IMG/VR virus record: IMGVR_UViG_3300009779_000001 | Span: 5,527 to 69,526 of that record | Length of the DNA stretch: 64,000 bases | Origin: a virus | Lineage: Duplodnaviria; Caudoviricetes | Strand: one strand, 5' to 3' | The notes under the pieces: generated by a model | What the model was told of the DNA's origin: nothing | The model's input: only the letters and a program-made list of their open reading frames with translations | The model's database searches: none | Program-made: the position numbers and the translations under genes | Shown here: positions 1-64,000 of the stretch, one piece after another | Layout: each line of letters starts with the position of its first letter | How positions within the stretch are numbered: the first letter of the stretch is position 1

Positions 1-1725
1 GCGTATGCCGACCTGACGGGCAAGCCGACGCTGGGAAGTGCGGCGGCAACGGATAGCACTGCCTATGCAACAGCGGCTCAGGGAGCCACCGCTGATAGTG
101 CAGTTCAACCTGGCGATCTTTCTACAGTGGCAACTACCGGGGCTTATTCAGATTTAACGGGAAAGCCAGCGTTGTTTTCCGGTGCTTACGCTGACTTGAC
201 GGGTGCCCCAGTTCTCTCCAGCTATGCAACAAAAACCGGAACGGAAACATTAACAAACAAAACCCTAACAAGCCCCACTCTCAGCGCACCGCGTTTTGCT
301 TCCAGTAACTATATTGCTGATAGCACTGGATATCCGCTTCTTCAGTTCTACGCGGCTTCTTCTCCTAATAGCTGGTTGAGTCTTTCCAATGCCAGTGATG
401 GAACGCTGGACCTCACTGCTGAAGGTACCGCGACCAATGTCGGCATGATCTTCACCATGCGTGGCACCGGAGCCATGACGATCAATGTTCCGGTTGGGCA
501 GACTCCGACCTTGGCTGCGGCAGGCGGGTCAACGGACCACGATTTCAACATCACTAGTAAGGGTGCGGGAAAGGTCAAGGCCAATGGGGTGGAAGTTGTC
601 ACCCTGACTAATACTCAGACATTAACGAACAAAACTATCAACTCGTCAAATCTGAATGGGCCAAAGATCGTTGACGGGATCGTTAAAGATATCAACGCCA
701 ACTACATGTTGACGTTCAGCCCGGTAGCGAGTGCCGTCAATTACTTCCAGTTCACCAATCGCGCTACTGGTGTCGGTGATCCGACGTTGGGTGTGGCCGG
801 TTCGGATGCGAACGTATCTCTTGATCTAGTGTCAAAGGGTACGGGAATCGTAAAGATTAATTCTGTTGCTGCTGTAACAGTTTCCGGTACGCAGACGTTG
901 ACGAATAAAACCATTGATGCTAGCAGCAATACAATTTCTAACATTTCCCAGTCTGCCGTCACTAGTCTCGTTTCTGACCTTGCCGGGAAAGCCACTTCCG
1001 CTCAGGGTGCGCTAGCCGACTCTGCTGTGCAGCCAGGTGACCTTGCCACTGTCGCTACCACTGGTGCGTATTCAGATGTGACAGGCACCCCCGATCTTTC
1101 GGGTTACGCCACCAAGACCGGCACTGAAACTCTCACCGGTAAGACGATCAGCGGCAGCAGTAACACCATCACAAACCTTCCGGTGTCTGCTCTGCCTGAT
1201 CCGCACCCGGCGTTCCAGACTGAGCTAGCCAGCGGTGTTCTCACTATCCCCAGGTTCGTTGTCGGTGACGTTGGCTGGAACTACCACTCCAACATCCTCC
1301 ACCTGACCTACCTGTATCCGCAGGAGAACAGGACTGTCAGCGACCTGACCGTCTATGTGAGGGATGCTGGCGGGGCAGCTACCACGGCGCAACTAGGTTT
1401 GTATTCGGTGGACGGCAGCGGGAACCTGACGTTGTTGGAATCAACTACTAATGACACCGATCTGCTTACGTCTGCGTGGACCGATAAAACTAAAGCGTTG
1501 AGCGATTCTGTTGATTTGGTGGCGGGTAACGCATACGCAATTGGCTATCTTCTTGTCACTTCCAACAGTGTGGGTTCGGTTGAGGGCATGGGTGGCCGTT
1601 GGGGGCTGCATGTTTCCGCTCCACGTTTGGCTGGGAAGTTGGATGGTCAGACCTCGTTGCCGTCGTCCATCACCGCCGGGTCCATTCTCGACAATGGGAT
1701 CATGCTGCTGGTTCGGGCGAGCTAA
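1..1725 (+). CDS. 5'-truncated virion fibre/decoration-type structural protein with internal repeats
   Basis: Frame is open from base 1 (AYADLTGKPTLGS...) to TAA at 1723-1725. It has several T[EQ]TLT[NG]KT repeats and a duplicated ADSAVQPGDLxTVATTGAYSDxTG module, and is Thr/Ser/Gly/Ala rich. Confidence 0.6.
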   Translation, partial: AYADLTGKPTLGSAAATDSTAYATAAQGATADSAVQPGDLSTVATTGAYSDLTGKPALFSGAYADLTGAPVLSSYATKTGTETLTNKTLTSPTLSAPRFASSNYIADSTGYPLLQFYAASSPNSWLSLSNASDGTLDLTAEGTATNVGMIFTMRGTGAMTINVPVGQTPTLAAAGGSTDHDFNITSKGAGKVKANGVEVVTLTNTQTLTNKTINSSNLNGPKIVDGIVKDINANYMLTFSPVASAVNYFQFTNRATGVGDPTLGVAGSDANVSLDLVSKGTGIVKINSVAAVTVSGTQTLTNKTIDASSNTISNISQSAVTSLVSDLAGKATSAQGALADSAVQPGDLATVATTGAYSDVTGTPDLSGYATKTGTETLTGKTISGSSNTITNLPVSALPDPHPAFQTELASGVLTIPRFVVGDVGWNYHSNILHLTYLYPQENRTVSDLTVYVRDAGGAATTAQLGLYSVDGSGNLTLLESTTNDTDLLTSAWTDKTKALSDSVDLVAGNAYAIGYLLVTSNSVGSVEGMGGRWGLHVSAPRLAGKLDGQTSLPSSITAGSILDNGIMLLVRAS

Positions 1726-1767
1726 AATGAGCTAGGATGAAGTTGATTCCCAAGAATAGGAGAGAAC

Positions 1768-1890
1768 GTGGAAGGCATTATGCTGGTGGTAGATCGTTTG
1801 GGGCGCAGTGTCGCTGAGCTTGAACGAGCCAATGCGGAGCTTATCGAAAAGGTCAAGGAGCTTGAAGCCGTCATTAATACTTCCGATTAA
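1768..1890 (+). CDS. 40-aa coiled-coil protein, possible fibre chaperone
   Basis: AGGAG SD, GTG start, MEGIMLVVDRLGRSVAELERANAELIEKVKELEAVINTSD with heptad pattern. Not in the supplied ORF track. Confidence 0.5.
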   Translation: MEGIMLVVDRLGRSVAELERANAELIEKVKELEAVINTSD

Positions 1891-1899
1891 GTGGGAGTA

Positions 1900-2331
1900 A
1901 TGGACCCTTCTCACCCTGAGCATCGAAACCATCTGATTTCAACAAAGGGTCGAAGAACTGAGCGAGTGTGGAATGGCGATCCTCCGCTTTTTGAATCGAC
2001 AATAAAAGAGCTATTGCTTGACTGGGGCCGCAAACGAACTGAGCAGTGCGGGTTTATTGAGGCTGAAAATCAAGACCTTTACTATGTAGACAATATTCAC
2101 CAGTATCCAAAGATGAATTTTTTGATGCACGGTGAGCAAACAGAACTTGCATTAGAACGAATTTACAACACTCTAGAGTCTTCTGTTTTGGGAATTTTCC
2201 ATACTCATCCTAATAACGTGCCGTGGCCCTCTCCACGAGATATCGTTGGATGGCCGAATCCACAACTTAATTGGAGGTACTTTGTTGTGACCTCTGAAGA
2301 AGTTCTTGAATGGAAGTTGGCTGATGACTGA
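1900..2331 (+). CDS. JAB/MPN+ (JAMM) metalloprotease-domain protein
   Basis: EQCGFI plus complete JAMM motif H-T-H-x7-S-x2-D (HTHPNNVPWPSPRD); GGGAG SD before ATG 1900. Confidence 0.85.
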   Translation: MDPSHPEHRNHLISTKGRRTERVWNGDPPLFESTIKELLLDWGRKRTEQCGFIEAENQDLYYVDNIHQYPKMNFLMHGEQTELALERIYNTLESSVLGIFHTHPNNVPWPSPRDIVGWPNPQLNWRYFVVTSEEVLEWKLADD

Positions 2332-3208
2332 CTTCGATGTTTTGCGGCAAAGGTGGTTGAATCGGTACATTGCCGTACAAACAAAAACCGATACAAAAAT
2401 TAGAACCGTTTTGGTAGAGGGAGCCGAGGACGCTCAGAAAAAAATCAATGCGCTGGAAAAGAAGACTACGTTTTCTTCTGTTGTGCGAACCGCTCAAGTA
2501 CGAGCGGTAATGAAAGTAGTGAGGGAAGTTCTCAATGACGTGTTCGGGCAAGTCACTCCCATCATTTTTGATGGGCAAAAGCAAGAAGCTGTTGCAGCAG
2601 TTGATGGATTTACTAGCACGGATCGTGACTTTTTGCGTGCTGCTCTTGGCTCAACTGGTGCTGTGGATGATTTCATTGCGTCACAAAGACTGCAAGCAAA
2701 AATCCAAGTCGCACACACAGTCAACAGAATCACAAAGTCAGAGCGAATCCTTTCCCAGCGAGTTTATCGAACACGAGCGTTAGCTAACCGCTGGGTCCAG
2801 CGGGACGTGAACTCTGGAATTTTACGGGGCGACAGTGCCAGGGATATCGCAAAAACAGTTCGTCGGCACATTCGTCCCTCAACGGCAGGCGGGGTGAGCT
2901 ACGCCGCTCTTCGTTTGGGGAGAACGGAACTCAATAATGCGTTTCATGCCACGGCGATTTCTTTGGCTGAAGATCGTCCTTGGGTTCAGGGAATGCAGTG
3001 GCATCTTTCCCAAGTCCATACTTTTGACCCCAACAAAATAGAGATTTGTGAAACCTATAGTAAAAAGGTATTTCCCGTAAGTAAGGTTCCACCAAAACCG
3101 CACCCTCAGTGTCGGTGCTTCATCACCCCGGTTTTAGAGTCGAGTGATTCGTTCATTCGTCGCTTGACAGCGGGTGAATTTAACGATTGGATTGAGAATG
3201 CAGCGTAA
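2324..3208 (+). CDS. MuF-like head morphogenesis/capsid maturation protein
   Basis: RLGRTELNNAFH, W-x-L, C...PPxPHPQCRC motifs typical of MuF-like proteins; lies upstream of the scaffold. Confidence 0.65.
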   Translation: MTDFDVLRQRWLNRYIAVQTKTDTKIRTVLVEGAEDAQKKINALEKKTTFSSVVRTAQVRAVMKVVREVLNDVFGQVTPIIFDGQKQEAVAAVDGFTSTDRDFLRAALGSTGAVDDFIASQRLQAKIQVAHTVNRITKSERILSQRVYRTRALANRWVQRDVNSGILRGDSARDIAKTVRRHIRPSTAGGVSYAALRLGRTELNNAFHATAISLAEDRPWVQGMQWHLSQVHTFDPNKIEICETYSKKVFPVSKVPPKPHPQCRCFITPVLESSDSFIRRLTAGEFNDWIENAA

Positions 3209-3239
3209 CGAGCCGCAAGACAAAGTGAGGACAAAGCGA

Positions 3240-3977
3240 ATGAATTTCGCCAAGATTGATCGACGTGGATTGCCCCCTCTTGAGCTTGCCAAAATGGCAA
3301 TGCCATTTTTCGGTGGGGAAGAGGAAGCGAAAGCTTCAGAGGAAACCTCTGGCGAACAAGCCACTGCTACTGCGGAAACCGAAACTACTGCGGAGGAAAG
3401 TGGTGACGTTTCCACTTCTCAGAAACTTGCTGAAAATCCTGAGGCTGTTGCCGATCTTCTGAAGCAGCTTTCTGAAGCGACGAAGACGATCAAGGATTTG
3501 TCGAAGAAGAACGAGGGGTACGAAAACGAGCGTAAGCAGGCAGAGCGAGCGCAGCAGACTCGTGAGCAGCAGCTTGAAGGTGATCTGCATGATGCTCAAC
3601 AGACTATTGCTCAGATGGATGCTGTGATTCGGCATACTGCTGCGATCAATGCTATTCAGAACCTCAAGGACTACCAATTCCATTCTGCTCGTCATGTTCT
3701 CAATGAAATTGATCCCAATGAATTTGAGATTACGGTCGATTTGCAGAACGGAACGGCAACCGTTGAGGGAATCGAAAATGCGGCGAAGCGTGTTGCCAAG
3801 GATATGCCCTGGTTGGTTGCTCAGGCATCCGGTGACAAACAGAGTCGGAATGTGAGTTCTCCCCGAAATAGCGGGAACCCGCCAAGCAATCCTAATAGCG
3901 GAGCAGACAAAGCTGCGCGGCGATCCGACTTGATGAAGAAATTCCCGGTAATTGCGGCAGGGCGCGGCAGTCGCTAA
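3240..3977 (+). CDS. capsid scaffolding protein
   Basis: Acidic N-terminus, coiled-coil core, low-complexity tail ending KKFPVIAAGRGSR; precedes capsid genes. Confidence 0.7.
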   Translation: MNFAKIDRRGLPPLELAKMAMPFFGGEEEAKASEETSGEQATATAETETTAEESGDVSTSQKLAENPEAVADLLKQLSEATKTIKDLSKKNEGYENERKQAERAQQTREQQLEGDLHDAQQTIAQMDAVIRHTAAINAIQNLKDYQFHSARHVLNEIDPNEFEITVDLQNGTATVEGIENAAKRVAKDMPWLVAQASGDKQSRNVSSPRNSGNPPSNPNSGADKAARRSDLMKKFPVIAAGRGSR

Positions 3978-4048
3978 GCGTGTTGCGCGAGATTAAACGA
4001 AACCAAAACTGATACTATTCAGTACGAGCGATCTTAACGGAGGACAAA

Positions 4049-4783
4049 ATGGCTCTCACCACTGTGCCGCGCTGGGACAAGTACGATCCCTACGTTGGTA
4101 ATTTTCGCGGCACTCTGGCCGCTGATGTTGACCTCGCTACCCAGGCCAATAAGGTTCTCGCCGTTGGTCTGAATTCAGACGGGGCTGTCACTATCGGTAG
4201 TGGCACCAGCGGAATCAAAGGTGTCATCATCATCCCCGTGGGCAAGGACATGCATGGTGTTCTTCTCGACGGCGGTGTCAACATCGAAGCTGGCGATCTG
4301 TGTGACGTTGGCAAGCATGGAGAAATCACCAGCTTCTCGCCTACGGTTCTTACCTACACCCAGGTGATTACCGTTGACGGTACCGCTGACGGTGGAACCT
4401 TCACGCTGACGCTGGGTGGCAAGACCACTTCCGCTCTTGCCTACAACATCACTGGTGCCAACCTGAAGACTACTCTCGTCGCTCTGGATGACGGTCACAC
4501 TTCGGACGATTTCACCGTTACCGGTAATGGTCCGTACTCGGTGACCTACAACCAGGCATGGGGAGTGCTGACCGACGATGACGCGCTGATTACCGTGTCG
4601 GCTACTCCGACTCCTGACCTCGTGACCATCACTCAGCCTTCGACCACCGCTGTCGCTGGCACCAACTACTACGGTCATGCTGACGGTTCGGTGACCGCAG
4701 TGGAGGGCGCAGACGGCGTGTACGTCGGGCACACGGTTGAGGCTGACCGGCTCATCGTCAACGTCCTCGACGCAACTTCGTAA
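4049..4783 (+). CDS. capsid decoration/minor capsid protein with inserted beta-sandwich domain
   Basis: Strong SD (GGAGG); position between scaffold and major capsid; GGTFTLTLGGKTT..L.YN...L..AL insert. Confidence 0.6.
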   Translation: MALTTVPRWDKYDPYVGNFRGTLAADVDLATQANKVLAVGLNSDGAVTIGSGTSGIKGVIIIPVGKDMHGVLLDGGVNIEAGDLCDVGKHGEITSFSPTVLTYTQVITVDGTADGGTFTLTLGGKTTSALAYNITGANLKTTLVALDDGHTSDDFTVTGNGPYSVTYNQAWGVLTDDDALITVSATPTPDLVTITQPSTTAVAGTNYYGHADGSVTAVEGADGVYVGHTVEADRLIVNVLDATS

Positions 4784-4815
4784 CGGCTGAAAAGAAAGAA
4801 TCAGGAAGGAATGCC

Positions 4816-6029
4816 ATGTTGGCAGATAAGGAATTCGGGATGCTGACGATCAACGGTATTCCCATTGGTCCGATCTTCGGTGGTACTCAGCCGGTTCGTC
4901 AGGAAGGTATGCTCACTTCCGGTGATCTGGTTACCGTCACTTCTGACGGCATTGACCTCAATGCGCTGTGGAATTCTTTCGCAGAATCCATCAGTATCTA
5001 CAACGAGGCAATGGACGATCTGATCGAACTGCTCACCTATCCGGTGACCACGCCGATTGAGCCTGTCGTCCAGATCGGTGAGCTTACCTTTGAGGAAGCT
5101 TCTGAAATCGGTGTCCCGCGTGGTGCCGGTTTGCCGATTGAAGTCTTCCAAATGGGCTACGATCTGCGTCACTACGACAAGCGAAACGTCTTCACCTGGA
5201 TGTTCTTGGCTGATGCCGACGCTCGTCAGGTCGAAGCGATCCACGAAGCTGTCCTCTGGCTGACAAGCGTCTTGTCTTCCGCAAGATTCTTGAGGCTCTG
5301 TTCGACAACCGGACTCGTCGTGCCAACATTCGTACCCAGGCGTACAGCGTTTACCCGCTGTATAACGGTGACGGTGTTGCCCCGCCGCGCTTCAAGAACA
5401 ACACGTTCGATGAGAGCCACAATCACTACATGATTTCCAGCAATTCGACGCTGGACTCGTCGGACCTGGATGACCTGCTGGAACAGATCACTGAGCATGG
5501 TTATTCGCCGCAGGCGGGAACAATGTTCCTGCTCTTGGCGAACAAAGCTGAAACCGACGTTATTCGTACCTTCCGCAGGGGGGTTGTGAATAACAACGGT
5601 GCTACCGCTGCTTACGATTTCATTCCTTCTCCGACGCAACCGGCAATGATTTTGCCGAATGCTGAAGGTCTGTTGGGCAATCAGCCTGCTCCGCTGTTCG
5701 GCAATCTGCCTGTGATCGGTTCCTACGGCTTCTGGCACATCGTTGAGGAAGAGTACATCCCCAGCGGTTATCTGCTGGGTGTCGGCTTCGGCGGTCGCTT
5801 CAATCTCGCCAATCCGGTCGGCCTGCGTCAGCACGCTAACCCGGCCATGCAGGGGCTTCGCATTCTCCCCGGCAACTACCAGCGATACCCGATCATCGAC
5901 GGCTTCTACGCTCGCAGCTTCGGTACCGGTATCCGGCAGCGTGGCGGTGCGGCCATCATGCAGGTCAAGGCTTCGGGAACCTACGATATCCCGACGCAGT
6001 ACAAGAAGGGCGGGGGCTTCCTCGTCTAA
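4816..6029 (+). CDS. major capsid protein (~404 aa), split by a -1 frameshift at ~5257-5259
   Basis: Adding one G at TGG|GCT joins ORFs 4816-5433 and 5430-6029 into a continuous, codon-biased frame (EAVLWADKRLVFRKILEALFDNR...HNHYMISSN). Followed by a terminator. Confidence 0.85.
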
Positions 6030-6042
6030 CCCGGCCAGGATT

Positions 6043-6071
6043 CCTGGCTGAATGAAAGTTCAGCCAGGTTT
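6043..6071 (+). terminator. intrinsic terminator-like hairpin after major capsid gene
   Basis: CCTGGCTGAA (6043-6052) pairs with TTCAGCCAGG (6059-6068), followed by TTT. Confidence 0.55.
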
Positions 6072-6094
6072 CCAATTTTTAGAAAGGAATTGGA

Positions 6095-6658
6095 ATGGGC
6101 CGTTTTGTTGATCTGGATAAGCCGTTGTCTGAAGAGGACAAGGCTTATCTTCGTAGCCGTGGACGTGGCTACCTGATTCCCGCGAATGAGCGACGTTTCG
6201 GTGCAGATGGGACCAGGACTCCTGAGCCTCACGAGGCTATTGGTGCCCCGGCTCAGACTCCGTTCTACACCCACCCTGACCAGCAGACTGCTGTTTATGA
6301 CAAGGGTGGTGCCCCGCTTCCCGGTTCGGTTCTCGACTATGACACCGGGCGGGTCGCTGATCGAGAGAACGGCGTTCTGGCTGAGTTCACCGGTCCTGGT
6401 CACACTCCTGGTGCCCATGACATTTCGGGCATCGTTGGGCCGGAAGGGTTCACTGAGGTTTCCGACGACGACGAGATTGACGACGATATCGTTTCGTTCG
6501 TCACTGGTCAGAAGAACAAGCACGATCTGCAAGAGCTTCTGAAGGAATCCAACGTCGAGTTTGAAACCGACGCAAATCGTGGTCGCCTAGAGGAACTTCT
6601 GGCGATCAACTTGCAGGATCGTCGGGACGCTGGCGAAGTAATCTTTGAGGACGAGTAG
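6095..6658 (+). CDS. hypothetical virion-region protein, C-terminal HeH/LEM-like helical motif
   Basis: Good SD; C-terminal KHDLQELLKESNVEFETDANRGRLEELL resembles HeH/LEM/Rho-N small helical folds. Confidence 0.55.
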   Translation: MGRFVDLDKPLSEEDKAYLRSRGRGYLIPANERRFGADGTRTPEPHEAIGAPAQTPFYTHPDQQTAVYDKGGAPLPGSVLDYDTGRVADRENGVLAEFTGPGHTPGAHDISGIVGPEGFTEVSDDDEIDDDIVSFVTGQKNKHDLQELLKESNVEFETDANRGRLEELLAINLQDRRDAGEVIFEDE

Positions 6659-6668
6659 GGGGTAAATC

Positions 6669-6998
6669 GTGGCAGATTCGGCTGCGATTTCCTCTGTCAA
6701 ACTTCAGCTTGCAGATGAGGCTGAAGACCTTGGGATTGACGACACCATCATTGAAACATGGCTGGATTCAGGTCTTTCACAGACCAAGGCAATTCTTGCC
6801 GGGTGGCGTGCGATTGCTGCGAAAACTGTTAGCACTGAGGACGTTTCTGAGTCTGGCAGTTCTCGCACCATTCGTTTGCACGAAAGGGCGGTAGAGCTTG
6901 TACGGGATTGGCAGGCTAGGGCTGATGCTGAAGATGCCGCTTCGGGTACTGGAATTGCCAAGCCTCATGCAGCTTCAAGGACGGCAACGAGGGTTTGA
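6669..6998 (+). CDS. putative head-to-tail adaptor
   Basis: Size, synteny, and V-S-E-S-G-S-S-R motif typical of actinophage adaptors. Confidence 0.55.
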   Translation: MADSAAISSVKLQLADEAEDLGIDDTIIETWLDSGLSQTKAILAGWRAIAAKTVSTEDVSESGSSRTIRLHERAVELVRDWQARADAEDAASGTGIAKPHAASRTATRV

Positions 6999-7000
6999 CA

Positions 7001-7381
7001 ATGCTGGCGAATTCTGTGGAACTAACGATTCACCGCAAAGGCACCCTGAAATTTATCGCTGCTGATCCTACTGTTATTACGTTGACCCCTGTGTATGAGG
7101 ATTTTGTCAACGGTACGAAGACGCTGATTCAGCTTAGTGAGCGTGATCCGCAAACTTTTAAGGTGATTTGGAGCGGGTCGATAGAAGGACTAGTTTCCAC
7201 TGGCGATACAAATACTCATAGGTTCGACTTTGTTCTTGTTGGGCCTTACGATGCTGAAGTTGCTATAGGCGATTATTGGGTTACCGACGACGGCCAGAAA
7301 AATGTCATCGAATGGCTGGCCCCTAGCAATGGTTATGAAGTCAAGGCTGGCGGGGTTAGCCACGGCAGGGTTCCGGTGTGA
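7001..7381 (+). CDS. putative head-to-tail stopper
   Basis: Synteny; beta-rich 127-aa protein. Confidence 0.5.
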   Translation: MLANSVELTIHRKGTLKFIAADPTVITLTPVYEDFVNGTKTLIQLSERDPQTFKVIWSGSIEGLVSTGDTNTHRFDFVLVGPYDAEVAIGDYWVTDDGQKNVIEWLAPSNGYEVKAGGVSHGRVPV

Positions 7382-7382
7382 T

Positions 7383-7742
7383 ATGGCTAAAGTCAGATTT
7401 GAGTACGATGCAAAAAAGCTGAACAATAATGTTCGCAATTTTGATCGTAAGCTCAACAGGGCTATGAGTGGTCTTTTCGACTACAACGCTTTGTATGCGA
7501 CAGGATGGTTGAAGGAACATGCTCCATGGCACGATGACACCGGGGCAGCGCGTAGCGGGTTGGTTGCTCTTGCGAATAATGGCAGGAATGCCCATGAACT
7601 TCTTATGGCGTACTCGGTAACCTATGGCATTTGGCTAGAGGTTGCTCATTCTGGGCAATGGGCTGTCATTACCCCGGCCATGAGAATTGTCGGGAACAAA
7701 ATCATGGATGATATTCGGACTCTTTTACGAGCGATAACATGA
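7383..7742 (+). CDS. putative neck/tail-completion protein
   Basis: APWHDDTGAARSGL and YGIWLEV motifs resembling HK97 gp10-like neck proteins; ATG 7383. Confidence 0.55.
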   Translation: MAKVRFEYDAKKLNNNVRNFDRKLNRAMSGLFDYNALYATGWLKEHAPWHDDTGAARSGLVALANNGRNAHELLMAYSVTYGIWLEVAHSGQWAVITPAMRIVGNKIMDDIRTLLRAIT

Positions 7743-8161
7743 TTCCGTCAGCAATTTTTGAAGCCCTAGATGGAGATTCTATACTTGAGTCTTATGACAT
7801 TAGTTCAAATACGATTTTTGAGCTTCAATCTTTGGATGATCGGCCTGTGAAAGACGGCTATTTCGTTGTCATCAATTTTGAAGAGTCTACTGTTCTTGGC
7901 CCTCGTAAAAAGGGGCCGCGAATAATGACGATATGGGTTCATCATCCTATGGAAAAAGACAGGGATTATGCCCCTGTTGATGCAATTCTTAATCGAATTG
8001 AAGGCATTCTTCTTGGCCTTGAACAGACAACTGGATCAGACAATGTGCGAGTTACCTGTATTATGAAACAAGGCAGGTCAAGAAACCTTATTGATCCAGC
8101 CTGGAAGACAATTGCCAGGAACGCGACATACGGTGTTTTATATGACGAAACACTCCCCTGA
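7739..8161 (+). CDS. putative tail terminator
   Basis: Synteny, 140 aa, ATGA overlap with the previous gene. Confidence 0.5.
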   Translation: MIPSAIFEALDGDSILESYDISSNTIFELQSLDDRPVKDGYFVVINFEESTVLGPRKKGPRIMTIWVHHPMEKDRDYAPVDAILNRIEGILLGLEQTTGSDNVRVTCIMKQGRSRNLIDPAWKTIARNATYGVLYDETLP

Positions 8162-8199
8162 TCGGATAAGATCAGGGCAGTACCAAGGAGGATAACTGT

Positions 8200-8526
8200 A
8201 TGGCAGGCACGAGGCGTAATGATCCGGTGGAAGCCGTGAGCAAGCCTGAGTCTTTGGTGGAGGTTGCCGACAGCCGCGACGTGAGTCCACGAGCCAAGGT
8301 CGATACCACCGGCCAGCGGGTTAAGGCGACTCCCTTTTCGCATGGCCTGGAAGTGGTTGTTCGGGAAAAGGATTTCCTCAAAGGTGGAATCAAGCACGGC
8401 GAGGTTCGCTGGCATTTTCAGCGTGACAACTTTACCGTTAAGGTCGGTGAGGGCTTGACGAAACAAGCCGCCGATTATCTGGTGAAGTCTTTCCCCTCTC
8501 AGTTCCAGTATGTTGGGGGTAAGTGA
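8200..8526 (+). CDS. hypothetical protein (tail region)
   Basis: AAGGAGG SD; 108-aa ORF with biased codons. Confidence 0.6.
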   Translation: MAGTRRNDPVEAVSKPESLVEVADSRDVSPRAKVDTTGQRVKATPFSHGLEVVVREKDFLKGGIKHGEVRWHFQRDNFTVKVGEGLTKQAADYLVKSFPSQFQYVGGK

Positions 8527-8527
8527 T

Positions 8528-8746
8528 GTGCCGGAAATTCGGTGCAACAGCAAGAAGTTTGGTGAGGTAAGTAGCGAAGCAAGAGGGATTTTTGAAGTAA
8601 TCTGCAATAGCAGATTTTGCAAAAATCAACACAACGAAGTGGTTCTTCACCGCTGGAACCTAGAAAAACTTAATGCTGATGGTTCAATCAAGATGATTGA
8701 AACTAGACGGTTCAAAAGACCGAAACCAGAAGGGAAATGGAAATGA
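8528..8746 (+). CDS. small Cys/His protein, Com-like zinc-ribbon candidate
   Basis: GTG start; MPEIRCNSKKFGEV...FEVICNSRFC...HRW; overlaps the major tail protein start (ATGA). Confidence 0.45.
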   Translation: MPEIRCNSKKFGEVSSEARGIFEVICNSRFCKNQHNEVVLHRWNLEKLNADGSIKMIETRRFKRPKPEGKWK

Positions 8747-9600
8747 CCGCACCAGTTGCAGATGCACTGCCGTATGGTGTTCGTGACCTGAAGCTGACGC
8801 AGTACACTGATGCGGTCGGCACGGTTCTCGACACTACTTCGGTGGAGCTTCCGTACATTCAGACTCTGAACTTCACTGAAGCGGAAGAGTTTCAGGAGCT
8901 TCGCGGTGATGACAAGCTCATCACCACTCGTGGCCGGGGTGCCCAGGTCAACTGGTCCTTGGAGTCGGGCGGTCTGCCCGTTTCCGCATGGGCCGTGATG
9001 ACCGGCGGGACCATCGTTGAGACTGGCACCACGCCGGATCGCATCGTGGAACTGAAGAAAAAGGCGACCTCAAACCGCCCGTTCTTCCGTATCGACGGCA
9101 AGATCATCTCCGACTCCGGTGGTGACATTCTCGTTCGCATCTACCGTTGCCGTGTGACCGGTGACGTTCAGGCGAACTTCACTGACGGTGAGTTCCAGAC
9201 CTCGCAGATTTCGGGGGTCGGCCTTCCGCTGCTGGACGACACCAATGACCTGATCTACAGCATCTTCCGGCGTGAATCCACCGCTGCGGTGACTCTGACC
9301 CCTGATCCCAACCCGATCCCCTCCCCGCTGAACCTGGCGGCTGGGGCGTTCTCCGGTACCACTCCGACGATCACCCTGGCTTTGACCTGGGATGCGGTGA
9401 CTGGTGCTGACGACTACAAGGTGGAGAAGTCCACTGATGCCGGGTCGAACTGGTCTTCGGCGGGTACCAACCCCACCACCAACAGCATGTCGGTGACTGG
9501 GCTGAGTGCCGGAACGGTCCTCTTCCGCGTTTCGACTGGAATTGATTCGGTGTACTCCGATCCTTGCCCGTCGATTTCGGTGGTACTGTCTGACGAGTGA
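8743..9600 (+). CDS. major tail protein with C-terminal FN3/Ig-like domain
   Basis: LPYGVRDLKLT start, EELRGDD-like motif, RPFFRIDGK; C-terminal LTWDAVTGADDYKVEKS FN3-like segment; followed by tail chaperones. Confidence 0.85.
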   Translation: MTAPVADALPYGVRDLKLTQYTDAVGTVLDTTSVELPYIQTLNFTEAEEFQELRGDDKLITTRGRGAQVNWSLESGGLPVSAWAVMTGGTIVETGTTPDRIVELKKKATSNRPFFRIDGKIISDSGGDILVRIYRCRVTGDVQANFTDGEFQTSQISGVGLPLLDDTNDLIYSIFRRESTAAVTLTPDPNPIPSPLNLAAGAFSGTTPTITLALTWDAVTGADDYKVEKSTDAGSNWSSAGTNPTTNSMSVTGLSAGTVLFRVSTGIDSVYSDPCPSISVVLSDE

Positions 9601-9646
9601 TCGTCATAAAAAAGTGATGTTTTTCTAGGAACCCCAGGAGGTCAAA

Positions 9647-10189
9647 ATGTCAGAAGACAAGTACGCTCTTTCAGAGGCGTGGTCGAATTCCAATGAGTAC
9701 AAGAAACCTTTCGACTACACGCTGGAAAATACCAGGCAGACGGTTCTCTTGCGCCGACTGGATATGGGCGATCTGCTCAAGCTTGGTATTGCTGAAGAGC
9801 TTGATTTCATGTCCAAGGCTCTCTTTGCTGACGACTCTTCGGCTTCGGCTAAAGAGGCTGTCAATACGGCTGTCTTGAAGTCGCAGAATTTCACCAAGAT
9901 GGAGCATATGGTGAATTCTGTGGTGATGGCCGGGGTCATCAAGCCACAGCTTCATGCCATTCCTCTTCACGAGGCTGCACGTCAGCCTGGACTGGTGTAC
10001 GTCGATTCGGTTCCGTTCTCTGATCGGATGGAACTTTTCGGGGTGATCTTCGATAGCGAGGGTCTGTCCACGTTTCGCAAGGAACAAGAAACTGGTGTGG
10101 GAAACGTACCAGATGTGTCAGACGTTCCACTGCCCCCCAACGAGCCTGTGGCAGTTCGACCCGCAGACTCCCAAAGGCTTCTATTTTAA
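9647..10189 (+). CDS. tail assembly chaperone (gpG-like)
   Basis: Between major tail and tape measure; overlapped by a second frame that ends just before the tape measure. Confidence 0.8.
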   Translation: MSEDKYALSEAWSNSNEYKKPFDYTLENTRQTVLLRRLDMGDLLKLGIAEELDFMSKALFADDSSASAKEAVNTAVLKSQNFTKMEHMVNSVVMAGVIKPQLHAIPLHEAARQPGLVYVDSVPFSDRMELFGVIFDSEGLSTFRKEQETGVGNVPDVSDVPLPPNEPVAVRPADSQRLLF

Positions 10190-10445
10190 CCGGGGCGTTT
10201 TCTACTTCGGAAGAAAAATTGAAAATGAGATGCACGAAGCAGAAGAACAGCTTCGGAAGTCTCATAAAAGAGGAAAGGGTACCGACAGACTGATCGCAGC
10301 GGCCAGGTTGTCGGTACTGGAGCGGAATCTTGGAATCGCCGTTAAGCGTCACCGGGAGCCGGATCAAGTTGCAAATACAATGGTGGAGACAAAAGAAAAT
10401 CCAAATCAAGATGAAGTAGTCTTCCTTAAATCTGAATCCGGCTAG
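10074..10445 (+). CDS. tail assembly chaperone extension (gpT-like), in the +1 frame of gpG
   Basis: +1 frame is open 10047-10445 and reads LVWETYQMCQTFHCPPTSLW...GFYFNRGVFYFG; no convincing SD of its own. Confidence 0.7.
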   Translation, partial: FARNKKLVWETYQMCQTFHCPPTSLWQFDPQTPKGFYFNRGVFYFGRKIENEMHEAEEQLRKSHKRGKGTDRLIAAARLSVLERNLGIAVKRHREPDQVANTMVETKENPNQDEVVFLKSESG

Positions 10446-10453
10446 GAGGCGAA

Positions 10454-13400
10454 ATGCCAGATTATGACCTTGGCACAGCCCATGGTCGGATCAAGATTGA
10501 CTACGATGATACCGGCGCAAAGAAAGCAAAAGCCAGCACTTCCGACATAGAGCGGAATATGGAAAAGCTGGATCGCCGTATGGCGCAAATCCAGCGAACA
10601 ATGACTGGCCTTGAGCGGGAACTCAAAAATCTCGCCAATGTTATGCAGCAAGCTGCTGAAGAAACCGGTGACTTTGAAGAAGAAATAGGCGATCTTCACC
10701 ACGGTTTTGGTCGGCTGCACGGTTCTTCCGGTACGGCAGCGCAAGACATGTTGCGTCTTACCAAAAATATGGAAAAAGCTGCGCGAGCAGCGAGAACCAT
10801 TATCCCGCCCATGACGACGCTGCATCAAGTTGTCACCAAATTCCAGGCTGGTAAAGGGGGGTTCGTCGGTTTTCTTCGGGCTTTGGGTGGAACCGGAGTG
10901 GCAAGCCTGGGAATTGGGGTTCTTACCAATCGTTTCCTTAGCTTGAACAAAGCCATGAAAGACGTTCCTCGCTGGCAACAGCAGATTCTCAAGCTGGGCG
11001 GGGCATTGTCCAGTCTTGCAGCGGTAGGGGCTTTTGCTTCTTTCCTTCAGCGGCACACAACGGGTTCTAATCTTTTTTCCAAGAGTTTGCAGTCGGTATC
11101 GCGGCACAGTCGAATTGCTACGAACACGATGAAAAATTTGGCTCAGGCAAATGATAAGGTGCTGTTCAGTCTGAGAAACGCTGGCGGGGCCATGAATAAC
11201 ATGGCAAGGGGCATTTACCAGTCTGTTTCCGGTTTGGCGGTAATGAAGCTGGGCCTCAATTCTTTAACTTCTCGTTTTGGGAAACTTGGGCGAATTACTA
11301 AGTTGGTTCTGCTCAGTCTTGGGGCGTTGGGTGCCCTTGGCCCAGCAGCCTTGGAAGCTCTCAACAAAGCTTTGACCGTTACCTCTAATCTGGTTGCCGG
11401 ATTGTGGAACGGCATTAAACAGCTATCGGGTGGTTTCTTGGCCCTTCCGGCTGCCATCTCCATGGTGATCGCCAGCTTCAGCACTCTTGGCGTGGTCTTC
11501 AAGGGAATCGGCGAAAAGTTCGGGGATATCACTCAAGGCGGCGAAGAGGCTTTGGCTGCTCTCTTCGCCCTCCCCCCGCATCTTCAGAAGATGGGTCGAG
11601 CAATCTACATGCTCATGCCCAAGCTTCGGGAGTTCCAAACTCAAATTCAAAAGGCTTTTGACTTTGACCGTGCGGCAGATGAACTTAATCGCTTGGCAAC
11701 AGCGTATCTGCCGAAACTCCAAAGCGGGATGATTGGGGTTGCCTCTGCCTTTAAGTCAGGTAGGGCACGGCTCGTTGAGTTTTTAGAGGAAGCTCAAACT
11801 CTTCAAGATACAGAGCGAATGTTTTCGCTTACGTCCCGAACTCTTCAAAATTTTAACTACACAATCAAGCCATTGGCTCGTGGCCTCAAGGACATTTCCC
11901 TTGCTGGCGCAGAGTTTATTAATGTTTTGTCTGCTGGTCTTCCAGGTTTGTCACAAAAGTTTTCGGAGTGGGCGAGGGTTAACCGCGAAAACGGGAATTT
12001 GACCCGCTGGATGAAAGAGTCTTGGATCGGGGTTAAAGACCTGACCAAAGGTATGCGTGACCTTATCAAGGCAACGTATACGCTTCTCACTCTTTTCGCC
12101 ACTAACGATGGCAGTAATTTCCTTGAGCGTTTCGCTAACGCTATGGCTCGGTTCAACAAAACAGTGACCGACAGCGCAGCCAGCGGGACGTTGAAGAAAA
12201 TCGGTGATGCCGTTCGCAATATGGGAACAGAGCATATCGAAACCTTTAAAGACGTTATGCGCTCTGTTATTGATGCTTTTGAAGAAGCATGGCCGGTCAT
12301 CAAGCAGTTCTCTAGTGCCGTCAGTGACGTGATGGTTCCCGCCATTAAATTGGCCCTTCAAATTCTTGAGCTTATTTTTGCTGGTCTTGAGAACAGTCCG
12401 ATTGCGAAAGTTATTGGTTGGGTCGGCGGTCTTGCCGCTGCCTTTGTGGCCCTCAAGTACATTCTTGGTCCGTTGCGGAATATCATTCAAATCAGCGCGG
12501 GAGCTTTTACTCTCTACAAGGGTGCTCAGAACATTATTCTTTCATTAGTTGGCTCTTTGGAGACTATGGGAGATGCTGGCAAAAAAGCCGCAAACAAACT
12601 GTCAAGCGTTGGCGACAGCATTGCCAAGTTTGCCTCTAGGGCTGGAATTGTTGCCCTAGTTATCGCCGGTATTTATTCAGGGATCGACGGGGCCAAGGCC
12701 AAAATCAAATCATTTGACGACGTTCTCAAGAACAGTGAAAAGGGACTCAAGGACTGGGGTGAAGGTTTTCGGAAAGCCTTCATAGCTGACCGTGGTGTTG
12801 GCTCCAATGTTTTGTCTCATGTCACCGAAGGCGTTGGCATGATGCAGGCCAACCTTGAGGCAAAAGCCAGGGAACTTCCTAATCTTTGGGACCACATCAC
12901 CAGCATTTTTGATGAGGGTGCTATCCAGGGCAGCGCAGTCGGTGGTGGGTTTAAGTTTGGGCAAAGCGAAGCGTTTAATCAGGGTCAAAAAATGGCTCAA
13001 GACGCTGAGCAAGCGATCAAGGCTTTTGAAAGACTGGGGTATTCAACAGAAGACCTGACAAGAATAGTTTCAGGCACCCCAGAGTATTTCAAAGCAATGA
13101 CCAACCACATCAGAAAATCTGGTGATGGTGGCAATGAAGCGGCAAATGAGCTTCAAAGGCTTCGTAATGAATTCCTGGCAATCCAAGAAGCTTCAGAAAA
13201 ACTTGGCCCTGGAAAACTTCAGGTGGTCGAAGGTCTGAAGCAGATCGCGGAGGCAGCGGGAGACTCTGACAAGAAGCTCAATGGACTGAAAAACGTCCTA
13301 GAGGGTCTTGGCTTGATTCAGACCTCTGCACTTCAAGCTTCCGCAGAGTATGCAGAGAGCATTCGTGACCTTTCTCAAAACCTGCAAGAAGCTATTTCTT

Positions 13401-16400
13401 CTGGTGGTGGGTTAACTAACATCATTGATGCCCAGACTGGGGCTATTGACGTAACCACTCGAGCTGGTAAAAACCTTCTTGACGTTCTTGCACCGGTAGC
13501 GGAACAGTACCTCAATCTTGTTTCAAAGGGCGAGAATGCTGAAGAAGCTTTCCAGAAATTCCAGACTGCACTCGTTAATGGAGCCAAGGCTGCCGGGGCC
13601 AATGTAGAGGCTATTCAGCGACTGGCAGAACAGCTTGGTCTTGTTGATCCAGAAAAGCTGGGAACCAAACTTCAAGAACTGCTTAATGGTGGTGATAAAG
13701 AACTTCTCATCAGACTTGGTATTGACGAAGAAACCATCAAAAAGATTCAGGAGCAGCTTCAAAGCTCTGGAATCACCATTACCCCAGAAGTTAATCTGGA
13801 TGGCAACAAAGGCAACAAAGACGGTTCAAAAGACAACAAACTAAAGTCTGAAGTTGAACAAAATATTTCTGAGGCAGAAAAAAGTCTGCGTGAGTTTACC
13901 GATCATGCTCAGGATGAAATCGACAAAACCGCTGCTGACGCTTATGTTTCCGGCAGCAAGTTCGCCGCTGAGCTTGCACGAGGTATGCGGGAGAACAAGA
14001 GCCAGATTGATTCCGCAGCAGGGCTACTCGCCGGTACGGCTCTGGGCTACTTCCACCAGTCACCACCGAAAGAGGGGCCGCTTGCCAAGCACGGTGACGC
14101 TGTTCTCTATGCAGGCAAGCAGTTCAGCGGCCAGTATGCAGAGGGCATCACCGAAAAGACCGGTGACGTTCGGGGTGCCGCCAGCTACATGGCCGGTCAG
14201 GCAATCGGCGGGACCAGCACTGGTAACAGCGGCATCTCCCAGGTGGGTCGATACCTTGGTCAACTTTTTGATATTGCTGAAATAGCCCAGCGTGTCAACG
14301 ATATCTTCAGCAAGGTTTCCAGCACTGTTTTTGAAGCTTTCCGATTCATCTCTGACCCGCTGGGCAAGGGCACATTCTTCGGCAAGAATACTTACTCCAA
14401 GACGGTTAGCGACGAACAGCTTGCTGCACAGCGTAACCTTCAGGCTCAACAAGATTTGTTCGGTATCGCGGGGGGAGCGCAGCGCAACATTACTAACTGG
14501 GAGAAGCGCGGTCAGCTTCTTCAGGGTGCCCCAAAGAATGATGTTGTTTCGGCTATCGTTGCAGAAGGTCAACGTCGTGGACTGAACCAAGAGCAGATCG
14601 TTGCTGCAATCGCCACCGCAGGGCACGAATCCAGTTATGGACAAAATACAGTTGGAAAGGGCCATGGAGCTTTTCTTCCTGGCGGTGGAAAAGGAACGGC
14701 GTATGGGGTTTTCCAACAGACCCCTGAAGGTGGATGGGTACACCAGAACAGCTTCTCGACCCCAATTTCGCTATCAACGCTTTCTACGACAAGTATCAGC
14801 AAAACCTTGCCAAGGGTCTGAGTCCACTTAACGCAGCGGTCTACACTCAAAATCCGCAACTGGGAACTAACGCTGCTGGGACCGAATACGGGTCAATTAC
14901 AGGAAACTTTATTAACGAAGCGCGGGGTCTTTACGGCCAAGCTATTGCAGGTCAGCCTGGGATATTGGGGGCAATGAATGGATTCACCCCAAGCGGAGGA
15001 TTGCCACCTATAGGTACGGCTTCTGGCCCCATCGAATTGTTTGGGGCACACGATCAGTTTAGCGTTGCAGCGCAAATTGCTTCTGGCTTCGGTGTGAGAT
15101 TTGGTACTGGAGCAACAAACCATAGTATTGACAATGGTTTTCACCCGTCTGGTCAAGCCGGTGATTTTAATGGGACACCGGAACAATTGGCTTCTTTTGC
15201 ACAAGCAATGATGAGTAACTTTGCCCCTTATATAAGAGAGTTAATTTTTGAGGGGCCAGGGATTAGCTCTAATGTTTACAACGGACAGCTTGTTCCGGCG
15301 ATTGACATGGCGGGTAGTCCTTACAATACGGGGCAAGCTGGATACCATGGCGACCATGTTCATATAGCAATTCTTGATGAAATGGCCCAGGCTTTTGCGA
15401 ATGCCGCCGTTCATGGTGGGGTGCAAATCCCAACCCAACAACAGCGACGGTTGCCAACATTTCTTGACCCTTATTCTGGTGGAGATACCAACCAAATCAT
15501 CATTCAAAGAAACCCTGACGGTACCTATAGTCAGACTGCGCCCCATGGCGAGAAGCAGGGGGCGGCACCAGGACCAAATAACATTAACGAACTTACTGAA
15601 AAGCCCTATACAGAAGAAGAAAAAGCAAAAATTCTTGCAGAAAATCCATTAGAGTTCACTCTGCCAGAGGGTATGACTTTTGAAAGGTTCCAACAGCTAC
15701 AACAAGATAAGAATAATTTCTTCTTCGGAACTGAAAAAGAATTCCAAGATCAGTTAAGTAAGAACCCCGCTGTTGCTGCTGCTTACGGCGCACAGGCGGG
15801 AGGGTACTCAACGCTATCCGATCCGGCTTCTACATTGGAAAGCTTGGACCTGGAAATCAATCGTTTGCGTGGCCAGAACACTCCGCAATCGTTGGCCGGG
15901 GCAAGTCAACTGGAATCTCTCAAGAGCGACATAATGGCTCAGACCGGGTACACCCAGGACGCAAATCCCATTGACGCTGTTTCGGGTTTGGTGGCGGGGG
16001 CCAGTGGTGTTGCCTCTAGCATCATTGCCTCCGTAACTTCTGGGCTTGAAAGTGTTGCTGCCACCAAAAACATCACCGGTATCCTGACCAGAAACGTTGC
16101 CAACACTGAAGATGTCTACAACATGGTGGACAATATTCAAAAGTACCTGGAATTTGCCGCGAACATTGCCGGGTCTGTTGCCAATGTCAGTGGTGTAGTC
16201 GCCTCTGTGATTGCGGCTGCTGGCGGGGCCGACCCATCCGGCGGGGCTTCTGGGGCAGCGACGGCGGTAGCAGCGGTATCGGCTATCGCTTCCGGCGTGC
16301 AGGCGGGAATCGAAACCACCAACGCCATCATTGACCTTGGGCAGTTGGTTTACCGGATCGCCGGAACTTATGTCGGAGATTTCCTGGGGTATTTGACTGG

Positions 16401-16665
16401 CGGTGCTGGTGGACAATTGGCCGGGAACGTCAAGTTCTTGCTCGACCAGGAAACCAATCAACTCCTTGCTTATAGCGCAGAAAATCCGTTGGATAAAAGG
16501 GCGCATACTGTCCCGTTCAGTGGCGGGGCAAACCCTGATGCCAGGAGTCAGTTGATTGGTAACATCAACGTGTACGGTGGCCCCGGCTCTGACCCAAGGG
16601 ATTTGACGAGAAATATGATGTTCCAAGTTAATTCTGCACAGTATGCGGGAGCGTTAGCCTCGTGA
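10454..16665 (+). CDS. tape measure protein (~2070 aa) with C-terminal muralytic-like domains, split by a -1 frameshift at ~14736-14738
   Basis: YDLGTAHGRIKIDYD start and long helical Ala/Gly/Leu body. One extra G at TGG|GGT gives QQTPEGGWGTPEQLLDPNFAINAFY, joining the two ORFs. Confidence 0.9.
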
Positions 16666-17516
16666 CCGAACTTCTTCCAGGGCAGTATCAAATCGGTGGC
16701 ATTACTATCGGTAGGCATACTAATGTCGTCGTAGAAAACTTTGACGCGAAACCGTATGAAGTTAACGCGCAGGACTATCAACTTCCTCGCTCTGATGAAA
16801 TTCGCTTTGGCTTTGATCACTTTAAGCCAACAAGCGTCGAAATTCAGATGCAGGTTATCTACAATTACCAGCTTCCACCTTTTGAGAATATAGCCCTTCC
16901 AGATTTCTGGATCAACGCTGTAACGGTTGAAGACTTGGCTTCGGTGTGGCGGGGAGACAGTGTTCGTTCCCAATGGGGAGCCATGATGCCTTTGTATTTT
17001 TGTGACAGAAGCGGCATCACAAAAATAATTTACGGTAGGCCAGGGTCTTTTGCTTCGGAAAAAGTTTCTGAGAAGTCAACGCTGGTCAAGTGTGTTGGGG
17101 AATTCCGTAGAGCAGATACTTTGACTTACGATGTAGAAGAAGAAACTATTTCCCTTACTACGGGGCAGAGTAAACTTCTCACCAATAACACTAATGAATA
17201 TGCTTGGGTGAGAATTGTCGGTTCTAATGGAGCTTCTAACCCCACCTTGAACTTTGGCGGTATTCATATATCTGTCAACCTCACCCTCACTACTGGGCAA
17301 AGCTTTGAAATCAGTTCCTACCCATGGCAGCGTCGAGCAATTCTCAGTGACGGCACTAACATTCGTAATCTCATCAGCAATACTGCTGCCGACGACAATA
17401 TTCTTTACCTGGATCAGCTATATGTACCGCCGCAGACTTCCCTGACGCTAAGCTATACCTCTGGTGGAGGAACGATGTATGTCATCACTCAGGGTGCCAC
17501 GACAGGGGTTATCTAA
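16662..17516 (+). CDS. minor tail protein (distal tail/Dit-like)
   Basis: Immediately after the tape measure; GTGA overlap. Confidence 0.7.
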   Translation: MTELLPGQYQIGGITIGRHTNVVVENFDAKPYEVNAQDYQLPRSDEIRFGFDHFKPTSVEIQMQVIYNYQLPPFENIALPDFWINAVTVEDLASVWRGDSVRSQWGAMMPLYFCDRSGITKIIYGRPGSFASEKVSEKSTLVKCVGEFRRADTLTYDVEEETISLTTGQSKLLTNNTNEYAWVRIVGSNGASNPTLNFGGIHISVNLTLTTGQSFEISSYPWQRRAILSDGTNIRNLISNTAADDNILYLDQLYVPPQTSLTLSYTSGGGTMYVITQGATTGVI

Positions 17517-19288
17517 TGCCATGGGGGGTGAGAGACAGAATTAGATTCATGGTTTACAAAGCCAATGAAACTATGTCTGACTCAAACCCAAATGCTCTCC
17601 TTTCCGCAGACCTTGTTGTTGTAGAACCCGAAGTCAGAATTTCTCTTTCTGCCCCTAGCCATTGCGCCTTCAAGATTCCCATGGGTGAGCAGTATGGCAG
17701 CGCAGCGGGGATTAACTGGAAAGCATGGGGCCAGTGGATTATCCCCTCCATCAACCTCAATGGTGTTACCACTTACCTTGGGGCGCAGCTTGTGAACAAG
17801 GTCACCGTTGACCCTAAAAGTGGTGATCTGGCAATCGAAGGCTTGGGGTTCATGGGGTACCCCAAGGGCATTCCCTGGCTTGAGGACTACAACCCCATTG
17901 CTGTTGACCCCGCTGAAGTCATCCAGAAAATATGGGCACACGCCCAGTCATTTGATAACGCCAATCTTGGGGTGAGTGTGCAGCCATCTGAAACTGGCAC
18001 ACAAATGCTTCCCGGCTATAGTTTCGACGGCTCTATTTTGAGCTTCGATTTTTTTGCCATGTTTATTCGTGCGGTGGACTTTAACGATTGTGGCGACGTT
18101 ATCACCAGTATTGCCAGGGACATTCCACTGGACATGATTGAAAACGTCTATAAAGACGGTGAACATCTCGTCAAGACGCTACAGCTTGGCTACCCGTATC
18201 TCGGAGTAGTTCAGGAAAACTTGAACTTCGTTGTTGGAGAAAACATTGTCGCCGGTGAACTGTCAGAGGAAAGAGAGATTTCCGCAGTTTCAGATGTGAT
18301 TGTTAGGGGGTGGAGGCCGGGAAAGGTCTATTCCTCCCAGTTGTCAAACAAATATGACGCTGACGACATGAAAGATATTGAAGCTCTGGAAGATGCGTGG
18401 AACCAAGCTCATCCCACACCGGGGCCGGGAGAGGTTTTCACTCACGACACCACACCTTCCCGCGTGAGGCGGGTGGTCATGGAGGAAGACGCTTATCTGG
18501 ACTCCACTGAACGAGCCGCTGCTTGGGCAAAAAGGAAGCTCACCCGGCGACAGATTCCTCATTCGTTCAGCAAAATCAATATCGACCCCAGCCACCCCAA
18601 TGCCCTTCTCGGAACTTTCTGGCTGGGAGACAGTATTTATGTAGAGGCTCCTAACTATCCTTGGACCGGGGATATTGCTGAGTGGCATCGTGTTACAGCA
18701 ATGACCTTCAAGGATGATGAGCCGATTATGGAGCTTGAATTGAAGGTGGAGGGTGCCTTCAATTTTGACCCCATCGAATACGATCCTAATTACGAAGAAC
18801 AACCCACGGCAGACGTTAACCTGCTATCCAATGGTTACTTCAACACCAACCGTGGCGGGTGGTATGCCAGACAAGGGCAGTGGTTCAGGGTCGGCAATGA
18901 TGGCAGAACCGCACCGGGCTGTGTTCGGATTGACTGCGACGATGGTGCAGAGTATCTAGAGTCGCACAAAATGGGGGTTGATCCCGGTGCCACGATTAAT
19001 CTCACCGCTTGGATGAAGCATCAAGAGGTTAACGTAACAGGAAGTATTGATCCACCTAACAATGGCTTCTGGATTGGGGTGACCGAATACTACAACGGCG
19101 GGGAAGTCAATCCTCTTACCTGGGTTGCTGGCGATCTTTTCCCATCAGGCACGGCAGGGTGGACAGAGATAGCTGGTTCACATATTGTTTCTTCTGAAGG
19201 TGTCAACGAGATAACGATGACATTGTGCGTCACGGCAATAGCCGGTGGAATCGCCTTCTGGGATGACGTGAAAGTGACGGTGGGATGA
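17516..19288 (+). CDS. minor tail/baseplate hub protein with C-terminal carbohydrate-binding-like module
   Basis: Synteny; C-terminal NLLSNGYF...W...FWDDVKV pattern of CBM-like jelly rolls. Confidence 0.7.
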   Translation: MPWGVRDRIRFMVYKANETMSDSNPNALLSADLVVVEPEVRISLSAPSHCAFKIPMGEQYGSAAGINWKAWGQWIIPSINLNGVTTYLGAQLVNKVTVDPKSGDLAIEGLGFMGYPKGIPWLEDYNPIAVDPAEVIQKIWAHAQSFDNANLGVSVQPSETGTQMLPGYSFDGSILSFDFFAMFIRAVDFNDCGDVITSIARDIPLDMIENVYKDGEHLVKTLQLGYPYLGVVQENLNFVVGENIVAGELSEEREISAVSDVIVRGWRPGKVYSSQLSNKYDADDMKDIEALEDAWNQAHPTPGPGEVFTHDTTPSRVRRVVMEEDAYLDSTERAAAWAKRKLTRRQIPHSFSKINIDPSHPNALLGTFWLGDSIYVEAPNYPWTGDIAEWHRVTAMTFKDDEPIMELELKVEGAFNFDPIEYDPNYEEQPTADVNLLSNGYFNTNRGGWYARQGQWFRVGNDGRTAPGCVRIDCDDGAEYLESHKMGVDPGATINLTAWMKHQEVNVTGSIDPPNNGFWIGVTEYYNGGEVNPLTWVAGDLFPSGTAGWTEIAGSHIVSSEGVNEITMTLCVTAIAGGIAFWDDVKVTVG

Positions 19289-22179
19289 CCGCGTTCGGAG
19301 CGGGATACAAGCTAGAATCCCAGGAATCTCGCGCTCTTGGTTCGATCACTCCTGAGTCCTATGACTATCGTGATCAAGGCAAGCTTATGTCGAAGCTTGT
19401 CAATGACGTTTCCTACATGGGCCAGTACATGCGGGAAATGCAGCGAGGCATTGATGCTGCCAATGAGAACTTCATTCAGCAGATCGGTGATCTTATTGCC
19501 GATATCTTCGTTATCTTCAGCGGTAATGGCAACACCGGTTTTGACTTCGGAGACTTGAAGTACGTTTTCCAGGCAATCGGCTCACTATTCGGATTCGATG
19601 AGCAAACGGGCTTGGCAGCAATCTTCCCCATCAACCTGTTCTCTGCTGCTTGGCATTTCTTCAGTACCTACATTGTCCCGATCCAGGGGTTTCAAGACAT
19701 TCTTGCTGAGTGGCTAGACAATGCTCTTGCTACTCTGCTGGACATTTTCGGGGAAGTGCCGATTGTCGGGCAGGCTCTTCAGCAGCTTGCCGTCTGGCTG
19801 ACTCAGCTACGAGACTGGGCTGGGGATTCATGGACGTTCATCACCACTGTTCTCAATGAATTTACCCAGCCTATTGTTGATTTTCTTGTCGCCCTGGCAG
19901 GAAAAATTGAAGACCTGTTCGGTGGTCTTGGCACTGCGTTCATGGACGCCGTCAAGTTCATCATTGACATTTTCGAGAACATTGCCGAGGTATTCGCTCC
20001 TTGGACAGGCGGGTTGATTAGCGGAATCACCGATGCTTTTAACACTGCCAAGACGAACTTGCTTAATGCCTGGACGAGCGTATTCGGTGACCTCAATCTT
20101 TTTGACGGTTCCTTTACACTGATCCCTTTTATCGGCAGCATTGTCAACGCCATCTTGGGTTGGGCCGGTGATCTACTCAATATTGACTTGAGCGACTGGA
20201 TTAACGCTATCCAGAACTTGATGACGTGGTGGACTGACTGGTTCGGGGATATCAACATTTGGGACAGCGGTTTTGATGTGCTGACCCTGTTGGGCGGGGT
20301 GTTCACGGCAATCCCCGGCTGGATTGGACAGCTTTTGGGAATTGACCTTTCCGGTTGGTTGCCGTCTGTGCAGAACGCTATGAACTGGTGGACAGATTTC
20401 TTTGGCGACTTAAACATCTGGGATGAACTGTTCGACGTATTTGAATTGTTCGGGAAAATCTTTGAAGGAATGCTAACCAATATTGGCAACCTTCTTACTA
20501 TTGATCTTTCTGGTTGGCAGACAGCGGTAGAGAATGTTTTGACGTGGTGGACGAACATTTTCGGCAACATCAATATCTTCAATGTCGGGTTCAATCCACT
20601 GGACCTGCTGGAAAAGCTTGCGGAAAACCTAAAAGATTTCATTTTCGACATTCTCCCGTTTAATGATTTGGGGGCATGGATTGATCGCACATTCATCCAG
20701 CCGATAGTCGGTATCTTTACGGGAGATGCTTTGAGACTAGATTTAGCTTCTCTTGGTGATGCAGTTGGAAAGTTCCTCACTCAGTTCAGCCCCATCAACG
20801 TTGCCCAACTTTTCGGCACTATTCCGCAGCGATTGTTTGGCGTTCTTCCTGTGGCGAGTATTGCCGAAAGATCGGACAATATGCTCGACCCCCAAGGCGG
20901 GTTCGACATTTCGGCCAGTGTGGAGGGGGCGACTGGCTGGGACTGGGACAGCACTGAGGGTTCCGGCACCACAGGCTGTGTGAAGCTCGTGTGTGATGGA
21001 GGGCTTCACCAGCTTTACACCCGTATCGCTGTTCCCGTTAGCGAACGAGATCAAATCTATATCAGTGCCAAAATGAAAACAGTTGGTTATTCTGGCATTG
21101 GCACACCCTTCCGCTTAAATGTGATTCCCTTCAAGGGTGATGTGCAACAATCCACCATCATTATCGACAGCCAAGCGGAATCAACCACCTGGCTTGAAAT
21201 GGCAGATACCATTGTCATTGAGGAAGACGTTACTTCGATTTTCGTCATGCTAGAGGTTTTGGCAACGGCTTCGGCGGGAACTGTATATTGGGATGACGTT
21301 GGCGTTTACAAAACTGGAACGATGCCCCAGACCCTTGTTGACAAACTAGAAGATGTTTGGGAATCCACCACTCAACTTATTGATGACGGTTTGGATATCA
21401 ACCCCTTTGATGCCGGTACCCCGCTGTTCAATATCTTCCGGGCTTTCCGTATCCAACAAGACTCTTTGATCGGAGCCAACTCCACTATCGAAAAGCTTCA
21501 GGGTCGCATCGTTGCCTTGGAAGACGCTGGCAAGGCTGTAGCGATTGATGATTTTGAGCGAGTCGGAAGTCTAGTCCCGGTATGGAACGTCACTGAAATT
21601 GGTTCTGGTGATGGCAACATTCAGCTTGACGGTCATCACGCTTATTGGAGTGAATCAATTCTTTTTGCCGACGACAATTATGCTCTTTGTCGGTTCATAG
21701 GTGGCGGGAATTATGGTGATCAGCACTCCAACACTGCTTATCAATATGTTTCCGCTATCGTTAACGCCGGTCCTTGGCAAGGATCATGGCCTACGGCTCC
21801 CGCTGTTGATCTGCTCGCTATGCTTGCTGATGATAATTCAAGTTATGTTCGCGCACGGTGGACAAGCACTGGGCAGCTTATTCTTAGCTACCTTGAGGGG
21901 GGCAACATTTATGACCTGATCACGGTGTCAACATCTGTGCCGTCAGCAGGAAGTATTATTGCCCTTAAGGTCGGCAACCTGGCTACCGGGGAGCCAGATA
22001 AAATCACTGTAATCCAAAACTCTCAAGAAAAAATTTCATCATTTCTTGACGGCAGTTACGATGTTCACAGCTATAAAGATAATCGTGGGTGGGGCTTTGG
22101 GTTTTTTGCACGAAGCACCCCGCTATTGGGGCAGTTCTCCCCAGGTTCTATCCATCAATGGCAAGCTAACGATCAGTGA
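19285..22179 (+). CDS. large minor tail protein with hydrophobic 53-aa repeats and CBM-like domain
   Basis: 964 aa; Trp-rich amphipathic repeats; VYWDDV CBM-like motif. Confidence 0.75.
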   Translation: MTAFGAGYKLESQESRALGSITPESYDYRDQGKLMSKLVNDVSYMGQYMREMQRGIDAANENFIQQIGDLIADIFVIFSGNGNTGFDFGDLKYVFQAIGSLFGFDEQTGLAAIFPINLFSAAWHFFSTYIVPIQGFQDILAEWLDNALATLLDIFGEVPIVGQALQQLAVWLTQLRDWAGDSWTFITTVLNEFTQPIVDFLVALAGKIEDLFGGLGTAFMDAVKFIIDIFENIAEVFAPWTGGLISGITDAFNTAKTNLLNAWTSVFGDLNLFDGSFTLIPFIGSIVNAILGWAGDLLNIDLSDWINAIQNLMTWWTDWFGDINIWDSGFDVLTLLGGVFTAIPGWIGQLLGIDLSGWLPSVQNAMNWWTDFFGDLNIWDELFDVFELFGKIFEGMLTNIGNLLTIDLSGWQTAVENVLTWWTNIFGNINIFNVGFNPLDLLEKLAENLKDFIFDILPFNDLGAWIDRTFIQPIVGIFTGDALRLDLASLGDAVGKFLTQFSPINVAQLFGTIPQRLFGVLPVASIAERSDNMLDPQGGFDISASVEGATGWDWDSTEGSGTTGCVKLVCDGGLHQLYTRIAVPVSERDQIYISAKMKTVGYSGIGTPFRLNVIPFKGDVQQSTIIIDSQAESTTWLEMADTIVIEEDVTSIFVMLEVLATASAGTVYWDDVGVYKTGTMPQTLVDKLEDVWESTTQLIDDGLDINPFDAGTPLFNIFRAFRIQQDSLIGANSTIEKLQGRIVALEDAGKAVAIDDFERVGSLVPVWNVTEIGSGDGNIQLDGHHAYWSESILFADDNYALCRFIGGGNYGDQHSNTAYQYVSAIVNAGPWQGSWPTAPAVDLLAMLADDNSSYVRARWTSTGQLILSYLEGGNIYDLITVSTSVPSAGSIIALKVGNLATGEPDKITVIQNSQEKISSFLDGSYDVHSYKDNRGWGFGFFARSTPLLGQFSPGSIHQWQANDQ
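20035..20670 (+). repeat. four tandem 159-nt (53-aa) degenerate coding repeats
   Basis: Units start at 20035, 20194, 20353 and 20512; consensus xWxxxxxNxxxWWTxxFGxxNI[WF]xxxF...LLxIDLS. Confidence 0.85.
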
Positions 22180-22185
22180 GGAAGC

Positions 22186-24447
22186 ATGACTGGAAAGCCT
22201 AGATTTTTTTACGCTAGGGGAACGTCTTACATTCTCAATATTCTTAGTGGCGGCTTCAAAGTTGACAACCTCAATGTCATATACCTGGGTGATTTTAAAT
22301 TCAATGTGTCTGCTGCTCAAATCAATGCAGCCATTCCCGGTCTCAACGGAAGAAGCGTGGCGTGGACCGGCTCTCCTTCTGCCGATCCTTTTTGCATGTT
22401 GATGAATCCCCAAATTTGGGATATTCGCCAGCCACCTTATCCGGCTGCAACTATCGGTATGGGTGCTTCTATCGACGCCGGAATCACCAACACGATTAAC
22501 GAAATCAATCAAATGCCTGCCGGTACTCCTTTTGCAATCGGAGGGTATTCGCAGGGTGCCGCTGTAATGAGCGGGGTGCTGAAAGAAATCCAGAGCGGGT
22601 CGCTCACGTCCAGAGCGTCGGACTTCATGGGAGGAGTATGTTTTGGGAACCCCCGGCGGCAGTTGAACTTTCGTGGCCCTGTTGGTGGAACATGGTCGGG
22701 AGCATGGGATGACCCTGGCTCTGATACCGGTGGTGGAGGCTCTTTTCCACTGACCGGAGATTATGCGCGACTAACAACCTCTCCTGATAACTGGGTGGAG
22801 TTCACCACTACCGACGACATTTTCAGTAGTGCTGGGTCTACAACTATCGGCCAAAACTGGCGAGATGCCAACAGTCTATTTCTAGATTTGCTTGAATCTC
22901 AATATGTAGGCCAATTCCTTTCTGAATTAATTGGCGGTTTCTTGTCCAGCAATGGAATCGGGCCAACTCAAATTACCCCCATGACGAACGCCATCAACGC
23001 TGCCTTCACTCTTGCTGGAGTAGTAAATAATTTTGTTGATGCCGCTGGAAATCCTTTCTCTATTGCAGGGGCAGGACATACTCAATATCCCGCTGTTCCT
23101 CCTGTCGGTGACCCTGATAACGGACTGACCAGCTTCCAGATCGCTCTCAAGTACCTCGACACTCTGGCCGACGAGTACGCCAGAAGCCCGTCCATCCTCC
23201 CTCCCACTTCGGCGGGATGGGCCACCAAGCTCTATCCCCCGGCGACGACATGGGAGGACACTCCTGGTGCGGCTGCCGCTATGGCAACAACCTATGATTA
23301 CGGGGCTGGCGCGGGTGGTGGCACGGGTGGTGGAGCGGATTTGTCGGGTTCCGGCATCTGGTTTGTTACCGATTTCGGCGCAGTCGGTGATGGTGTCCAC
23401 GACGATCAGCCTGCATTTATGGCTGCGATTGAGGCTGCGGTAGAGAACGGCGGCGGCACGATCTGGGTTCCCCCAGGAGACTACGCACTGGATGCACCGA
23501 TAGCCCCACTCAATATGGACACGATCTGGGACGGTGCGGCGACTAACGTCAAATTGGCCGGGATAGGCCATCGCGGCCTGTCCGGTTTGGAACCTGGCGG
23601 GGCCAGACTCCAAGCTAAAGGCGACTACCCGGTTATAGGTGGCTGGTGGTACTCCTGCCATATAACAAACTTCTGCATGGACGTTGAAGGCAATAACTCC
23701 CCAGCGATTAAAGCCGATATCTCAAAATCCATCATTTCACACAACGAGCTAATCGGCTGGGTTGGCTATGGGATGCAGCTTTGCACAGACGAGTGGAAAA
23801 ATGACGGCAACCCCACCTACCTGAATAAAATTGAGTACAACCACATTCAGCAGTCAAATGGTATAGGTTTGTACGCATCGTATTTGATGTGGGACTCCTA
23901 CATTCGATACAACAATATTGGGTCCACTGACACAAACATTATGTGCGAAGGTGGGCCGCATAAGATTCACTACAACTGGCTGGACGGCGAGACAGGTCCG
24001 AATCACAATATTTGGATGGCGAACGTCGGCCACACTACCGAAATTGTTGGCAACTATATGGAGAACTGTCAGCGGGAAGCCGTGTTGATTGAACGCCCGT
24101 CGTGGGAAACGGGTGACCGCAGGCTTTCGTTCAAGTTCGTTGGCAATCAGATTTTGAATGGCGGTCACAACAGCGAACTTGAGTTCCCGGCTGTACGAAT
24201 TATCGGTAACGCTGACGGTGACACCGGAAAACTTGTTGGCCTTATATTTAATGACAACCAATTCTTTGATGATGAGGACGGCCATTGGGCGCACGCAGTA
24301 GAAATGCAAAACATCAAATCAGCAACCATCGTCGGTAACGAATGGTCGAACAACGCCTACACATCCTCTTATGCAATGCGAATCCTTAATTGTGAAGATG
24401 TTCAAGTGTACGGAAACGCTGGCGGCTCAACAATCAAAACCACTTAG
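22186..24447 (+). CDS. cutinase-like serine hydrolase fused to a right-handed beta-helix (pectate-lyase-3-like) domain
   Basis: GGYSQGAAV nucleophile elbow and FGNPRR; then VTDFGAVGDGVHDDQPAFMAAI and Asn-ladder repeats. Confidence 0.8.
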   Translation: MTGKPRFFYARGTSYILNILSGGFKVDNLNVIYLGDFKFNVSAAQINAAIPGLNGRSVAWTGSPSADPFCMLMNPQIWDIRQPPYPAATIGMGASIDAGITNTINEINQMPAGTPFAIGGYSQGAAVMSGVLKEIQSGSLTSRASDFMGGVCFGNPRRQLNFRGPVGGTWSGAWDDPGSDTGGGGSFPLTGDYARLTTSPDNWVEFTTTDDIFSSAGSTTIGQNWRDANSLFLDLLESQYVGQFLSELIGGFLSSNGIGPTQITPMTNAINAAFTLAGVVNNFVDAAGNPFSIAGAGHTQYPAVPPVGDPDNGLTSFQIALKYLDTLADEYARSPSILPPTSAGWATKLYPPATTWEDTPGAAAAMATTYDYGAGAGGGTGGGADLSGSGIWFVTDFGAVGDGVHDDQPAFMAAIEAAVENGGGTIWVPPGDYALDAPIAPLNMDTIWDGAATNVKLAGIGHRGLSGLEPGGARLQAKGDYPVIGGWWYSCHITNFCMDVEGNNSPAIKADISKSIISHNELIGWVGYGMQLCTDEWKNDGNPTYLNKIEYNHIQQSNGIGLYASYLMWDSYIRYNNIGSTDTNIMCEGGPHKIHYNWLDGETGPNHNIWMANVGHTTEIVGNYMENCQREAVLIERPSWETGDRRLSFKFVGNQILNGGHNSELEFPAVRIIGNADGDTGKLVGLIFNDNQFFDDEDGHWAHAVEMQNIKSATIVGNEWSNNAYTSSYAMRILNCEDVQVYGNAGGSTIKTT

Positions 24448-24456
24448 GAGAATCTG

Positions 24457-26397
24457 ATGGCTGGTGTTGTTGTTGGAGGGTACGGCGGCGGTATTGCTCG
24501 CACACAAAGACACTTCAATGTGGACGATTACGGCGCAGACCCAACTGGCGCAACTAATTCAAACGCTGCTATAACTGCCGCAAGAACAGCTTTGGGCACA
24601 GAACCGGGATTGATCGTTTTTGGTGTCGGAACATATCTTTTTACAAATGGTCTTAATGTTGAGAATGGTACTGAACTTGGCCTGAATCAAGGTGTCATGG
24701 GTCAAGGGGCATCTTTAACAACAGTAAAATTCAATGGGGCTTACTGCCCGTTTGAATTCCGTAATTCTGCGTGGCAGTTCAACACCGCTTCAGAGGGCGG
24801 CGAAGATCTGTCCGGTATGTGGTTGTACGGTTGGGAAAACACCAATACAAACGTTCACGCGATCCGCTGGGGCGATATCGGCAAAATGCGGATTCACGAT
24901 GTTCATGTTGCTGGATTTAACCAATCTGGTGACGTTGGCATGTATGCAAGCAATGATATTGGCTGGTCTGAACGAGCAGATATCGAATGCTCGGTGGAAC
25001 AGTGTTCGACTGCATACCTGTTTGAGGGTGCCATGCCAAATGGAACAAACCCGTTTGGTGCTACCTCTTTTGATTATTCCCATTATCGACTCAACTTTGT
25101 GTGCCTCGCCGGTCAAGATGCTTTCGTTCTTCGCAGCAAAGCGGGTGGCTACAAAACCACGATGAATGGCGTAAAGCTTGAATTGACGGGAAACTGCCTA
25201 TTATCTGCGGAGGGTGAACCTAACGAAGCGGCACTATTTCGTATCGGGCGGGATAATGCCGATCAGGCGGCGCTTACCGGTGAACTGTATATCAACGTGG
25301 AAACGTCCGGTGACCTAGGCGATCTTGGCGTAGCTCATTACGATTTTATGATGGGCGGCGCTGGACCGTTTTGGGAGGTTGAATCTAAAGTTTCGGCGTT
25401 CGGGACAATTAATCTCATCCCGTTTTCCGGTGTGAACTTCCGTGCTGGCACTGGGCATCCTCGTAATTTCGCTTTTGCCGGGTTGTTGAAGAATTCGCCT
25501 ACGTTTGGTTCGACTACTAATTCGCAGGCGTTTCAGCCGTTACAGCTTGTTTCTCAGGCTCGTGGCGATTATTGGATCGCCCCGTCTAACGCGGTGCAGA
25601 CGATTTATGTGCGTGAGGCTACGGCTGGTACGTTCACCATTGACTACGATGGTACATCTACGCCTGCTTTGGATTTTGACGCGTCGATTGCAGAAGTGCA
25701 AGCGGCGCTGGAGGCTATTCCGGCTTTGACTGGGAATGTGACGGTTGTTCAGGGTCAGGCGCGGTTTATCAACGGCTATTACGCGGATGAGCTGGCTTAC
25801 GGTGTCACGTTCGGCGCAGGGCTGGCAGAAACCGCTGTGCCCACGTTCACGGTTGACGATTCCGGTTTGACGGGTACGGCTGATGTTGTTGTTCGCAATA
25901 CCGGTTCGGCTAATAAGACGCTGACTGCTCGTATCGAAACCGGTAATATCGTCAAGATCGAAGAAACAGCGGGAACGTATCGGCTTGGTTTGGATATCGG
26001 TCTTTTGACTGATCAGGTCGGAACTGATAAGGACTCGCCTTTCGGTTTGTTCGGTGTGGATATCTGGATTAAACAACCGACAACCGGCGGGAACGTGGTG
26101 TTGGAAGGGCCGTGGTTTGCTGCTAACGCCCAGTCTGGGTCTACGGCTACTTTCGATTGGTTCGACGGTATCCCTCCGGTTTTGTCTACTGAGGCAGACG
26201 CTTGGGATGTTATTCGTATATCTACATACAATTTCAACGTGTGGATCGGTCAGCATATAACTCGCAAAGCAATCGTTGACCCACCACTTACTTCAACGTC
26301 ACCGGGGGTCAAGGGCCAAAGAGCAATAGACGAATCGCATGAATATGTTTGTGTGGACACGAACTCGTGGAAGAGAACCCCTATCAGTAGTTGGTAG
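24457..26397 (+). CDS. tailspike-like protein with N-terminal pectate-lyase-3-like motif
   Basis: FNVDDYGADPTGATNSNAAITAA motif; later GTFTIDYDG..T..L.FDAS..EVQAALEA domain. Confidence 0.7.
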   Translation: MAGVVVGGYGGGIARTQRHFNVDDYGADPTGATNSNAAITAARTALGTEPGLIVFGVGTYLFTNGLNVENGTELGLNQGVMGQGASLTTVKFNGAYCPFEFRNSAWQFNTASEGGEDLSGMWLYGWENTNTNVHAIRWGDIGKMRIHDVHVAGFNQSGDVGMYASNDIGWSERADIECSVEQCSTAYLFEGAMPNGTNPFGATSFDYSHYRLNFVCLAGQDAFVLRSKAGGYKTTMNGVKLELTGNCLLSAEGEPNEAALFRIGRDNADQAALTGELYINVETSGDLGDLGVAHYDFMMGGAGPFWEVESKVSAFGTINLIPFSGVNFRAGTGHPRNFAFAGLLKNSPTFGSTTNSQAFQPLQLVSQARGDYWIAPSNAVQTIYVREATAGTFTIDYDGTSTPALDFDASIAEVQAALEAIPALTGNVTVVQGQARFINGYYADELAYGVTFGAGLAETAVPTFTVDDSGLTGTADVVVRNTGSANKTLTARIETGNIVKIEETAGTYRLGLDIGLLTDQVGTDKDSPFGLFGVDIWIKQPTTGGNVVLEGPWFAANAQSGSTATFDWFDGIPPVLSTEADAWDVIRISTYNFNVWIGQHITRKAIVDPPLTSTSPGVKGQRAIDESHEYVCVDTNSWKRTPISSW

Positions 26398-26421
26398 TAG
26401 GATTAAGAAGGAGGTAATGGC

Positions 26422-28071
26422 GTGGTTCAATTCGGTGTTGAGTCAGAAAACGGTTGGAGACCGGCTAAGGCTTCTGCCGATCAATGCGTCTGGGTCAAAG
26501 TACCGGGAACCACTGTCTCCCTTCAGATTTTACGAGGCCAACCCGAAAAAATCCTCAGAGCGTTTGCGGCTGATTTCAATGCTTACGTTGAACCGTTGCG
26601 CGATCCTGATTCTGCAAGTTGGACACCGACTAATTCTGTAGCAACGTCCAATCATCTCAATGGTACTGCTATGGATTTAAACTGGCAAAGTCATCCATTT
26701 AGGGTTTTAAATGCTGGATTTAATCAATCCCAAATCAATACCATCAACGATCTTCTTGATTTCTACGAAAATACCATTTTTTGGGGAAACTATTGGAGCA
26801 ACCCAAAAGATGCCATGCACTTTCAAATGGGGTATGGAACATGGAACAATCCAAAAACACAAGACTTCATTAACCGCAAAATTCGGCCTGACGGTTACTC
26901 AACATTTAGGCGCGGAGGTACGTTTACGCCTGCGCCTGCACAGGTAACCTATGGAGAAAAGGTAGAAATCCTCGCCGAAGCCATGGGGAACAGCATCCCC
27001 ATGGACCGCTACCGCGATCTTCTCCCCGCCGTGAGTGAGGCACTAGCTGCTTGCGACTGCACTACCGTTCCTCGCATTGCCATGTGGATGGCTCAAATCG
27101 GCCACGAGTCGGCGGGTCTGAAATACATGGAGGAAATTGCCAGCGGAGAAGCTTACGAAGGCCGCAGTGATCTTGGAAATCACAAACCGGGGGATGGAAA
27201 AAGGTACAAAGGTAGAGGCCCAATCCAAATCACCGGTCGTCACAACTACACCAAAGTTTCGGAGTGGGCTTTCAAAAATGGCTACACGACGTACAAGAAC
27301 TTTTTTGTTGAACACCCAGAAAAACTGTCTGACAGTGAGTATGGTTTTCTTGGGGTGGTTTGGTACTGGACTGTCGCTCGCCCTCACATCAATCAACTGT
27401 GTGACAATGGTGATCTTAGCGGAGTTACGCAAGCGATTAACGGCGGGTATAACGGATTAGAAGATCGACGCAACAGGTGGAATAAAGCAAAAGGCATGGG
27501 CGACAAGCTCCTGTCGCTTGTGGGAAAATCAGAAGAAACACAGGAGGACGGTTTCATGTCTGCTTTGAGTGCCGACGAACAGCGAGCCTTGTATAACGCG
27601 ATAATGATGCCGCGTCCCAGCAAGTCTCCCCTCGCCCATATTGGGGAGGGAAACATTGGTAACAGTCAAGATATCGAAGGGTACATGGATGCAAATATCC
27701 ACGTTCTTGTTGTGGATTTGCTTGCTAGGCTAGGCGATCCCAATACGCTCGCTCTGCTGGAAGAAGTGTCCAACGTGGACCTCGCCAAGTACCCCAACAA
27801 GGCTGGTGGGAAGAACCTCGCGCTGGCGATTTTGGAGAACGCACGCCGGTTGGCTTCTGGTGGGTCAGCCCCGGCCCCTTCTGGTTCTGCTCCCGCCCCC
27901 CCGGTCCAGACACGGATTGAGTACGTTCCGGTTCCTGCTCCCCCCGCTCCTGCTGCGACTGCCGCGCCTCTCCCCGTTACTGGTGATGGCCTATACAATG
28001 AAATTAACAACTTCAAAAATCTTTTGCAGGAAGTCGGCGCGAGTATTTCCCAGGCTGTCAAAGGAGAATAA
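26422..28071 (+). CDS. lysA: endolysin (lysin A): M15-type peptidase, GH19 glycoside hydrolase, C-terminal binding region
   Basis: ENGW start; SNHLNGTAMD...DAMHFQ Zn motif; AQIGHES...YKGRGPIQITGRHNY GH19 motif; GGAGG SD 7 nt before GTG. Confidence 0.9.
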   Translation: MVQFGVESENGWRPAKASADQCVWVKVPGTTVSLQILRGQPEKILRAFAADFNAYVEPLRDPDSASWTPTNSVATSNHLNGTAMDLNWQSHPFRVLNAGFNQSQINTINDLLDFYENTIFWGNYWSNPKDAMHFQMGYGTWNNPKTQDFINRKIRPDGYSTFRRGGTFTPAPAQVTYGEKVEILAEAMGNSIPMDRYRDLLPAVSEALAACDCTTVPRIAMWMAQIGHESAGLKYMEEIASGEAYEGRSDLGNHKPGDGKRYKGRGPIQITGRHNYTKVSEWAFKNGYTTYKNFFVEHPEKLSDSEYGFLGVVWYWTVARPHINQLCDNGDLSGVTQAINGGYNGLEDRRNRWNKAKGMGDKLLSLVGKSEETQEDGFMSALSADEQRALYNAIMMPRPSKSPLAHIGEGNIGNSQDIEGYMDANIHVLVVDLLARLGDPNTLALLEEVSNVDLAKYPNKAGGKNLALAILENARRLASGGSAPAPSGSAPAPPVQTRIEYVPVPAPPAPAATAAPLPVTGDGLYNEINNFKNLLQEVGASISQAVKGE

Positions 28072-28073
28072 AA

Positions 28074-28331
28074 ATGTTCAAGTACAGCGTTCCGCAAACG
28101 GCGAAAGCCTGGGTGAGCCTTGTCGGCGCACTCCTCACTGTCACCGTTCCCACTGTGGCGAGTACGTCGGAAAACCTTCCCGCTCCGTGGCCTGCGGTAA
28201 TCGCCGCCATCATTGCGGTTCTCACTGCGCTGGGGGTCTACAAGGTGCCGAATGCACCGGGTGGTCCCAAAAAAGCCAGTCCCGGCCCTTCTGCCACAGG
28301 CGGGAAATATGACTTCCCTTGGCCTAAGTGA
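28074..28331 (+). CDS. holin
   Basis: 85 aa, two hydrophobic helices, AKAWVSLVG and LGVYKVPN motifs; follows lysin A. Confidence 0.8.
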   Translation: MFKYSVPQTAKAWVSLVGALLTVTVPTVASTSENLPAPWPAVIAAIIAVLTALGVYKVPNAPGGPKKASPGPSATGGKYDFPWPK

Positions 28332-28806
28332 TGACATTGATGGCTATCTGAAACTGAACTGGCGTTCTTTCACCTTCACGTCAGTTCTGTACGTATTTAA
28401 CTTTCTTGGCTTAATACATATTCTTATTAACCGCGATAAGCCAATTAATTTTGATCTTATCGCTACCTGGGCATACCGCACCTGGATTATCGTGGGTCTT
28501 GTCACGCCTATTCTGTTTGTCTTATCTATAATTATGATGTTCAAGGCAAACGGAAGAGTCCGGCTCATGGGTATATGGCTCAGACTCGCTTCCAATAGTG
28601 GATTGTTTAGTTGTATGCTCGCGTTTTGGATTGCCGGGTGGGATTTGCAGCGCAACAATGAAACCTACATCTACGCTGGCTATTTGATATCAGCTATTCT
28701 TTTTTATACTTTTTTGATTTTATTCAAAAATTTTTGCATGATCGGGCGCGTTCATCTTGACGCTCAAAGGATAAGTCGATCAAAGCAGGCACTTAATGCC
28801 CGATAA
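28309..28806 (+). CDS. four-TM membrane protein (lysis cassette)
   Basis: ATG 28309 overlaps the holin end; four hydrophobic segments. Confidence 0.65.
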   Translation: MTSLGLSDDIDGYLKLNWRSFTFTSVLYVFNFLGLIHILINRDKPINFDLIATWAYRTWIIVGLVTPILFVLSIIMMFKANGRVRLMGIWLRLASNSGLFSCMLAFWIAGWDLQRNNETYIYAGYLISAILFYTFLILFKNFCMIGRVHLDAQRISRSKQALNAR

Positions 28807-29101
28807 CTTAGCCGGGTGGGTGGCGACTGCTGGTGGCGGCACGCTCATAGGCTCCATTATTATGGGGCTTATTCAAACTTTTGGAAAACGCGGCAAAGAC
28901 CGCGCAGATGCAGCAGATGTTAACATCACGACTGCAACTAAAATCATGGATAGAATAATGAAAGAAAACGAGCAAATGCGTGAGGCTCTTATTCTTACTC
29001 TTGAAGCTATTGAATTTATGGTGCGTGATTTGCCTGATGATTCTGACGCTCACGTCAAGGCCCGTGAGGCTCGTCATCTTCTCATTAAGAGTCTAGGATA
29101 A
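28796..29101 (+). CDS. single-TM plus coiled-coil membrane protein (lysis cassette)
   Basis: N-terminal GGGTLIGSIIMGL TM segment followed by helical charged region. Confidence 0.65.
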   Translation: MPDNLAGWVATAGGGTLIGSIIMGLIQTFGKRGKDRADAADVNITTATKIMDRIMKENEQMREALILTLEAIEFMVRDLPDDSDAHVKAREARHLLIKSLG

Positions 29102-29105
29102 GACT

Positions 29106-29432
29106 ATGCCGCCCAAGCCCTCTACCCGCTTGCGTAATCCTGTTCCCGATCAGACTGAAGCGGGAAGGAAAGTCTATATTGCACTGCTAGAACGTAGGCT
29201 CATGTATTATTCGTTGCGTGACATTAAGATGCGCTCTGCACTTGAGCTTGCTACCGGTGTACCTTACGATTCTATTGATTTTTCTTCGTTGACTTTTGAA
29301 GATATCGCGCAAATGATTGCGGAGGATATGGCGCGTGGCCTGAACATATCCCTCTCTGAGGCGCGGAGCCGCGTAGCTCAGTATCAAGAAACATCTAATC
29401 CTAAAGTAGATATTGAGAGTTTTCAGGTGTAG
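29106..29432 (+). CDS. hypothetical protein, last gene of the late block
   Basis: 108-aa ORF followed by a hairpin and ~320 nt non-coding DNA. Confidence 0.6.
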   Translation: MPPKPSTRLRNPVPDQTEAGRKVYIALLERRLMYYSLRDIKMRSALELATGVPYDSIDFSSLTFEDIAQMIAEDMARGLNISLSEARSRVAQYQETSNPKVDIESFQV

Positions 29433-29451
29433 GGCTGCCCATTGCTCAGGA

Positions 29452-29472
29452 AACTGCGGTTCTTCCGCAGTT
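29452..29472 (+). terminator. hairpin at end of late operon
   Basis: AACTGCGG-TTCTT-CCGCAGTT perfect 8-bp stem; weak U-tract. Confidence 0.4.
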
Positions 29473-29751
29473 ACGCACGGCTCCGCGTTAAAACCATCAG
29501 ACAAAGAAGTACTTAACTACAAAAGACACCCCCCCCAAACCCCCCCCAAACCGCCAGGTGGTCTGCCACACTTTTTCCAGGTCAGGGTACCCTAACTTTC
29601 GGGGTTGTTAGCCGGTCTAACTAACGCTCTGACCTGGGTTTTTGGGGGTCTGGGTTGACCGGGTGGTGGCAGACCGGTCATTGTGGAATCACCGCAGCAC
29701 CGGCTGTGGTCTGGTCTCTTGATCAGAACTACTCTCCGTTAGGGGATTGTT

Positions 29752-30471
29752 ATGTCCAAGCTCGCTACCCTTAAGGCTCGTTTTTCTTCGAAAAACGAGA
29801 ACATCCAGTCGGCTACGCCGACTGCTGACTCCGCTGCGGAGCAGCGGAAGGCTGCCGAGGGCAGCAGCAAGTTCCTTCGGAACTTGCTGTTCCAGAAGCA
29901 GATTGATGAAAGCCGCGTAGCGGCTTTCATCAACCCCCAGTTCGCTGATCCGGCTCTGCCGGATCAGTACAAGGGTCAGGAAGTCACCTTCGGTGACTTC
30001 CTGAAGGTCCGGCTGGAGAACACCCTCCGTCCCAACGGGACGGTGGGTGTTCACTACCCGCTGACCAGCAGCTTGAGCCATGATCAGGCCGATGGCCTGA
30101 TCACGGCTCTCAAGCTGCTGCCGAACCGGAGCAACGACGGGGCTACGCCCCGTCGCCGCCAGTCGGCTACGCCGACTGCCCCGGCGGCTCAACCGGCTAC
30201 GCCGGTTGAGAACAGCGAGATCGCTTCGATCAAAGCCGACATGTCGGCTTTGATCGACATTGTCGCCGCACTGGCCGAAGGCCAGTCGCAGCAGGCTCAA
30301 CCGGCAGAGCCGGTTGAGGGCCATGCCAAGGTGGCAGAACCGGCAGAGCCGGTTCTGCCGACCGTCATCAACCTGGCCCCTGGCCAGGTTGTGATGGTCA
30401 ACGGCGAACTCCGTCAGGTTTCACCTGACGGCAAGCGGCTCAACAAGACCATCGACAAGACCATCGTCTAG
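29752..30471 (+). CDS. 239-aa hypothetical protein, first gene after the non-coding boundary
   Basis: AGGGG SD-like; 240 open codons with strongly C/G-ending codons; repeats QSATPTA and AEPV; followed by a 15-bp-stem hairpin. Confidence 0.65.
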   Translation: MSKLATLKARFSSKNENIQSATPTADSAAEQRKAAEGSSKFLRNLLFQKQIDESRVAAFINPQFADPALPDQYKGQEVTFGDFLKVRLENTLRPNGTVGVHYPLTSSLSHDQADGLITALKLLPNRSNDGATPRRRQSATPTAPAAQPATPVENSEIASIKADMSALIDIVAALAEGQSQQAQPAEPVEGHAKVAEPAEPVLPTVINLAPGQVVMVNGELRQVSPDGKRLNKTIDKTIV

Positions 30472-30519
30472 ACGATGGTCGAGGCCATAACCCGGCACCC
30501 CTATGGGGTGCCGGGTTAT
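29777..30519. repeat. tiled array of ~21 sequence-diverse inverted repeats, nearly all with 3-nt loops
   Basis: Examples checked by eye: 29903-29933 TTGATGAAAGCCGC-GTA-GCGGCTTTCATCAA; 29976-30004 TCAGGAAGTCACC-TTC-GGTGACTTCCTGA; 30226-30257 perfect 32-bp palindrome; 30333-30359 12-bp stem with AGA loop. Confidence 0.95.
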
Positions 30520-30719
30520 TGGCGTTTTGGGGGAGATTTTTGGCCGGTGATCCGGCCATTCGCGCGACAGGTTCGCGCGTTGGGTTAAAAGATTAACCCA
30601 AGACCACCCTTGAGATTTTGTATCTATTCCCAATAGATCAAAAGATCAAGTGTACGCGCTTATGCGCGTTAACGATTTCCAAAAGGAAATCGTTTCGGCC
30701 ACTACGAAAGGAAATTACC

Positions 30720-31055
30720 ATGGCCGCTACCATCCTGATCGAAAGCTACCTGATGGCCTTTGGGCTGGCTGTCACCATGGGAGAGTCGGAGGATGAAGCG
30801 CATCTCTTTGCGCGAAACTACGATTGCCCGGTGACCTACGCCATCCTCAAGAAAGACTACTCCGAATTCGTTGATCGGCGTAGCCAGTTGGAGCGTTGCA
30901 ACCATCAGCATCAGGTTGGAACGATCAACCCCGATACGGGGGAGAACAAGTACATCGAATTCAAAGAGTTCGATGCCGCTAGGCGGCTTGTTGATTTCCT
31001 TCGGGAGAACAACATTCCGGCATGGCACAGCATGAAAGATTGCCAGTGCCGATAA
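30720..31055 (+). CDS. hypothetical early protein
   Basis: AAGGA SD, ATG 30720. Confidence 0.65.
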   Translation: MAATILIESYLMAFGLAVTMGESEDEAHLFARNYDCPVTYAILKKDYSEFVDRRSQLERCNHQHQVGTINPDTGENKYIEFKEFDAARRLVDFLRENNIPAWHSMKDCQCR

Positions 31056-31080
31056 CTAAATAACAATTTAATAGCGGTAC

Positions 31081-31107
31081 CCCGCCAGCAATTCGGCTGG
31101 CGGGTTT
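31081..31107 (+). terminator. intrinsic terminator-like hairpin
   Basis: CCCGCCAGC-AATTCG-GCTGGCGGG then TTT. Confidence 0.6.
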
Positions 31108-31129
31108 GGTGGCTACAAAAGGAAAGCCA

Positions 31130-31339
31130 ATGATTTACACGTTGAAGTTTTTTGAGAACGTTCTAGACGATGAGCCGGTGGAGGTCAAAACCTTCACCGG
31201 AGATGTTCGCACCGTCATTGACGAAACGGACAAGTACTTGACTGCGGATTTGGAGTTCCGCAGTTTTGGAATCGAACTCCAATTCGATAACGAATTGGAG
31301 CGCAGGAGGTTCCAGCGGATTGTGGAGGTGGAACGATGA
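31130..31339 (+). CDS. hypothetical early protein
   Basis: AAGGA SD, ATG 31130; ATGA-coupled to the next gene. Confidence 0.55.
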   Translation: MIYTLKFFENVLDDEPVEVKTFTGDVRTVIDETDKYLTADLEFRSFGIELQFDNELERRRFQRIVEVER

Positions 31340-31668
31340 TGACGGCACTGGAAGCCCTGCTGAAGTCTATGCTTCAGCAGGGCTGGTTTACTGCCAGCGA
31401 CGGTGACGTGGAATCCCCTTTGGGATACTTCGGCTGGACCTGGGTGGTGGAAGATGACCTCTACGAGATTCGGGAGGCCTTTTCCGACGTGATCAAAGCT
31501 TACGGCGATCCCGGTCACAAGTTGATCGGGAACTGGTTCGCTGTTCTGAACAGCAACGGAATCTTGTCCTTCTGGGACAAAGATAATCGGCATTTGGCTG
31601 AGCGGAACTACAGCCATTATGTCACAGAATACAACGAGTGGCTGGAAAAGACTGAGGAGGAAGTCTGA
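31336..31668 (+). CDS. hypothetical early protein
   Basis: WFTASDGDVESPLGYFG motif; coupled start/stop. Confidence 0.65.
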   Translation: MMTALEALLKSMLQQGWFTASDGDVESPLGYFGWTWVVEDDLYEIREAFSDVIKAYGDPGHKLIGNWFAVLNSNGILSFWDKDNRHLAERNYSHYVTEYNEWLEKTEEEV

Positions 31669-31775
31669 TGTGGGATTACATCAAGTCTTGGCTCGTGGCA
31701 ATGTACTGGGGAGTGTTGTTCGCTTCCCCGTTCATCATCATGTGCGTCATCATCTGGGTGGTGTATGACGTATGA
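31668..31775 (+). CDS. 35-aa single-TM membrane protein
   Basis: GAGGAGG SD; MWDYIKSWLVAMYWGVLFASPFIIMCVIIWVVYDV; not in the supplied track. Confidence 0.55.
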   Translation: MWDYIKSWLVAMYWGVLFASPFIIMCVIIWVVYDV

Positions 31776-31966
31776 AAATTAACAATGGGCCTATGTGGCT
31801 CGTCTATGTGGACCGTAATGGAGACAACCATTACCAACCATGGACCGAAGTGGAGGAAGCCGGGTCACTCATTGACCCGGCAACCGACGAGGACATGACC
31901 CTGGTCGGATGGACTACTGACAATCCAGCCTGGATTGTTATTCAAAGGAAGAAAGGAAAGAAATAA
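31772..31966 (+). CDS. hypothetical early protein
   Basis: Coupled overlaps at both ends. Confidence 0.55.
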   Translation: MKINNGPMWLVYVDRNGDNHYQPWTEVEEAGSLIDPATDEDMTLVGWTTDNPAWIVIQRKKGKK

Positions 31967-32217
31967 TGAAGGTGTGTGCATGGGCCAATCTCAGCCCGTA
32001 CCAGCACGTTCACAAAAGGTTCGACTCTCAGGCCGAAGGTCTGAAGTGGTTCCGCGACTACGGCAGAGATGTTGGGTGGAGCAATCACGGTGACCCGCCG
32101 TGCATTGACTTCTACGGTCAGTGCCCAGACTGCCAGGACGGGATGAACTTCCATGACTACCCCATGGTCAGGTTCTCTGTCGGTCCTCGTGGCGGCATTC
32201 GGAGGGAGAGGGTCTGA
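31966..32217 (+). CDS. hypothetical early protein with CPDC motif
   Basis: Coupled overlaps; Cys/His content. Confidence 0.55.
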   Translation: MKVCAWANLSPYQHVHKRFDSQAEGLKWFRDYGRDVGWSNHGDPPCIDFYGQCPDCQDGMNFHDYPMVRFSVGPRGGIRRERV

Positions 32218-32399
32218 TGAAAAGCTTCATCGAACTGAATCCTTACGATGCCAGGGATTTGATGAATGCCCTTCGCAGTCAAGAAAAGAATGGGGGCATC
32301 AGAAAACTTCGGATAGCCATTGAGGCTGAAGGAGTTAAGTTCAAAATCAACGAAAACATGTGGTCACCGCCAATGGGAAAGGAAGTGCAGGCAGGATGA
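32217..32399 (+). CDS. hypothetical protein, paralog of 33037-33222
   Basis: GVKFKINENMWSPPMG motif. Confidence 0.6.
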   Translation: MKSFIELNPYDARDLMNALRSQEKNGGIRKLRIAIEAEGVKFKINENMWSPPMGKEVQAG

Positions 32400-32722
32400 A
32401 AAGATTCATTGTGGAGTTCGATGACGACGAGAACGTGGATCGGGAGAACCTTCGGGAAGCTCTCTACCACTGCCCCGACGTTCGCCGGTACGATGTGTAC
32501 CCCATCGTGGAGGAACACAAGTTCTCCAACGGAGAGCGCAGGATGACGACCCAGCAGCGGGATCGTCTGTGGAGCCTGTGCGGCGGGTACAACGTGCCTT
32601 TCCATGAAGACGATTACCATTTCGTCACCATGGGCAAAGAGACATGGGTGGAGGGCTGGATCGGCGGCAAGCCGGGAACCATCTACGTCGGAGTCTCGCC
32701 TACCGGGAGGTCACACTCGTGA
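32396..32722 (+). CDS. hypothetical early protein
   Basis: ATGA overlap; biased codons. Confidence 0.55.
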   Translation: MKRFIVEFDDDENVDRENLREALYHCPDVRRYDVYPIVEEHKFSNGERRMTTQQRDRLWSLCGGYNVPFHEDDYHFVTMGKETWVEGWIGGKPGTIYVGVSPTGRSHS

Positions 32723-33003
32723 AAATGACAAGAGAGACTATCTTGTCCAGCGAACTGGTGGAGATTGTTGAGCGTAACGCAAACAATCTCATCAATCGCG
32801 TAAGAGTTTTCAAAGCTCACCCTAGCTACGATAGTAGGGCAGAATTGAAAGCCACTGCTAACTCGTTGACGGGCCAGTTCAATTTGGTTCATCGTCTTAA
32901 CGGGTTTTGGGAAATCGTTGATGACGAGGGAAACAATCTCCGCACACTCGTCAACGATGCTAAGCGTGCAGTCGAAAGCCTGTACGACAAGAAAGCTTCA
33001 TAG
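32719..33003 (+). CDS. hypothetical early protein
   Basis: GGGAGG SD, GTG 32719. Confidence 0.55.
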   Translation: MKMTRETILSSELVEIVERNANNLINRVRVFKAHPSYDSRAELKATANSLTGQFNLVHRLNGFWEIVDDEGNNLRTLVNDAKRAVESLYDKKAS

Positions 33004-33036
33004 GGAACCTATGGAGAAAAAAGAAAGGAGAAAACA

Positions 33037-33222
33037 GTGGACGACATTGAATGGGTCATTTCACCCAATCAATTTCGCCCAGTCTTCGCCAAGCTGTTTC
33101 ACAGCATCCACGAAGGCTCTTTCCAACTGCACGTCAGGGTTGGAAAGATCGGTGTCCAGTTCAAAGTCAACGATGGTGAGTGGTCACCAGAAATGGGGAG
33201 TGTATGCCCAAGAGAAAAATAG
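33037..33222 (+). CDS. hypothetical protein, paralog of 32217-32399
   Basis: AAGGAG SD; GVQFKVNDGEWSPEMG motif. Confidence 0.6.
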   Translation: MDDIEWVISPNQFRPVFAKLFHSIHEGSFQLHVRVGKIGVQFKVNDGEWSPEMGSVCPREK

Positions 33223-33629
33223 CACGCCAAGACTATTTCAGTCTTGAGCATGTGAACGATGGCGAGACTGAAGCCATCCAGATCACCATTGGCGACAAAT
33301 GGGATGGTAAATCCCTGGCGAAGCTGTGGTGTGAGGGCCGCGACTATGATCCCGACGTGGAATCATATCGCCCCGTATATGCATACGCCATTGCGACTCC
33401 AAAGTGGAGTTACAACGGCAACGATATACGTGGAGCCGTCAATGAGTTACCCAACTTGTTGAAGGCTTTACAGTCCTTCATAGCTTTTCTTCTAGCCTGT
33501 GCTGAAGCCGAAAATGAGGATTCAGAGAATTACGCTCTGTTCCCCATTCAGGTGAAAGAATGGGCCGACCACTACGAAGATGAGCTACAGGATTTGTACG
33601 CCCTGGTCAAAAAACAGGATAACAAGTAA
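33204..33629 (+). CDS. hypothetical early protein
   Basis: GGGGAG SD, ATG 33204. Confidence 0.55.
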   Translation: MPKRKIARQDYFSLEHVNDGETEAIQITIGDKWDGKSLAKLWCEGRDYDPDVESYRPVYAYAIATPKWSYNGNDIRGAVNELPNLLKALQSFIAFLLACAEAENEDSENYALFPIQVKEWADHYEDELQDLYALVKKQDNK

Positions 33630-33726
33630 ATAGCGGGTGGCCTGTCAGGGGTTCGCTGCCCCTGGCAGGTCACCACCCACCGGTAACAATCGGCTTCCAA
33701 AATGGAAAACAGAGAAAGGTTTTGAC

Positions 33727-34041
33727 GTGAAGAAAGATAAAGACACCAAGACGGTCTGGATCAACCAATCGGAAATGGTGGTCCGTACCCGGCGGTACGG
33801 AAAGAATCGCCTGGTAGTGGACATAACGGAAATTGCTCCACGGTTCACCAGCAGCAATCGTTCCCGCCGGATCGCCAATCAACATGCTCGCAAGGCGGGA
33901 CTGAAGCTCAGTTCAGCAACGAAGTTGTTCGATTTTGAGACAACTTCCAGCTACCACGTCCTGTCCGACTATGACCTGACCCTTCCGGTGCATGTCAGGC
34001 AGACCAGCTACTCGTTCGGTTCTGTCGCACGTACAACTTAA
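33727..34041 (+). CDS. basic hypothetical protein
   Basis: GAAAGG SD, GTG 33727. Confidence 0.5.
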   Translation: MKKDKDTKTVWINQSEMVVRTRRYGKNRLVVDITEIAPRFTSSNRSRRIANQHARKAGLKLSSATKLFDFETTSSYHVLSDYDLTLPVHVRQTSYSFGSVARTT

Positions 34042-34231
34042 TATGGGCCATGGCGGGAAACTGGTTGCCTCGCCATGGCACGAGAACGACTGGAATCTCA
34101 GATAGATTCTCAGTTGTTTCTTACTTGGACTAGCCCAAACAGTGCTAGTCTGAGTGGAGAGCGTTGACGTGACGTTCTCCATGAGGTCAGAAAATTTCTG
34201 CCTCGCCTCTCACGAGAAAGAGAAAGTTCAA

Positions 34232-35461
34232 ATGTCCTACCACACCATGCAGTACTTGAACGCTGGCAACATCCTGGTCGGCAACACCAAGAATAACCGG
34301 AACGCCTGGTGGTACAACGCCGATCTGGAAGACAAGAACAACCCGACTCACTTTGAGGATTTCATTCCTCTGACGACGGTCAAGGATCGTCTGTTCGGCT
34401 GGGATGCTGAAGAGTCGGTGGAACTCACCGCCAAGTTCGTTATCGACGGCAAGGAGTTCCTGGTTCCTGTCACCAGCTTCAAGGCAATCGGTCGCTCCGA
34501 CTGGATCGTCAACGGAGTGCCGGAAGATGAAGAGAAGGGTGCCGACGCTGTTCTCCACGTCCAAGGAAAGGACTACGGAGTTCACCAGCTTCGGGAACTC
34601 TTCATCAACAGCACCGCTGAAATCGTTGGCGGGGCTGACAACATGGGAATCGAATCCGCTGGTCTGCTCAAGTGGGGCCGTCGTGCATGGATCACGATTT
34701 CCATTCCAGAGAACGTCCACAACGATAAGTCGGGCTTGGAGTTTCGTCCCAACCTGACCGTTTCGACCAGCTTCGATTCGTCGCTGGCAACGTCGTGGAC
34801 CCGTACATTCGGAGTTCCGGTGTGCGACAACACTCTGGATTACCAACTGGTTCGCGCTGGTGACAAGGGCAGGTATGTCCTGAAGCACACCAAGAATTCA
34901 GTCGCAAAGATCAAGGATGCGTCTGAAGCTCTGGGACTTCTCAACCAGCAGGCTGACGAAATGAACGCGGCGCTGAACGAACTCGTCAACGTCGAGGTTT
35001 CGGAGGAAGCCTTCGTGAAGTGGCTGAACCTGATGATCCCGGTTCCCGATCTCAAGGAAACGGTCAAAGAGGTCAAGTCGATTCAGGGAGAAACCATCAT
35101 GGTTCCCAAGGTTTCGACCAACGCTCACACGATTGCCATGAATCGTCGTGACAAGCTGGTCGAGATGTGGGACACCGACGAGCGTGTCTCCCCCTGGAAG
35201 GGAACCAAGCTGGGCATCGTCCAGTTGTGGAACACCTACAACCAGCACGAGCGTTCCTTCAAGGCCAGCAAGGCTTTTGAGGGCAATCGGCTGGCTGCCA
35301 AGGTCGAGGGCAACATGCTCAAGACCTTGAGCGGGGCGTTCTACAAGGAGGATGCCAAGGCTATCCACGCCATTGACACGGTGCTGGATGAACTGGTGTC
35401 GGTGACGATCCCGGTGGTGACCCCGCAAGGCAAGCGTCAGCGAGCGGCTGCCAGCAAGTAA
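34232..35461 (+). CDS. DUF932-family (phage/plasmid-like) protein
   Basis: IESAGLLKWGRRAWI, STSFDSSLAT, PVCDNTL, LKHTKN, WKGTKLGIVQLWNTY motifs; strong codon bias. Confidence 0.75.
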   Translation: MSYHTMQYLNAGNILVGNTKNNRNAWWYNADLEDKNNPTHFEDFIPLTTVKDRLFGWDAEESVELTAKFVIDGKEFLVPVTSFKAIGRSDWIVNGVPEDEEKGADAVLHVQGKDYGVHQLRELFINSTAEIVGGADNMGIESAGLLKWGRRAWITISIPENVHNDKSGLEFRPNLTVSTSFDSSLATSWTRTFGVPVCDNTLDYQLVRAGDKGRYVLKHTKNSVAKIKDASEALGLLNQQADEMNAALNELVNVEVSEEAFVKWLNLMIPVPDLKETVKEVKSIQGETIMVPKVSTNAHTIAMNRRDKLVEMWDTDERVSPWKGTKLGIVQLWNTYNQHERSFKASKAFEGNRLAAKVEGNMLKTLSGAFYKEDAKAIHAIDTVLDELVSVTIPVVTPQGKRQRAAASK

Positions 35462-35470
35462 GAAAAATCT

Positions 35471-35512
35471 AGGTGGGGGCGAGGGATTATGTCTCTCGCC
35501 CCCACCTTTTTC
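35471..35512 (+). terminator. intrinsic terminator
   Basis: AGGTGGGGGCGAG pairs with CTCGCCCCCACCT (13 bp), then TTTT. Confidence 0.8.
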
Positions 35513-35541
35513 TATCCCAACCAAAAAGAAAGAAAAAAGAC

Positions 35542-35904
35542 GTGAAGAAATTTTTGATTGCTTCGGCAATCGTCGCTGCCGGAATGACTGTGGCCCCGGT
35601 CACAGCTAGTGCCGCCCCGATAGGAGAGGGCTGTGTCTCCGATTTCTGGATGTGGCAGGGATTGCGTACAGCGTCCCGCATGATCTGTGACGGGGATCGG
35701 GCAGCAGATGGTTCATGGGAACGTCGCAGAGGGTTTTTCGATGACCCGTACTACGTTCCTTTCCGGTGCAGCAGATACTCGTGCTGGGGCGGGTACTGGG
35801 TGCCGGAACTGAAAGTCATGGAATCGTATCGGGTGACCGACGATACTGTCCTGCCGGATGAACCCGGCTGGATTCCCTCTGCTGAACCTCGCATCGTCAA
35901 CTAA
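35542..35904 (+). CDS. exported CDGP-like protein
   Basis: Signal peptide ending ASA|A; ICDGDRAADGSWERRR and YRVTDDTVLPDEPG motifs of the mycobacterial CDGP-type family. Confidence 0.7.
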   Translation: MKKFLIASAIVAAGMTVAPVTASAAPIGEGCVSDFWMWQGLRTASRMICDGDRAADGSWERRRGFFDDPYYVPFRCSRYSCWGGYWVPELKVMESYRVTDDTVLPDEPGWIPSAEPRIVN

Positions 35905-35927
35905 CAACAAGAGAAAGAAGAAAAAGA

Positions 35928-36272
35928 ATGGACAAGAACAAAGTTATTGCCTTGCTGCTGCTCATGGTAATCGGAGCTTTCGGTGGAGCCGCTGTCGCTC
36001 GCGCTGATGGTGACCTGTCTGCCTACGAGAAGTACATTGGCGACGAAGTGCATATATCCCTGTGCCGACTGCTGGATATCGGCGGGACCAACGATGAAAC
36101 CCTGGCAACGATCATCACCATCCTGCACGACAAGGGAGAGCTTGCCTGGGATGACACCCCTGACGTGGTGAACTACGTCGTGCAGGAGTACTGCCCCCGG
36201 CACTGGGACGATCTCGTCGCAGTCGGGAATCGTTATCGTGCAGGGATGACTGCTAACACGAAAGTTGCGTGA
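35928..36272 (+). CDS. exported two-Cys helical protein (DUF732-like)
   Basis: Signal peptide ending ARA|D; LC...VQEYCPRH pattern. Confidence 0.6.
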   Translation: MDKNKVIALLLLMVIGAFGGAAVARADGDLSAYEKYIGDEVHISLCRLLDIGGTNDETLATIITILHDKGELAWDDTPDVVNYVVQEYCPRHWDDLVAVGNRYRAGMTANTKVA

Positions 36273-36273
36273 A

Positions 36274-36534
36274 ATGAAAGAAATCACCATCACTGAAGAT
36301 CAAATGCTCAAGTACTTGTCCGAAAGCTATGTGGCCGTAGCTTTCGACAAAAACGCTGAGTTCGTTGATGCCGCCTTCACTTGGGAAGCGGCTCAAAATC
36401 TCGCCAACATGGGCTATCGGCTGATCGCCATTGCTGACGAGCAAGGGTACATGTCGAAAAAAGATATCCAGGCCATCTGCGATTACGAACTGAAATCGGC
36501 TCTGGATTGTTTCGGAGAGGATTATCAAAAATGA
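36274..36534 (+). CDS. hypothetical protein
   Basis: ORF with coupled stop/start. Confidence 0.55.
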   Translation: MKEITITEDQMLKYLSESYVAVAFDKNAEFVDAAFTWEAAQNLANMGYRLIAIADEQGYMSKKDIQAICDYELKSALDCFGEDYQK

Positions 36535-36743
36535 TTGACATGATTGTTGCGGCATTTTTCTTTGCCGCACCAGCACCCTCGCCCTGCACACTCGGGAATC
36601 CCCTCCCGCCGTTCGCACCAAACCAAATCTGCACAGGATACAATTCAGGGACATACTGTACTCTGAACCAGTTTTCGTGCAGTCCAGTGCCGGGAACTCC
36701 TGGCACATGGAACCCCAGTGGCTACACTCCGAAGATGGGATGA
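36531..36743 (+). CDS. small exported Cys/Pro-rich protein
   Basis: Hydrophobic N-terminus; four Cys; PGTWNPSGYTP motif. Confidence 0.55.
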   Translation: MIDMIVAAFFFAAPAPSPCTLGNPLPPFAPNQICTGYNSGTYCTLNQFSCSPVPGTPGTWNPSGYTPKMG

Positions 36744-36925
36744 CGATGATTGTCAGGGTTGATATGTTCGTGGACGTGAATCCAGATGCCTGGAGGCACA
36801 ATCTCAACGAGGGAAAGGAATACCCCAATTCACTAGTTTTTCGTCGTGATGTGAAAAGCTATGTGGAGGCAGTGGTACTGGATCATCTTGAAGATATCCG
36901 CGTACTGAAAAATCCGCGTCAGTAA
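36740..36925 (+). CDS. hypothetical protein
   Basis: ATGA overlap. Confidence 0.5.
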   Translation: MTMIVRVDMFVDVNPDAWRHNLNEGKEYPNSLVFRRDVKSYVEAVVLDHLEDIRVLKNPRQ

Positions 36926-36936
36926 AAGGAGAACAC

Positions 36937-37173
36937 ATGACCGGCAGACCAGACCCCATGGGGCGGGTGCATTACAACCAGGCTCGTGCCGTCCAGGTAC
37001 GAGAACCTGAAAATCTCAACCTTGTCCATTCAGCCGTGTCGGGTACGCTGAACGTCTATACCGACACACGGCTGGAAGCCAAGGCCATCATTGATGGATG
37101 GGAGGAAATCATCAGGGCAGTTCACCTGAAGGTGGAGGAAATTCTAGGAAGAACTGGGGCTAAAGTGGAATGA
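36937..37173 (+). CDS. hypothetical protein
   Basis: AAGGAG SD. Confidence 0.55.
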   Translation: MTGRPDPMGRVHYNQARAVQVREPENLNLVHSAVSGTLNVYTDTRLEAKAIIDGWEEIIRAVHLKVEEILGRTGAKVE

Positions 37174-37430
37174 TTGACAGACCACGCATAGGATTGCGCC
37201 CCATTCCCAGTGATGGGAAAATTGCTGAGTTTCTGGATTCGCTCATCATTGACCACACAGAACAGGCCGATGAAATTGTCAATGAGCTTAAAGAAACTCT
37301 GGAAGAGACAGAAGAAGAAGGCCAACCTTATCAGTTTGCCTTTGGAAAGCTGCTCAACTACCTCGCCACAAAGAATCAAGCTGAATTGATTGAACTTTGT
37401 GCTGGGGCGTTCTGGAACCTCACGGAGTAA
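37170..37430 (+). CDS. acidic hypothetical protein
   Basis: ATGA overlap. Confidence 0.55.
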   Translation: MIDRPRIGLRPIPSDGKIAEFLDSLIIDHTEQADEIVNELKETLEETEEEGQPYQFAFGKLLNYLATKNQAELIELCAGAFWNLTE

Positions 37431-37438
37431 GGCTAGGC

Positions 37439-37996
37439 GTGAATCCACACAAATCAGAACGGCTCAAACAAACCGCTTTGCAGCACGGCTGGAAAGCTGA
37501 AATCGTTCCTAAAATGGAACGATATCTCCAAACCGGCAACGGTGCCGATATCGAATGGCATCTCTACGCCAAACGAGAAAAAGAAACGATCCACGTTTGC
37601 TATACAGGGGATCGCTTCACCGCCAGCACCTACAAGTACGGCGACTACCGCCACCATCCCGCCCGAAGCGGGGCTGTGGCTAAGCTGCTCACCGGCAAGC
37701 CCGATCCACGCAAACTGGGCGGGTTTGACGCTGAGGGTCTCCTAGAGAGTCGAGTGATTCCTTGGGAGAAAGACGCACCAGCCATCGAAATTCTTCGTGC
37801 AGTGCTGGGCAAAACAATTACATGGGTACGAGCAATGGACAGGGAGGTAGTTTCAGCCCATGTGGACCGGGAAACAAATCTCGGAAAGAAATACTTTCGG
37901 CTCTATGAGTCGAAAGCTGGTAGACGCATTCTTGAATGGCAGGACCGACAGGGGTTCCATGCCGTGTGCGTTGACCAAATCGTTGATGTGAGTTAG
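37439..37996 (+). CDS. hypothetical two-domain protein
   Basis: GTG 37439; well-formed 185-aa ORF. Confidence 0.6.
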   Translation: MNPHKSERLKQTALQHGWKAEIVPKMERYLQTGNGADIEWHLYAKREKETIHVCYTGDRFTASTYKYGDYRHHPARSGAVAKLLTGKPDPRKLGGFDAEGLLESRVIPWEKDAPAIEILRAVLGKTITWVRAMDREVVSAHVDRETNLGKKYFRLYESKAGRRILEWQDRQGFHAVCVDQIVDVS

Positions 37997-38003
37997 GAGA
38001 AAA

Positions 38004-38171
38004 ATGGAAACGATCAAGAAGAAGTACGTCCCCACCACGGTGACGCAACCTCTGGCGCGAAAGATCATGGGGGAACTTACCGGAAAGCCGGTGAGAGCCG
38101 TCTACCAAGATTGTGTCGGGGCTTCGCCACGGGTTTATGAAGTAACTTTCGTCGAGAAGAAAGGAAAGTAA
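38004..38171 (+). CDS. 55-aa hypothetical protein
   Basis: AGGAG SD; METIKKKYVPTTVTQPLARK...; not in the supplied track. Confidence 0.55.
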   Translation: METIKKKYVPTTVTQPLARKIMGELTGKPVRAVYQDCVGASPRVYEVTFVEKKGK

Positions 38172-38173
38172 AA

Positions 38174-38518
38174 ATGACAACTGTTAACTACCCAGTGAAC
38201 GAAAACGAGCGACGAAACTACAAGGTCTTCAGCAAGAAGGAATTGCGGAGGGCAAACAATCTCGCCAGACGGCGAAACTACAACCGGAGCGTGGACCCCG
38301 GTTTCATCAAGAAACTGAGTGATTACAACCTGTACCCGATCACCATGTCTTTTGTTCACGAACATGCTGGTGGACTCAAGGTAGACAGTCACATGCGGTG
38401 CTGGATTGGTGCCGTCATCAATGAAAAGGTGGAATCGTTTTTCATTGACGTGGACATGAAACTCTACGACTCACTGGAAATTATTTCGGTTCCGGTCAAG
38501 AAAGAGTCTGATTCCTGA
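38174..38518 (+). CDS. hypothetical protein
   Basis: AAGGA SD; coupled to the helicase gene. Confidence 0.6.
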   Translation: MTTVNYPVNENERRNYKVFSKKELRRANNLARRRNYNRSVDPGFIKKLSDYNLYPITMSFVHEHAGGLKVDSHMRCWIGAVINEKVESFFIDVDMKLYDSLEIISVPVKKESDS

Positions 38519-40425
38519 TGTGGAACATGGATCGTTGGGTGGGGGAGTCACGCATGTGGCTCTCCCTCCCTTACTCAGATGAACTCGTAGCAGAGATTAA
38601 AGAGATTCCTGGTGCCAGATATGACTTCGGTCAGAAAATCTGGTACTTCCCGTTGGATTATCAAATTGCACGGGACATTGCCGAAATGGCGAAGCGGCAC
38701 AACGAAAAAGTTTCTGCCGGAAAAATGCTCATCGACTGGATCAAGGAAGAGCGGAAACGCTACATTGCCGTTCTCAAGCCTGATGATCTGAACGCCGACG
38801 TGAGCAACGCTCTGCCGCATCTACGGGCTACCCGCCCTGAGATGATCGCCGCTATGGAGAGCAAGCCCTGGCAGATACCTGGGACTGCCTTCATCGTGGG
38901 GCAGAAGCGTGTGCTGCTGGCCGACAAGCCTGGTCTGGGCAAGACCTTGCAGACGCTGGCGGCTGTGGCCGAACTGGACATACGAGGGCCGATTCTCGTT
39001 GTCGCCCCTCGTAGTGCGGTCAATGTGACGTGGCCGGAAGAAATTAAGCAATGGCTGGGGGATGACGAGAAAATCGTCATCATCAACTCCCAACTTAAGC
39101 CAGCGGAAAGGGTAAAGTTACTGGAACAGGTAGAAAGGACTCCCAAGAATGAGCGAATCTGGGTACTTCTTGGCCCTAACTATTTACGTATTCGGGCTGA
39201 CGTTGACCAATACGGTAACTATTTACGTGACAATAAAGGCCGTAAAATCATCAGAACAGTGCAAGAGGGACTTGCAGAACTCTTTAGCATTGAATGGTCG
39301 TCTATTATCGTTGATGAATCACACCAAACCCTTGCCGGAGCAACAGGAAACAAAAAACGGCAGTCTGCTCAACGGAATGGATTGGGTGCCCTTTCAACAC
39401 GAAGCGATGGACTCCGAATCGCTATTAGCGGAACTCCGTTCAGGGGCAAAACTGAAAACATTTGGGGAACGCTTAACTGGCTAGAACCGGGAAAGTATTC
39501 TTCGTACTGGAAGTGGATTCAGCGTCACTACGGTATTCAAAAGACTCAGGCGACTTATGGGTCTGGAATCATCAAAGGTGACAAGATTAAGGATCAGAAA
39601 AGATTCTATGGTGAGCTAGCCCCTATTATGGTGCGACGAACCAAAGAAGAGGTTCAAGATTCTCTCCCGCCCAAGACTTACGGCGGGACGCATCTGGACC
39701 CGGCTGATCCGAATTCACCGGTTGCGGTGTGGCTGCCCATGTCGAAGCAACAAAAAGCGCAGTACGATCTTATCGTCAAGCAGGCAGTTCTGCGTTTGAG
39801 TACTTCAGACCTGAATGTTAACGGTGTGCTGGCAGAGATGACCCGCTTCAAGCAGCTTGCAAACGCTTGTTTGGACGGGTCCGGTGATGGGGTTAAGCCC
39901 CATGGCCCTTCTAACAAAGCCGAATGGATTGTTGATTTTCTTCAAGATCGTCAAGAATCCGGTACAAAAGTTATCGTGGCAAGCCAATTTACTGGCTTTC
40001 TAGAATACCTTTCGTCGGTTTTGAAGGACGAAAAGATCGGACACTACCTTTTCACCGGGAAAACTCCTGACAAGGTGCGAGCCAGTATCAAAGCCGACTT
40101 CCAATCGGAGGGCGGGGATGCCGTGATTCTGCTGAACACCAAGTCTGGCGGCGTGAGCCTGACGCTGGACAAGGCTGACGATGTGGTGATCTGTGACCAA
40201 ACCTGGACCCCTGACGATCAGGAGCAGGTAGAGGATCGCGCTCACCGAATCAGTCGAAACCACCATGTCACCGTATGGAACCTCGCTAGTCTAGGAACCA
40301 TTGATGAAGCCGTGGCTCTCACCAACGCAACGAGGGAGAAGGAAATCTTTTCCATCCTTGAGGGACAGCGCGGAGTCGCCTACGTCAAGGCTCTCATCAC
40401 CGCCATGAAAGGACAGGCAGCGTGA
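38518..40425 (+). CDS. SNF2-like (SF2) DNA helicase
   Basis: LLADKPGLGKT, IIVDESH, ISGTPF, GGVSLTL, QVEDRAHRI motifs. Confidence 0.9.
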   Translation: MWNMDRWVGESRMWLSLPYSDELVAEIKEIPGARYDFGQKIWYFPLDYQIARDIAEMAKRHNEKVSAGKMLIDWIKEERKRYIAVLKPDDLNADVSNALPHLRATRPEMIAAMESKPWQIPGTAFIVGQKRVLLADKPGLGKTLQTLAAVAELDIRGPILVVAPRSAVNVTWPEEIKQWLGDDEKIVIINSQLKPAERVKLLEQVERTPKNERIWVLLGPNYLRIRADVDQYGNYLRDNKGRKIIRTVQEGLAELFSIEWSSIIVDESHQTLAGATGNKKRQSAQRNGLGALSTRSDGLRIAISGTPFRGKTENIWGTLNWLEPGKYSSYWKWIQRHYGIQKTQATYGSGIIKGDKIKDQKRFYGELAPIMVRRTKEEVQDSLPPKTYGGTHLDPADPNSPVAVWLPMSKQQKAQYDLIVKQAVLRLSTSDLNVNGVLAEMTRFKQLANACLDGSGDGVKPHGPSNKAEWIVDFLQDRQESGTKVIVASQFTGFLEYLSSVLKDEKIGHYLFTGKTPDKVRASIKADFQSEGGDAVILLNTKSGGVSLTLDKADDVVICDQTWTPDDQEQVEDRAHRISRNHHVTVWNLASLGTIDEAVALTNATREKEIFSILEGQRGVAYVKALITAMKGQAA

Positions 40426-40772
40426 CCCCAAAAGAAATCGCATTCGTCATTCTCGCAGCGGGATGGTTGTTGCTTCCGTTAGATTTCTTCATCCTCAGGA
40501 GAGAAATTGAACGAACCAACAAACGAATCGACTTGTTTGCAGCGTTGATGGACGAGGCGACACAGTTGATTTCTGTGGAAACGGAAAAGAAAGTTGCTCA
40601 AAAGAAAGCATATGAGCGACTGACCGATCCAGATGCCATAGCAGAAGATATGGAGAAAGGAGCAAGAATACGAGAAATGCGTGACGCAGGTCGCACTACC
40701 CTGCCTCGTGAAGATGCGGGTCCACCCGCCAAGGTTCACACGTTGAAGTTCAACATGAATCGGAAAAGATAG
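40422..40772 (+). CDS. single-TM coiled-coil protein
   Basis: N-terminal hydrophobic helix; GTGA overlap. Confidence 0.55.
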   Translation: MTPKEIAFVILAAGWLLLPLDFFILRREIERTNKRIDLFAALMDEATQLISVETEKKVAQKKAYERLTDPDAIAEDMEKGARIREMRDAGRTTLPREDAGPPAKVHTLKFNMNRKR

Positions 40773-40775
40773 GAC

Positions 40776-40804
40776 TGGACAGACACCCGCCAAGCGACTA
40801 ATGT
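40776..40804 (+). promoter_or_regulatory. SigA-type promoter candidate
   Basis: TGGACA-17 nt-TAATGT upstream of 40862. Confidence 0.6.
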
Positions 40805-40861
40805 CGAAATGGCACACGGGCACAGCCCAACAAAACACTCAGAACAGGAGTCCCAACGAAA

Positions 40862-41356
40862 ATGACAATGACTGTGGAGGCACCCGACGTGGAAATCAGC
40901 ACGAACGAGAACGAGACAGCCGACGTGCAAAACGAAAATACTGGACGTGGACACGATTTCACCAAAGTTCGTCCCACCCATGTGGACCTCGCGGAGTACG
41001 TCAACGCACATTCCGGCTTGGAGCCGGTCACTGCAAATCAGGTGCGAGCGATTCTCACGCTGCGTACTGAGTTTTCCCGTCTGCCGGAACAAAAAGCCAA
41101 GCGGGAAGAGCGCAGGCTTGAGCGTCAGCGTGCCGCGTCGAAGTACGCCGGTATGAATGAGGCTCAGAAGAAGGCGGCGAAGGCTGCTGAGCGTGCTGCT
41201 CGTGAGGCTGCCAAGCTGGAAGCTCGTGTGGCAGAGGCCAAGGCTCGTGCCGAAGCCCTCGCCAACGCGGCTGCCGGTAGTGGCGAAGACCTGGCTGCCG
41301 CTGTCGAGGCCGATCAGGGTGGGGAGGCACCCCGTAAGATCAGCCGTCGCCGGTAG
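40862..41356 (+). CDS. hypothetical protein with Ala/Arg/Lys coiled-coil C-terminus
   Basis: Strong codon bias; followed by two hairpins (41367-41460). Confidence 0.65.
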   Translation: MTMTVEAPDVEISTNENETADVQNENTGRGHDFTKVRPTHVDLAEYVNAHSGLEPVTANQVRAILTLRTEFSRLPEQKAKREERRLERQRAASKYAGMNEAQKKAAKAAERAAREAAKLEARVAEAKARAEALANAAAGSGEDLAAAVEADQGGEAPRKISRRR

Positions 41357-41494
41357 CTAGATGAGGGAGCGGTGAGGTTCTACCTTTCTCGCCTCACCGC
41401 TTCCCGTCATCCCGACATGGCCCTCTCCCCATCCCCTTGAGAATCCATGTCGGGTTGAGGGGAAAATCCCCTGTGAGAAAGAAACACCGGAAAG

Positions 41495-42598
41495 GTGCCC
41501 CTAATGGGAATCCCGATCCTCAGAAATTCTGAGCGATCCAGCTTCAAAAAATGCCAATACCAATGGCACTGGGGCTGGAACATGGGTCTTGTACCCGCCA
41601 TGGTCAAGCAAGATGCACTCTGGTTCGGAACCGGCATCCATCTCGCGCTGGCCGAATATTACACACCCCCTGAAGGAAAAAGCGGATTCGTTCGCGGCAG
41701 GAATCCTTTGGAATCCTGGGAAGAATTCTGCGCCGGTCACAACGCCATTATGCGTACTGGTGACTATTACGATGACGACGCAGAATACGAATACATTCAG
41801 GCTAAGGAACTTGGATTATCCATTCTAGATTCCTACCTGAAGCACTACGGTGATGATGGGCACTGGGAAGTTCTCATGCCGGAAACCCGCTTTGTGGCGA
41901 AGATTCCTTTCACCATAGAGCAACTGGATCGTCAGATTCAGCAAGAGCGTCTTTTCGATGACGACGGCGAATACATCACCAAGATCGCTGGCACATTCGA
42001 TATGCCGGTGAGGGATCATTCGTTCCCCAAGCCGCGCATTATGATCGTGGATCACAAAACAACGAACCGTCAGGAAAACATCAAGCATCTGCAAAAAGAT
42101 GACCAGGCGGGTACCTATATCGCTGTGGGTACAGGGTACTTACGAAAGCTGGGCTTCATCGAAAAGAATGAAGCTATCGACGGGATGATTTTCAATTACC
42201 TTCGGAAAGCCAAAGCCGACAACCGGCCACGGGATGCAGAGGGTCGCTGCCTGAACAAAGATGGCAGCGTATCGAAGAATCAGCCGTCGCCTTTGTTCTG
42301 GCGAGCAACGGTCATGCGGAGCAAGGCCAATCGACTCAGGCAGATACGCCGGATCGCGGAGGACGCTGAGCAGATCGCTCTGGCCCGTGACGGGAGCATC
42401 CCGCTCACCAAGGCACCGGGCGAGCATTGCAATTGGTGTCAGTTTAGTGACCTCTGCGATATAGATGAGAACGGAGATGATGTTGACGGCTTCATCGAAG
42501 CAACGTTCAAGCGACAAGACCCCTACGCAGACCACCGCGACGGTGCGGTGAATTCAAAAGAATCTGTGTCTGCGAAGAAAGAAACAGGAGTTCGTTAA
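41495..42598 (+). CDS. PD-(D/E)XK (RecB/Cas4-like) exonuclease
   Basis: SERSSFKKCQ, GTGIHLAL, AGTFDM...IVDHKTT, CNWCQFSDLC motifs. Confidence 0.85.
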   Translation: MPLMGIPILRNSERSSFKKCQYQWHWGWNMGLVPAMVKQDALWFGTGIHLALAEYYTPPEGKSGFVRGRNPLESWEEFCAGHNAIMRTGDYYDDDAEYEYIQAKELGLSILDSYLKHYGDDGHWEVLMPETRFVAKIPFTIEQLDRQIQQERLFDDDGEYITKIAGTFDMPVRDHSFPKPRIMIVDHKTTNRQENIKHLQKDDQAGTYIAVGTGYLRKLGFIEKNEAIDGMIFNYLRKAKADNRPRDAEGRCLNKDGSVSKNQPSPLFWRATVMRSKANRLRQIRRIAEDAEQIALARDGSIPLTKAPGEHCNWCQFSDLCDIDENGDDVDGFIEATFKRQDPYADHRDGAVNSKESVSAKKETGVR

Positions 42599-42789
42599 TG
42601 GGAGGAGGTTACAAAGGGCCGAAAAAAAGAGAACCTGTCAAAACAGAAAACAACATCTGGTGCCTGCTCTGCGACTGGCATTTGACCGATAGCATGGCAA
42701 GCCGTCGCAGACTGGGAGTACACTTGGCTAACCACCACTACAGCGAGGTGGCCCTGCCCTTGGGAGAGGAACCTGATTTCAATGAGTGA
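42598..42789 (+). CDS. small C2H2 zinc-finger-like protein
   Basis: CLLC...HLANHH. Confidence 0.5.
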   Translation: MGGGYKGPKKREPVKTENNIWCLLCDWHLTDSMASRRRLGVHLANHHYSEVALPLGEEPDFNE

Positions 42790-43060
42790 AAGACTGCTGA
42801 TATCACAAACTGTTGTCTACCAAGGTAAAGACGACAGGTGGTATTGGTACACCAAATCCATGAACGGCAAAAAGATAGGAGACAGTGGACAAGGATATGT
42901 AGATATGAAAGGGGCCGTGAACGGCTTCTTCGCACAGCAAGGGTTTCCCGATTTCGACCCGTCGAAAAAGGAAACCTGGCCCGAAAACTTCGGGCAACCA
43001 CGACCATTACCAACAGCAAAAAACCATTACGTCATCAGTGCATACCGGAAGGAAAACTAA
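42782..43060 (+). CDS. DUF1508/YegP-like protein
   Basis: GKDDRWYW...NGKKIGDSGQGY motif. Confidence 0.6.
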   Translation: MSERLLISQTVVYQGKDDRWYWYTKSMNGKKIGDSGQGYVDMKGAVNGFFAQQGFPDFDPSKKETWPENFGQPRPLPTAKNHYVISAYRKEN

Positions 43061-43061
43061 C

Positions 43062-43976
43062 ATGGTCGAAATCATTAGCTTGGCAGACGATATTCCCAAG
43101 TGGAATATTCTGATTCACGCCGACAGTGGAGCGGGTAAAACTGTACTGGCGGGATCGGATGATCGGGTGCTGTTCCTGGCACCGGAAGACAGTGGAACGC
43201 TCTCCGCTCTCCGCATGGGGTCCGCCGCACAGAAGATCAAGGTGCGTCACTGGGATGACATTCGGGAAGCCGTCGAATACCTGGAAGCCAATCCTGACGT
43301 GCTGGGACAATTCGACGTTCTCGCTGTGGATTCTCTCACCGAAATGCAGAAGATGTGCATGATGGCAATTCTGGAAGCCAATCGGGGAGAACGTCTGTCG
43401 AAGGGTCAAGACCCTGAGACACCGCAGATTCAGGACTACGGAAAGTTGCACGTCCTGTTTGAGAATCTGGTTCGGCGTATCAACGAACTCAATATCAACG
43501 TTCTTTACACTGCGCTGACGCGCAAGGTCGAGGACGCAGACCACAACGAGTTCCTGGTTCCCGAAATCTCCGGTAAGGATTACGGAGTCGCCATGAAGAT
43601 CGTTGCTCTGATGACGAGCTACGGTCATCTTCGGGTGGAACTGGTGGAAGTACCCGCCAACGATCCCGAAAATCCTGAGCGCACAAAGGTTGTCAAGCGT
43701 CGGACGATTTACTGGGAGGACACGGGAACGATTCGCGCCAAGGATCGCACTACCCGTCTTGCTCCCTACACCGTCAACGCCAAGATGAAAGACATTCGTC
43801 TTGCGATTGAGGGAGAAATGGTTCGCGGGGCCAACGGGAAAATCGTTGATCCTCACGCCCCCAAGGCACCGCGCAAGAAAATGGCCGCTCAGGCTAGCCC
43901 AAAGCCGGAAAAGCCGGTAGAGTCGGTGGAGGCCGACAACGTGGAATCAGTGGAGGAATTATTGATCGAAGCTTAG
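43062..43976 (+). CDS. AAA-type P-loop ATPase (Sak4/RecA-like recombination protein)
   Basis: HADSGAGKT Walker A, LAVDSLTE Walker B; next to the exonuclease and SSB-like genes. Confidence 0.8.
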   Translation: MVEIISLADDIPKWNILIHADSGAGKTVLAGSDDRVLFLAPEDSGTLSALRMGSAAQKIKVRHWDDIREAVEYLEANPDVLGQFDVLAVDSLTEMQKMCMMAILEANRGERLSKGQDPETPQIQDYGKLHVLFENLVRRINELNINVLYTALTRKVEDADHNEFLVPEISGKDYGVAMKIVALMTSYGHLRVELVEVPANDPENPERTKVVKRRTIYWEDTGTIRAKDRTTRLAPYTVNAKMKDIRLAIEGEMVRGANGKIVDPHAPKAPRKKMAAQASPKPEKPVESVEADNVESVEELLIEA

Positions 43977-44044
43977 GCTCAATGACACTTAATAAACATC
44001 ACAACATCACAACATCTGACAAAACACAGAAGTAAGGAATAGTA

Positions 44045-44665
44045 ATGAGCGTCAAGCTTTCGCTGGATATCAACGGAATCGGTGCGGGTGCTGCTGAAGG
44101 CCGCGCCGGATGGTCGGGGGAACTTCCCCCTACCGGTGCCTACAACGGGAGGGTCAAAATCATGACGGTCGGGCAGATCAGCCAGACCGCCAAGAATCCC
44201 GCCAACCGGGGCAAGCCGAAGCTGAACGTCGGTGTGGAACTGTGCGACACCCCTGACGGTAAGTACGATGGATTCCTGGCCTGGGGCAACCTGAACATCA
44301 TTGATTCTGGTGTGCCCTACATCAACCAGTTCCTCCACGCTCTGACTGACGGGTCGGAAAAGGCAGTCGCCGCCATCGAAAAGGCTTTCTACCAAGATGG
44401 TCCGGTGTGCGACGACAACCGTCAGCACGTCCTGAAGATCGGTTCGTACAGCATCGAATCGCCCAACGGGACGCTTCCGATTCGGGTTTCGATCAAGAAG
44501 ACTTCGTACTTCAATCCCGAAACGAAGCAGACCACGGAAAGTTCTCGCGTGGATTCTTACCTGATGGGTGGTGGTTCCGCTCCCAAGAGGAATGGCACCA
44601 CGAAGGTGGAAACCGTCATCGAAGAGGAAGACGATCTCGTTGACATTTTCGAGGACGAAGAGTAA
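44045..44665 (+). CDS. putative ssDNA-binding protein
   Basis: Beta-rich core and acidic C-terminal tail EEEDDLVDIFEDEE. Confidence 0.6.
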   Translation: MSVKLSLDINGIGAGAAEGRAGWSGELPPTGAYNGRVKIMTVGQISQTAKNPANRGKPKLNVGVELCDTPDGKYDGFLAWGNLNIIDSGVPYINQFLHALTDGSEKAVAAIEKAFYQDGPVCDDNRQHVLKIGSYSIESPNGTLPIRVSIKKTSYFNPETKQTTESSRVDSYLMGGGSAPKRNGTTKVETVIEEEDDLVDIFEDEE

Positions 44666-44679
44666 CAGGTGAGGAAGGA

Positions 44680-44711
44680 AGCCGGGGAGATGGTTCCCCG
44701 GCTTTCTTTTT
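44680..44711 (+). terminator. intrinsic terminator
   Basis: AGCCGGGGA pairs with TCCCCGGCT, then TTCTTTTT. Confidence 0.8.
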
Positions 44712-44731
44712 AGGAAGGTGGAAATATCTCA

Positions 44732-44878
44732 ATGATTGTGGCAATGCTCGTTCTGCTCTCAATCGTAGTTTTTTTACAGCTTGTCATCGCTGGCACGCTG
44801 GGCAGTATCCAAAATATGTGGCGTGAATATATCGCCTACCAAAAAGGACTCTTCGGTGGAAAGGACCATAGAGAATGA
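44732..44878 (+). CDS. 48-aa single-TM protein
   Basis: MIVAMLVLLSIVVFLQLVIAG...; ATGA-coupled to the next gene; not in the supplied track. Confidence 0.5.
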   Translation: MIVAMLVLLSIVVFLQLVIAGTLGSIQNMWREYIAYQKGLFGGKDHRE

Positions 44879-45210
44879 AAATCGAAAGCAGCAAGAACGG
44901 ACCCAAGCTCAACCTCCTGCAACCTGACGGCATTCGCAATCAGACTGACGCTCGTGAGGTCACCCACGTCCTGCTGGACGGGATCGGCTGGGTACGCATC
45001 GAACCAGGCAGCTTCCACTTCTACAAGACGGCTGGCGACAAGCCCATTCCGTTCATCCAATTCGACGTGCTGACGAACGGTGACCTGCCTGCCGGGTGGC
45101 GGGTCGAGGTCTTCCCGACAGCTATCGCCGGGTTGGCCTACCCGCCGGAAGGGCGCAAGAACAGTCCTCTGACCGGGGAGGCGAACGGAGAAGCGGAGTT
45201 CGATATCTGA
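44875..45210 (+). CDS. hypothetical protein
   Basis: Strong codon bias; coupled overlaps. Confidence 0.6.
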   Translation: MKIESSKNGPKLNLLQPDGIRNQTDAREVTHVLLDGIGWVRIEPGSFHFYKTAGDKPIPFIQFDVLTNGDLPAGWRVEVFPTAIAGLAYPPEGRKNSPLTGEANGEAEFDI

Positions 45211-45476
45211 TGGCCGATGACGCAATGGAGCGTATCGCCACTGCGTTGGAAGTCATTGCGCTCATCCAAAAAACAGAGCACAACCAAAAGAATCACGAAA
45301 CAGGAGGGGAGCAAAGGGTTGCGGCTGCCATAGCCATGACCCACGAACTCTACGCAGACAGTCTCGACAATCTCATCGAAGAAAAGAAAAATGAATACGA
45401 GTTCGCTCGTAGCCTGCGGAAAATGATTAAAGATGCACGCAACACCGCAGAAAAACTCAGGGAGACATTCACTTGA
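45210..45476 (+). CDS. hypothetical helical protein
   Basis: TGATG coupling; overlaps the DnaE start (TTGA). Confidence 0.55.
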   Translation: MADDAMERIATALEVIALIQKTEHNQKNHETGGEQRVAAAIAMTHELYADSLDNLIEEKKNEYEFARSLRKMIKDARNTAEKLRETFT

Positions 45477-48400
45477 GATTTGTCAGTTTCCACACCCACA
45501 GCACATATTCCTACGGGGATGGCTTCGGGACCGTTCGTGAGCATGTCGAGCGAGCGAGGAATCTGGGCATGACCGCTCTAGGGCTAAGCGAACATGGCAA
45601 CGTCAACAGCCATGTGGCCCTAGAGCGGGAATGTGCCCGTGTCGGCATCAAGCCGATCTTCGGACTGGAAGCCTACTTCAGTCCTCCGAAGACACAGAAA
45701 AAGTTCCATATCGGACTTTACGCAATGAACGAAGAAGGGTACCAAAACCTCAACAAAATTGTGACACAATCATACATAGACGCTTACCAATATCCGACTG
45801 TTTCCTGGGAGAGCTTGGTAAAGAACAATGCAGGAGTCGCCGCCTTCTCCGGTTGTGCAGATTCTCTCATATCATGCACTCTGCTGGGTGGTAAGTCACT
45901 TGGAGAGCGAAGAGAATCCTTCAGCGACGACGATTACGAAAATACCCGTCGGAAAATACAACGGTTCATGGATGTATTTGACGGAGGGCGGTTTTTTCTG
46001 GAGGTACAGAGATTTCCTGGCCTTGGCAGAACTTGTACTCTCAATCCAGCCTTCGCAAGATTATCCGACGACCTCGGAGTACCACTTATTGCGACGGCTG
46101 ATGTTCACTATCCCTTCGGTGACGACAACGAGATGCAAAAGGTACTTCATGCGGCTCGTCGGTCGAGCAGTGTTGCTATTGCTGAAGCGGAATGGGAATA
46201 CGGAATCAAGCTCACCTACCCAGAATCCGACAGCCAAATCCAGAACCAACTCGTCAGAACCGGGTTGACTGAATATGAAGCGTATTGCGCTATCGACAAC
46301 ACCCGCATCCTCGCTGAAGACTGCAACGTCGAACTGCCCAAAGCAAAGCCACTGCGCTTCCCGCTTCCCTCTGGGCACGAAACATCACAAGGACTACTTC
46401 AACAAAGAATCAGAAACGGGCTTTATGCCCGGCTGAAAATCAGACCGGACATTCAAGAACGTTTCGATGACTACCGCAAACGAATTCGCCACGAATTCAA
46501 CATCATTGCCGACAAAGATTTCTGCGACTACTTTCTCGTCGTAGCCGATCTGGTGCAATGGGGAAAGGCCCAAGGCATAGCCGTAGGACCGGGCAGAGGC
46601 TCAGCAGCAGGCTCGCTGATCTGCTACCTGCTGGGTATCACCGAAATCGACCCGCTGCATCCGGTGTTCTCGCGCATGGTCTTTGAGCGATTCATTGATC
46701 CTGGCCGGTCGGACATGCCCGATATCGACCTGGACTTTGCCGACGACAAACGTAGCTTGATCGCAGAAAGGGCACGAGAAATCTATGGAAACGAAAACGT
46801 CGCCAACGTCGCCAACCACATCAAATACCGTGGGAGAAAAGCTCTTCAAGACGTGGCGCGAGCATATAACCTGGGTCTTAAACTCTTCGACCCAATCGCA
46901 CAAAAATGCGCCATCAGGGTCGAAACCGACGAGCGCGTGGACGATTCAATTAAGGACACCATCGAAAGTTTTTCGTCTGATCCTGCAATATCAACGCTGG
47001 TATCTGAGTTCGAACATGTTGTGCATCAAGCGATCCGACTTGAAGGTAACCAACACTCAATGGGGATTCACGCTGGCGGTTTCGTCATATCTTCGGAGCC
47101 GATTCCTGAAGTCTGCGCGATATACACCAAACTAAAAGGTCAGGGGAGACAAAAAGAAACAGTTCAGGTCATCCCCTATGACAAGCGGGACGCGGAATAC
47201 CTGGGAATGCTCAAAATGGACTTCCTGGGCCTGACCACCATGGGCATGATCGGCAAATGCCTGGACTGGACGGGAACCACGCTACAAGAACTATATGGAA
47301 TTTTTTATAACTCTTTAGAAAACGATATCAACCGCAGTATCCTTGAGCGTTTCCGCATAGATGACGTGATGGGGATATTCCAATACGAGGGAGGTACAAC
47401 CCGCCAGGTAGTGCGCGACGTGGCACCGGACAACTTCGATGAACTGGCAGCGTGTGGAGCGTTGTCGAGGCCGGGGCCGTACTACGGTGGTCAGACCACC
47501 GACTACATAGCCGTCAAACGCGGCGAAAAAGACTGGGAGAGAATACATCCCGGTTTCGACAAGCATGTGGAGTGGACCTATGGGCAAATCGTCTACCAAG
47601 AACAAATCATGTGGATACTGCGCGATCTCGCAGGCTTCTCTACAGAAAGAGTTCTCAAAGTACGAAAGATCATTGGCAAGAAACTCGGGGAATTCCAGTT
47701 CGCGGAACTCTGGGAAGAATTCAAGAATGGCTGCCGCGCTAACGGCGTTACAGAGAGTGCTGCACGCAAAGTTTGGAGTGGCATCACAACGGCTGCCGGG
47801 TACGCATTCAATACTGCTCATGCATACTCATACGCACTCGTAGCCTGGTGGCAGATGTGGTTCAAAATTCATCACCCCGTGGAATTCTTTGCCGCCAGCT
47901 TGGCGAAGAATGGTGATGGCAAGGATGACCTGAGCAGGCGTGTGCTGCTGCTTCAGGATGCAGAGGCTCACGGTATCCGGTGTGAGAGGGTGTCTCCCAT
48001 GACCTCTGACGTGACCTGGCGACCCGCTCTGGGAGAGGGTGGGGGCATCGTGCCGGGATTCTCGCAGATCGACGGTATCGGGGAGGCCACTGCCGCTGAC
48101 ATTGTGGAGTGGCGACGTGAAAAGTATGGAAAGGAATGGTGGACGAAAGATATTGACTGGCAAGAGCTTTCAGAAGTTAAAGGAATCGGGCCGAAAACGA
48201 TTGACAAGATGCTGACTTTTGCCAACGAGGAAGACCCCTTCGGTATCTACCGGACGGGAAAAGCCTTGCAGGAGTTCCGGTTACAACTCAAGCGAGGGGA
48301 GTTCTCCGCATACGGACTGCCCCCTGCCGGTGACCTCTATCAATCCGACATGCTGCCCAACGAAACCCAGTATGTTGGGTTCGTTGGGCTGGTCGGCGGG

Positions 48401-48691
48401 ATCATTCACCGGGACGAGGTAGAGACAATCCGAATCCGAACCGGTAAATCGGTAGAGGAGATTCTTTCCGAACTGGAACACAACGATAAAACCAAGAAGG
48501 CGACGATTTTCGCTTTCGATGAGTATGGCGAAGTGGCACTGAGGATTTCGCGGTTCCGGTACCCTGACCTCGCTATCAAACTGTCCTCCATCAAAGAGAA
48601 TCACCACTTGGTGTGCGTCTGGGGGAGAACGTTCAAAGACCGGCCCAACTCTGTGCAGGTCACCGACATGTGGGTCTTGGACCCCTCGTAG
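45473..48691 (+). CDS. dnaE: DNA polymerase III alpha subunit (family C) with PHP domain
   Basis: HTHSTYSYGDG, SEHGN, TADVHY (PHP); GPGRGSAAGSL, PDIDLD, GIHAGG, KMDFLGL, FQYEGG, GYAFNTAH motifs. Confidence 0.95.
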   Translation: MRFVSFHTHSTYSYGDGFGTVREHVERARNLGMTALGLSEHGNVNSHVALERECARVGIKPIFGLEAYFSPPKTQKKFHIGLYAMNEEGYQNLNKIVTQSYIDAYQYPTVSWESLVKNNAGVAAFSGCADSLISCTLLGGKSLGERRESFSDDDYENTRRKIQRFMDVFDGGRFFLEVQRFPGLGRTCTLNPAFARLSDDLGVPLIATADVHYPFGDDNEMQKVLHAARRSSSVAIAEAEWEYGIKLTYPESDSQIQNQLVRTGLTEYEAYCAIDNTRILAEDCNVELPKAKPLRFPLPSGHETSQGLLQQRIRNGLYARLKIRPDIQERFDDYRKRIRHEFNIIADKDFCDYFLVVADLVQWGKAQGIAVGPGRGSAAGSLICYLLGITEIDPLHPVFSRMVFERFIDPGRSDMPDIDLDFADDKRSLIAERAREIYGNENVANVANHIKYRGRKALQDVARAYNLGLKLFDPIAQKCAIRVETDERVDDSIKDTIESFSSDPAISTLVSEFEHVVHQAIRLEGNQHSMGIHAGGFVISSEPIPEVCAIYTKLKGQGRQKETVQVIPYDKRDAEYLGMLKMDFLGLTTMGMIGKCLDWTGTTLQELYGIFYNSLENDINRSILERFRIDDVMGIFQYEGGTTRQVVRDVAPDNFDELAACGALSRPGPYYGGQTTDYIAVKRGEKDWERIHPGFDKHVEWTYGQIVYQEQIMWILRDLAGFSTERVLKVRKIIGKKLGEFQFAELWEEFKNGCRANGVTESAARKVWSGITTAAGYAFNTAHAYSYALVAWWQMWFKIHHPVEFFAASLAKNGDGKDDLSRRVLLLQDAEAHGIRCERVSPMTSDVTWRPALGEGGGIVPGFSQIDGIGEATAADIVEWRREKYGKEWWTKDIDWQELSEVKGIGPKTIDKMLTFANEEDPFGIYRTGKALQEFRLQLKRGEFSAYGLPPAGDLYQSDMLPNETQYVGFVGLVGGIIHRDEVETIRIRTGKSVEEILSELEHNDKTKKATIFAFDEYGEVALRISRFRYPDLAIKLSSIKENHHLVCVWGRTFKDRPNSVQVTDMWVLDPS

Positions 48692-48703
48692 AGGAAAGGA
48701 AAA

Positions 48704-49207
48704 ATGGCAGAAAAGAATGCGTTCGCCAAGCTGCTGGATGATTTGGCGACGAAAAAGAAAGAAAGCGAAAAGATGACGAAAGAGAGTGGAGAGAAAGGGG
48801 CGACGGTGGAAAGCGACGACCTCAATATCCTGCCGCTGCCCACGACACAGAGGGTCGGCACCCACAGCCTGACGTGGACGTGGACGTGCGACACCACCCT
48901 GGTGGTATCCACCCTTGACGTAGTGGAGGACCGCTACCACGTCACCCTGCGTCGGACTTCATGGGGAGAAGAATACCTCGCTGGCGACAACGCGAAAATT
49001 CTTGGGCAAGCGTTGATTTCAGCGTGGAACTGGAAGAACGTCTGGAAACAGCACGCAGGAGAACTTCTCCTTCGCACCATGAAAGATGACGTTGAGCGGG
49101 ACGTTGAGAACGCTGGGAACGCTGGGAACGTGGAAAGCGTGGAAAGCGTGGAAAGCGTGGAAATCCGCGAGAGCCTGGGTATCGACGGCATGATTGGACA
49201 GCCCTGA
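48704..49207 (+). CDS. hypothetical protein with C-terminal tripeptide repeats
   Basis: AAGGA SD; ENAGNAGNVESVESVESVE tail. Confidence 0.6.
   Translation: MAEKNAFAKLLDDLATKKKESEKMTKESGEKGATVESDDLNILPLPTTQRVGTHSLTWTWTCDTTLVVSTLDVVEDRYHVTLRRTSWGEEYLAGDNAKILGQALISAWNWKNVWKQHAGELLLRTMKDDVERDVENAGNAGNVESVESVESVEIRESLGIDGMIGQP
49108..49163 (+). repeat. in-frame 9-bp microsatellites
   Basis: (GAACGCTGG)x2, then (CGTGGAAAG)x~4. Confidence 0.85.
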
Positions 49208-49480
49208 ATGACAACGAGTATGAACCGACGCTACATTGTTGATATCGAAAACGGTTCTGGCTCAGAAAAAGTTGGGTCATTTCAGCGAAGACTCTTGACC
49301 CGCATGGCTTTCAACGAAGGCCAATGGAATCCCGAATGGTGGCTGGACCGCAACGGGCGCAGAGCCATGAACGCCATGGACCGGCGAGGATTCGTGGAGC
49401 AAGTCACCGTCAAGGGAAAGCTCACCTGGCAAATCACCAATTCGTTCTGGGACCGCATCGTTATCAGGGAGCCACTATGA
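49208..49480 (+). CDS. hypothetical protein, possible winged-helix
   Basis: Helix pattern ending RGFVEQV...W.IT. Confidence 0.5.
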   Translation: MTTSMNRRYIVDIENGSGSEKVGSFQRRLLTRMAFNEGQWNPEWWLDRNGRRAMNAMDRRGFVEQVTVKGKLTWQITNSFWDRIVIREPL

Positions 49481-50166
49481 TCATCTCCGTTGTCGGATTC
49501 GACCCCGGCCAAACCACCGGATACTGCGTTATCGGCTTCAAAGAAGAAGTTCTCCTGGGAGCCAACGATTCTCAAGACGTACTGCACAAATCGTTGAGCT
49601 ATGTGACAACCGGTGAAATCGACTGCGGTGCCACATCCCCGCCAGGTGCGTTGAACTTCGGAGAGGACTCCGGTGTGGACACGATGCTGTCCATGTGTAC
49701 CCGGTTCTCCGAATCTCCCATCGTCATGGAAGATTTCATTCTCGACTTCAACAAAGCCGACATGGCCCGACACACGCTGTCACCGGTACGGGTCATAGCC
49801 AAGTTCGTTTACGGACTACGCCAGCAATACCTCATGGACATTCGTCAACGGCACTACGAAGAAAGCATCTTCATTCAGAACAGATCGTTACCCAAGACGA
49901 CGTGTTCTGACGTTCGTCTAAAGGAATGGGGTTTGTACGAGATGCAGCCGGGGGGTGGAGGTCGGCACGCCCGTGATGCGGTGCGCCACGCCTACTACTT
50001 CCTGCGAACCTGTCGGGGAAGCGACTTCAAGGCTCGTGAGAACCGGCACCTGGGCTGGCCCCACATTTACCCCGATCCTTGGCTGGAAGAGGGAAAGAAA
50101 GCCGGTGCCAAGGCAAAAGCCAAGGGGCGCAAGAAAATAGGACAACGAATCCCCGGCTTGGGCTAG
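49477..50166 (+). CDS. RuvC-like Holliday junction resolvase
   Basis: VVGFDPGQTTG, IVMEDF, HARDAVRH catalytic acidic residues. Confidence 0.8.
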   Translation: MIISVVGFDPGQTTGYCVIGFKEEVLLGANDSQDVLHKSLSYVTTGEIDCGATSPPGALNFGEDSGVDTMLSMCTRFSESPIVMEDFILDFNKADMARHTLSPVRVIAKFVYGLRQQYLMDIRQRHYEESIFIQNRSLPKTTCSDVRLKEWGLYEMQPGGGGRHARDAVRHAYYFLRTCRGSDFKARENRHLGWPHIYPDPWLEEGKKAGAKAKAKGRKKIGQRIPGLG

Positions 50167-50199
50167 CCCAAATGGGGTCGGACTGGATAGGATAGGGAC

Positions 50200-50364
50200 A
50201 TGGAAGTCAACCTGGAACCGCAGCGGCGGGACTACCACTGCAAGATTTATGTGGAACCCGCTTTGGCAGAAATCATTACAAAATGCGCTGAAAGAGAGGG
50301 AAAAAGCTTTTCTCAAGCTGGACGACAACTGCTCATCTGGGGTCTTGAACGCGGAGACTGGTAA
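50200..50364 (+). CDS. ribbon-helix-helix DNA-binding protein
   Basis: KIYVEPALAEIITKCAEREGKSFSQAGRQLL RHH pattern; not in the supplied track. Confidence 0.7.
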   Translation: MEVNLEPQRRDYHCKIYVEPALAEIITKCAEREGKSFSQAGRQLLIWGLERGDW

Positions 50365-50382
50365 GCGGGACAGGGAAGTGAC

Positions 50383-50751
50383 GTGGAGTTCACTGTATTC
50401 GTAGTTCTTTGCTGGGCTGTATGGGCCGGTATCAAGATAGTCAAGGCATTGTGTGGAGGTCTTGACACAAAAAGAGAAAGAGTAAAGAACCATGCTTTCG
50501 AGATTTATGCAGAGAGTGGCAAAAAAAATGAAGATTTTAGCGGCTATAGTCATCGTTTTGCTAAGGCCGCTGAGCGAGAACGCTGCCTGCGCGTACTGAA
50601 ACGTCTGGACTGCACAGAATTTCGGACATTCCGATCTTTCTGCCAATGCCCTCAATGTCTTGAATGGGACACCCACTACATTGAAATCGGACGGTGGGGA
50701 AAACTTCGCCGTGGATGCCGACATTGCGAATTTGAATGGAGACAACAATGA
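50383..50751 (+). CDS. membrane-anchored protein with zinc-binding-like Cys cluster
   Basis: N-terminal TM; CQCPQC...H...CRHC. Confidence 0.55.
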   Translation: MEFTVFVVLCWAVWAGIKIVKALCGGLDTKRERVKNHAFEIYAESGKKNEDFSGYSHRFAKAAERERCLRVLKRLDCTEFRTFRSFCQCPQCLEWDTHYIEIGRWGKLRRGCRHCEFEWRQQ

Positions 50752-51083
50752 CTGAGTTAGCCAGCGGGGGCAGCGGAGAAAGCGGAAGTTTCGACATACC
50801 CGTAGGCCAATGGACCGACGTGCGCGAAGGCCAAATGATCATCGAAGGCTGCTACGTCGATGACGACGGCGTACTGCGGAGCGTCGGAGACAACTCGTGC
50901 GTGGTCTGGCACCTGAAGGGCTGCCTCATCAGGGGAATACGAGCAGAGGACGTTCACTACGATCCCCTCACCCGCGCACCGTGGTGTTTTTCCTGCTGGC
51001 AGAAGAAAAAGATTCAAGAAATCATGGGAAGCGGAGCCGACGTGGCACGAGATGCGGTAGGCGGGGTGGACGACACCCCATAG
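50748..51083 (+). CDS. hypothetical Cys/His protein
   Basis: C..WH..GC...H...WCFSCW. Confidence 0.55.
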   Translation: MTELASGGSGESGSFDIPVGQWTDVREGQMIIEGCYVDDDGVLRSVGDNSCVVWHLKGCLIRGIRAEDVHYDPLTRAPWCFSCWQKKKIQEIMGSGADVARDAVGGVDDTP

Positions 51084-51088
51084 ATATA

Positions 51089-51114
51089 GTGCCCAGGTTA
51101 TCTGACCTGGGCAC
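51089..51114. promoter_or_regulatory. perfect 10-bp inverted repeat upstream of the primase gene
   Basis: GTGCCCAGGT-TATCTG-ACCTGGGCAC. Confidence 0.55.
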
Positions 51115-51203
51115 TTCCCTTTATTGGGGAGGCAGCAGAGATACGCTTGACCCTCCCCACTCTCATCACTGCCCTGACGGGCCGACGTGGAAGGTTCTCA
51201 TCA

Positions 51204-53918
51204 GTGACCGATCAAAACGTTCAGTACCTCAATCCTTTTCTCGCTGTTGACGAATACAGAAAGAAACGATGGCACGGAACAATCCCCGTACCCTACGGAC
51301 AGAAACACCCGCCGATATCTGGATGGACAGGCGGCAAGGCCAAGGGCTACCCGACACGGGAGAAGACCGAAGAATGGAAAGCCTTGGGGCAGCGCAACAT
51401 CTGTCTACGTTTGGCTGGTGTCACCAAGGACAGAGAAATCATTGCCCTTGACGTAGATGCCTATGACGACAAAACCGGGGAAGAAACTCTCGCAGCGTGG
51501 GAAAAAGAACTGGGACCGCTGCCACCCACATGGATTTGCACATCCAAAACAGATGGTGTCTCAGGACACAGATATTACCTCGTTCCACGAGGACTGAATC
51601 TCAAGGATATCGGCAAAGGAATCGACACCATCTGGCGCGGTCACCGCTACTCCGTAGTCTGGCCCTCGCTACACCCCAGCGGCGACATGTACTGGTGGTA
51701 CCCGCCGGGGGTAAGACCGGATGAAGCGGGGAAATCGGCGTGGACCGCGACGTGGGACGGGGAGCTACCGGATGCCAGCGAGCTTCCAGAGCTACCTACG
51801 GCATGGCTGGACCGGATGCTGGGGTCAGCAGAGGGTGGACACGCTGACATTGACCTCGACAGCAGCACCGACGAAATCCTTGATTGGTTTGAACGTACCG
51901 GAGCCGACGTTCACGGCGAGATGTGCGCTCACATGGAGGATGCGGTCACCCGCCGGATACAGGAGATGGCCGACGATCCGGCTTCCCACGACAAACTTCT
52001 CATGGGGCACTGGCAACAGGTCTGCTTCGCCATGGAAGGACACAGCGGGTTCTTCGCAGGCATCAAGAAATTTGAAGATGCCTGGGTCAACGATGTAGTT
52101 GACCGCAACAAAAGAAGTATTGACGAAATTCGCGGAGAACACAGCAGAAGCCTTCCCGGTGCCCTTCGCAAGATCAAGAAAGAAATCGACCTGGGTAAGC
52201 GTCGGATCGTCGGAGAATGCCAGGTCGATCTTTCGGCGGTATGGGAAGCTCTGGGGCCACCGGAACCACCCAAGAATTTCGTTAACTCTGTTCCAGGCTC
52301 ATTCGGGTTACGCCCTGTACCGGAATACGAAAGAAACGATGACGGCAACGCACTACATCTGATCCATACATTCTCAACTCTTAAGCATGGTCCAAGTTTT
52401 CGCTGGGTCGAAGGCAAAGGATGGATCATCTGGACCGACAACGGAACAGACCATCCACACTGGGAAGTAGACGATTCAGACCACAACTCACTGATGAGAG
52501 TGTTGTGGAGAAGTGTGCAGATGCGTCAAAAAGCGTATGCAGAAGCCTGCTTGGGCGCACTGCAAACCGCCATTCAGAATGCCATCCAGGCGGCAGGGCC
52601 AGGGGCTACCGTTGTCACGCGAGGCAGTGGACAGGCTGTGGATCAAGCCATCGTGGACGCACGAGCAGAGTTCACCATCTGGGACGAATTCTCTCGTAAG
52701 TCAGGAAACAACACAGCAGCAGACGCAGCGATTTCTGCCTCAAAGTCTTTCGTAGAAGAAAAGTATCGCGTTGCATACGAGGATTTGGACTCCAATCCCC
52801 TGTTGTTGGGCATGACCAACGGGGTTCTAGAGCTAGACGGGCAGAACATTCGCCTGCGTGACGCTGAGCCGGGGGATTACGTCACCATGAGTACCGGCAA
52901 CAGGTGGGAAGAGCCATCTGAACTGGCTACCCGGCTGTGGAGCGACTACCTGGAAACATTTCTTCCCGATCCAGACATTCGCAACGCGGCACAAATCATC
53001 CTGGGCCACTGCCTGATGGGGGGAAACCCAGAAAAAATCATGGTGGTCCTCCAAGGTGGCACCAACACCGGTAAATCCACCATGCTCGCAGTGATAGAAA
53101 AAGCGATTGGCGATTACGCAGCGGTTATCAACTCATCTGCTTTGCAACAGAGCAAGTTCAACGAAGTTCTCTTCAACGCCGTGAACAGCCGGATAGCTCT
53201 GTGTTCAGAATTTGATGAAGACGATCAACTTTCTTCACCATTGATTAAACGAATCACTGGCAACGTAGACAAGATTCCGTTTTCCATCAAGTACAGCAAT
53301 GCCTCTGTTTCTGCCGTTCCTCAATTCGTCGTCGTCATGGCAACAAACGAGGCACCGAAGATCAGCGGAAACGATGAGGCATTGCGCGACCGACTCATCA
53401 CCATCCCCTTCACCACGCGCCCCGATGTGATCGACAAGAGCGCGGGGCGAGTGGTGGAAGACGTGTGCGCGATGGCTGCACTGCGGTGGCTGGTGGACGG
53501 TTACGTCGAGTACCGGAGACTGGGCCGTCTTCCCCAACTGGATGCGATTGAACAAGCAACGGATGAATTCTTTGCCGACTTGGACGATGTTTCCACTTTC
53601 ACCAGAGAAGTTTTGAAGTCTCATTCGTTGAGAAAGTCGAAAGACGTTCAGTGGCAGCATCACAAAGATTGGGTGATTCACGTCGGTGATCTTTATAACC
53701 GGTACACGGCATGGTGCCACTCCAACAAAATTCTTCAAAAGGACCAGCTTTCGCAGCCAAAGTTCACACGTCGGATCGCTGCGCTTGGCTACGAAAAGAA
53801 AAAGATGAGGTTCAACGGAGAAATCGGAATGTACTGGATGGGCGTGAAGATCAAGAGTTTCAAGGATCAGAATGTTACACAGATCGGAAAGTTTCAGGTC
53901 GTGCAATCTGGCGACTAG
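51204..53918 (+). CDS. primase-polymerase / SF3 (D5-like) helicase fusion
   Basis: IIALDVDAYD, GHRYY, SVVWPSLHPSG prim-pol motifs; QGGTNTGKST Walker A; MATNEAP. Start 51204 (GTG) or 51147 (TTG). Confidence 0.9.
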   Translation: MTDQNVQYLNPFLAVDEYRKKRWHGTIPVPYGQKHPPISGWTGGKAKGYPTREKTEEWKALGQRNICLRLAGVTKDREIIALDVDAYDDKTGEETLAAWEKELGPLPPTWICTSKTDGVSGHRYYLVPRGLNLKDIGKGIDTIWRGHRYSVVWPSLHPSGDMYWWYPPGVRPDEAGKSAWTATWDGELPDASELPELPTAWLDRMLGSAEGGHADIDLDSSTDEILDWFERTGADVHGEMCAHMEDAVTRRIQEMADDPASHDKLLMGHWQQVCFAMEGHSGFFAGIKKFEDAWVNDVVDRNKRSIDEIRGEHSRSLPGALRKIKKEIDLGKRRIVGECQVDLSAVWEALGPPEPPKNFVNSVPGSFGLRPVPEYERNDDGNALHLIHTFSTLKHGPSFRWVEGKGWIIWTDNGTDHPHWEVDDSDHNSLMRVLWRSVQMRQKAYAEACLGALQTAIQNAIQAAGPGATVVTRGSGQAVDQAIVDARAEFTIWDEFSRKSGNNTAADAAISASKSFVEEKYRVAYEDLDSNPLLLGMTNGVLELDGQNIRLRDAEPGDYVTMSTGNRWEEPSELATRLWSDYLETFLPDPDIRNAAQIILGHCLMGGNPEKIMVVLQGGTNTGKSTMLAVIEKAIGDYAAVINSSALQQSKFNEVLFNAVNSRIALCSEFDEDDQLSSPLIKRITGNVDKIPFSIKYSNASVSAVPQFVVVMATNEAPKISGNDEALRDRLITIPFTTRPDVIDKSAGRVVEDVCAMAALRWLVDGYVEYRRLGRLPQLDAIEQATDEFFADLDDVSTFTREVLKSHSLRKSKDVQWQHHKDWVIHVGDLYNRYTAWCHSNKILQKDQLSQPKFTRRIAALGYEKKKMRFNGEIGMYWMGVKIKSFKDQNVTQIGKFQVVQSGD

Positions 53919-54270
53919 GGTTCCCGAAAATTCGGGAACCGAAGGGGGTTGAGATGAAAACGGGAACCGGGTATCGGTGCAGGTCAGGACATGTTTTGGT
54001 TCCCTGTTCCTCTTAGTTCCTCTTTTTTTAGAAGTAGTAGTAGTAGTAGATATATAAAGAGAATAGGTATGTGTATGTGCGCCGCGTGTACGTATGTAAG
54101 AGAGTTTGGGCGAAAAAAAGAGGAACTGAAGAACCCGCAGGTCAAAGAGGTATCGTGGAGGAACCAAACGAGAACCCGCAGGTCAGGGAGGTGCAAAAAG
54201 AGAACCGGCATTGGGGAACTGGGGGAACGGCGGGTTGTGAGGAAAGGGTTGCTGGGCTAGCCCAGAAAGG
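53919..54270. other. putative replication origin
   Basis: Non-coding, directly after the primase-helicase; GCAGGTCA iterons at 53979, 54137 and 54178; many GAAC repeats; AT-rich core with (TAG)5; GGTTCCCGAAAATTCGGGAACC hairpin. Confidence 0.6.
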
Positions 54271-54283
54271 GTAGGGTGAGGGC

Positions 54284-54466
54284 ATGCACATGAACGTTCG
54301 GGATTCGATGTTCCCGGCCAAGAAGGCGGGATGGTGTGATCGGTGTGGAGCGACGTGGAACAAGCGGGATTACGTCGGGAAGTCTCTGGGGGTGCTGGTG
54401 TGCGAGCGGTGTTGGAAGCTGGCGTTCTTGGAACGGCAGATGATGATGCTGAAGAAGTATCGGTAA
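54284..54466 (+). CDS. small zinc-ribbon protein
   Basis: CDRC...CERC. Confidence 0.55.
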   Translation: MHMNVRDSMFPAKKAGWCDRCGATWNKRDYVGKSLGVLVCERCWKLAFLERQMMMLKKYR

Positions 54467-54504
54467 GTGAGGGTGAGGATGAGGGTGAGAGGTAGGATCA
54501 AGGG

Positions 54505-54837
54505 ATGACGCAGCCACTGAGGCCGGGGAAGAGGCCAGGACGGTCTGAGCTATCGCATGGGGATGGCCGATTCCCGCACCCTGAGAGCGATTACCAGAGC
54601 CAAAGACGGCTTCCCTGGGGTGTTGAGCCGGGGAAGGGCGACGCATCGTTGACATACGCTTCTCAAAAGCGACTTGATGCGACGAACCCAGAAGAAAATA
54701 TTGAGGACATGCCGTATGAACTTGGCAATCCTGACGGTTTCGGGCCGGGACCGAAACTTGTCAAAGAGAAAAAACAGAGTCCCCCGTATGTTTACAAACA
54801 GCCTAAGTACACTTACGGCGTAAATCGTCAAGAATGA
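54505..54837 (+). CDS. hypothetical Pro/Gly-rich protein
   Basis: 110-aa ORF with SD. Confidence 0.55.
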   Translation: MTQPLRPGKRPGRSELSHGDGRFPHPESDYQSQRRLPWGVEPGKGDASLTYASQKRLDATNPEENIEDMPYELGNPDGFGPGPKLVKEKKQSPPYVYKQPKYTYGVNRQE

Positions 54838-54862
54838 GACTGGTTGCCATTTTAGTATCTAA

Positions 54863-56194
54863 TTGGAGATTTCAGTGATATGGGACTGCGATCTTGATAA
54901 AAAAGTTACCCTCGCAGACGCAGACGGGCCGAATAAATTTATTCCAGAACTGGGCAAAGAAGTACCAACCTTCATTGATCCACGAGAAGACCTGATACCA
55001 CCAGGAGCGAAAAACAAGTTTAGGAGACTGTCACATCACGTTCCGTTCAAGATGCGAGGAAATTTTCGGCTGACAGACTGGCCCGAAGACGTCCAGCTAT
55101 CTAAAGTTGGGAACGTTAGAACTGACAAAGAGGGATATATTCTTTGTTCTGCATATAAGACGGGACGGGACTCAGATGGTGGACGATGTAATTCTCGCGC
55201 TGTCAACCGTTCTCACCTGTGCCGCAATCACGGTGGTGCTTTACACCCCGCCGATAAGAAAATGAGTCCTCACAACGTGGCGCCCGTACCGCAAGACAGA
55301 TCAGCGGGTTTGGACCGCACGCAAAAATTTATGCAAGGTTTTATGTCTGTCGAAGATTTGACAGACGAAGAAATCCAAGGCATGTACGTTCTCAACGATC
55401 AAGGTGTGAAAGTTGCATCGTTGAAGCTGGGAACGAAATTTCACCAGATGCTCGCACAAGAACTGCATCGAAGATTGAACCGTTTCATGCAGACCAAAAC
55501 TGCGTCCATGATCAACGTGATGGTGGATATTGCAGAATCAGATTTAGTTGAGCCAGCAGATCGCATCAAGGCCGCGCAATGGGTCAGCGAGCGGGTCATG
55601 GGTAAGACACCCGATCTACTGGTACATGCAACTGTGGAGAAGCCGTATGAGACTATTTTCGATGCTATTGACGCGGGGAGCAGAGAGGATTATCGACAGA
55701 AAGTTGCGTCAAGCAGACTGGAACTTGAAGGTGGAGAAAATGGGAATCATTATCGAGAAAACGATGAGGGATCGAATGGAAGCGATCTCGGACAAATTTT
55801 GGATGTGGAAGTTGAGGATGAAGATTCGCTTGGCGAAGATTGGCATTCTCGACCAGACCCGTCTGATGTTCAGCGAGAAGGACGGGATGGTGACGATGAT
55901 GACCAGAGCGGGATTCATCACGATCAGCAAAGAGACAATCTCCACCATGTCAGCATGGTTGAAGAACAACGAAAAGAACGCGATAGACAGAAGGAACTCA
56001 AGAAAGCTCGCAGCAAGGCAAAGCAGCGACGTTTCGCAGGACGAGCACAAGGAGCTACTACTGTAAAAGATTTGGCCTGGGCGATTGAATGGAAAGAAAT
56101 CACCCGTGGACAAGATCGTGGAAAGTGGAAAATGAAGCTGGTGTGTCCTGAAGAACAGACCGAAGCAAAACTTGCTAAGATGAACGGGACTTAG
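54863..56194 (+). CDS. HGG zinc-finger protein, possible terminase small subunit
   Basis: LCSA...RCNSRAV...LCRNHGG motif, helical RIKAAQWVSERVMGK segment, long acidic linker; upstream of the large terminase. Confidence 0.5.
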   Translation: MEISVIWDCDLDKKVTLADADGPNKFIPELGKEVPTFIDPREDLIPPGAKNKFRRLSHHVPFKMRGNFRLTDWPEDVQLSKVGNVRTDKEGYILCSAYKTGRDSDGGRCNSRAVNRSHLCRNHGGALHPADKKMSPHNVAPVPQDRSAGLDRTQKFMQGFMSVEDLTDEEIQGMYVLNDQGVKVASLKLGTKFHQMLAQELHRRLNRFMQTKTASMINVMVDIAESDLVEPADRIKAAQWVSERVMGKTPDLLVHATVEKPYETIFDAIDAGSREDYRQKVASSRLELEGGENGNHYRENDEGSNGSDLGQILDVEVEDEDSLGEDWHSRPDPSDVQREGRDGDDDDQSGIHHDQQRDNLHHVSMVEEQRKERDRQKELKKARSKAKQRRFAGRAQGATTVKDLAWAIEWKEITRGQDRGKWKMKLVCPEEQTEAKLAKMNGT

Positions 56195-56202
56195 GAGGAA
56201 GC

Positions 56203-56505
56203 ATGGCCCGTATGCCTCGTATCGGAGCGTCACCCAGCACCACCGGGATGCCTCCGCGTATGCAGAAGATGTTCGATGGCCGGAACATGGCTACTCGTCC
56301 CATCCCGATCATCGTGGATGCCTCTGAGGCTCGCGCTATCGCTGCTGCGGCAGCCGATCAGCGGCCCAAGGGTGAGGTCGTCAACATGCCGTCCAAGCCG
56401 CGTCCTACGTCGTCGGATACCATCTTTGGTGTCGTGGTGCCTCGCAGTTCCAACCTGTCGCATGGGGTCTACGATCCCAGCGCGGGTACCGACACCACGT
56501 TGTGA
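56203..56505 (+). CDS. hypothetical protein
   Basis: AGGAGG SD, strong codon bias, downstream hairpins. Confidence 0.65.
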   Translation: MARMPRIGASPSTTGMPPRMQKMFDGRNMATRPIPIIVDASEARAIAAAAADQRPKGEVVNMPSKPRPTSSDTIFGVVVPRSSNLSHGVYDPSAGTDTTL

Positions 56506-56686
56506 CGGCAATAGACTCCCCACCTTCCACCGTGGGTTGAGAGAATGCACATCAAGGTTCCACGTCCCTTGGTGTGCATTTCTCTTTGAGGAAGGAAACT
56601 TTGAAGTTCTCTGGAAAGCAAGAACTTTCAAGAATTGACAAAATAGATTCCGGTAAGGGATTTAAGTTTTTCGTTTTGTCCTGCAC

Positions 56687-56715
56687 TCGACAGCACCCTG
56701 TTTATTTGTTAAGGT
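56687..56715 (+). promoter_or_regulatory. SigA-type promoter candidate driving the mini-gene island
   Basis: TCGACA-17 nt-TAAGGT. Confidence 0.5.
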
Positions 56716-56845
56716 CTAGGAGTTAGCTACGCGGACGAGTGTCACAGGATGCAACGCGACTAGGAGGTCACTGAACTGAATATTTGGTCCCACCCCAAAC
56801 TCGCCGAAGTCACTGAAATCAACGCCCGACTGATGGAGATATTTG

Positions 56846-57091
56846 ATGAGTGACAACCTCCGCTACCGGATCGCTGCGGTACTCCGTGAGCATGTCGAGG
56901 ACCAACTCACTAACTACGACGCTGGACGCAACGAATGCGGATGCGGAAATCAAGGGCTTAGCGGATACGTGGAGCATGTGGCCGACGCGATAATCGCGGA
57001 ATTGGGACTGCGAATCCAGGTTGCTGGCCCTGACGGAATCGTCGGCACAGGCAAATATCGCTACATCACCGATTGGACAACCGATGACTGA
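56846..57091 (+). CDS. MSDNLRYRIAA-family mini-protein 1
   Basis: Starts MSDNLRYRIAAVL, has VADAIIAELGL, ends RYITDWTTDD. Confidence 0.7.
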   Translation: MSDNLRYRIAAVLREHVEDQLTNYDAGRNECGCGNQGLSGYVEHVADAIIAELGLRIQVAGPDGIVGTGKYRYITDWTTDD

Positions 57092-57308
57092 CAACCTCAC
57101 CAACCGCATAGCCGCCGCAATCAGAGCCGTTGACGACATGCGGGTGTGCAAACTCTCCGACGCAGACATCAAGTTCATAGCCGCCGCGATAGTGGAAGAA
57201 CTAGGGCTGCGGAGGGTCAACAAGGTACGCAGCTACGGACTAGGCCCGAATGGCGTTGTTGATCGGGCCTGCCGCCGTTACGTCACCGAATGGGAAGCTG
57301 ATGAGTGA
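57084..57308 (+). CDS. MSDNLRYRIAA-family mini-protein 2
   Basis: Starts MTDNLTNRIAAAI, has AIVEELGL, ends RYVTEWEADE. Confidence 0.7.
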   Translation: MTDNLTNRIAAAIRAVDDMRVCKLSDADIKFIAAAIVEELGLRRVNKVRSYGLGPNGVVDRACRRYVTEWEADE

Positions 57309-57480
57309 AAATATGTTTGCCGCCGCAGAAGACATACCGCAGTTGATACACCAACTTGTCGGCGCGGGATCAACATGTTGGATCGGTGGAACCGGCGACA
57401 GCGAGTTTTGGACGGATGAAGCCAGGAGGGTGGCGAGCCACGCCATCACCCGACTGAATGAGTTGGGGTGCCAGTGCTGA
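57301..57480 (+). CDS. hypothetical mini-protein
   Basis: ATGAGTGA overlap; LVGAGSTCW...A..I motif. Confidence 0.55.
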   Translation: MSENMFAAAEDIPQLIHQLVGAGSTCWIGGTGDSEFWTDEARRVASHAITRLNELGCQC

Positions 57481-57542
57481 TGACTGACCTCCGCGACAGG
57501 ATCGCCACTGTGCTGCGAGACAAATGGAGAACCGATGAGTGA
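57480..57542 (+). pseudogene. 20-aa internally deleted member of the MSDNLRYRIAA family
   Basis: MTDLRDRIATVLRDKWRTDE: family N-terminus joined directly to the family C-terminus. Confidence 0.55.
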
Positions 57543-57888
57543 CAACCTCCGCTACCGGATCGCTGCCGCGATCTACGACGCTAGCGACGAGTACGCCCGC
57601 AAGCTGATGGTGCGCCCCGACTGCCCCGGCGCGTCAGAGCTTGAAGGCGACAGCAAGCCGGTCTGCTACACCCTGGCCGACGCGGTGATCCGCGAGTTGG
57701 GGCTGCGCCGGGAGGATTTAGGTGGATTCCGCGTGCCTGGATATGGGCACCGTGGTTACCGCTACGTCACAGATTGGATTGCAGAACAAACGATCCTGCC
57801 GACGGCCCCCGGTGCGGTTTTGGGCGGCGGCATCGAACTCACGCCTTCGGAGTTTGACGAGTTCTTGAGGCTCGCCCGTGAGCCCTGA
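57535..57888 (+). CDS. MSDNLRYRIAA-family mini-protein 3 with C-terminal extension
   Basis: Start is DNA-identical to 56846 for ~30 nt; LADAVIRELGL; YRYVTDW then 36 extra aa. Confidence 0.7.
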   Translation: MSDNLRYRIAAAIYDASDEYARKLMVRPDCPGASELEGDSKPVCYTLADAVIRELGLRREDLGGFRVPGYGHRGYRYVTDWIAEQTILPTAPGAVLGGGIELTPSEFDEFLRLAREP

Positions 57889-57955
57889 AGTCTTCACGGA
57901 CGAGATGAGTGTCCAGATTTTCTGGGAGCGTGGCCGCGCTCATTGGGAGGCGTGA
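57878..57955 (+). CDS. 25-aa mini-ORF
   Basis: GTG start overlapping the previous stop; TGATG coupling to the next gene. Confidence 0.35.
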   Translation: MSPEVFTDEMSVQIFWERGRAHWEA

Positions 57956-58227
57956 TGGTAGAGCCGGTGTGCCAGGACTGCAATCAGTTGGTGGCGGAAA
58001 AACAGGATTTGCGCGACAAGCTCCGCAGTGCGTATGCCGTCATCGCCGAACGGCAGCAGCGGTTGGAGGACGACGAGCGGAACATGCGAGCAGCTCGACG
58101 CCAACTGGAGTTGTTCATGGACGACGGCATTAGGGAACGCATCACCGTCGCGCTCGCCCTGCTCGACGAGAGCGTGGAGAGTCGCAGCGAGGCATGGTTC
58201 GACTTCACTGAACAGCGGGGCCAGTAA
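57955..58227 (+). CDS. coiled-coil protein with CxxC
   Basis: GGAGG SD; CQDC then heptads. Confidence 0.55.
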   Translation: MVEPVCQDCNQLVAEKQDLRDKLRSAYAVIAERQQRLEDDERNMRAARRQLELFMDDGIRERITVALALLDESVESRSEAWFDFTEQRGQ

Positions 58228-58406
58228 TGCCGCAGACGGTGCACGTCTATCCGAATAACGACCTCATCGAGCACGACACCGACGGCGGCGACTGTCCGTG
58301 CGGCCCCACTTCTGAGCCTGTTCTCGATGCGGACGGGGCGTGTGGATGGGTCATCACGCATCACAGCCTCGACGGACGTGAGGCCAATGAGCCGGAGGTG
58401 GTGTAA
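58227..58406 (+). CDS. 59-aa His/Cys metal-binding-like protein
   Basis: HVYP..DLIEHD...CPCGP...W..THHSLDGRE; TAATG coupling; not in the supplied track. Confidence 0.6.
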   Translation: MPQTVHVYPNNDLIEHDTDGGDCPCGPTSEPVLDADGACGWVITHHSLDGREANEPEVV

Positions 58407-58533
58407 TGACACCTATGCCGAATGCGCCCCGCACACCGCTCAAGTCCTTCCGCATCCCCGAAGACCTCTACCGGGAAGCCCAACAACTAGCGAAGCTGAG
58501 TTAGTCAAGAAATACATGGAGGAGGAGCTTTAA
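58406..58533 (+). pseudogene. broken ribbon-helix-helix gene
   Basis: MPNAPRTPLKSFRIPEDLYREAQQLA stops at TAG 58502-58504; a helix-B-like SEAELVKKYMEE follows in another frame. Confidence 0.45.
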
Positions 58534-58535
58534 AG

Positions 58536-58859
58536 ATGACTAACCTCACCGACCGCATGGCACGCATCGCGTGGATCACCCACCGGGACCGGCAGCTAGC
58601 CCAACTGGGCATGAAGCCAAGCGAATACGCCGCCGATATCCCGATACCGGACTGGGCCTACACCCTGGCCGACGCGGTGATCGCGGAACTGAGTCTGCGC
58701 CACGTCATCGACTACTGCGAGCGGGAGGCTGGCGTGGGCTGGCGTGACGTGGGCACAGCCGATGAGGCTATGGGTCGCAACATCGTCGCCGAGACCGTGT
58801 TGACGATCCTGGAAGGAGGGTCTTTTCATGGGTGGAATGAGCAAATGGACCGTCCTTGA
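58536..58859 (+). CDS. MSDNLRYRIAA-family mini-protein 4 (divergent)
   Basis: Starts MTNLTDRMARI; has LADAVIAELSL; overlaps the terminase start. Confidence 0.6.
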   Translation: MTNLTDRMARIAWITHRDRQLAQLGMKPSEYAADIPIPDWAYTLADAVIAELSLRHVIDYCEREAGVGWRDVGTADEAMGRNIVAETVLTILEGGSFHGWNEQMDRP

Positions 58860-60468
58860 TGCAAAATACAAGGACGAGAATGGGGAAGTACGGCGGGTTT
58901 TTGAACCACACGAAGCCCAATTAAGGGTGATGGAAGACCCCAGCCGTATGAAAGTTCTTCCCTGCGGAAGACGTTTGGGAAAATCAAATATGGAAGCACA
59001 TGAGCTTTTGCCATATGCGTTTCTCGCCAGAAAGCGGGCCAGTACGCTCAGGGCTAACGGTCAACGCATGGAATATTGGATTGTGGGACCAGAATATGCT
59101 GATTCGGAAAAAGCGTTTCGTGTCTTCTATGACAAATGCTCAAAGTTAGGTCTGCCCTTTGATCGTCCCGGCACCTACTATTCGGTACAAACCGGAGATA
59201 TGGTGGTGTCTCTTTGGGAAGGTGCCTTCATCCTTCAGGCTAAATCTGAGAACAGGCCGAATAGCTTGGTCGGTGAAGCTCTTTCCGGTGTCATCTTTGA
59301 TGAAGCTGCGAAGATGAAACAAAACACTTGGGATCAGTTGATTCGTCCGACACTAGCCGACTTCGGCGGGTGGGCGATCTTCACGTCCACGCCAGAAGGA
59401 AAGAATTGGTTCCACCGTCTGTATATGGACTCGATTCAGCCGGGGAACGAAGGCTGGAACGGATTCAGGATTCCCTCGTGGAAGAATCCCCACGTTTTTC
59501 GTACCGAAACCAGGGACGATCACGTCAAGCGGTTACTGCACATTATGAACGATCATCCTGAACTAACGGCGTTCGATATCATCTGTAAAGAAAACCTTGT
59601 GATTGATCGTGAGATAGCACAGATGGCAAACGATCTGACTATCCCTATGTTCCAGCAGGAGGTTGCCGCAGATTTCACAGATTTCGTCGGTAAGGTTTTT
59701 AAAGAGTTTGACGAAGAGACTCACACCAGACTCCTTCCCTATAATCCGAATTGGGAAACTGTTGCAGCGGTAGACTACGGATACAGAAACCCAAATGTTT
59801 GGCTACTCATACAAATTGGTCCGTGGGGAGAAATCAATGTTATTGACGAACTGTACCAAGAGAATCTAGCCCCTGATGAGTTTGCACATGAGATTCTTAG
59901 ACGAGGGTTATTACCCGATAGCTGTACTTCGTTCTACCCAGACCCAGCATCACCGGGTGACACGCGCACGCTGGAAAATATATTCCGTCGCGCTGGGAAG
60001 CGTGTTTCGGCTCGACCCCACACCGGCGGGGAATTATCTAATCGACTCAACCTCATCCGACTCGCCCTCAAAGATAGAGTCAACGATCACGAACTCAACG
60101 CCCCAAACTGGAAAAAACACCCAGCAGGAAAAGACAAACAACGTCCAAGAATGATGATTTCCACCAAGTGTGGGCACACCATTTATGAGCTTGGACAGTA
60201 TCGTTATCCCGAAATGAAAAACGAGCAGGTCGAATCTTCAACGAAAAGATTTGAAATGCCCATGAAGAAGGACGATCACACGCCAGAGGCGTTAGGTCGA
60301 TTCCTTGCCGGTCGCTACCACGACGCTGCCACGCAGTACGGCGGGGGAACGCGGATCAGCCACGCCAAATTCTTGCGTGGGTTGGGCAGCAAGCGGGATT
60401 ATGGTGCAGAGCCAGCAGGTATCGGGGCTAGGCATACAGGCAAAGTTCGTGGAACGTGGAAAGGTTAA
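58837..60468 (+). CDS. terL: terminase large subunit
   Basis: GRRLGKS Walker A, GVIFDEAA Walker B, TSTP motif, AVDYG nuclease motif, DDHTPEAL. Start 58837 or 58828. Confidence 0.95.
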   Translation: MSKWTVLDAKYKDENGEVRRVFEPHEAQLRVMEDPSRMKVLPCGRRLGKSNMEAHELLPYAFLARKRASTLRANGQRMEYWIVGPEYADSEKAFRVFYDKCSKLGLPFDRPGTYYSVQTGDMVVSLWEGAFILQAKSENRPNSLVGEALSGVIFDEAAKMKQNTWDQLIRPTLADFGGWAIFTSTPEGKNWFHRLYMDSIQPGNEGWNGFRIPSWKNPHVFRTETRDDHVKRLLHIMNDHPELTAFDIICKENLVIDREIAQMANDLTIPMFQQEVAADFTDFVGKVFKEFDEETHTRLLPYNPNWETVAAVDYGYRNPNVWLLIQIGPWGEINVIDELYQENLAPDEFAHEILRRGLLPDSCTSFYPDPASPGDTRTLENIFRRAGKRVSARPHTGGELSNRLNLIRLALKDRVNDHELNAPNWKKHPAGKDKQRPRMMISTKCGHTIYELGQYRYPEMKNEQVESSTKRFEMPMKKDDHTPEALGRFLAGRYHDAATQYGGGTRISHAKFLRGLGSKRDYGAEPAGIGARHTGKVRGTWKG

Positions 60469-60483
60469 AGGTAGGATACTCGC

Positions 60484-62109
60484 ATGGGATACAACCTTAA
60501 GCAGTACAGCGCGGCTTTGGATTTCGTTTCTGGTGGGGATGCCAACGTCACGAATTCTGATGACAAGCGACGTATCCAAGCTTACGATCTTTACGAAAAT
60601 CTTTACATCAACAGTTCACAAACGCTGAAAATCACGCTGCGTGGGGATGACTCGTATCCAATTCTCATGCCCAGTGGCAAGAAGATCATCGAAGCCACCA
60701 ACCGATTCCTTGGTGTGGGACTCAACTATTTCGTTGAAGGTCAAGGAGACAACGGAACGCAGCAGCAATTGGACTATTGGTTCGGCACGTTCTTCAAGCG
60801 GGAAGCCATTCGGTCCAAGTTCGCGTCCAGTAAGCGGTGGGGTCTGGTACGAGGGGATGGGTGCTTCTACCTCTACGGCAGCCCTGAGAAGCTTCCCGGC
60901 TCACGCCTCTCGCTGGTTGAGCTTGACCCCAGGCAGTTGTTTGAGATTGAGGATGCCAACGGCAAGGTGGTTGGCGTTCACATCGTGGATACGGTTCAGG
61001 ACTTCCGCGAACCTGACAAAGAGGACAAGAAAGTTGCGCGGCGCAGGACGTTTCGGTTGGTCTAACCAGAAGGCGGGTCAGAATCGGTTGGTGTTACCAG
61101 CGAACTGAAGTTCTTTGAAATCGGCAAATGGGATGACCGTACCGTCAAGTCTGCGGAAAAGATTGAGGCTGTTCCCAATCCCGGCGTTGACGAAGAGCCG
61201 TATCAGCTTCCTCCCTCTATTACTCAACTTCCTGTCTACAAATGGCGTAATAATCCTCCGCAGAACAGCACATGGGGTCACTCGCAGTTGACTGGGCTGG
61301 AAACGCTGTTGTACGCCATCAACCAGAGCCTGACTGACGAGGATGCCACGATGGTGTTCCAGGGGCTTGGTATGTACGTCACGAATGCGGCACCACCCCA
61401 GGATGAGGCGGGGAATACTACTGATTGGAATATCGGTCCCATGCAGATCATCGAAATCGGTACGGATCAAGAATTCACCAGGGTGACGGGTGTTTCTGAC
61501 GTTACTCCGTACCAGAACCACATGACGTTTATTGATGAAAAAGGTTTGAGTGAAGCTTCCGGCACTCCTGAGATTGCTATTGGGCGAGTGGATGTATCTG
61601 TTGCGGAGTCGGGAATTTCGTTGCAGTTGCAACTCATGCCTCTACTGGCGCAGAACGCGGAAAAAGAAGAAGAGCTTGTCAGCGTTTTAGATCAAATGTT
61701 CCACGATCTGACAACGATGTGGCTTCCGGCGTATGAGCCTGAAATGTTTCCCAGTTGGGAAGCCATGCAAGAAATGTCGGTGGTGACGATCTTTGATGAT
61801 CCCATGCCGAAGAATCGTGACGCGCAGGTTCAGGAAACGCTGCTACTGGTCACGTCGAACCTGATTCTCACGTCCATGGCGGTTGCCAAGCTGCGTTCGC
61901 TGGGTTGGAACTATCCGACTGTGGATATCAACGGCAATCCACTTAATGATGATGACATTGCTGCCATGCTCAATGAGCAGGCGAGCGCCAACGCCGTAGC
62001 ACAAGACCCGTTCTCCGCGCAATACCTGGGTGGTGATTCTGGTGGTGGCTTTGAGGATCAAGGTGTGTCGGAGCAGGATCAACAGACGATTGATCTTGGG
62101 AGCAGTTAA
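60484..62109 (+). CDS. portal protein (~541 codons) interrupted by one in-frame TAA at 61063-61065
   Basis: Follows terL. ORF 60484-61065 and ORF 61288-62109 are in the same frame, and the 61066-61287 gap is open (PEGGSESVGVTSELKFFEIGKWDDR...LPVYKWRN...WGHSQL). Confidence 0.85.
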
Positions 62110-62118
62110 AATCTAGGC

Positions 62119-62298
62119 ATGGCTAGATTTGGTTCTAAACGAACCAAAAGATTTCGCGCCTCGACACGGGTGCTCTACAGCGGTGGGATGCCCAGAATCA
62201 GTTTGATGACTCCTGGTATTAAAAGATACCGGAGGAAACCGCGCAACCGTGGTTCTCTTTCTGGTTTTATGAAAGAGCGCAGTAAAAATGGCTCGTAA
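62119..62298 (+). CDS. basic protein 1 (59 aa, MARF...)
   Basis: MARFGSKRTKRFRAS...KRYRRKPRNR; not in the supplied track. Confidence 0.6.
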   Translation: MARFGSKRTKRFRASTRVLYSGGMPRISLMTPGIKRYRRKPRNRGSLSGFMKERSKNGS

Positions 62299-62482
62299 AA
62301 AAAAGAAGAAAAAGGGTACTTACAGGGGTTTCAAGTCCAAGAAACAGTGGCGTTGGGCCTTCGCCAGCAAGCAGCCGTGGGCACGGGAAAAGGCACACAA
62401 AACCAAGGGTGGAAAGAAGGTTAGATACCGCAGACTTCCAGAATCAAAACATTCTGGAAAGAAGGGCAGGAGACACCCATAA
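62288..62482 (+). CDS. basic protein 2 (64 aa, MARK...)
   Basis: Lys/Arg rich; FKSKKQWRWAFA motif. Confidence 0.7.
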   Translation: MARKKKKKKGTYRGFKSKKQWRWAFASKQPWAREKAHKTKGGKKVRYRRLPESKHSGKKGRRHP

Positions 62483-62847
62483 TGGCACGTCGAGTAAGGA
62501 CCGCGAAGCAAAAGGCTGCGCTTCGCAAAGCCCAAGCTGCTTCCGCTCGTAAGAGAAGGAAGGGCGGCAAGAAAAAAGCCGGTGTTGTCAGGCGAGCGGG
62601 TCGAGAGGTCAAGCGCAGGTACCAGGCTGGACATAAGGGGCCGGGAGCGCATTATCGTCGCGCACGGGATTACTACAATTCCGAAGGCTACTACAAGACC
62701 AGAACCGGCGGGTCGAAGAAGAGGGCCGGGAAGATTCAGCGTGGGTATCGCAAGGCTAATTCCATTCGGCACGCGAACTATGCTTCTCTGACAATGTTGG
62801 GTGTTTCTTACGCGAGGGATAAGAAACGTAGGAAGAGCCGTCGCTGA
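62482..62847 (+). CDS. basic protein 3 (121 aa)
   Basis: MARRVRTAKQKAALRKAQAASARKRR. Confidence 0.75.
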   Translation: MARRVRTAKQKAALRKAQAASARKRRKGGKKKAGVVRRAGREVKRRYQAGHKGPGAHYRRARDYYNSEGYYKTRTGGSKKRAGKIQRGYRKANSIRHANYASLTMLGVSYARDKKRRKSRR

Positions 62848-63164
62848 TGGCTCGTTACGTTTTAACCCCAGCTAGAAAAGAGGCTTTGCGTAAGGCAAGG
62901 CTTGCTTCCGCACGAAAACGCAAGAAAAAAATTAAAGCTAAAAGCTCAAAGAAACTGGCTTCTAGAAGGTCGAAGCGCAGGGGCATTCAAGAATACGTTG
63001 ATGAAAATGGCCGCAAGTCTGGGATGGCTACAAATCGTTCCAGCAAAACTAATCGCGCTGCTTTTCGTAAATTACGAAGAGCTTCCCGTTACAACATAAG
63101 GTACGGGAGAAAAATGAAAAGAGTAGATCGTCGTATTAAGCGGTATTCAAAGAGAAAGAAGTAG
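62847..63164 (+). CDS. basic protein 4 (105 aa)
   Basis: MARYVLTPARKEALRKARLASARKRK. Confidence 0.75.
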   Translation: MARYVLTPARKEALRKARLASARKRKKKIKAKSSKKLASRRSKRRGIQEYVDENGRKSGMATNRSSKTNRAAFRKLRRASRYNIRYGRKMKRVDRRIKRYSKRKK

Positions 63165-63167
63165 CTC

Positions 63168-63431
63168 ATGGCTCGCTATCGTTTTACCGCAAAGCGTAAG
63201 GCAGCTTTGCGTAAAGCTCAGCGAGCTTCTGCGCGTGCTAGAAAACATCTGAAGAAACCCCATAAAAAAGTTCTCCCCCTCACCAACGGTCAGGTGTACG
63301 CCGTTCGTAGTGTCAGTGCTGTTTTAGGAGGGACCATGGGGGTGCTTGCCGTCCAAGGATACCGGCAATCCGCAATGGTGAACAGAGTTGTTAAAAGCGC
63401 AAACAAAACGAATTACGGAATGAGGTTCTGA
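63168..63431 (+). CDS. basic protein 5 (87 aa)
   Basis: MARYRFTAKRKAALRKAQRASARARK. Confidence 0.75.
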   Translation: MARYRFTAKRKAALRKAQRASARARKHLKKPHKKVLPLTNGQVYAVRSVSAVLGGTMGVLAVQGYRQSAMVNRVVKSANKTNYGMRF

Positions 63432-63432
63432 T

Positions 63433-64000
63433 ATGGCTCGTTATTTGATGACCGCGAAACGCAAAGCGGCTCTTCGGAAGGCTCAGCTAGCCTCTGCCCG
63501 TAAGCGGCGTAAAAATTATCGTAAAGCCAACAAAGAATCGAGAAGCACTGTTAGTAAGGCTTACGTTAAGGGTAAGTACGGTGGCCGGCTGGCAGCGGGG
63601 ATCGGCGTTGCTCAATATCGTGCGAAAAGGGATTACGCATGGAAGAAGCATAACAATGCCGTTAAGTACAAAGGTAAGAAACAATTAACAAGAAAACAGG
63701 CCAATCGCAGGTTTGCGGCAAAACAGGTCGGAACGTTTGCGGCATACTATGGAGCTTCGGCGGCTACGGCAGTTTTGTATGCGGGGGAGAATCCGCGCAA
63801 AGTTGCAGCAGCGGGAAGAACAGCGCGTCAGTTGCCGGGTGCTGTGGGTGCGTTCGGTAAAGGCTTTGCTCGTGGGTATGGGCAGAGTCGCGCTCGTCGG
63901 GCAGCCGCTAAACGGAATATGGCGCGTGCCAACTTCGGTTACGCCTCGTCGGTGAGGGTCGCTCAGCCAGCCCTTCCTCGTCGGGGGAGCAGCACTCGTA
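63433..64000 (+). CDS. basic protein 6 (3'-truncated, >189 aa)
   Basis: MARYLMTAKRKAALRKAQLASARKRR; frame is open to the window end; missing from the supplied track. Confidence 0.75.
   Translation, partial: MARYLMTAKRKAALRKAQLASARKRRKNYRKANKESRSTVSKAYVKGKYGGRLAAGIGVAQYRAKRDYAWKKHNNAVKYKGKKQLTRKQANRRFAAKQVGTFAAYYGASAATAVLYAGENPRKVAAAGRTARQLPGAVGAFGKGFARGYGQSRARRAAAKRNMARANFGYASSVRVAQPALPRRGSSTR

What the first reader, a model, noticed from the sequence alone, without database searches (positions are those of the whole stretch)
29752..30519. A protein-coding gene almost fully tiled by sequence-diverse, near-perfect triloop hairpins
SEEN: the 239-codon ORF carries ~20 head-to-tail inverted repeats covering about two thirds of its length. 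Stem length/loop by position: 29777-99 (10 bp/TTC), 29806-24 (8/TAC), 29831-47 (7/GGA), 29851-65 (6/GAG), 29865-89 (11/TTC), 29903-33 (14/GTA), 29945-67 (10/TCT), 29976-30004 (13/TTC), 30018-52 (8+7/AAC), 30066-120 (12+10/GAT), 30135-55 (9/TAC), 30160-78 (8/TAC), 30188-210 (10/TAC), 30226-57 (perfect 32-bp palindrome), 30270-86 (7/GAA), 30296-318 (10/AGA), 30333-59 (12/AGA), 30369-91 (10/CCT), 30411-31 (9/TTC), 30459-80 (22-bp palindrome centred on the TAG stop), 30487-519 (15/TAT). Stems differ in sequence, but loop length is nearly always 3, pairing is almost purely Watson-Crick, and a GGC-NNN-GCC or GCC-NNN-GGC apex recurs with co-varying flanks. I saw nothing comparable in the other genes I scanned. 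INFERENCE: selection acts on structure, not on a binding sequence. Near-absence of G-U pairs suggests DNA cruciform/ssDNA folding on both strands rather than only mRNA folding. The locus is the first gene after the late/early boundary, so it could be a first-expressed or first-entering region. Options: ssDNA-stage promoter/origin signals (like plasmid leading-region hairpins); a transcript armoured against RNases or RNA-guided defence; decoys for a structure-specific host sensor; or a dual mRNA/ncRNA. I know of no description of such a coding hairpin tile in phages, but I cannot search.
Basis: partly seen in the sequence, partly recalled or inferred. Interest (0 to 1): 0.95.

Follow-up and report, generated by a model that had tools for sequence, protein, structure and literature searches.

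The report
Early phage gene tiled with DNA mini-hairpins
A real, early-expressed phage protein gene (the family of mycobacteriophage Patience gp47) is also a row of about twenty perfect DNA palindromes kept for a very long time by paired mutations, so one 0.75 kb stretch is selected both as protein and as folded nucleic acid, for a purpose still unknown.

Summary
ORF 29752-30471 and its 3' end carry 21 perfect Watson-Crick hairpins, against about one per kb elsewhere. Shuffles that keep the protein give 1.9 +/- 1.3, against 18 observed.

It is not an artefact. Contigs from two other studies give the same sequence. Ten lineages of the family carry the tile at matching positions with different stem sequences, including Patience gp47, which mass spectrometry detected only early in infection. 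One lineage, L007/L008, kept the protein and lost the hairpins.

The details point to DNA rather than mRNA:
- Triloops dominate.
- 110 of 122 triloops are closed 5'-C...G-3', and only one G...C.
- GNA or complementary TNC loops make up 59%.
- G.T pairs are no commoner than A.C.
- Double transversions are as common as double transitions.

C:G closure with a 5'G/3'A loop is the published requirement for extrusion of small hairpins from supercoiled DNA (phage N4).

Best reading, at 0.5: a selected array of extrusion-prone DNA mini-hairpins overprinted on an early gene. Rivals are mRNA structure and self-perpetuating arm-to-arm conversion. The function is unknown.

I found no description in phages. 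The closest paper describes coding palindromes in hairworm mitochondria. This scan noted hairpin-tiled early genes before, on other DNA (jumbo phages).

The parts
29752..30471 (+). Protein-coding gene (239 aa), homolog of mycobacteriophage Patience gp47 (phrog_29693, function unknown). It is a GC-rich island: 61% against 52% for the rest of the window.
   Evidence: ORF. tblastn hits to Patience, Madruga and Labelle at about 33% identity. 44 family representatives. PHROG hit. AlphaFold2 mean pLDDT 82, residues 30-130 above 90. Patience gp47 detected by MS in early-infected cells only (PMC4324244).
29777..30431 (.). Row of 19 perfect hairpins/palindromes inside the CDS. Stems are 6-16 bp, the loop is 3 nt in 18 of them, and the apex is 5'-C NNN G-3' in 17 of those 18. 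The row starts about 25 nt after the ATG, so the ribosome-binding region is left open.
   Evidence: Shuffle controls. Positional conservation with compensatory changes.
30226..30257 (.). Perfect 32-bp palindrome with no spacer, encoding SIKADMSALID. It is conserved as a palindrome in L003 and L005.
   Evidence: Public contigs break exactly here.
30459..30480 (.). 22-bp palindrome centred on the TAG stop codon. Its 3' arm lies beyond the ORF. An equivalent stop-spanning palindrome is present in eight other tiled loci: L001-L006, L009 and L010.
30487..30519 (+). 15-bp-stem hairpin just after the stop, followed by TTGGCGTTTTGGGGG. It is the likely transcription terminator of the unit. It is conserved with compensatory changes, with stems of 10-17 bp in the homologs.
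   Evidence: It is not called by the strict U-tract scan.
29433..29751 (+). Upstream non-coding region that probably holds the gene's own promoter and 5' UTR. The box CGCGTTAAAACCATCAGA (29484-29501) is conserved and is followed by a C-rich tract. This region is not hairpin-tiled.
   Evidence: Alignment A4. The box is unique in the window.
30541..30694 (.). Downstream intergenic region with five hairpins that have 3-5-nt loops. Two are conserved in sequence and are probably protein-binding control sites of the early operon: TTGGGTTAA-aagat-TAACCCAA (30580-30601) and ATCTATT-ccc-AATAGAT (30622-30638).
29689..30324 (-). Antisense ORF of 211 aa. It is a by-product of the palindromes: codon-aligned palindromes read the same on both strands, so QEVTEGDFL mirrors QEVTFGDFL.
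   Evidence: There is no evidence that it is a gene.

Best explanation
The stretch has two overlapping roles. It encodes a real, folded, early and short-lived phage protein. Laid over the same bases, from about +25 of the ORF to the terminator, is an array of about 20 sequence-diverse DNA mini-hairpins tuned for intrastrand folding: perfect Watson-Crick stems, 3-nt loops, 5'-C...G-3' closing pairs, and GNA or complementary TNC loops.

The array is ancestral to the gene family. It is kept by selection on pairing, possibly helped by arm-to-arm conversion, and protein and palindromes have adapted to each other. The palindromes use the two codon registers in which third codon positions pair with first or second positions. 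Amino acids on the two arms change in reverse-complement pairs, for example VTFGD / VAVSD / VAIGD.

Inferred mechanism, not shown: on the circularised, gyrase-supercoiled and early-transcribed genome the palindromes extrude as small cruciforms, or fold on transiently single-stranded DNA. This makes a 0.75-kb structured DNA zone at the late/early boundary that acts in cis. My ranking of what that zone does:
- A supercoil-responsive element that buffers or reports superhelical tension between the two large operons and limits this gene to the first minutes of infection: about 0.2.
- An entry or priming zone for the phage's PrimPol-D5 helicase replisome: about 0.15.
- A recombination hot spot or a decoy for a structure-sensing host system: about 0.1 together.

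The mRNA must fold into the same hairpins. That is an unavoidable consequence and may add to the tight limit on expression.
For: SHOWN
1. Hairpin density is 25-29 per kb in the gene against 2-6 per kb in the flanks, in W, Patience, Madruga, L003, L004, L005, L006, L009 and L010. It is 16-18 per kb in L011 and L012. Shuffles that keep the protein give about a tenth of the observed count.
2. Hairpins are positionally conserved with many two-sided changes. Among Patience, Madruga and Labelle, none of about 12 substitutions in the gene falls inside a stem, although stems are 35% of the gene.
3. The tile lies on both sides of the deepest split of the family tree. The untiled L007 is nested among tiled lineages on a long branch, so the tile is ancestral and was lost once. 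L007 folds at z = -2.5 against -19.6 for W.
4. DNA-type signatures, pooled over 10 lineages:
   - The loop is 3 nt in 122 of 171 hairpins.
   - Closing pairs are C..G 110, T..A 11, G..C 1, A..T 0, although C..G and G..C are equally common in the background.
   - GNA loops are 55 of 122 (background 6-10%) and TNC loops 17 of 122 (background 5%).
   - G.T 24 against A.C 28 just outside the stems.
   - Double transversions 33 against double transitions 27.
   - No UNCG tetraloops.
5. Codon registers: 435 and 443 pairs fall in the two wobble-using registers, against 110 in the pos3-pos3 register.
6. The protein is real. Patience gp47 peptides were found only in the early sample (PMC4324244), and the fold is confident.

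FROM THE LITERATURE
- A C:G closing pair is worth about 2-3 kcal/mol over G:C in d(GNA) triloops (PMC3201870).
- DNA mini-hairpins are far more stable than their RNA versions. They occur at G4-type origins, RSF1010 ssiA and N4 promoters (PMC13037366).
- In N4 the 5'C:G3' closing pair and the 5'G/3'A loop bases are required for extrusion of 5-7-bp hairpins, seen at superhelical density -0.035 and in vivo (PMC4496689).
- The pyrimidine-rich complementary loop is equally stable. Streptomyces telomere overhangs pack seven GNA-loop palindromes into 180 nt for a primase (PMC5449611).

CONTEXT
The phage encodes a PrimPol-D5 helicase, a DnaE-type polymerase, an SNF2/HARP helicase, a PD-(D/E)XK nuclease and an AAA_24 protein.
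Against: - No experiment or read data shows that these hairpins form in DNA in vivo.
- The tile coincides with the transcription unit, from just after the start codon to the terminator. That is also what an RNA-level function would predict.
- GNA loops are three times commoner on the sense strand than on the antisense strand (55 against 17). This could mean the transcript, or the sense DNA strand, matters. It could equally reflect amino-acid preference: GAA is Glu and AAA is Lys, while TTC is Phe.
- A C:G closing pair also stabilises some RNA loops (PMC3201870).
- RNA polymerase pushes positive supercoils ahead of it. These would reabsorb cruciforms in a gene body, which weakens the 'timer' sub-model.
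- For an origin role: there are no iterons and no adjacent AT-rich unwinding element, the cumulative GC skew shows no turn here, an iteron-rich candidate lies next to the primase gene (first-stage note e1-5853529's neighbour e1-... at 53919-54270, unchecked), and L007 manages without the tile.
- The almost binary perfection of the stems fits an active conversion process as well as it fits selection. Only about 10 of 97 continue past a mismatch.
Confidence: 0.5

Rival explanations
1. RNA-level function. The hairpins are selected in the mRNA. A rod of about 20 stable stem-loops would shield the first early transcript from RNases, Rho or RNA-guided defence. Alternatively it would throttle translation, so that only a brief pulse of this protein is made.
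For: The tile spans exactly the transcribed unit and spares the first 25 nt or so after the ATG. The RNA fold is extreme, z = -19.6. Loops favour the sense strand, GNA 55 against TNC 17. The protein is made only early. Earlier notes of this scan describe hairpin-tiled early genes in jumbo phages read as RNA (e1-5674012, unchecked).
Against: G.T is not enriched over A.C at stem ends, 24 against 28, and is almost absent inside stems. Compensatory changes are not biased towards the G-U-mediated transition path, 27 against 33. Triloops dominate, and none of the tetraloops listed is UNCG. The 110:1 preference for C..G over G..C closure, together with GNA loops, is the documented DNA mini-hairpin signature, and the RNA versions are much less stable (PMC13037366, PMC3201870). 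In the window's own gene the enriched loops are TNC on the sense strand, 8 of 18, which are GNA only on the non-transcribed strand. No Rfam family reaches its threshold. Only this one gene of the early region would be protected.
Confidence: 0.2
2. Self-perpetuating palindromes without a function. Quasi-palindromes in this segment are continually made perfect by intrastrand template switching or by mismatch correction between arms. Each arm copies the other, so 'compensatory' changes arise mechanically. The repeats persist because they cannot be deleted from a needed gene. This is the explanation proposed for coding palindromes in hairworm mitochondria.
For: Stems are near-binary in their perfection and few are imperfect. 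The same codon-phase bias is seen as in Nematomorpha mitochondrial DNA, where the authors favour conversion (PMC6649704). One lineage lost the tile and kept the gene, so the tile is dispensable. Stable C-GNA-G apexes would also make fold-back events more likely.
Against: The palindromes are confined to one transcription unit in every genome, not scattered. The rest of the window is at background, about 1 per kb, although the same replisome copies all of it. Positions are conserved across the deepest split of the family rather than gained and lost dynamically. Closely related Cluster U phages show no substitutions inside stems and no double changes, which looks like purifying selection rather than neutral conversion. 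The gene is a GC-rich island in every lineage, 10-18 points above the flanks. The tile runs past the stop codon into non-coding DNA, where deletion would be free.
Confidence: 0.2
3. Artefact or protein-driven coincidence. The palindromes come from assembly fold-backs, or simply follow from a repetitive or low-complexity protein sequence.
For: Logan contigs break at the 32-bp palindrome. The protein has short PAxPV-type repeats and a 39-nt direct repeat.
Against: The same sequence appears in contigs of two other studies, wherever they cover the gene. The same tile is present in cultured phages Patience, Madruga and Labelle, with peptides seen by MS. Shuffles that keep the exact protein lose about 90% of the hairpins. 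Homolog L007 keeps the protein without the hairpins. Most of the tiled region encodes a confidently folded domain.
Confidence: 0.02

Closest known systems
[quoted passage not shown] 2019, NAR, PMC6649704)
   Same: Perfect inverted repeats lie inside functional protein-coding genes and both arms encode conserved residues. Stems are almost always perfect. The codon-phase bias is the same: phases that pair wobble positions with positions 1 or 2 are favoured and the pos3-pos3 phase is avoided. The function is unknown.
   Different: There the repeats are long (up to 284 bp), scattered over many genes, and gained and lost between species. The authors lean towards a parasitic conversion process. Here the stems are short (6-17 bp) and about 20 are packed head to tail in one gene of a virus. 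They are positionally conserved across a deep family and have a C-NNN-G / GNA apex rule.
DNA mini-hairpins d(GCGAAGC)/C-GNA-G, and the supercoil-extruded hairpin promoters of phage N4 virion RNA polymerase (PMC13037366, PMC3201870, PMC4496689)
   Same: The geometry matches: a 3-nt loop, a 5'C:G3' closing pair, a 5'G/3'A loop, and in the Patience clade stems mostly of 7 bp. In N4 exactly these features allow extrusion from double-stranded DNA at physiological superhelicity.
   Different: N4 has three promoters with conserved recognition bases upstream of early genes, and it carries a 3500-aa virion polymerase. Here there are about 20 hairpins of free sequence inside a coding region. No ORF longer than 1072 aa exists in the 64 kb seen. 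Half of the loops are not GNA or TNC.
Streptomyces linear-replicon telomere overhangs (PMC5449611), and the single-strand initiation signals of G4-type phages and RSF1010 ssiA/ssiB
   Same: Different palindromes with GNA triloops are tightly packed (seven in 180 nt at the telomere). They function as folded single-stranded DNA for a primase, in Actinobacteria. RepB' and the phage enzyme here both belong to the primase-polymerase type.
   Different: Those are non-coding, lie at ends or origins, and include sequence-specific recognition elements. Here the array is internal, coding, diverse in sequence, and not next to an AT-rich unwinding element.
REP/BIME elements and in-frame Rickettsia palindromic elements
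   Same: Clusters of small palindromes have proposed roles in supercoiling (gyrase binding), transcription termination and mRNA stability. Rickettsia palindromic elements sit in frame within genes.
   Different: Those are multi-copy families with a shared consensus, dispersed around a genome and often mobilised by a transposase. Here each hairpin has its own sequence and the set occurs once per genome.
Origins that lie inside their initiator gene (lambda ori in gene O) - from general knowledge, not tested here
   Same: Dyad-symmetric elements lie inside the coding sequence of an early, very unstable protein in the middle of the genome, and the origin is activated by transcription.
   Different: Lambda has four near-identical iterons bound by O plus an AT-rich region. 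Here there is no repeated binding sequence and no evidence that the protein binds DNA.

Membership tests
DNA mini-hairpin motif (C-GNA-G triloop hairpins) | Three-nucleotide loop | tested here: met
   122 of 171 hairpins in 10 lineages have 3-nt loops. Most '1-nt' cases are C-NNN-G triloops whose outer loop bases happen to be complementary.
DNA mini-hairpin motif (C-GNA-G triloop hairpins) | 5'-C:G-3' loop-closing pair | tested here: met
   110 of 122 triloops are closed C..G, 11 T..A, 1 G..C and 0 A..T. Background frequencies of C..G and G..C are about equal.
DNA mini-hairpin motif (C-GNA-G triloop hairpins) | Loop sequence GNA (sheared G:A pair) | tested here: inconclusive
   55 of 122 loops are GNA on the sense strand and 17 are GNA on the other strand, against a 5-10% background. 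41% are other loops such as AAA, AAC and AGA. The share is high in the Patience clade (12 of 13) and low in L004 and L005.
DNA mini-hairpin motif (C-GNA-G triloop hairpins) | The hairpin actually forms in DNA (single-stranded or extruded) | not testable with these tools
   This needs chemical or enzymatic probing. Only predicted folding energies are available.
N4-type hairpin promoters for a virion RNA polymerase | Conserved recognition bases around the hairpin and a transcription start just downstream | tested here: not met
   Stems and flanks share no conserved bases beyond the closing pair and a weak CGGC/GCCG apex preference. The hairpins lie inside an ORF.
N4-type hairpin promoters for a virion RNA polymerase | Phage encodes a giant virion RNA polymerase | tested here: not met
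   In the right arm (33-64 kb) no ORF exceeds 1072 aa, and that one is a DnaE-type polymerase. The left arm reads as structural and lysis genes. About 5 kb of the genome lies outside the window and was not read.
Coding palindromes (Nematomorpha mtDNA type) | Perfect inverted repeats inside a translated gene, both arms coding conserved residues | tested here: met
   Protein detected by MS in Patience.
Coding palindromes (Nematomorpha mtDNA type) | Codon-phase bias against wobble-wobble pairing | tested here: met
   Pairs (1,3)+(2,2) total 435, pairs (2,3)+(1,1) total 443, and pairs (3,3)+(1,2) total 110. Triloop frames in five lineages are 33 in frame 0, 29 in frame 2 and 1 in frame 1.
Coding palindromes (Nematomorpha mtDNA type) | Scattered over many genes, dynamic gain and loss between relatives | tested here: not met
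   The palindromes are confined to one transcription unit. Positions are conserved across the family's deepest split, with one complete loss.
REP/BIME or RPE-type palindromic repeat families | Many copies sharing a consensus sequence, dispersed in the genome | tested here: not met
   The stems differ in sequence. Only two pairs are alike, and no copies occur elsewhere in the window.
Intrinsic (rho-independent) terminators | GC-rich hairpin followed by a U-tract | tested here: not met
   The scan calls none of the internal hairpins. Only the last one (30487-30519) is followed by a T-rich run, and even it is not called.
Known structured RNA families (Rfam 15) | Match above the family's gathering score | tested here: not met
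   The best match is Pxr at 32.7 bits against a gathering score of 80.
Replication origin / single-strand initiation signal | Iterons or a primase recognition sequence, an adjacent AT-rich unwinding element, a GC-skew turn | tested here: inconclusive
   There are no iterons and no AT-rich element: the gene is the GC-richest part of its neighbourhood. There is no skew inflection. Primase specificity is unknown, so the role is not excluded.

The most novel reading that the evidence does not exclude
A phage family has kept, since its origin, a dual code in one early gene. The amino-acid sequence of a folded protein and an array of about 20 supercoil-extrudable DNA cruciforms are written in the same bases. 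The DNA structure is a cis-acting device at the late/early boundary: a topological sensor or timer, or a replication or recombination entry zone. The protein's evolution is tied to reverse-complement codon pairing. Together with the hairpin-tiled early genes noted in jumbo phages by this scan, this would point to a general, undescribed class of structured-DNA elements in early phage genes.
Probability: 0.35. Interest if true: 0.9.

Novelty: new variant of a known kind. Interest (0 to 1): 0.8.

Why it matters
Inverted repeats and coding sequence normally exclude each other. Here about 58% of a gene for a folded protein is perfect palindrome. It has stayed so through divergence to about 25-30% protein identity, by dozens of coupled changes on both arms. 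That makes it a clean natural example of two superimposed codes.

It is also directly testable. Patience and its relatives grow on M. smegmatis mc2 155, can be engineered, and already have proteomic data. A natural untiled homolog (L007) shows that the protein can exist without the stems.

If the hairpins act in DNA, this would be only the second case after N4 of small supercoil-extruded hairpins used by a phage, and the first inside a gene. If they are maintained by conversion alone, it would show that the 'parasitic coding palindrome' process proposed for hairworm mitochondria also runs in viruses.

Either way it explains two published oddities of Patience gene 47: its 62% GC island, previously read as horizontal transfer, and its early-only, quickly vanishing product. 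It also matters in practice. Assemblers break at these palindromes, and the long antisense ORF is a trap for gene callers.

Tried and rejected
- Nucleotide search of the phage collection with the region found nothing. Only tblastn found the Cluster U homologs.
- Pfam finds no family for the protein. PHROGs gives only phrog_29693, of unknown function.
- The search for related loci with the six-sequence alignment failed for lack of a conserved block. The five-sequence alignment found nothing in viral contigs and three loci in metagenome contigs.
- The fold of the protein has no clear match:
  - Foldseek against PDB gives nothing with E <= 0.001.
  - VIA-align's best hit is Z 4.4 to the Red-beta C-terminal domain, with 63 residues aligned at rmsd 3.8. 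That is below the level that means more than a common arrangement.
  - The ESM Atlas shape search gives TM <= 0.28, with NinB among the weak rows.
  - I draw no function from these.
- I tried to infer the tile from protein sequence alone, using the longest stem that synonymous codons allow. It separates the long-stem tiles (13-16 potential hairpins against 5-6 in shuffles). It cannot see the 7-bp Patience-type tile, so I used it only to choose loci.
- DNA could not be fetched for P0004 and P0028 because the sample files are too large.
- RNA evidence: no RNA holder is listed for this phage, so expression of the window's own gene was not examined.
- Contigs of runs X3 and X4 have gaps in parts of the gene. 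Contigs end at long palindromes.
- An apparent TAT-to-ATA flip of the terminator loop in run X2 (30502-30504) cannot be told from a k=31 de Bruijn ambiguity in a 33-bp palindrome. I do not count it as evidence of cruciform-mediated inversion.
- The promoter and terminator consensus scan found nothing above chance around the gene.
- The Lamassu/DdmABC literature (PMC11707656) shows that palindromes can trigger a defence system. That argues against, rather than for, a phage keeping them as bait. I keep 'decoy' only as a minor option.
Full report
WHAT IS THERE

The window is a tailed-phage genome of the mycobacteriophage type, about 51% GC. A lysin A gene lies at 26422-28071 (M15 peptidase plus GH19), followed by small lysis-cassette genes. 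Then come a 320-nt gap and the ORF 29752-30471 (239 aa). After a further 150-nt gap there is a long run of small rightward genes and a replication module:
- DUF932
- SNF2/HARP helicase
- PD-(D/E)XK nuclease
- AAA_24
- DnaE-type polymerase
- PrimPol-D5 helicase

The DNA comes from activated-sludge and wastewater metagenomes and recurs in several studies.

THE OBSERVATION

A centre-by-centre scan of all 64 kb finds 21 perfect Watson-Crick hairpins with stems of 7 bp or more between 29777 and 30519, 18 of them with 3-nt loops. The remaining 63 kb has about one per kb.

Within the CDS, 18 such hairpins cover 415 of 720 nt. Shuffling synonymous codons while keeping the protein gives 1.9 +/- 1.3 hairpins (maximum 6 in 300 shuffles). 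Shuffling codon order gives 0.4 +/- 0.7. Folding energies lie 19-20 standard deviations below dinucleotide shuffles, both as RNA on the sense strand and as DNA on the antisense strand.

Contigs from two other studies agree with the coding sequence wherever they cover it, apart from a 12-nt indel near the 3' end. This is not an assembly artefact.

IT IS A PROPERTY OF A WHOLE GENE FAMILY

The only phage-database homologs are Patience gp47 and its Cluster U relatives, at about 33% identity. Metagenomic searches give 44 representatives at 50% clustering. In every locus with context the gene sits in the same place: after the lysis genes, flanked by gaps, before the small early genes.

I obtained DNA for eleven further lineages. 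Hairpin density in the gene, stems of 6 or more:

| Locus | Hairpins in gene | Density |
|---|---|---|
| W (window) | 23 | 25-29 per kb |
| Patience | 22 | 25-29 per kb |
| Madruga | 23 | 25-29 per kb |
| L003 | 19 | 25-29 per kb |
| L004 | 18 | 25-29 per kb |
| L005 | 19 | 25-29 per kb |
| L006 | about 19 | 25-29 per kb |
| L009 | 21 | 25-29 per kb |
| L010 | 22 | 25-29 per kb |
| L011 | 11 | 16-18 per kb |
| L012 | 13 | 16-18 per kb |

Flanks have 2-6 per kb. In every lineage the gene is a GC island, 6-18 points above its flanks.

L007 and L008 are the exception. They have the same protein family and the same downstream control motif, but hairpins at background level (5.5 per kb) and a fold z of only -2.5.

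On a protein tree the tile occurs on both sides of the deepest split. L007 is nested among tiled lineages on a long branch. The tile is therefore ancestral and was lost once.

COVARIATION

In a codon alignment the hairpins line up between lineages while their sequences differ. One hairpin encodes V-T-F-G-D in the window (GTCACC ttc GGTGAC). At the same place L005 encodes V-A-V-S-D (GTCGCT gtt AGCGAC) and L003 encodes V-A-I-G-D (GTCGCCA t TGGCGAC). The amino acids on the two arms change together as reverse-complement codon pairs.

Of 189 column pairs that are paired in two or more lineages, 56 show more than one Watson-Crick type. RNAalifold on only four close homologs finds 52 of 177 pairs with two-sided changes.

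Among the near-identical Cluster U phages, none of about 12 substitutions in the gene lies inside a stem, although stems make up 35% of it. Several substitutions lengthen or shorten a stem end, and one creates a new hairpin.

THE PROTEIN IS REAL

The Patience paper reports gp47 peptides. It was the only one of 81 proteins seen in the early sample but not late, 'presumably ... turned over rapidly'. The paper notes the gene's 62% GC as a possible horizontal acquisition and says nothing about hairpins (PMC4324244).

AlphaFold2 with a 35-sequence alignment gives a confident model:
- an alpha/beta domain at residues 30-130, pLDDT above 90
- a long helix at 152-178
- a small beta domain at 213-232

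So most of the tile encodes folded protein, not a disordered linker. No convincing structural or family match was found.

HOW THE TWO CODES COEXIST

Pairs fall almost only in the two registers where a third codon position pairs with a first or second position: 435 and 443 pairs, against 110 in the register that pairs third with third. Among triloops of five lineages, 33 start in frame 0, 29 in frame 2 and 1 in frame 1. The same phase bias was described for coding palindromes in hairworm mitochondria (PMC6649704).

The 211-aa antisense ORF is a by-product of codon-aligned palindromes.

DNA OR RNA?

Six features were measured over ten lineages:
1. The loop is 3 nt in 122 of 171 hairpins. Tetraloops are few and none is UNCG.
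2. The closing pair of triloops is 5'-C..G-3' in 110, T..A in 11, G..C in 1 and A..T in 0. C..G and G..C are equally frequent in the background.
3. Loops are GNA in 55 and TNC in 17 of 122, against 5-10% background. GAA alone accounts for 44 of 126.
4. The pair just outside the perfect stem is G.T 24 times and A.C 28 times. There is no sign that wobble pairs extend the stems on the transcribed sense.
5. Two-sided changes are double transversions (33) as often as double transitions (27). The G-U-mediated path typical of RNA helices is not favoured.
6. In the window's own gene the enriched loops are TTC and TAC, 8 of 18, which are GAA and GTA only on the other strand.

The literature matches these features to DNA:
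- A C:G closing pair adds about 2-3 kcal/mol over G:C in d(GNA) triloops (PMC3201870).
- DNA mini-hairpins are far more stable than their RNA counterparts (PMC13037366).
- The pyrimidine-rich complementary loop is equally stable (PMC5449611).
- In phage N4 the 5'C:G3' closing pair and the 5'G/3'A loop bases are exactly what is required for 5-7-bp hairpins to extrude from double-stranded DNA. Extrusion is seen at sigma -0.035 and in vivo (PMC4496689).

Against a purely DNA reading:
- The tile coincides with the transcription unit. It starts about 25 nt after the ATG, runs through a palindrome centred on the stop codon, and ends at a conserved 15-bp terminator-like hairpin.
- GNA is three times commoner on the sense strand than on the antisense strand. 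Amino-acid preference could also explain this, since GAA and AAA encode Glu and Lys while TTC encodes Phe.

MECHANISM

Shown: a conserved, compensated array of perfect hairpin-forming palindromes with DNA mini-hairpin apexes, overprinted on an early, short-lived protein gene. It is ancestral and dispensable in one lineage.

Inferred: the palindromes extrude as small cruciforms on the supercoiled, early-transcribed genome, or fold on transiently single-stranded DNA, and act in cis.

I cannot decide what the structured zone does. Options, in my order of preference:
1. A supercoil-responsive element at the boundary between the two large operons. It would buffer or report superhelical tension and help confine this gene's expression to the first minutes. 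This fits the location, the diversity of sequences, the N4 precedent and the dispensability in L007. It is weakened because elongating polymerase pushes positive supercoils ahead of itself.
2. An entry or priming zone for the phage's PrimPol-D5 replisome. This fits known uses of GNA hairpins at G4-type origins, RSF1010 ssiA and Streptomyces telomeres, and the lambda-like pairing of an unstable early protein with dyad elements inside its own gene. It is weakened by the absence of iterons, of an AT-rich element and of a GC-skew turn, and by L007.
3. A recombination hot spot, or a decoy for a structure-sensing host system. Palindromes are known triggers of Lamassu DdmABC (PMC11707656), which makes them a liability rather than an obvious asset.

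RIVALS

RNA-level function (0.2) and self-perpetuating arm-to-arm conversion (0.2) remain open.

The conversion model, proposed for hairworm mitochondria, explains the near-binary perfection of the stems. It does not explain why only this transcription unit is affected in every genome, nor why positions persist across the family's deepest split. It also fails to explain why close relatives show no changes inside stems, and why the tile continues past the stop codon where deletion would cost nothing.

NOVELTY

My literature searches found no description of this in phages. The two Cluster U papers do not mention it.

The closest published case is the hairworm mitochondrial coding palindromes. 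The closest structural analogues are N4 promoter hairpins and Streptomyces telomere palindromes.

Earlier notes of this scan, unchecked by me, report hairpin-tiled early genes in jumbo phages (e1-5734869, e1-5674012) and GNA-hairpin fields read as origin candidates (e1-5402708). The phenomenon may be broader than this family.

I rate it a new variant of a known kind. It is real, striking and directly testable in a tractable laboratory phage, but its function is open.

Noticed in passing
window 30580-30638, and L003, L004, L005, L007, L010 downstream of the gene: A block of about 60 nt is conserved in sequence: TTGGGTTAA-aaga-TTAACCCAA ... CCACCCTTG ... TATCTATTCCCAATAGATCAAAAG. The ATCTATT-ccc-AATAGAT dyad occurs once in the window and two to three times in the untiled L007. 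It is probably the operator/promoter of the early operon, and Patience has a variant (GACAATT-ccc-AATTGTC).
   Followed up: partly
window 29484-29501: The box CGCGTTAAAACCATCAGA, followed by a T-run and a long C-rich tract, is conserved upstream of the gene in five tiled lineages and is unique in the window. It is a candidate promoter or 5'-UTR element of the tiled gene.
   Followed up: partly
window 30440-30463: A 12-nt tandem duplication (TCAACAAGACCA / TCGACAAGACCA) gives ...NKTIDKTIV where the homologs have ...NKTIV. A wastewater run from another study carries the form without the duplication, so it is polymorphic in nature.
   Followed up: partly
window 30502-30504: One independent run shows the loop of the 15-bp terminator hairpin as ATA instead of TAT, a reverse-complement flip. 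This could be a genuine flip-flop inversion between the arms or a k=31 de Bruijn ambiguity. Raw reads would tell.
   Followed up: no
window 31081-31938: There is a second, weaker excess of perfect hairpins in the small early genes just downstream: seven with stems of 7-13 bp, mostly with 5-7-nt loops. I did not test whether they are conserved.
   Followed up: no
window 38518-40425, 41495-42598, 43038-43976, 45473-48691, 51147-53918: The replication and recombination module comprises an SNF2 helicase with a HARP (annealing-helicase) motif, a PD-(D/E)XK nuclease, an AAA_24 (Sak4-like) protein, a DnaE-type Pol III alpha with a PHP domain, and a PrimPol-D5 primase-helicase. This is an unusual self-sufficient set for a 70-kb siphovirus-like genome.
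   Followed up: partly
Patience gene 47 (L001 5767-6483): The published reading of the gene's 62% GC as recent horizontal acquisition is probably wrong. The GC island is a conserved property of the whole family, 6-18 points above the flanks in all lineages, and goes with the GC-rich stems.
   Followed up: yes
window 30226-30257: Public Logan contigs of three runs end or start exactly at the 32-bp perfect palindrome. Such genes will often be split or missing in k-mer assemblies, so the family is probably under-sampled in metagenomes.
   Followed up: partly

Follow-up and report, generated by a model that had tools for sequence, protein, structure and literature searches.

The right-hand end of the window analysed here (64,000 nt; positions 5,527 to 69,526 of IMG/VR record IMGVR_UViG_3300009779_000001) raises the question of what a row of short, strongly basic proteins encoded directly after a phage portal gene might do. 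A sequence-only reading had described this region as a tandem array of six genes, four of them encoding a common N-terminal motif followed by unrelated bodies, and had proposed an actinophage system analogous to the T4 internal proteins, with a conserved peptide loading variable basic cargo into the head. The six ORFs are found exactly where they had been placed, on the + strand, and all start with Met-Ala-Arg. Their high Lys/Arg content was borne out (K+R 24–42%; pI 11.8–12.0), as was the motif common to four of them (ORFs 3–6, A03–A06). These six genes represent under half of the whole array. The record was assembled as a circle, with a terminal direct repeat (end overlap) of 123 bp; the window ends where the record ends, and the array spans the circular junction, resuming beyond the window at genome positions 1–4646 with eight further genes. 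The complete array consists of 14 tightly coupled + strand genes covering 6,405 bp, or 9.2% of the genome, with intergenic spacing of -11 to +3 nt (overlaps/gaps). The 14 proteins have pI values of 11.4–12.0 and net charges of +17 to +54 apiece, for a sum of +519. The genes are the following, A07–A14 being given in coordinates of L001 (genome 1–12000), outside the window:

62119..62298, + strand: A01, 59 aa, net charge +17, without the motif; counterpart of Patience gp111 (E 0.005); phrog_25887
62288..62482, + strand: A02, 64 aa, 42% K+R, without the motif; Patience gp10 orthologue (93% identity); phrog_1375 (E 7e-32)
62482..62847, + strand: A03, 121 aa, motif at residues 7–25; tail type D, common to Barnyard, DrLupo and L012
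62847..63164, + strand: A04, 105 aa, motif at residues 7–25, 42% K+R; tail type I, common to L019
63168..63431, + strand: A05, 87 aa, motif at residues 7–25; Gly/Ala hydrophobic helix at about residues 46–62
63433..64000 (window end), + strand: A06, motif at residues 7–25; the full ORF, of 194 aa, extends to genome base 140 (123-bp overlap removed)
L001 140–868, + strand: A07, motif present
L001 861–1070, + strand: A08, motif present
L001 1064–1648, + strand: A09, motif present
L001 1645–2148, + strand: A10, motif present
L001 2145–2834, + strand: A11, motif present
L001 2831–3739, + strand: A12, motif present
L001 3739–4023, + strand: A13, motif present
L001 4014–4646, + strand: A14, gp18-like, degenerate motif

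The array is embedded among head genes; the window contains the following neighbours:

58828..60468, + strand: large terminase subunit (TerL; Pfam Terminase_6N), 67% identical to gp6 of Mycobacterium phage Patience
60484..62109, + strand: portal gene, from its translation; 60% identity to the portal of L010 across 548 residues
1..1725 (whole gene: genome 4969–7251), + strand: C-terminal portion of an acidic 760-aa protein
1891..2331, + strand: JAB/JAMM metalloprotease-like gene, Patience gp19 homologue (phrog_5556, E 2e-40; synteny)
2306..3208, + strand: MuF-like head morphogenesis gene (phrog_17987, phrog_1657; synteny)
3174..3977, + strand: scaffolding protein (phrog_4866, E 6e-40), N-terminal half acidic by charge profile
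4816..6029, + strand: major capsid protein gene, reading frame broken near codon 150

Judged by sequence, the phage is related to the mycobacteriophages Patience and cluster H, and the TerL identity upholds the earlier assignment to an actinophage; a megablast search of the region against phage records gave no match. The same slot is found in 15 IMG/VR loci, in the order portal, gp10-like gene, array, gp18-like gene, JAMM, MuF, scaffold, minor capsid and capsid genes, and an A02-like gene directly follows the portal gene in 7 related loci. Between A14 and the JAMM gene, the present genome carries an insertion composed of the gene for the 760-aa acidic protein and an LtfC-like 109-aa gene (PF23926 LtfC), which Patience lacks. 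The portal gene contains one in-frame TAA (61063–61065) at a place where relatives have Tyr, and tblastn locates the major capsid protein's residues 3–149 in frame 1 and residues 132–405 in frame 3. The record may therefore contain sequence errors or correspond to a defective variant.

The N-terminal motif, T-[PA]-x-R-[RK]-A-A-L-[RK]-K-A-Q-x-x-S-A-R-K-R, is present in 11 of the 14 array genes. Searching the six-frame translation of the genome with a motif HMM returned 11 ORFs (E 4e-15 to 5e-10), every one of them within the array, and no match outside it; the motif thus recurs far above chance. The 11 paralogous motifs share an amino-acid identity of 0.81 and a third-codon-position identity of 0.34, with 68% of the identical residues encoded by differing codons. 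Third codon positions are therefore saturated, which indicates selection on the peptide and not on a DNA repeat, and an origin of the motif as a DNA-level repeat or as a product of recent gene conversion was rejected on these grounds. The C-terminus of the scaffold, a possible lookalike (TRRKAL-like), was likewise rejected, its HMM scores falling below the 95th percentile of shuffles. In AlphaFold2 predictions, the motif forms a helix that is the top-scored part of both models (pLDDT 84–89). An amphipathic character was rejected (hydrophobic moment 0.19, matched by 74% of shuffles); the modelled helix carries positive charge on all sides, which would suit a helix surrounded by DNA. Comparison of the module with PDB sequences gave nothing significant, and no paper came up when the literature was searched in full text for the core of the motif.

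Past the motif, BLASTP detected no similarity among ORFs 3–6, in agreement with the unrelated bodies described earlier, and Pfam gave nothing meaningful for any array protein. The bodies are not unrelated in every respect, since a Gly/Ala-rich hydrophobic helix is common to most family members. It occurs within about 70 residues past the motif in 9 of the 11 motif ORFs (A05–A13), later in A06 (around residue 99) than in the others; A03 and A04 have the motif without this helix. The module can be described as a Thr-Pro/Ala-capped Ala/Arg/Lys-rich helix, a short basic linker and a hydrophobic helix, rich in Gly/Ala, whose last residue is usually Tyr. Each member combines a conserved N-terminal module with a fast-evolving, strongly basic and mostly domain-free tail. 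The array orthologues of DrLupo and Barnyard have modules that are 90–100% identical, with dN/dS values of 0.19–0.26 overall and 0.28–0.35 in the tails (for comparison, 0.14 for the portal and 0.08 for the capsid protein), so that the tails are also under purifying selection (dN/dS about 0.3).

The sequence-only reading had proposed an HMM search for the motif and for array copy number across actinophages. A profile of the module matched at least 889 protein clusters at E<=1e-3, and the 15 IMG/VR loci carry 1–9 motif genes per locus. Among the best 150 of the 889 clusters, nearly all have the module at residue 1 and 143 have the hydrophobic helix, the median net charge being +37. Tails are very diverse: 145 of them, from the best-listed family members, fall into 66 BLAST groups with 46 singletons. 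Several tail types are nevertheless conserved orthogroups whose order is fixed across genomes. The family is divided among phrog_32101, 38146, 31200, 32594, 19343, 16007 and 28158 (matches down to E 7e-9). In the same slot, Gordonia phage Lambo encodes basic proteins with Gly/Ala helices and without the strict motif.

The closest known counterparts are direct homologues in Patience (cluster U) and in cluster H phages (Barnyard, DrLupo, Konstantine and Damien), which have the same slot, motif, hydrophobic helix and basic composition as the array described here. The motif is present in Patience gp11, 13, 14, 15, 17 and 18. Four orthogroups are shared with Patience at the sequence level (A02/gp10, A08/gp11, A11/gp14 and A14/gp18, the last with 43% identity). 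A12 and A13 correspond to gp15 and gp17 only in position and architecture (their tails fall into different clusters, G/C and F/K, with pairwise E 0.06–0.07), and five array members have tails lacking relatives in the compared loci. HPLC-MS/MS identified Patience gp111 and gp10–gp18 as virion proteins, the 31-residue gp9 alone in this slot not being among them (Pope 2014, PMC4324244). Most of these genes were called orphams, without mention of a common motif, and gp15 was assigned as 'likely', from its predicted mass, to one of three major SDS-PAGE bands (PMC4324244). By mass spectrometry, gp15 is among the most abundant Patience proteins (PMC7150772). In these papers, the proteins of the slot are described only as virion proteins of unknown function (PMC4324244, PMC7150772). 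The presence in virions anticipated by the earlier reading is thus observed for homologues in a relative, and the absence that it had named as a refutation did not, in effect, come about there; the data are whole-virion spectra that do not distinguish proteins of the head interior from those of the tail or stuck to the particle.

The explanation that we favour, at about an even chance, is that the products of the array form a family of paralogous, polycationic proteins that the virion carries, most likely in the interior of its head. From the Patience homologues detected in virions, we infer that the array proteins are probably associated with DNA and carried inside the head, and from there how they could be loaded, contact the DNA and be ejected. 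Translation of the array would be coupled, in a single late operon that also comprises the portal, MuF-like and scaffold genes, and the array products would enter the procapsid before the DNA. They could be retained by the conserved module together with attraction to the surfaces of the scaffold, portal and capsid protein, which are acidic (portal C-part -39, scaffold -8, capsid-protein N-part -16). During packaging, the approximately 520 positive charges of a one-of-each set would serve as fixed counter-ions in the midst of the packed duplexes. At infection, the proteins would exit together with the DNA, after which the hydrophobic helix or the rare globular tails may act on the host. Very basic proteins could also co-purify with DNA-filled particles, and the ordered, conserved orthogroups could instead be defined structural parts.

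Adenovirus core proteins VII and mu and the protamines, which neutralise and condense dsDNA (in the capsid, in the case of adenovirus), are likewise Arg/Lys-rich, without homology to the array proteins. Since the DNA of tailed phages is pumped in naked, the array proteins, unlike adenovirus core proteins, would have to be pre-loaded. Short peptides that dock cargo inside HK97-fold shells are known from the C-terminal signal of the HK97 protease, the C-terminal helix-turn-helix of the P22 scaffold and the cargo-loading peptides of encapsulins. The idea of a terminal docking peptide is the same, and the P22 element is also basic and helical; however, these peptides are C-terminal with known binding sites, whereas the array element is N-terminal and its docking role putative. 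We tentatively suggest, as a possibility, that the bipartite module is an independently evolved cargo-loading and anchoring signal for HK97-fold capsids, by which Patience/cluster-H-like phages would pre-load hundreds of polycationic proteins and occasional enzymes (the ADP-ribosyltransferase-like A07 tail, the SLOG domain of P0168) for delivery with the DNA.

The T4 internal proteins IPI, IPII, IPIII and Alt, the latter an ADP-ribosyltransferase, carry a capsid-targeting sequence. They resemble the array in that several basic proteins, alike in an N-terminal element but with divergent bodies, are encoded together, occur in the virion (for the array, via homologues) and are considered DNA-bound. 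There is no sequence similarity between the two systems; the array module, at about 25 + 20 residues, is far longer and contains a hydrophobic helix, and in the present phage, a siphovirus whose head is T=7, packaging and injection of these proteins are putative. The proposal that the motif is a transferable tag, analogous to the T4 capsid-targeting sequence, that loads unrelated effectors or anti-defence enzymes for co-injection is only partly borne out. It was strengthened by the virion association of the homologues, and is compatible with the N-terminal position of the module, the diversity of tails, the presence of the module on a gp18-like protein and its fusion to a YAcAr/SLOG domain in P0168. 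We nevertheless regard it as unlikely in this form, because tails are mostly basic and domain-free and do not look like enzymes (a Pfam match in only 2 of the best 150 of 889 family representatives, just one of them enzyme-like), tail types follow each other in a fixed, conserved order like dedicated components, and a simple tag does not explain the second conserved element, the hydrophobic helix. Moreover, we found no T4-type prohead-protease site (L/I-x-E type) after the motif, where positions are rich in K, R and G, and recognised no gp21-type protease. A Gly-Gly site for the JAMM protease at this place was rejected as a general feature (8 of 146 only).

A candidate for an enzymatic cargo is the A07 tail. 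Its matches to the Tox-ART-HYD1, Arr-ms and DarT/PARP clusters of the protein Atlas have a score of 0.80 (structural TM 0.45 to PARP), below threshold, and it matches Pfam PARP (E 0.06) and PDB Tpt1 (E 0.9) both at LYHNT...SIKKNGL, again sub-threshold. An Arr-ms HMM had no match in the genome, and the AlphaFold2 model of A07 failed (pLDDT 45). Two homologues of A07 were found in all; a metagenome scan for its relatives found none, and tblastn of the A07 tail and of A13 against phage records gave no match, probably owing to low-complexity masking. These leads are weak, convergent and all sub-threshold, and we treat an ADP-ribosyltransferase activity of A07 as a lead only. The A12 tail gave no usable match in the Atlas. 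Homologues of A14/gp18 are labelled capsid maturation protease, and the match of A14 to phrog_12708 (E 3e-58) reflects family membership only. A14 has no Pfam or PDB sequence match, its AlphaFold2 model (pLDDT 66) has no Foldseek match at E<=0.001, and the conserved His is missing in 2 of 29 gp18-like members. In Patience, it is gp19 and not gp18 that has been called the protease (PMC4324244), and gp19 contains HxHx7SxxD.

The conserved module could itself be the working part of virion proteins, its hydrophobic helix entering the host membrane at ejection as a 'glycine zipper' and aiding a DNA conduit, with the basic regions merely holding the protein on DNA until then. The H pilot protein of phiX174 and the ejection proteins of P22 and T7 are virion-internal, have glycine-zipper or hydrophobic helices, exit the capsid and build such a conduit; the array proteins share this type of helix with them, without homology and without a coiled-coil body. 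As the most widely kept feature, retained even in Lambo, the helix lends itself to this idea, and its Kyte-Doolittle means of 1.2–1.9 over 17 residues are borderline transmembrane. Both flanks being basic, stable insertion in the membrane of the producing cell is unlikely, which fits storage in the particle. We consider a conduit function quite improbable, however, since the helical segments are short and of low hydrophobicity, members lacking the helix (A03, A04, and copies in Barnyard and DrLupo) retain the motif, and the tape-measure protein of siphoviruses already serves in envelope crossing.

The succession of a basic N-region and a Gly/Ala-rich hydrophobic stretch is also reminiscent of a signal anchor or Tat signal, and Damien gp8 (RefSeq) and phrog_19343 are labelled 'membrane protein'. 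The proteins might then act in the membrane of the infected cell (in exclusion or lysis timing, for example) and appear in virion preparations only through polycation stickiness. This is very unlikely: the whole Patience slot bar gp9 was recovered from purified particles, with gp15 as a major species, the genes lie within the head-assembly operon in every relative, and the C-terminal tails (pI about 12) are as basic as the N-termini, against the positive-inside rule. Inspection of the alignment revealed neither the Tat consensus S/T-R-R-x-F-L-K directly before the helix nor an A-x-A site after it. A role as external decoration or cement proteins, once proposed for gp15 as the sole remaining accessory capsid protein candidate by abundance (PMC7150772), is scarcely tenable, since the density was not matched by the gp15 model (PMC7150772), in current RefSeq labels gp22 is the minor and gp4 the accessory capsid protein, known decoration proteins do not resemble pI 12 proteins that carry hydrophobic helices, and the only shell components named in the searched text of the later 2.4 Å capsid paper are the major and a minor capsid protein plus gp4, with gp15 unmentioned there (PMC11965321), which we read as gp15 not being part of the ordered shell.

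Should the array proteins act as counter-ions of DNA within the head, they would be relevant to the way in which 'supersized' T=7 capsids accommodate 70 kb of DNA. A module acting as a loading signal would be of practical use as a tag, both to package proteins into mycobacteriophages and in actinophage engineering, enzymatic tails would be injected effectors, and a true cargo-loading role would reveal a T4-like internal-protein system in siphoviruses. Much work has been done on the internal head proteins of T4, P22, T7 and jumbo phages; to our knowledge, they have hardly been studied in siphoviruses of Actinobacteria. Patience, which grows on M. smegmatis, is engineerable and has members already known from particles, including one that is present in very many copies, provides a direct test bed for these readings. 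The family is large, easily recognised and tandemly amplified, occupying up to 9% of a genome. The array reported here is the largest among the compared genomes, with 11 strict motif copies as compared to 6 in Patience, 4 in DrLupo and 3 in Barnyard; Damien has a single strict copy and additional degenerate ones. The closest metagenomic relatives have a gp18-like protein (P0002) with 79% identity.

The virus record is 69,526 bp long, and the window spans its bases 5527-69526. The first 123 bases of the record recur as its last 123; the IMG/VR entry gives direct terminal repeats and a completeness of 100%. The record is therefore a circular assembly (69,403 bp), which makes the right edge of the window an arbitrary cut. 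Since the record ends fall within A06, any window-based reading of the array of basic genes that follows the portal gene is truncated. The sequence-only reading had described a tandem array of six open reading frames beginning Met-Ala-Arg, and these lie exactly where it placed them. The array is real, but six genes are too few: the sixth, A06, crosses the junction and stops at genome base 140, and genome 140-4646 holds eight further genes of this type, so that the true size is 14, more than double.

Window 62119-64000, + strand: A01-A06, first part of the basic array
Window 63878-64000 and genome 1-123: 123-bp terminal direct repeat, marking a circular assembly
L001:140-868 (L001, genome 1-12000), outside the window: A07, with LYHNT...SIKKNGL in its tail
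L001:4650-7251, ending in window 1-1725: LtfC-like beta-sandwich gene (PF23926) and gene for a 760-aa acidic protein, between the gp18-like and JAMM genes

Together A01-A14 cover 6,405 bp (9.2% of the genome) and encode 2,137 residues. Junctions between array genes range from -11 to +3 nt (overlap or spacing), and purine-rich Shine-Dalgarno-like sequences precede most of the genes. Every array protein has a pI of 11.4-12.0 and a net charge between +17 and +54, the array summing to +519.

In eleven of the proteins, A03-A13, the motif T-[PA]-x-R-[RK]-A-A-L-R-K-A-Q-x-x-S-A-R-K-R lies near the N-terminus. A motif HMM run against the six-frame translation of the genome matched these eleven ORFs and nothing else. 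The copy in A14 is degenerate; the strict motif occurs in A14 homologues elsewhere, including gp18 of Mycobacterium phage Patience. Among the 55 pairs of motif paralogues, amino-acid identity is 0.81 versus 0.34 at third codon positions, and identical residues use different codons in 68% of cases. Conservation of the motif acts at the protein level: third codon positions have diverged while the peptide was kept, so the copies are old duplicates under selection on the peptide. The same divergence rules out a DNA repeat, a regulatory element and a product of recent gene conversion. In both AlphaFold2 models run, the motif is a helix and the top-scored stretch (pLDDT 84-89), with a predicted Thr-Pro/Ala cap at its start. 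An amphipathic helix was rejected, positive charge being present on all sides. Gly-Gly directly past the motif is rare, and a resemblance of the scaffold C-terminus to the motif was not significant. As annotated, Patience gp13 (L002 7944-8486, in the Patience genome) has its motif from residue 2 onwards. An in-frame start upstream, at 7944, would supply the usual basic N-terminal lead (…HYKMTPRRK…), so that the true start may lie upstream of the annotated one at 7977.

Most members also have a Gly/Ala-rich hydrophobic stretch of 14-20 residues, usually with a Tyr at its end, about 10-25 residues past the motif. The hydrophobic stretches quoted in the sequence-only reading are part of this second conserved element. 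The bodies following the motif had been considered unrelated; BLASTP indeed found no relation among the tails of this genome, but most proteins share the hydrophobic element, and the bodies are thus not wholly unrelated. Judged from sequence, the family is built of a bipartite N-terminal module, about 60 residues long, and divergent tails behind it. Possible roles of the hydrophobic helix are anchoring to the shell, oligomerisation and, once the protein has been ejected, insertion into the host membrane.

A profile built from 36 modules was run against 1.84 billion cluster representatives. With a cut-off of E<=1e-3 it matched 889 clusters, and with E<=1e-10 it matched 131; among the matches listed, proteins are 69-322 residues long and the module starts from residue 1 in nearly all. 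In the best 150 of the 889, a MAR or MAK start is found in 116, the median K+R content is 26%, the median net charge is +37, and the hydrophobic helix is present in 143, where it lies a median of 9 residues past the motif. In this set 145 tails were long enough for comparison; BLASTP sorts them into 66 groups, of which 46 are singletons. Pfam matches were obtained for two of the 150: a YAcAr/SLOG domain in P0168, a metagenomic family member, and an ETRAMP match that is likely a low-complexity artefact. All family members traced to their source are metagenomic, on contigs of up to 66-69 kb. This genome has 11 motif copies; IMG/VR loci have up to 9, Patience 6, DrLupo 4, Barnyard 3, and Damien one strict copy plus several degenerate ones. 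In Gordonia phage Lambo (TerL 48%) the strict motif is absent, but the corresponding slot encodes basic proteins that have Gly/Ala helices, so the architecture predates the motif.

TerL is 67% identical to that of Patience (cluster U) and 57-60% to those of cluster H phages. The order portal, gp10-like, basic array, gp18-like, JAB/JAMM, MuF-like, scaffold, minor capsid protein and major capsid protein is kept in Patience, Barnyard, Damien, DrLupo and 15 IMG/VR loci. A01 resembles Patience gp111, A14 is 43% identical to gp18 and A02 93% identical to gp10; motif and hydrophobic helix both occur in the translated genes of Patience gp11, 13, 14, 15, 17 and 18. The sequence-only reading named absence from virions as a refuting condition, and homologues are present in Patience particles: Pope et al. 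2014 analysed purified particles by HPLC-MS/MS, and their Table 1 includes gp111 and gp10-gp18 as virion proteins (PMC4324244). Products of the structural-operon insertions were found in particles for all but the 31-residue gp9, and gp15 (32 kDa) was assigned to one of three major gel bands (PMC4324244). Podgorski et al. 2020 found gp15 among the most abundant proteins of the capsid preparation, and its model fits no shell density (PMC7150772). In the searched text of the 2.4 A Patience capsid paper, the shell components named are gp4, a minor capsid protein and the major capsid protein, and gp15 goes unmentioned (PMC11965321).

A02 (window 62288-62482; 64 aa, 42% K+R) belongs to a sizeable PHROG family, phrog_1375 (E 7e-32), found directly after the portal in most relatives. 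Its identity to gp10, set against 67% for TerL, indicates far tighter constraint than in neighbouring genes. For A14/gp18, neither Pfam nor a fold search nor PDB sequences backed the 'head maturation protease' label (phrog_12708).

Tails of this genome, Patience and 12 loci were clustered. Tail orthogroups hold a fixed order ahead of the gp18-like gene, among them the A11/gp14, A12 and A13 types and, further upstream, the A08/gp11 and A03 types. Patience gp15 and gp17 fall into other tail clusters than A12 and A13, so that these pairs match by position and architecture only. None of the compared loci has a counterpart of the tails of A05, A06, A07, A09 and A10. When DrLupo is compared with Barnyard, array genes have a dN/dS of 0.19-0.26 and the tails taken alone 0.28-0.35, versus 0.14 for the portal, 0.15 for the gp18-like gene and 0.08 for the capsid protein. 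Purifying selection therefore acts on the tails too, but is two to three times looser there than on core head genes. These comparisons indicate that the tails are functional and partly orthologous.

The array is a large, ancient and expressed family inside the head-assembly operon. From this position, from the extreme positive charge beside acidic head proteins (-39 for the C-terminal part of the portal, -8 for the scaffold with its acidic N-terminal half, -16 for the N-terminal part of the capsid protein) and from the virion homologues, of which the abundant gp15 is not named as a shell component in the searched text of PMC11965321, we infer that the array products are internal head proteins. 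The DNA pumped by the packaging motor is naked, so these proteins would need to be in the procapsid beforehand, retained there by the conserved module, by electrostatic attraction to the acidic scaffold and shell interior, or by both. They would act as fixed counter-ions for the packed genome and exit together with it. With charge all round it, the motif helix would sit more readily between DNA duplexes than docked against the surface of a protein.

The T4-like interpretation, in which a targeting peptide carries variable basic cargo, survives in part. Homologues are virion proteins (PMC4324244). A strict 'tag plus cargo' model is a less likely possibility, weakened by the near absence of globular cargo and by tail types conserved in order. 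Two exceptions speak for it and are worth following up. P0168 (66.6-kb contig) fuses module and hydrophobic helix to the YAcAr/SLOG domain (Pfam E 1e-14); it is the sole clear globular 'cargo' in the best 150 of 889 representatives. The A07 tail gives sub-threshold signals in Atlas, Pfam and PDB sequence searches, all pointing to the first ADP-ribosyltransferase catalytic motif, and the weak leads converge on PARP, Tpt1, Arr and Tox-ART. An Arr-ms HMM gave no match in this genome, the AlphaFold2 model was of low confidence, and only two homologues were found. The A07 tail is possibly a packaged enzyme; as an ADP-ribosyltransferase it would recall T4 Alt.

Siphoviral actinophages thus hold an internal-protein-like family defined by the bipartite N-terminal module. 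A full-text literature search for the core motif string gave no match, the papers cited here do not mention the module, and members have so far been annotated only as hypothetical or virion proteins.

At the insertion site of the LtfC-like and 760-aa protein genes Patience has nothing, whereas the equivalent region of Lambo contains an esterase gene and tail-fibre-like genes; accessory virion genes seem to accumulate in the portal-to-MuF slot, as at a hot spot. Further features concern the head genes themselves.

Window 61063-61065: in-frame TAA in the portal gene, Tyr (TAY) in relatives
Window 4816-6029: major capsid protein gene, frameshift near codon 150 (window about 5160-5300)
Window about 3240-3320 (scaffold N-terminus) and about 4840-4900 (capsid protein N-terminus): P-[IF]-F-G-G motif (MPFFGG, PIFGGT)

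Apart from this one codon, the 542-codon portal frame is uninterrupted, with 60% identity to the portal of a relative; the TAA could be a sequencing or assembly error, mark a defective variant or be read through. The capsid protein aligns over residues 3-149 in frame 1 and 132-405 in frame 3; counting the portal stop, two essential genes of the record are broken. The N-terminal P-[IF]-F-G-G common to scaffold and capsid protein is kept in Patience, Barnyard, Damien and DrLupo. Patience gp21 peptides start at residue 35, just past this Gly-Gly (Pope 2014, PMC4324244). By analogy with JAB/JAMM enzymes, which cleave at GG on ubiquitin-like tails, the adjacent JAB/JAMM protein may cleave after GG.
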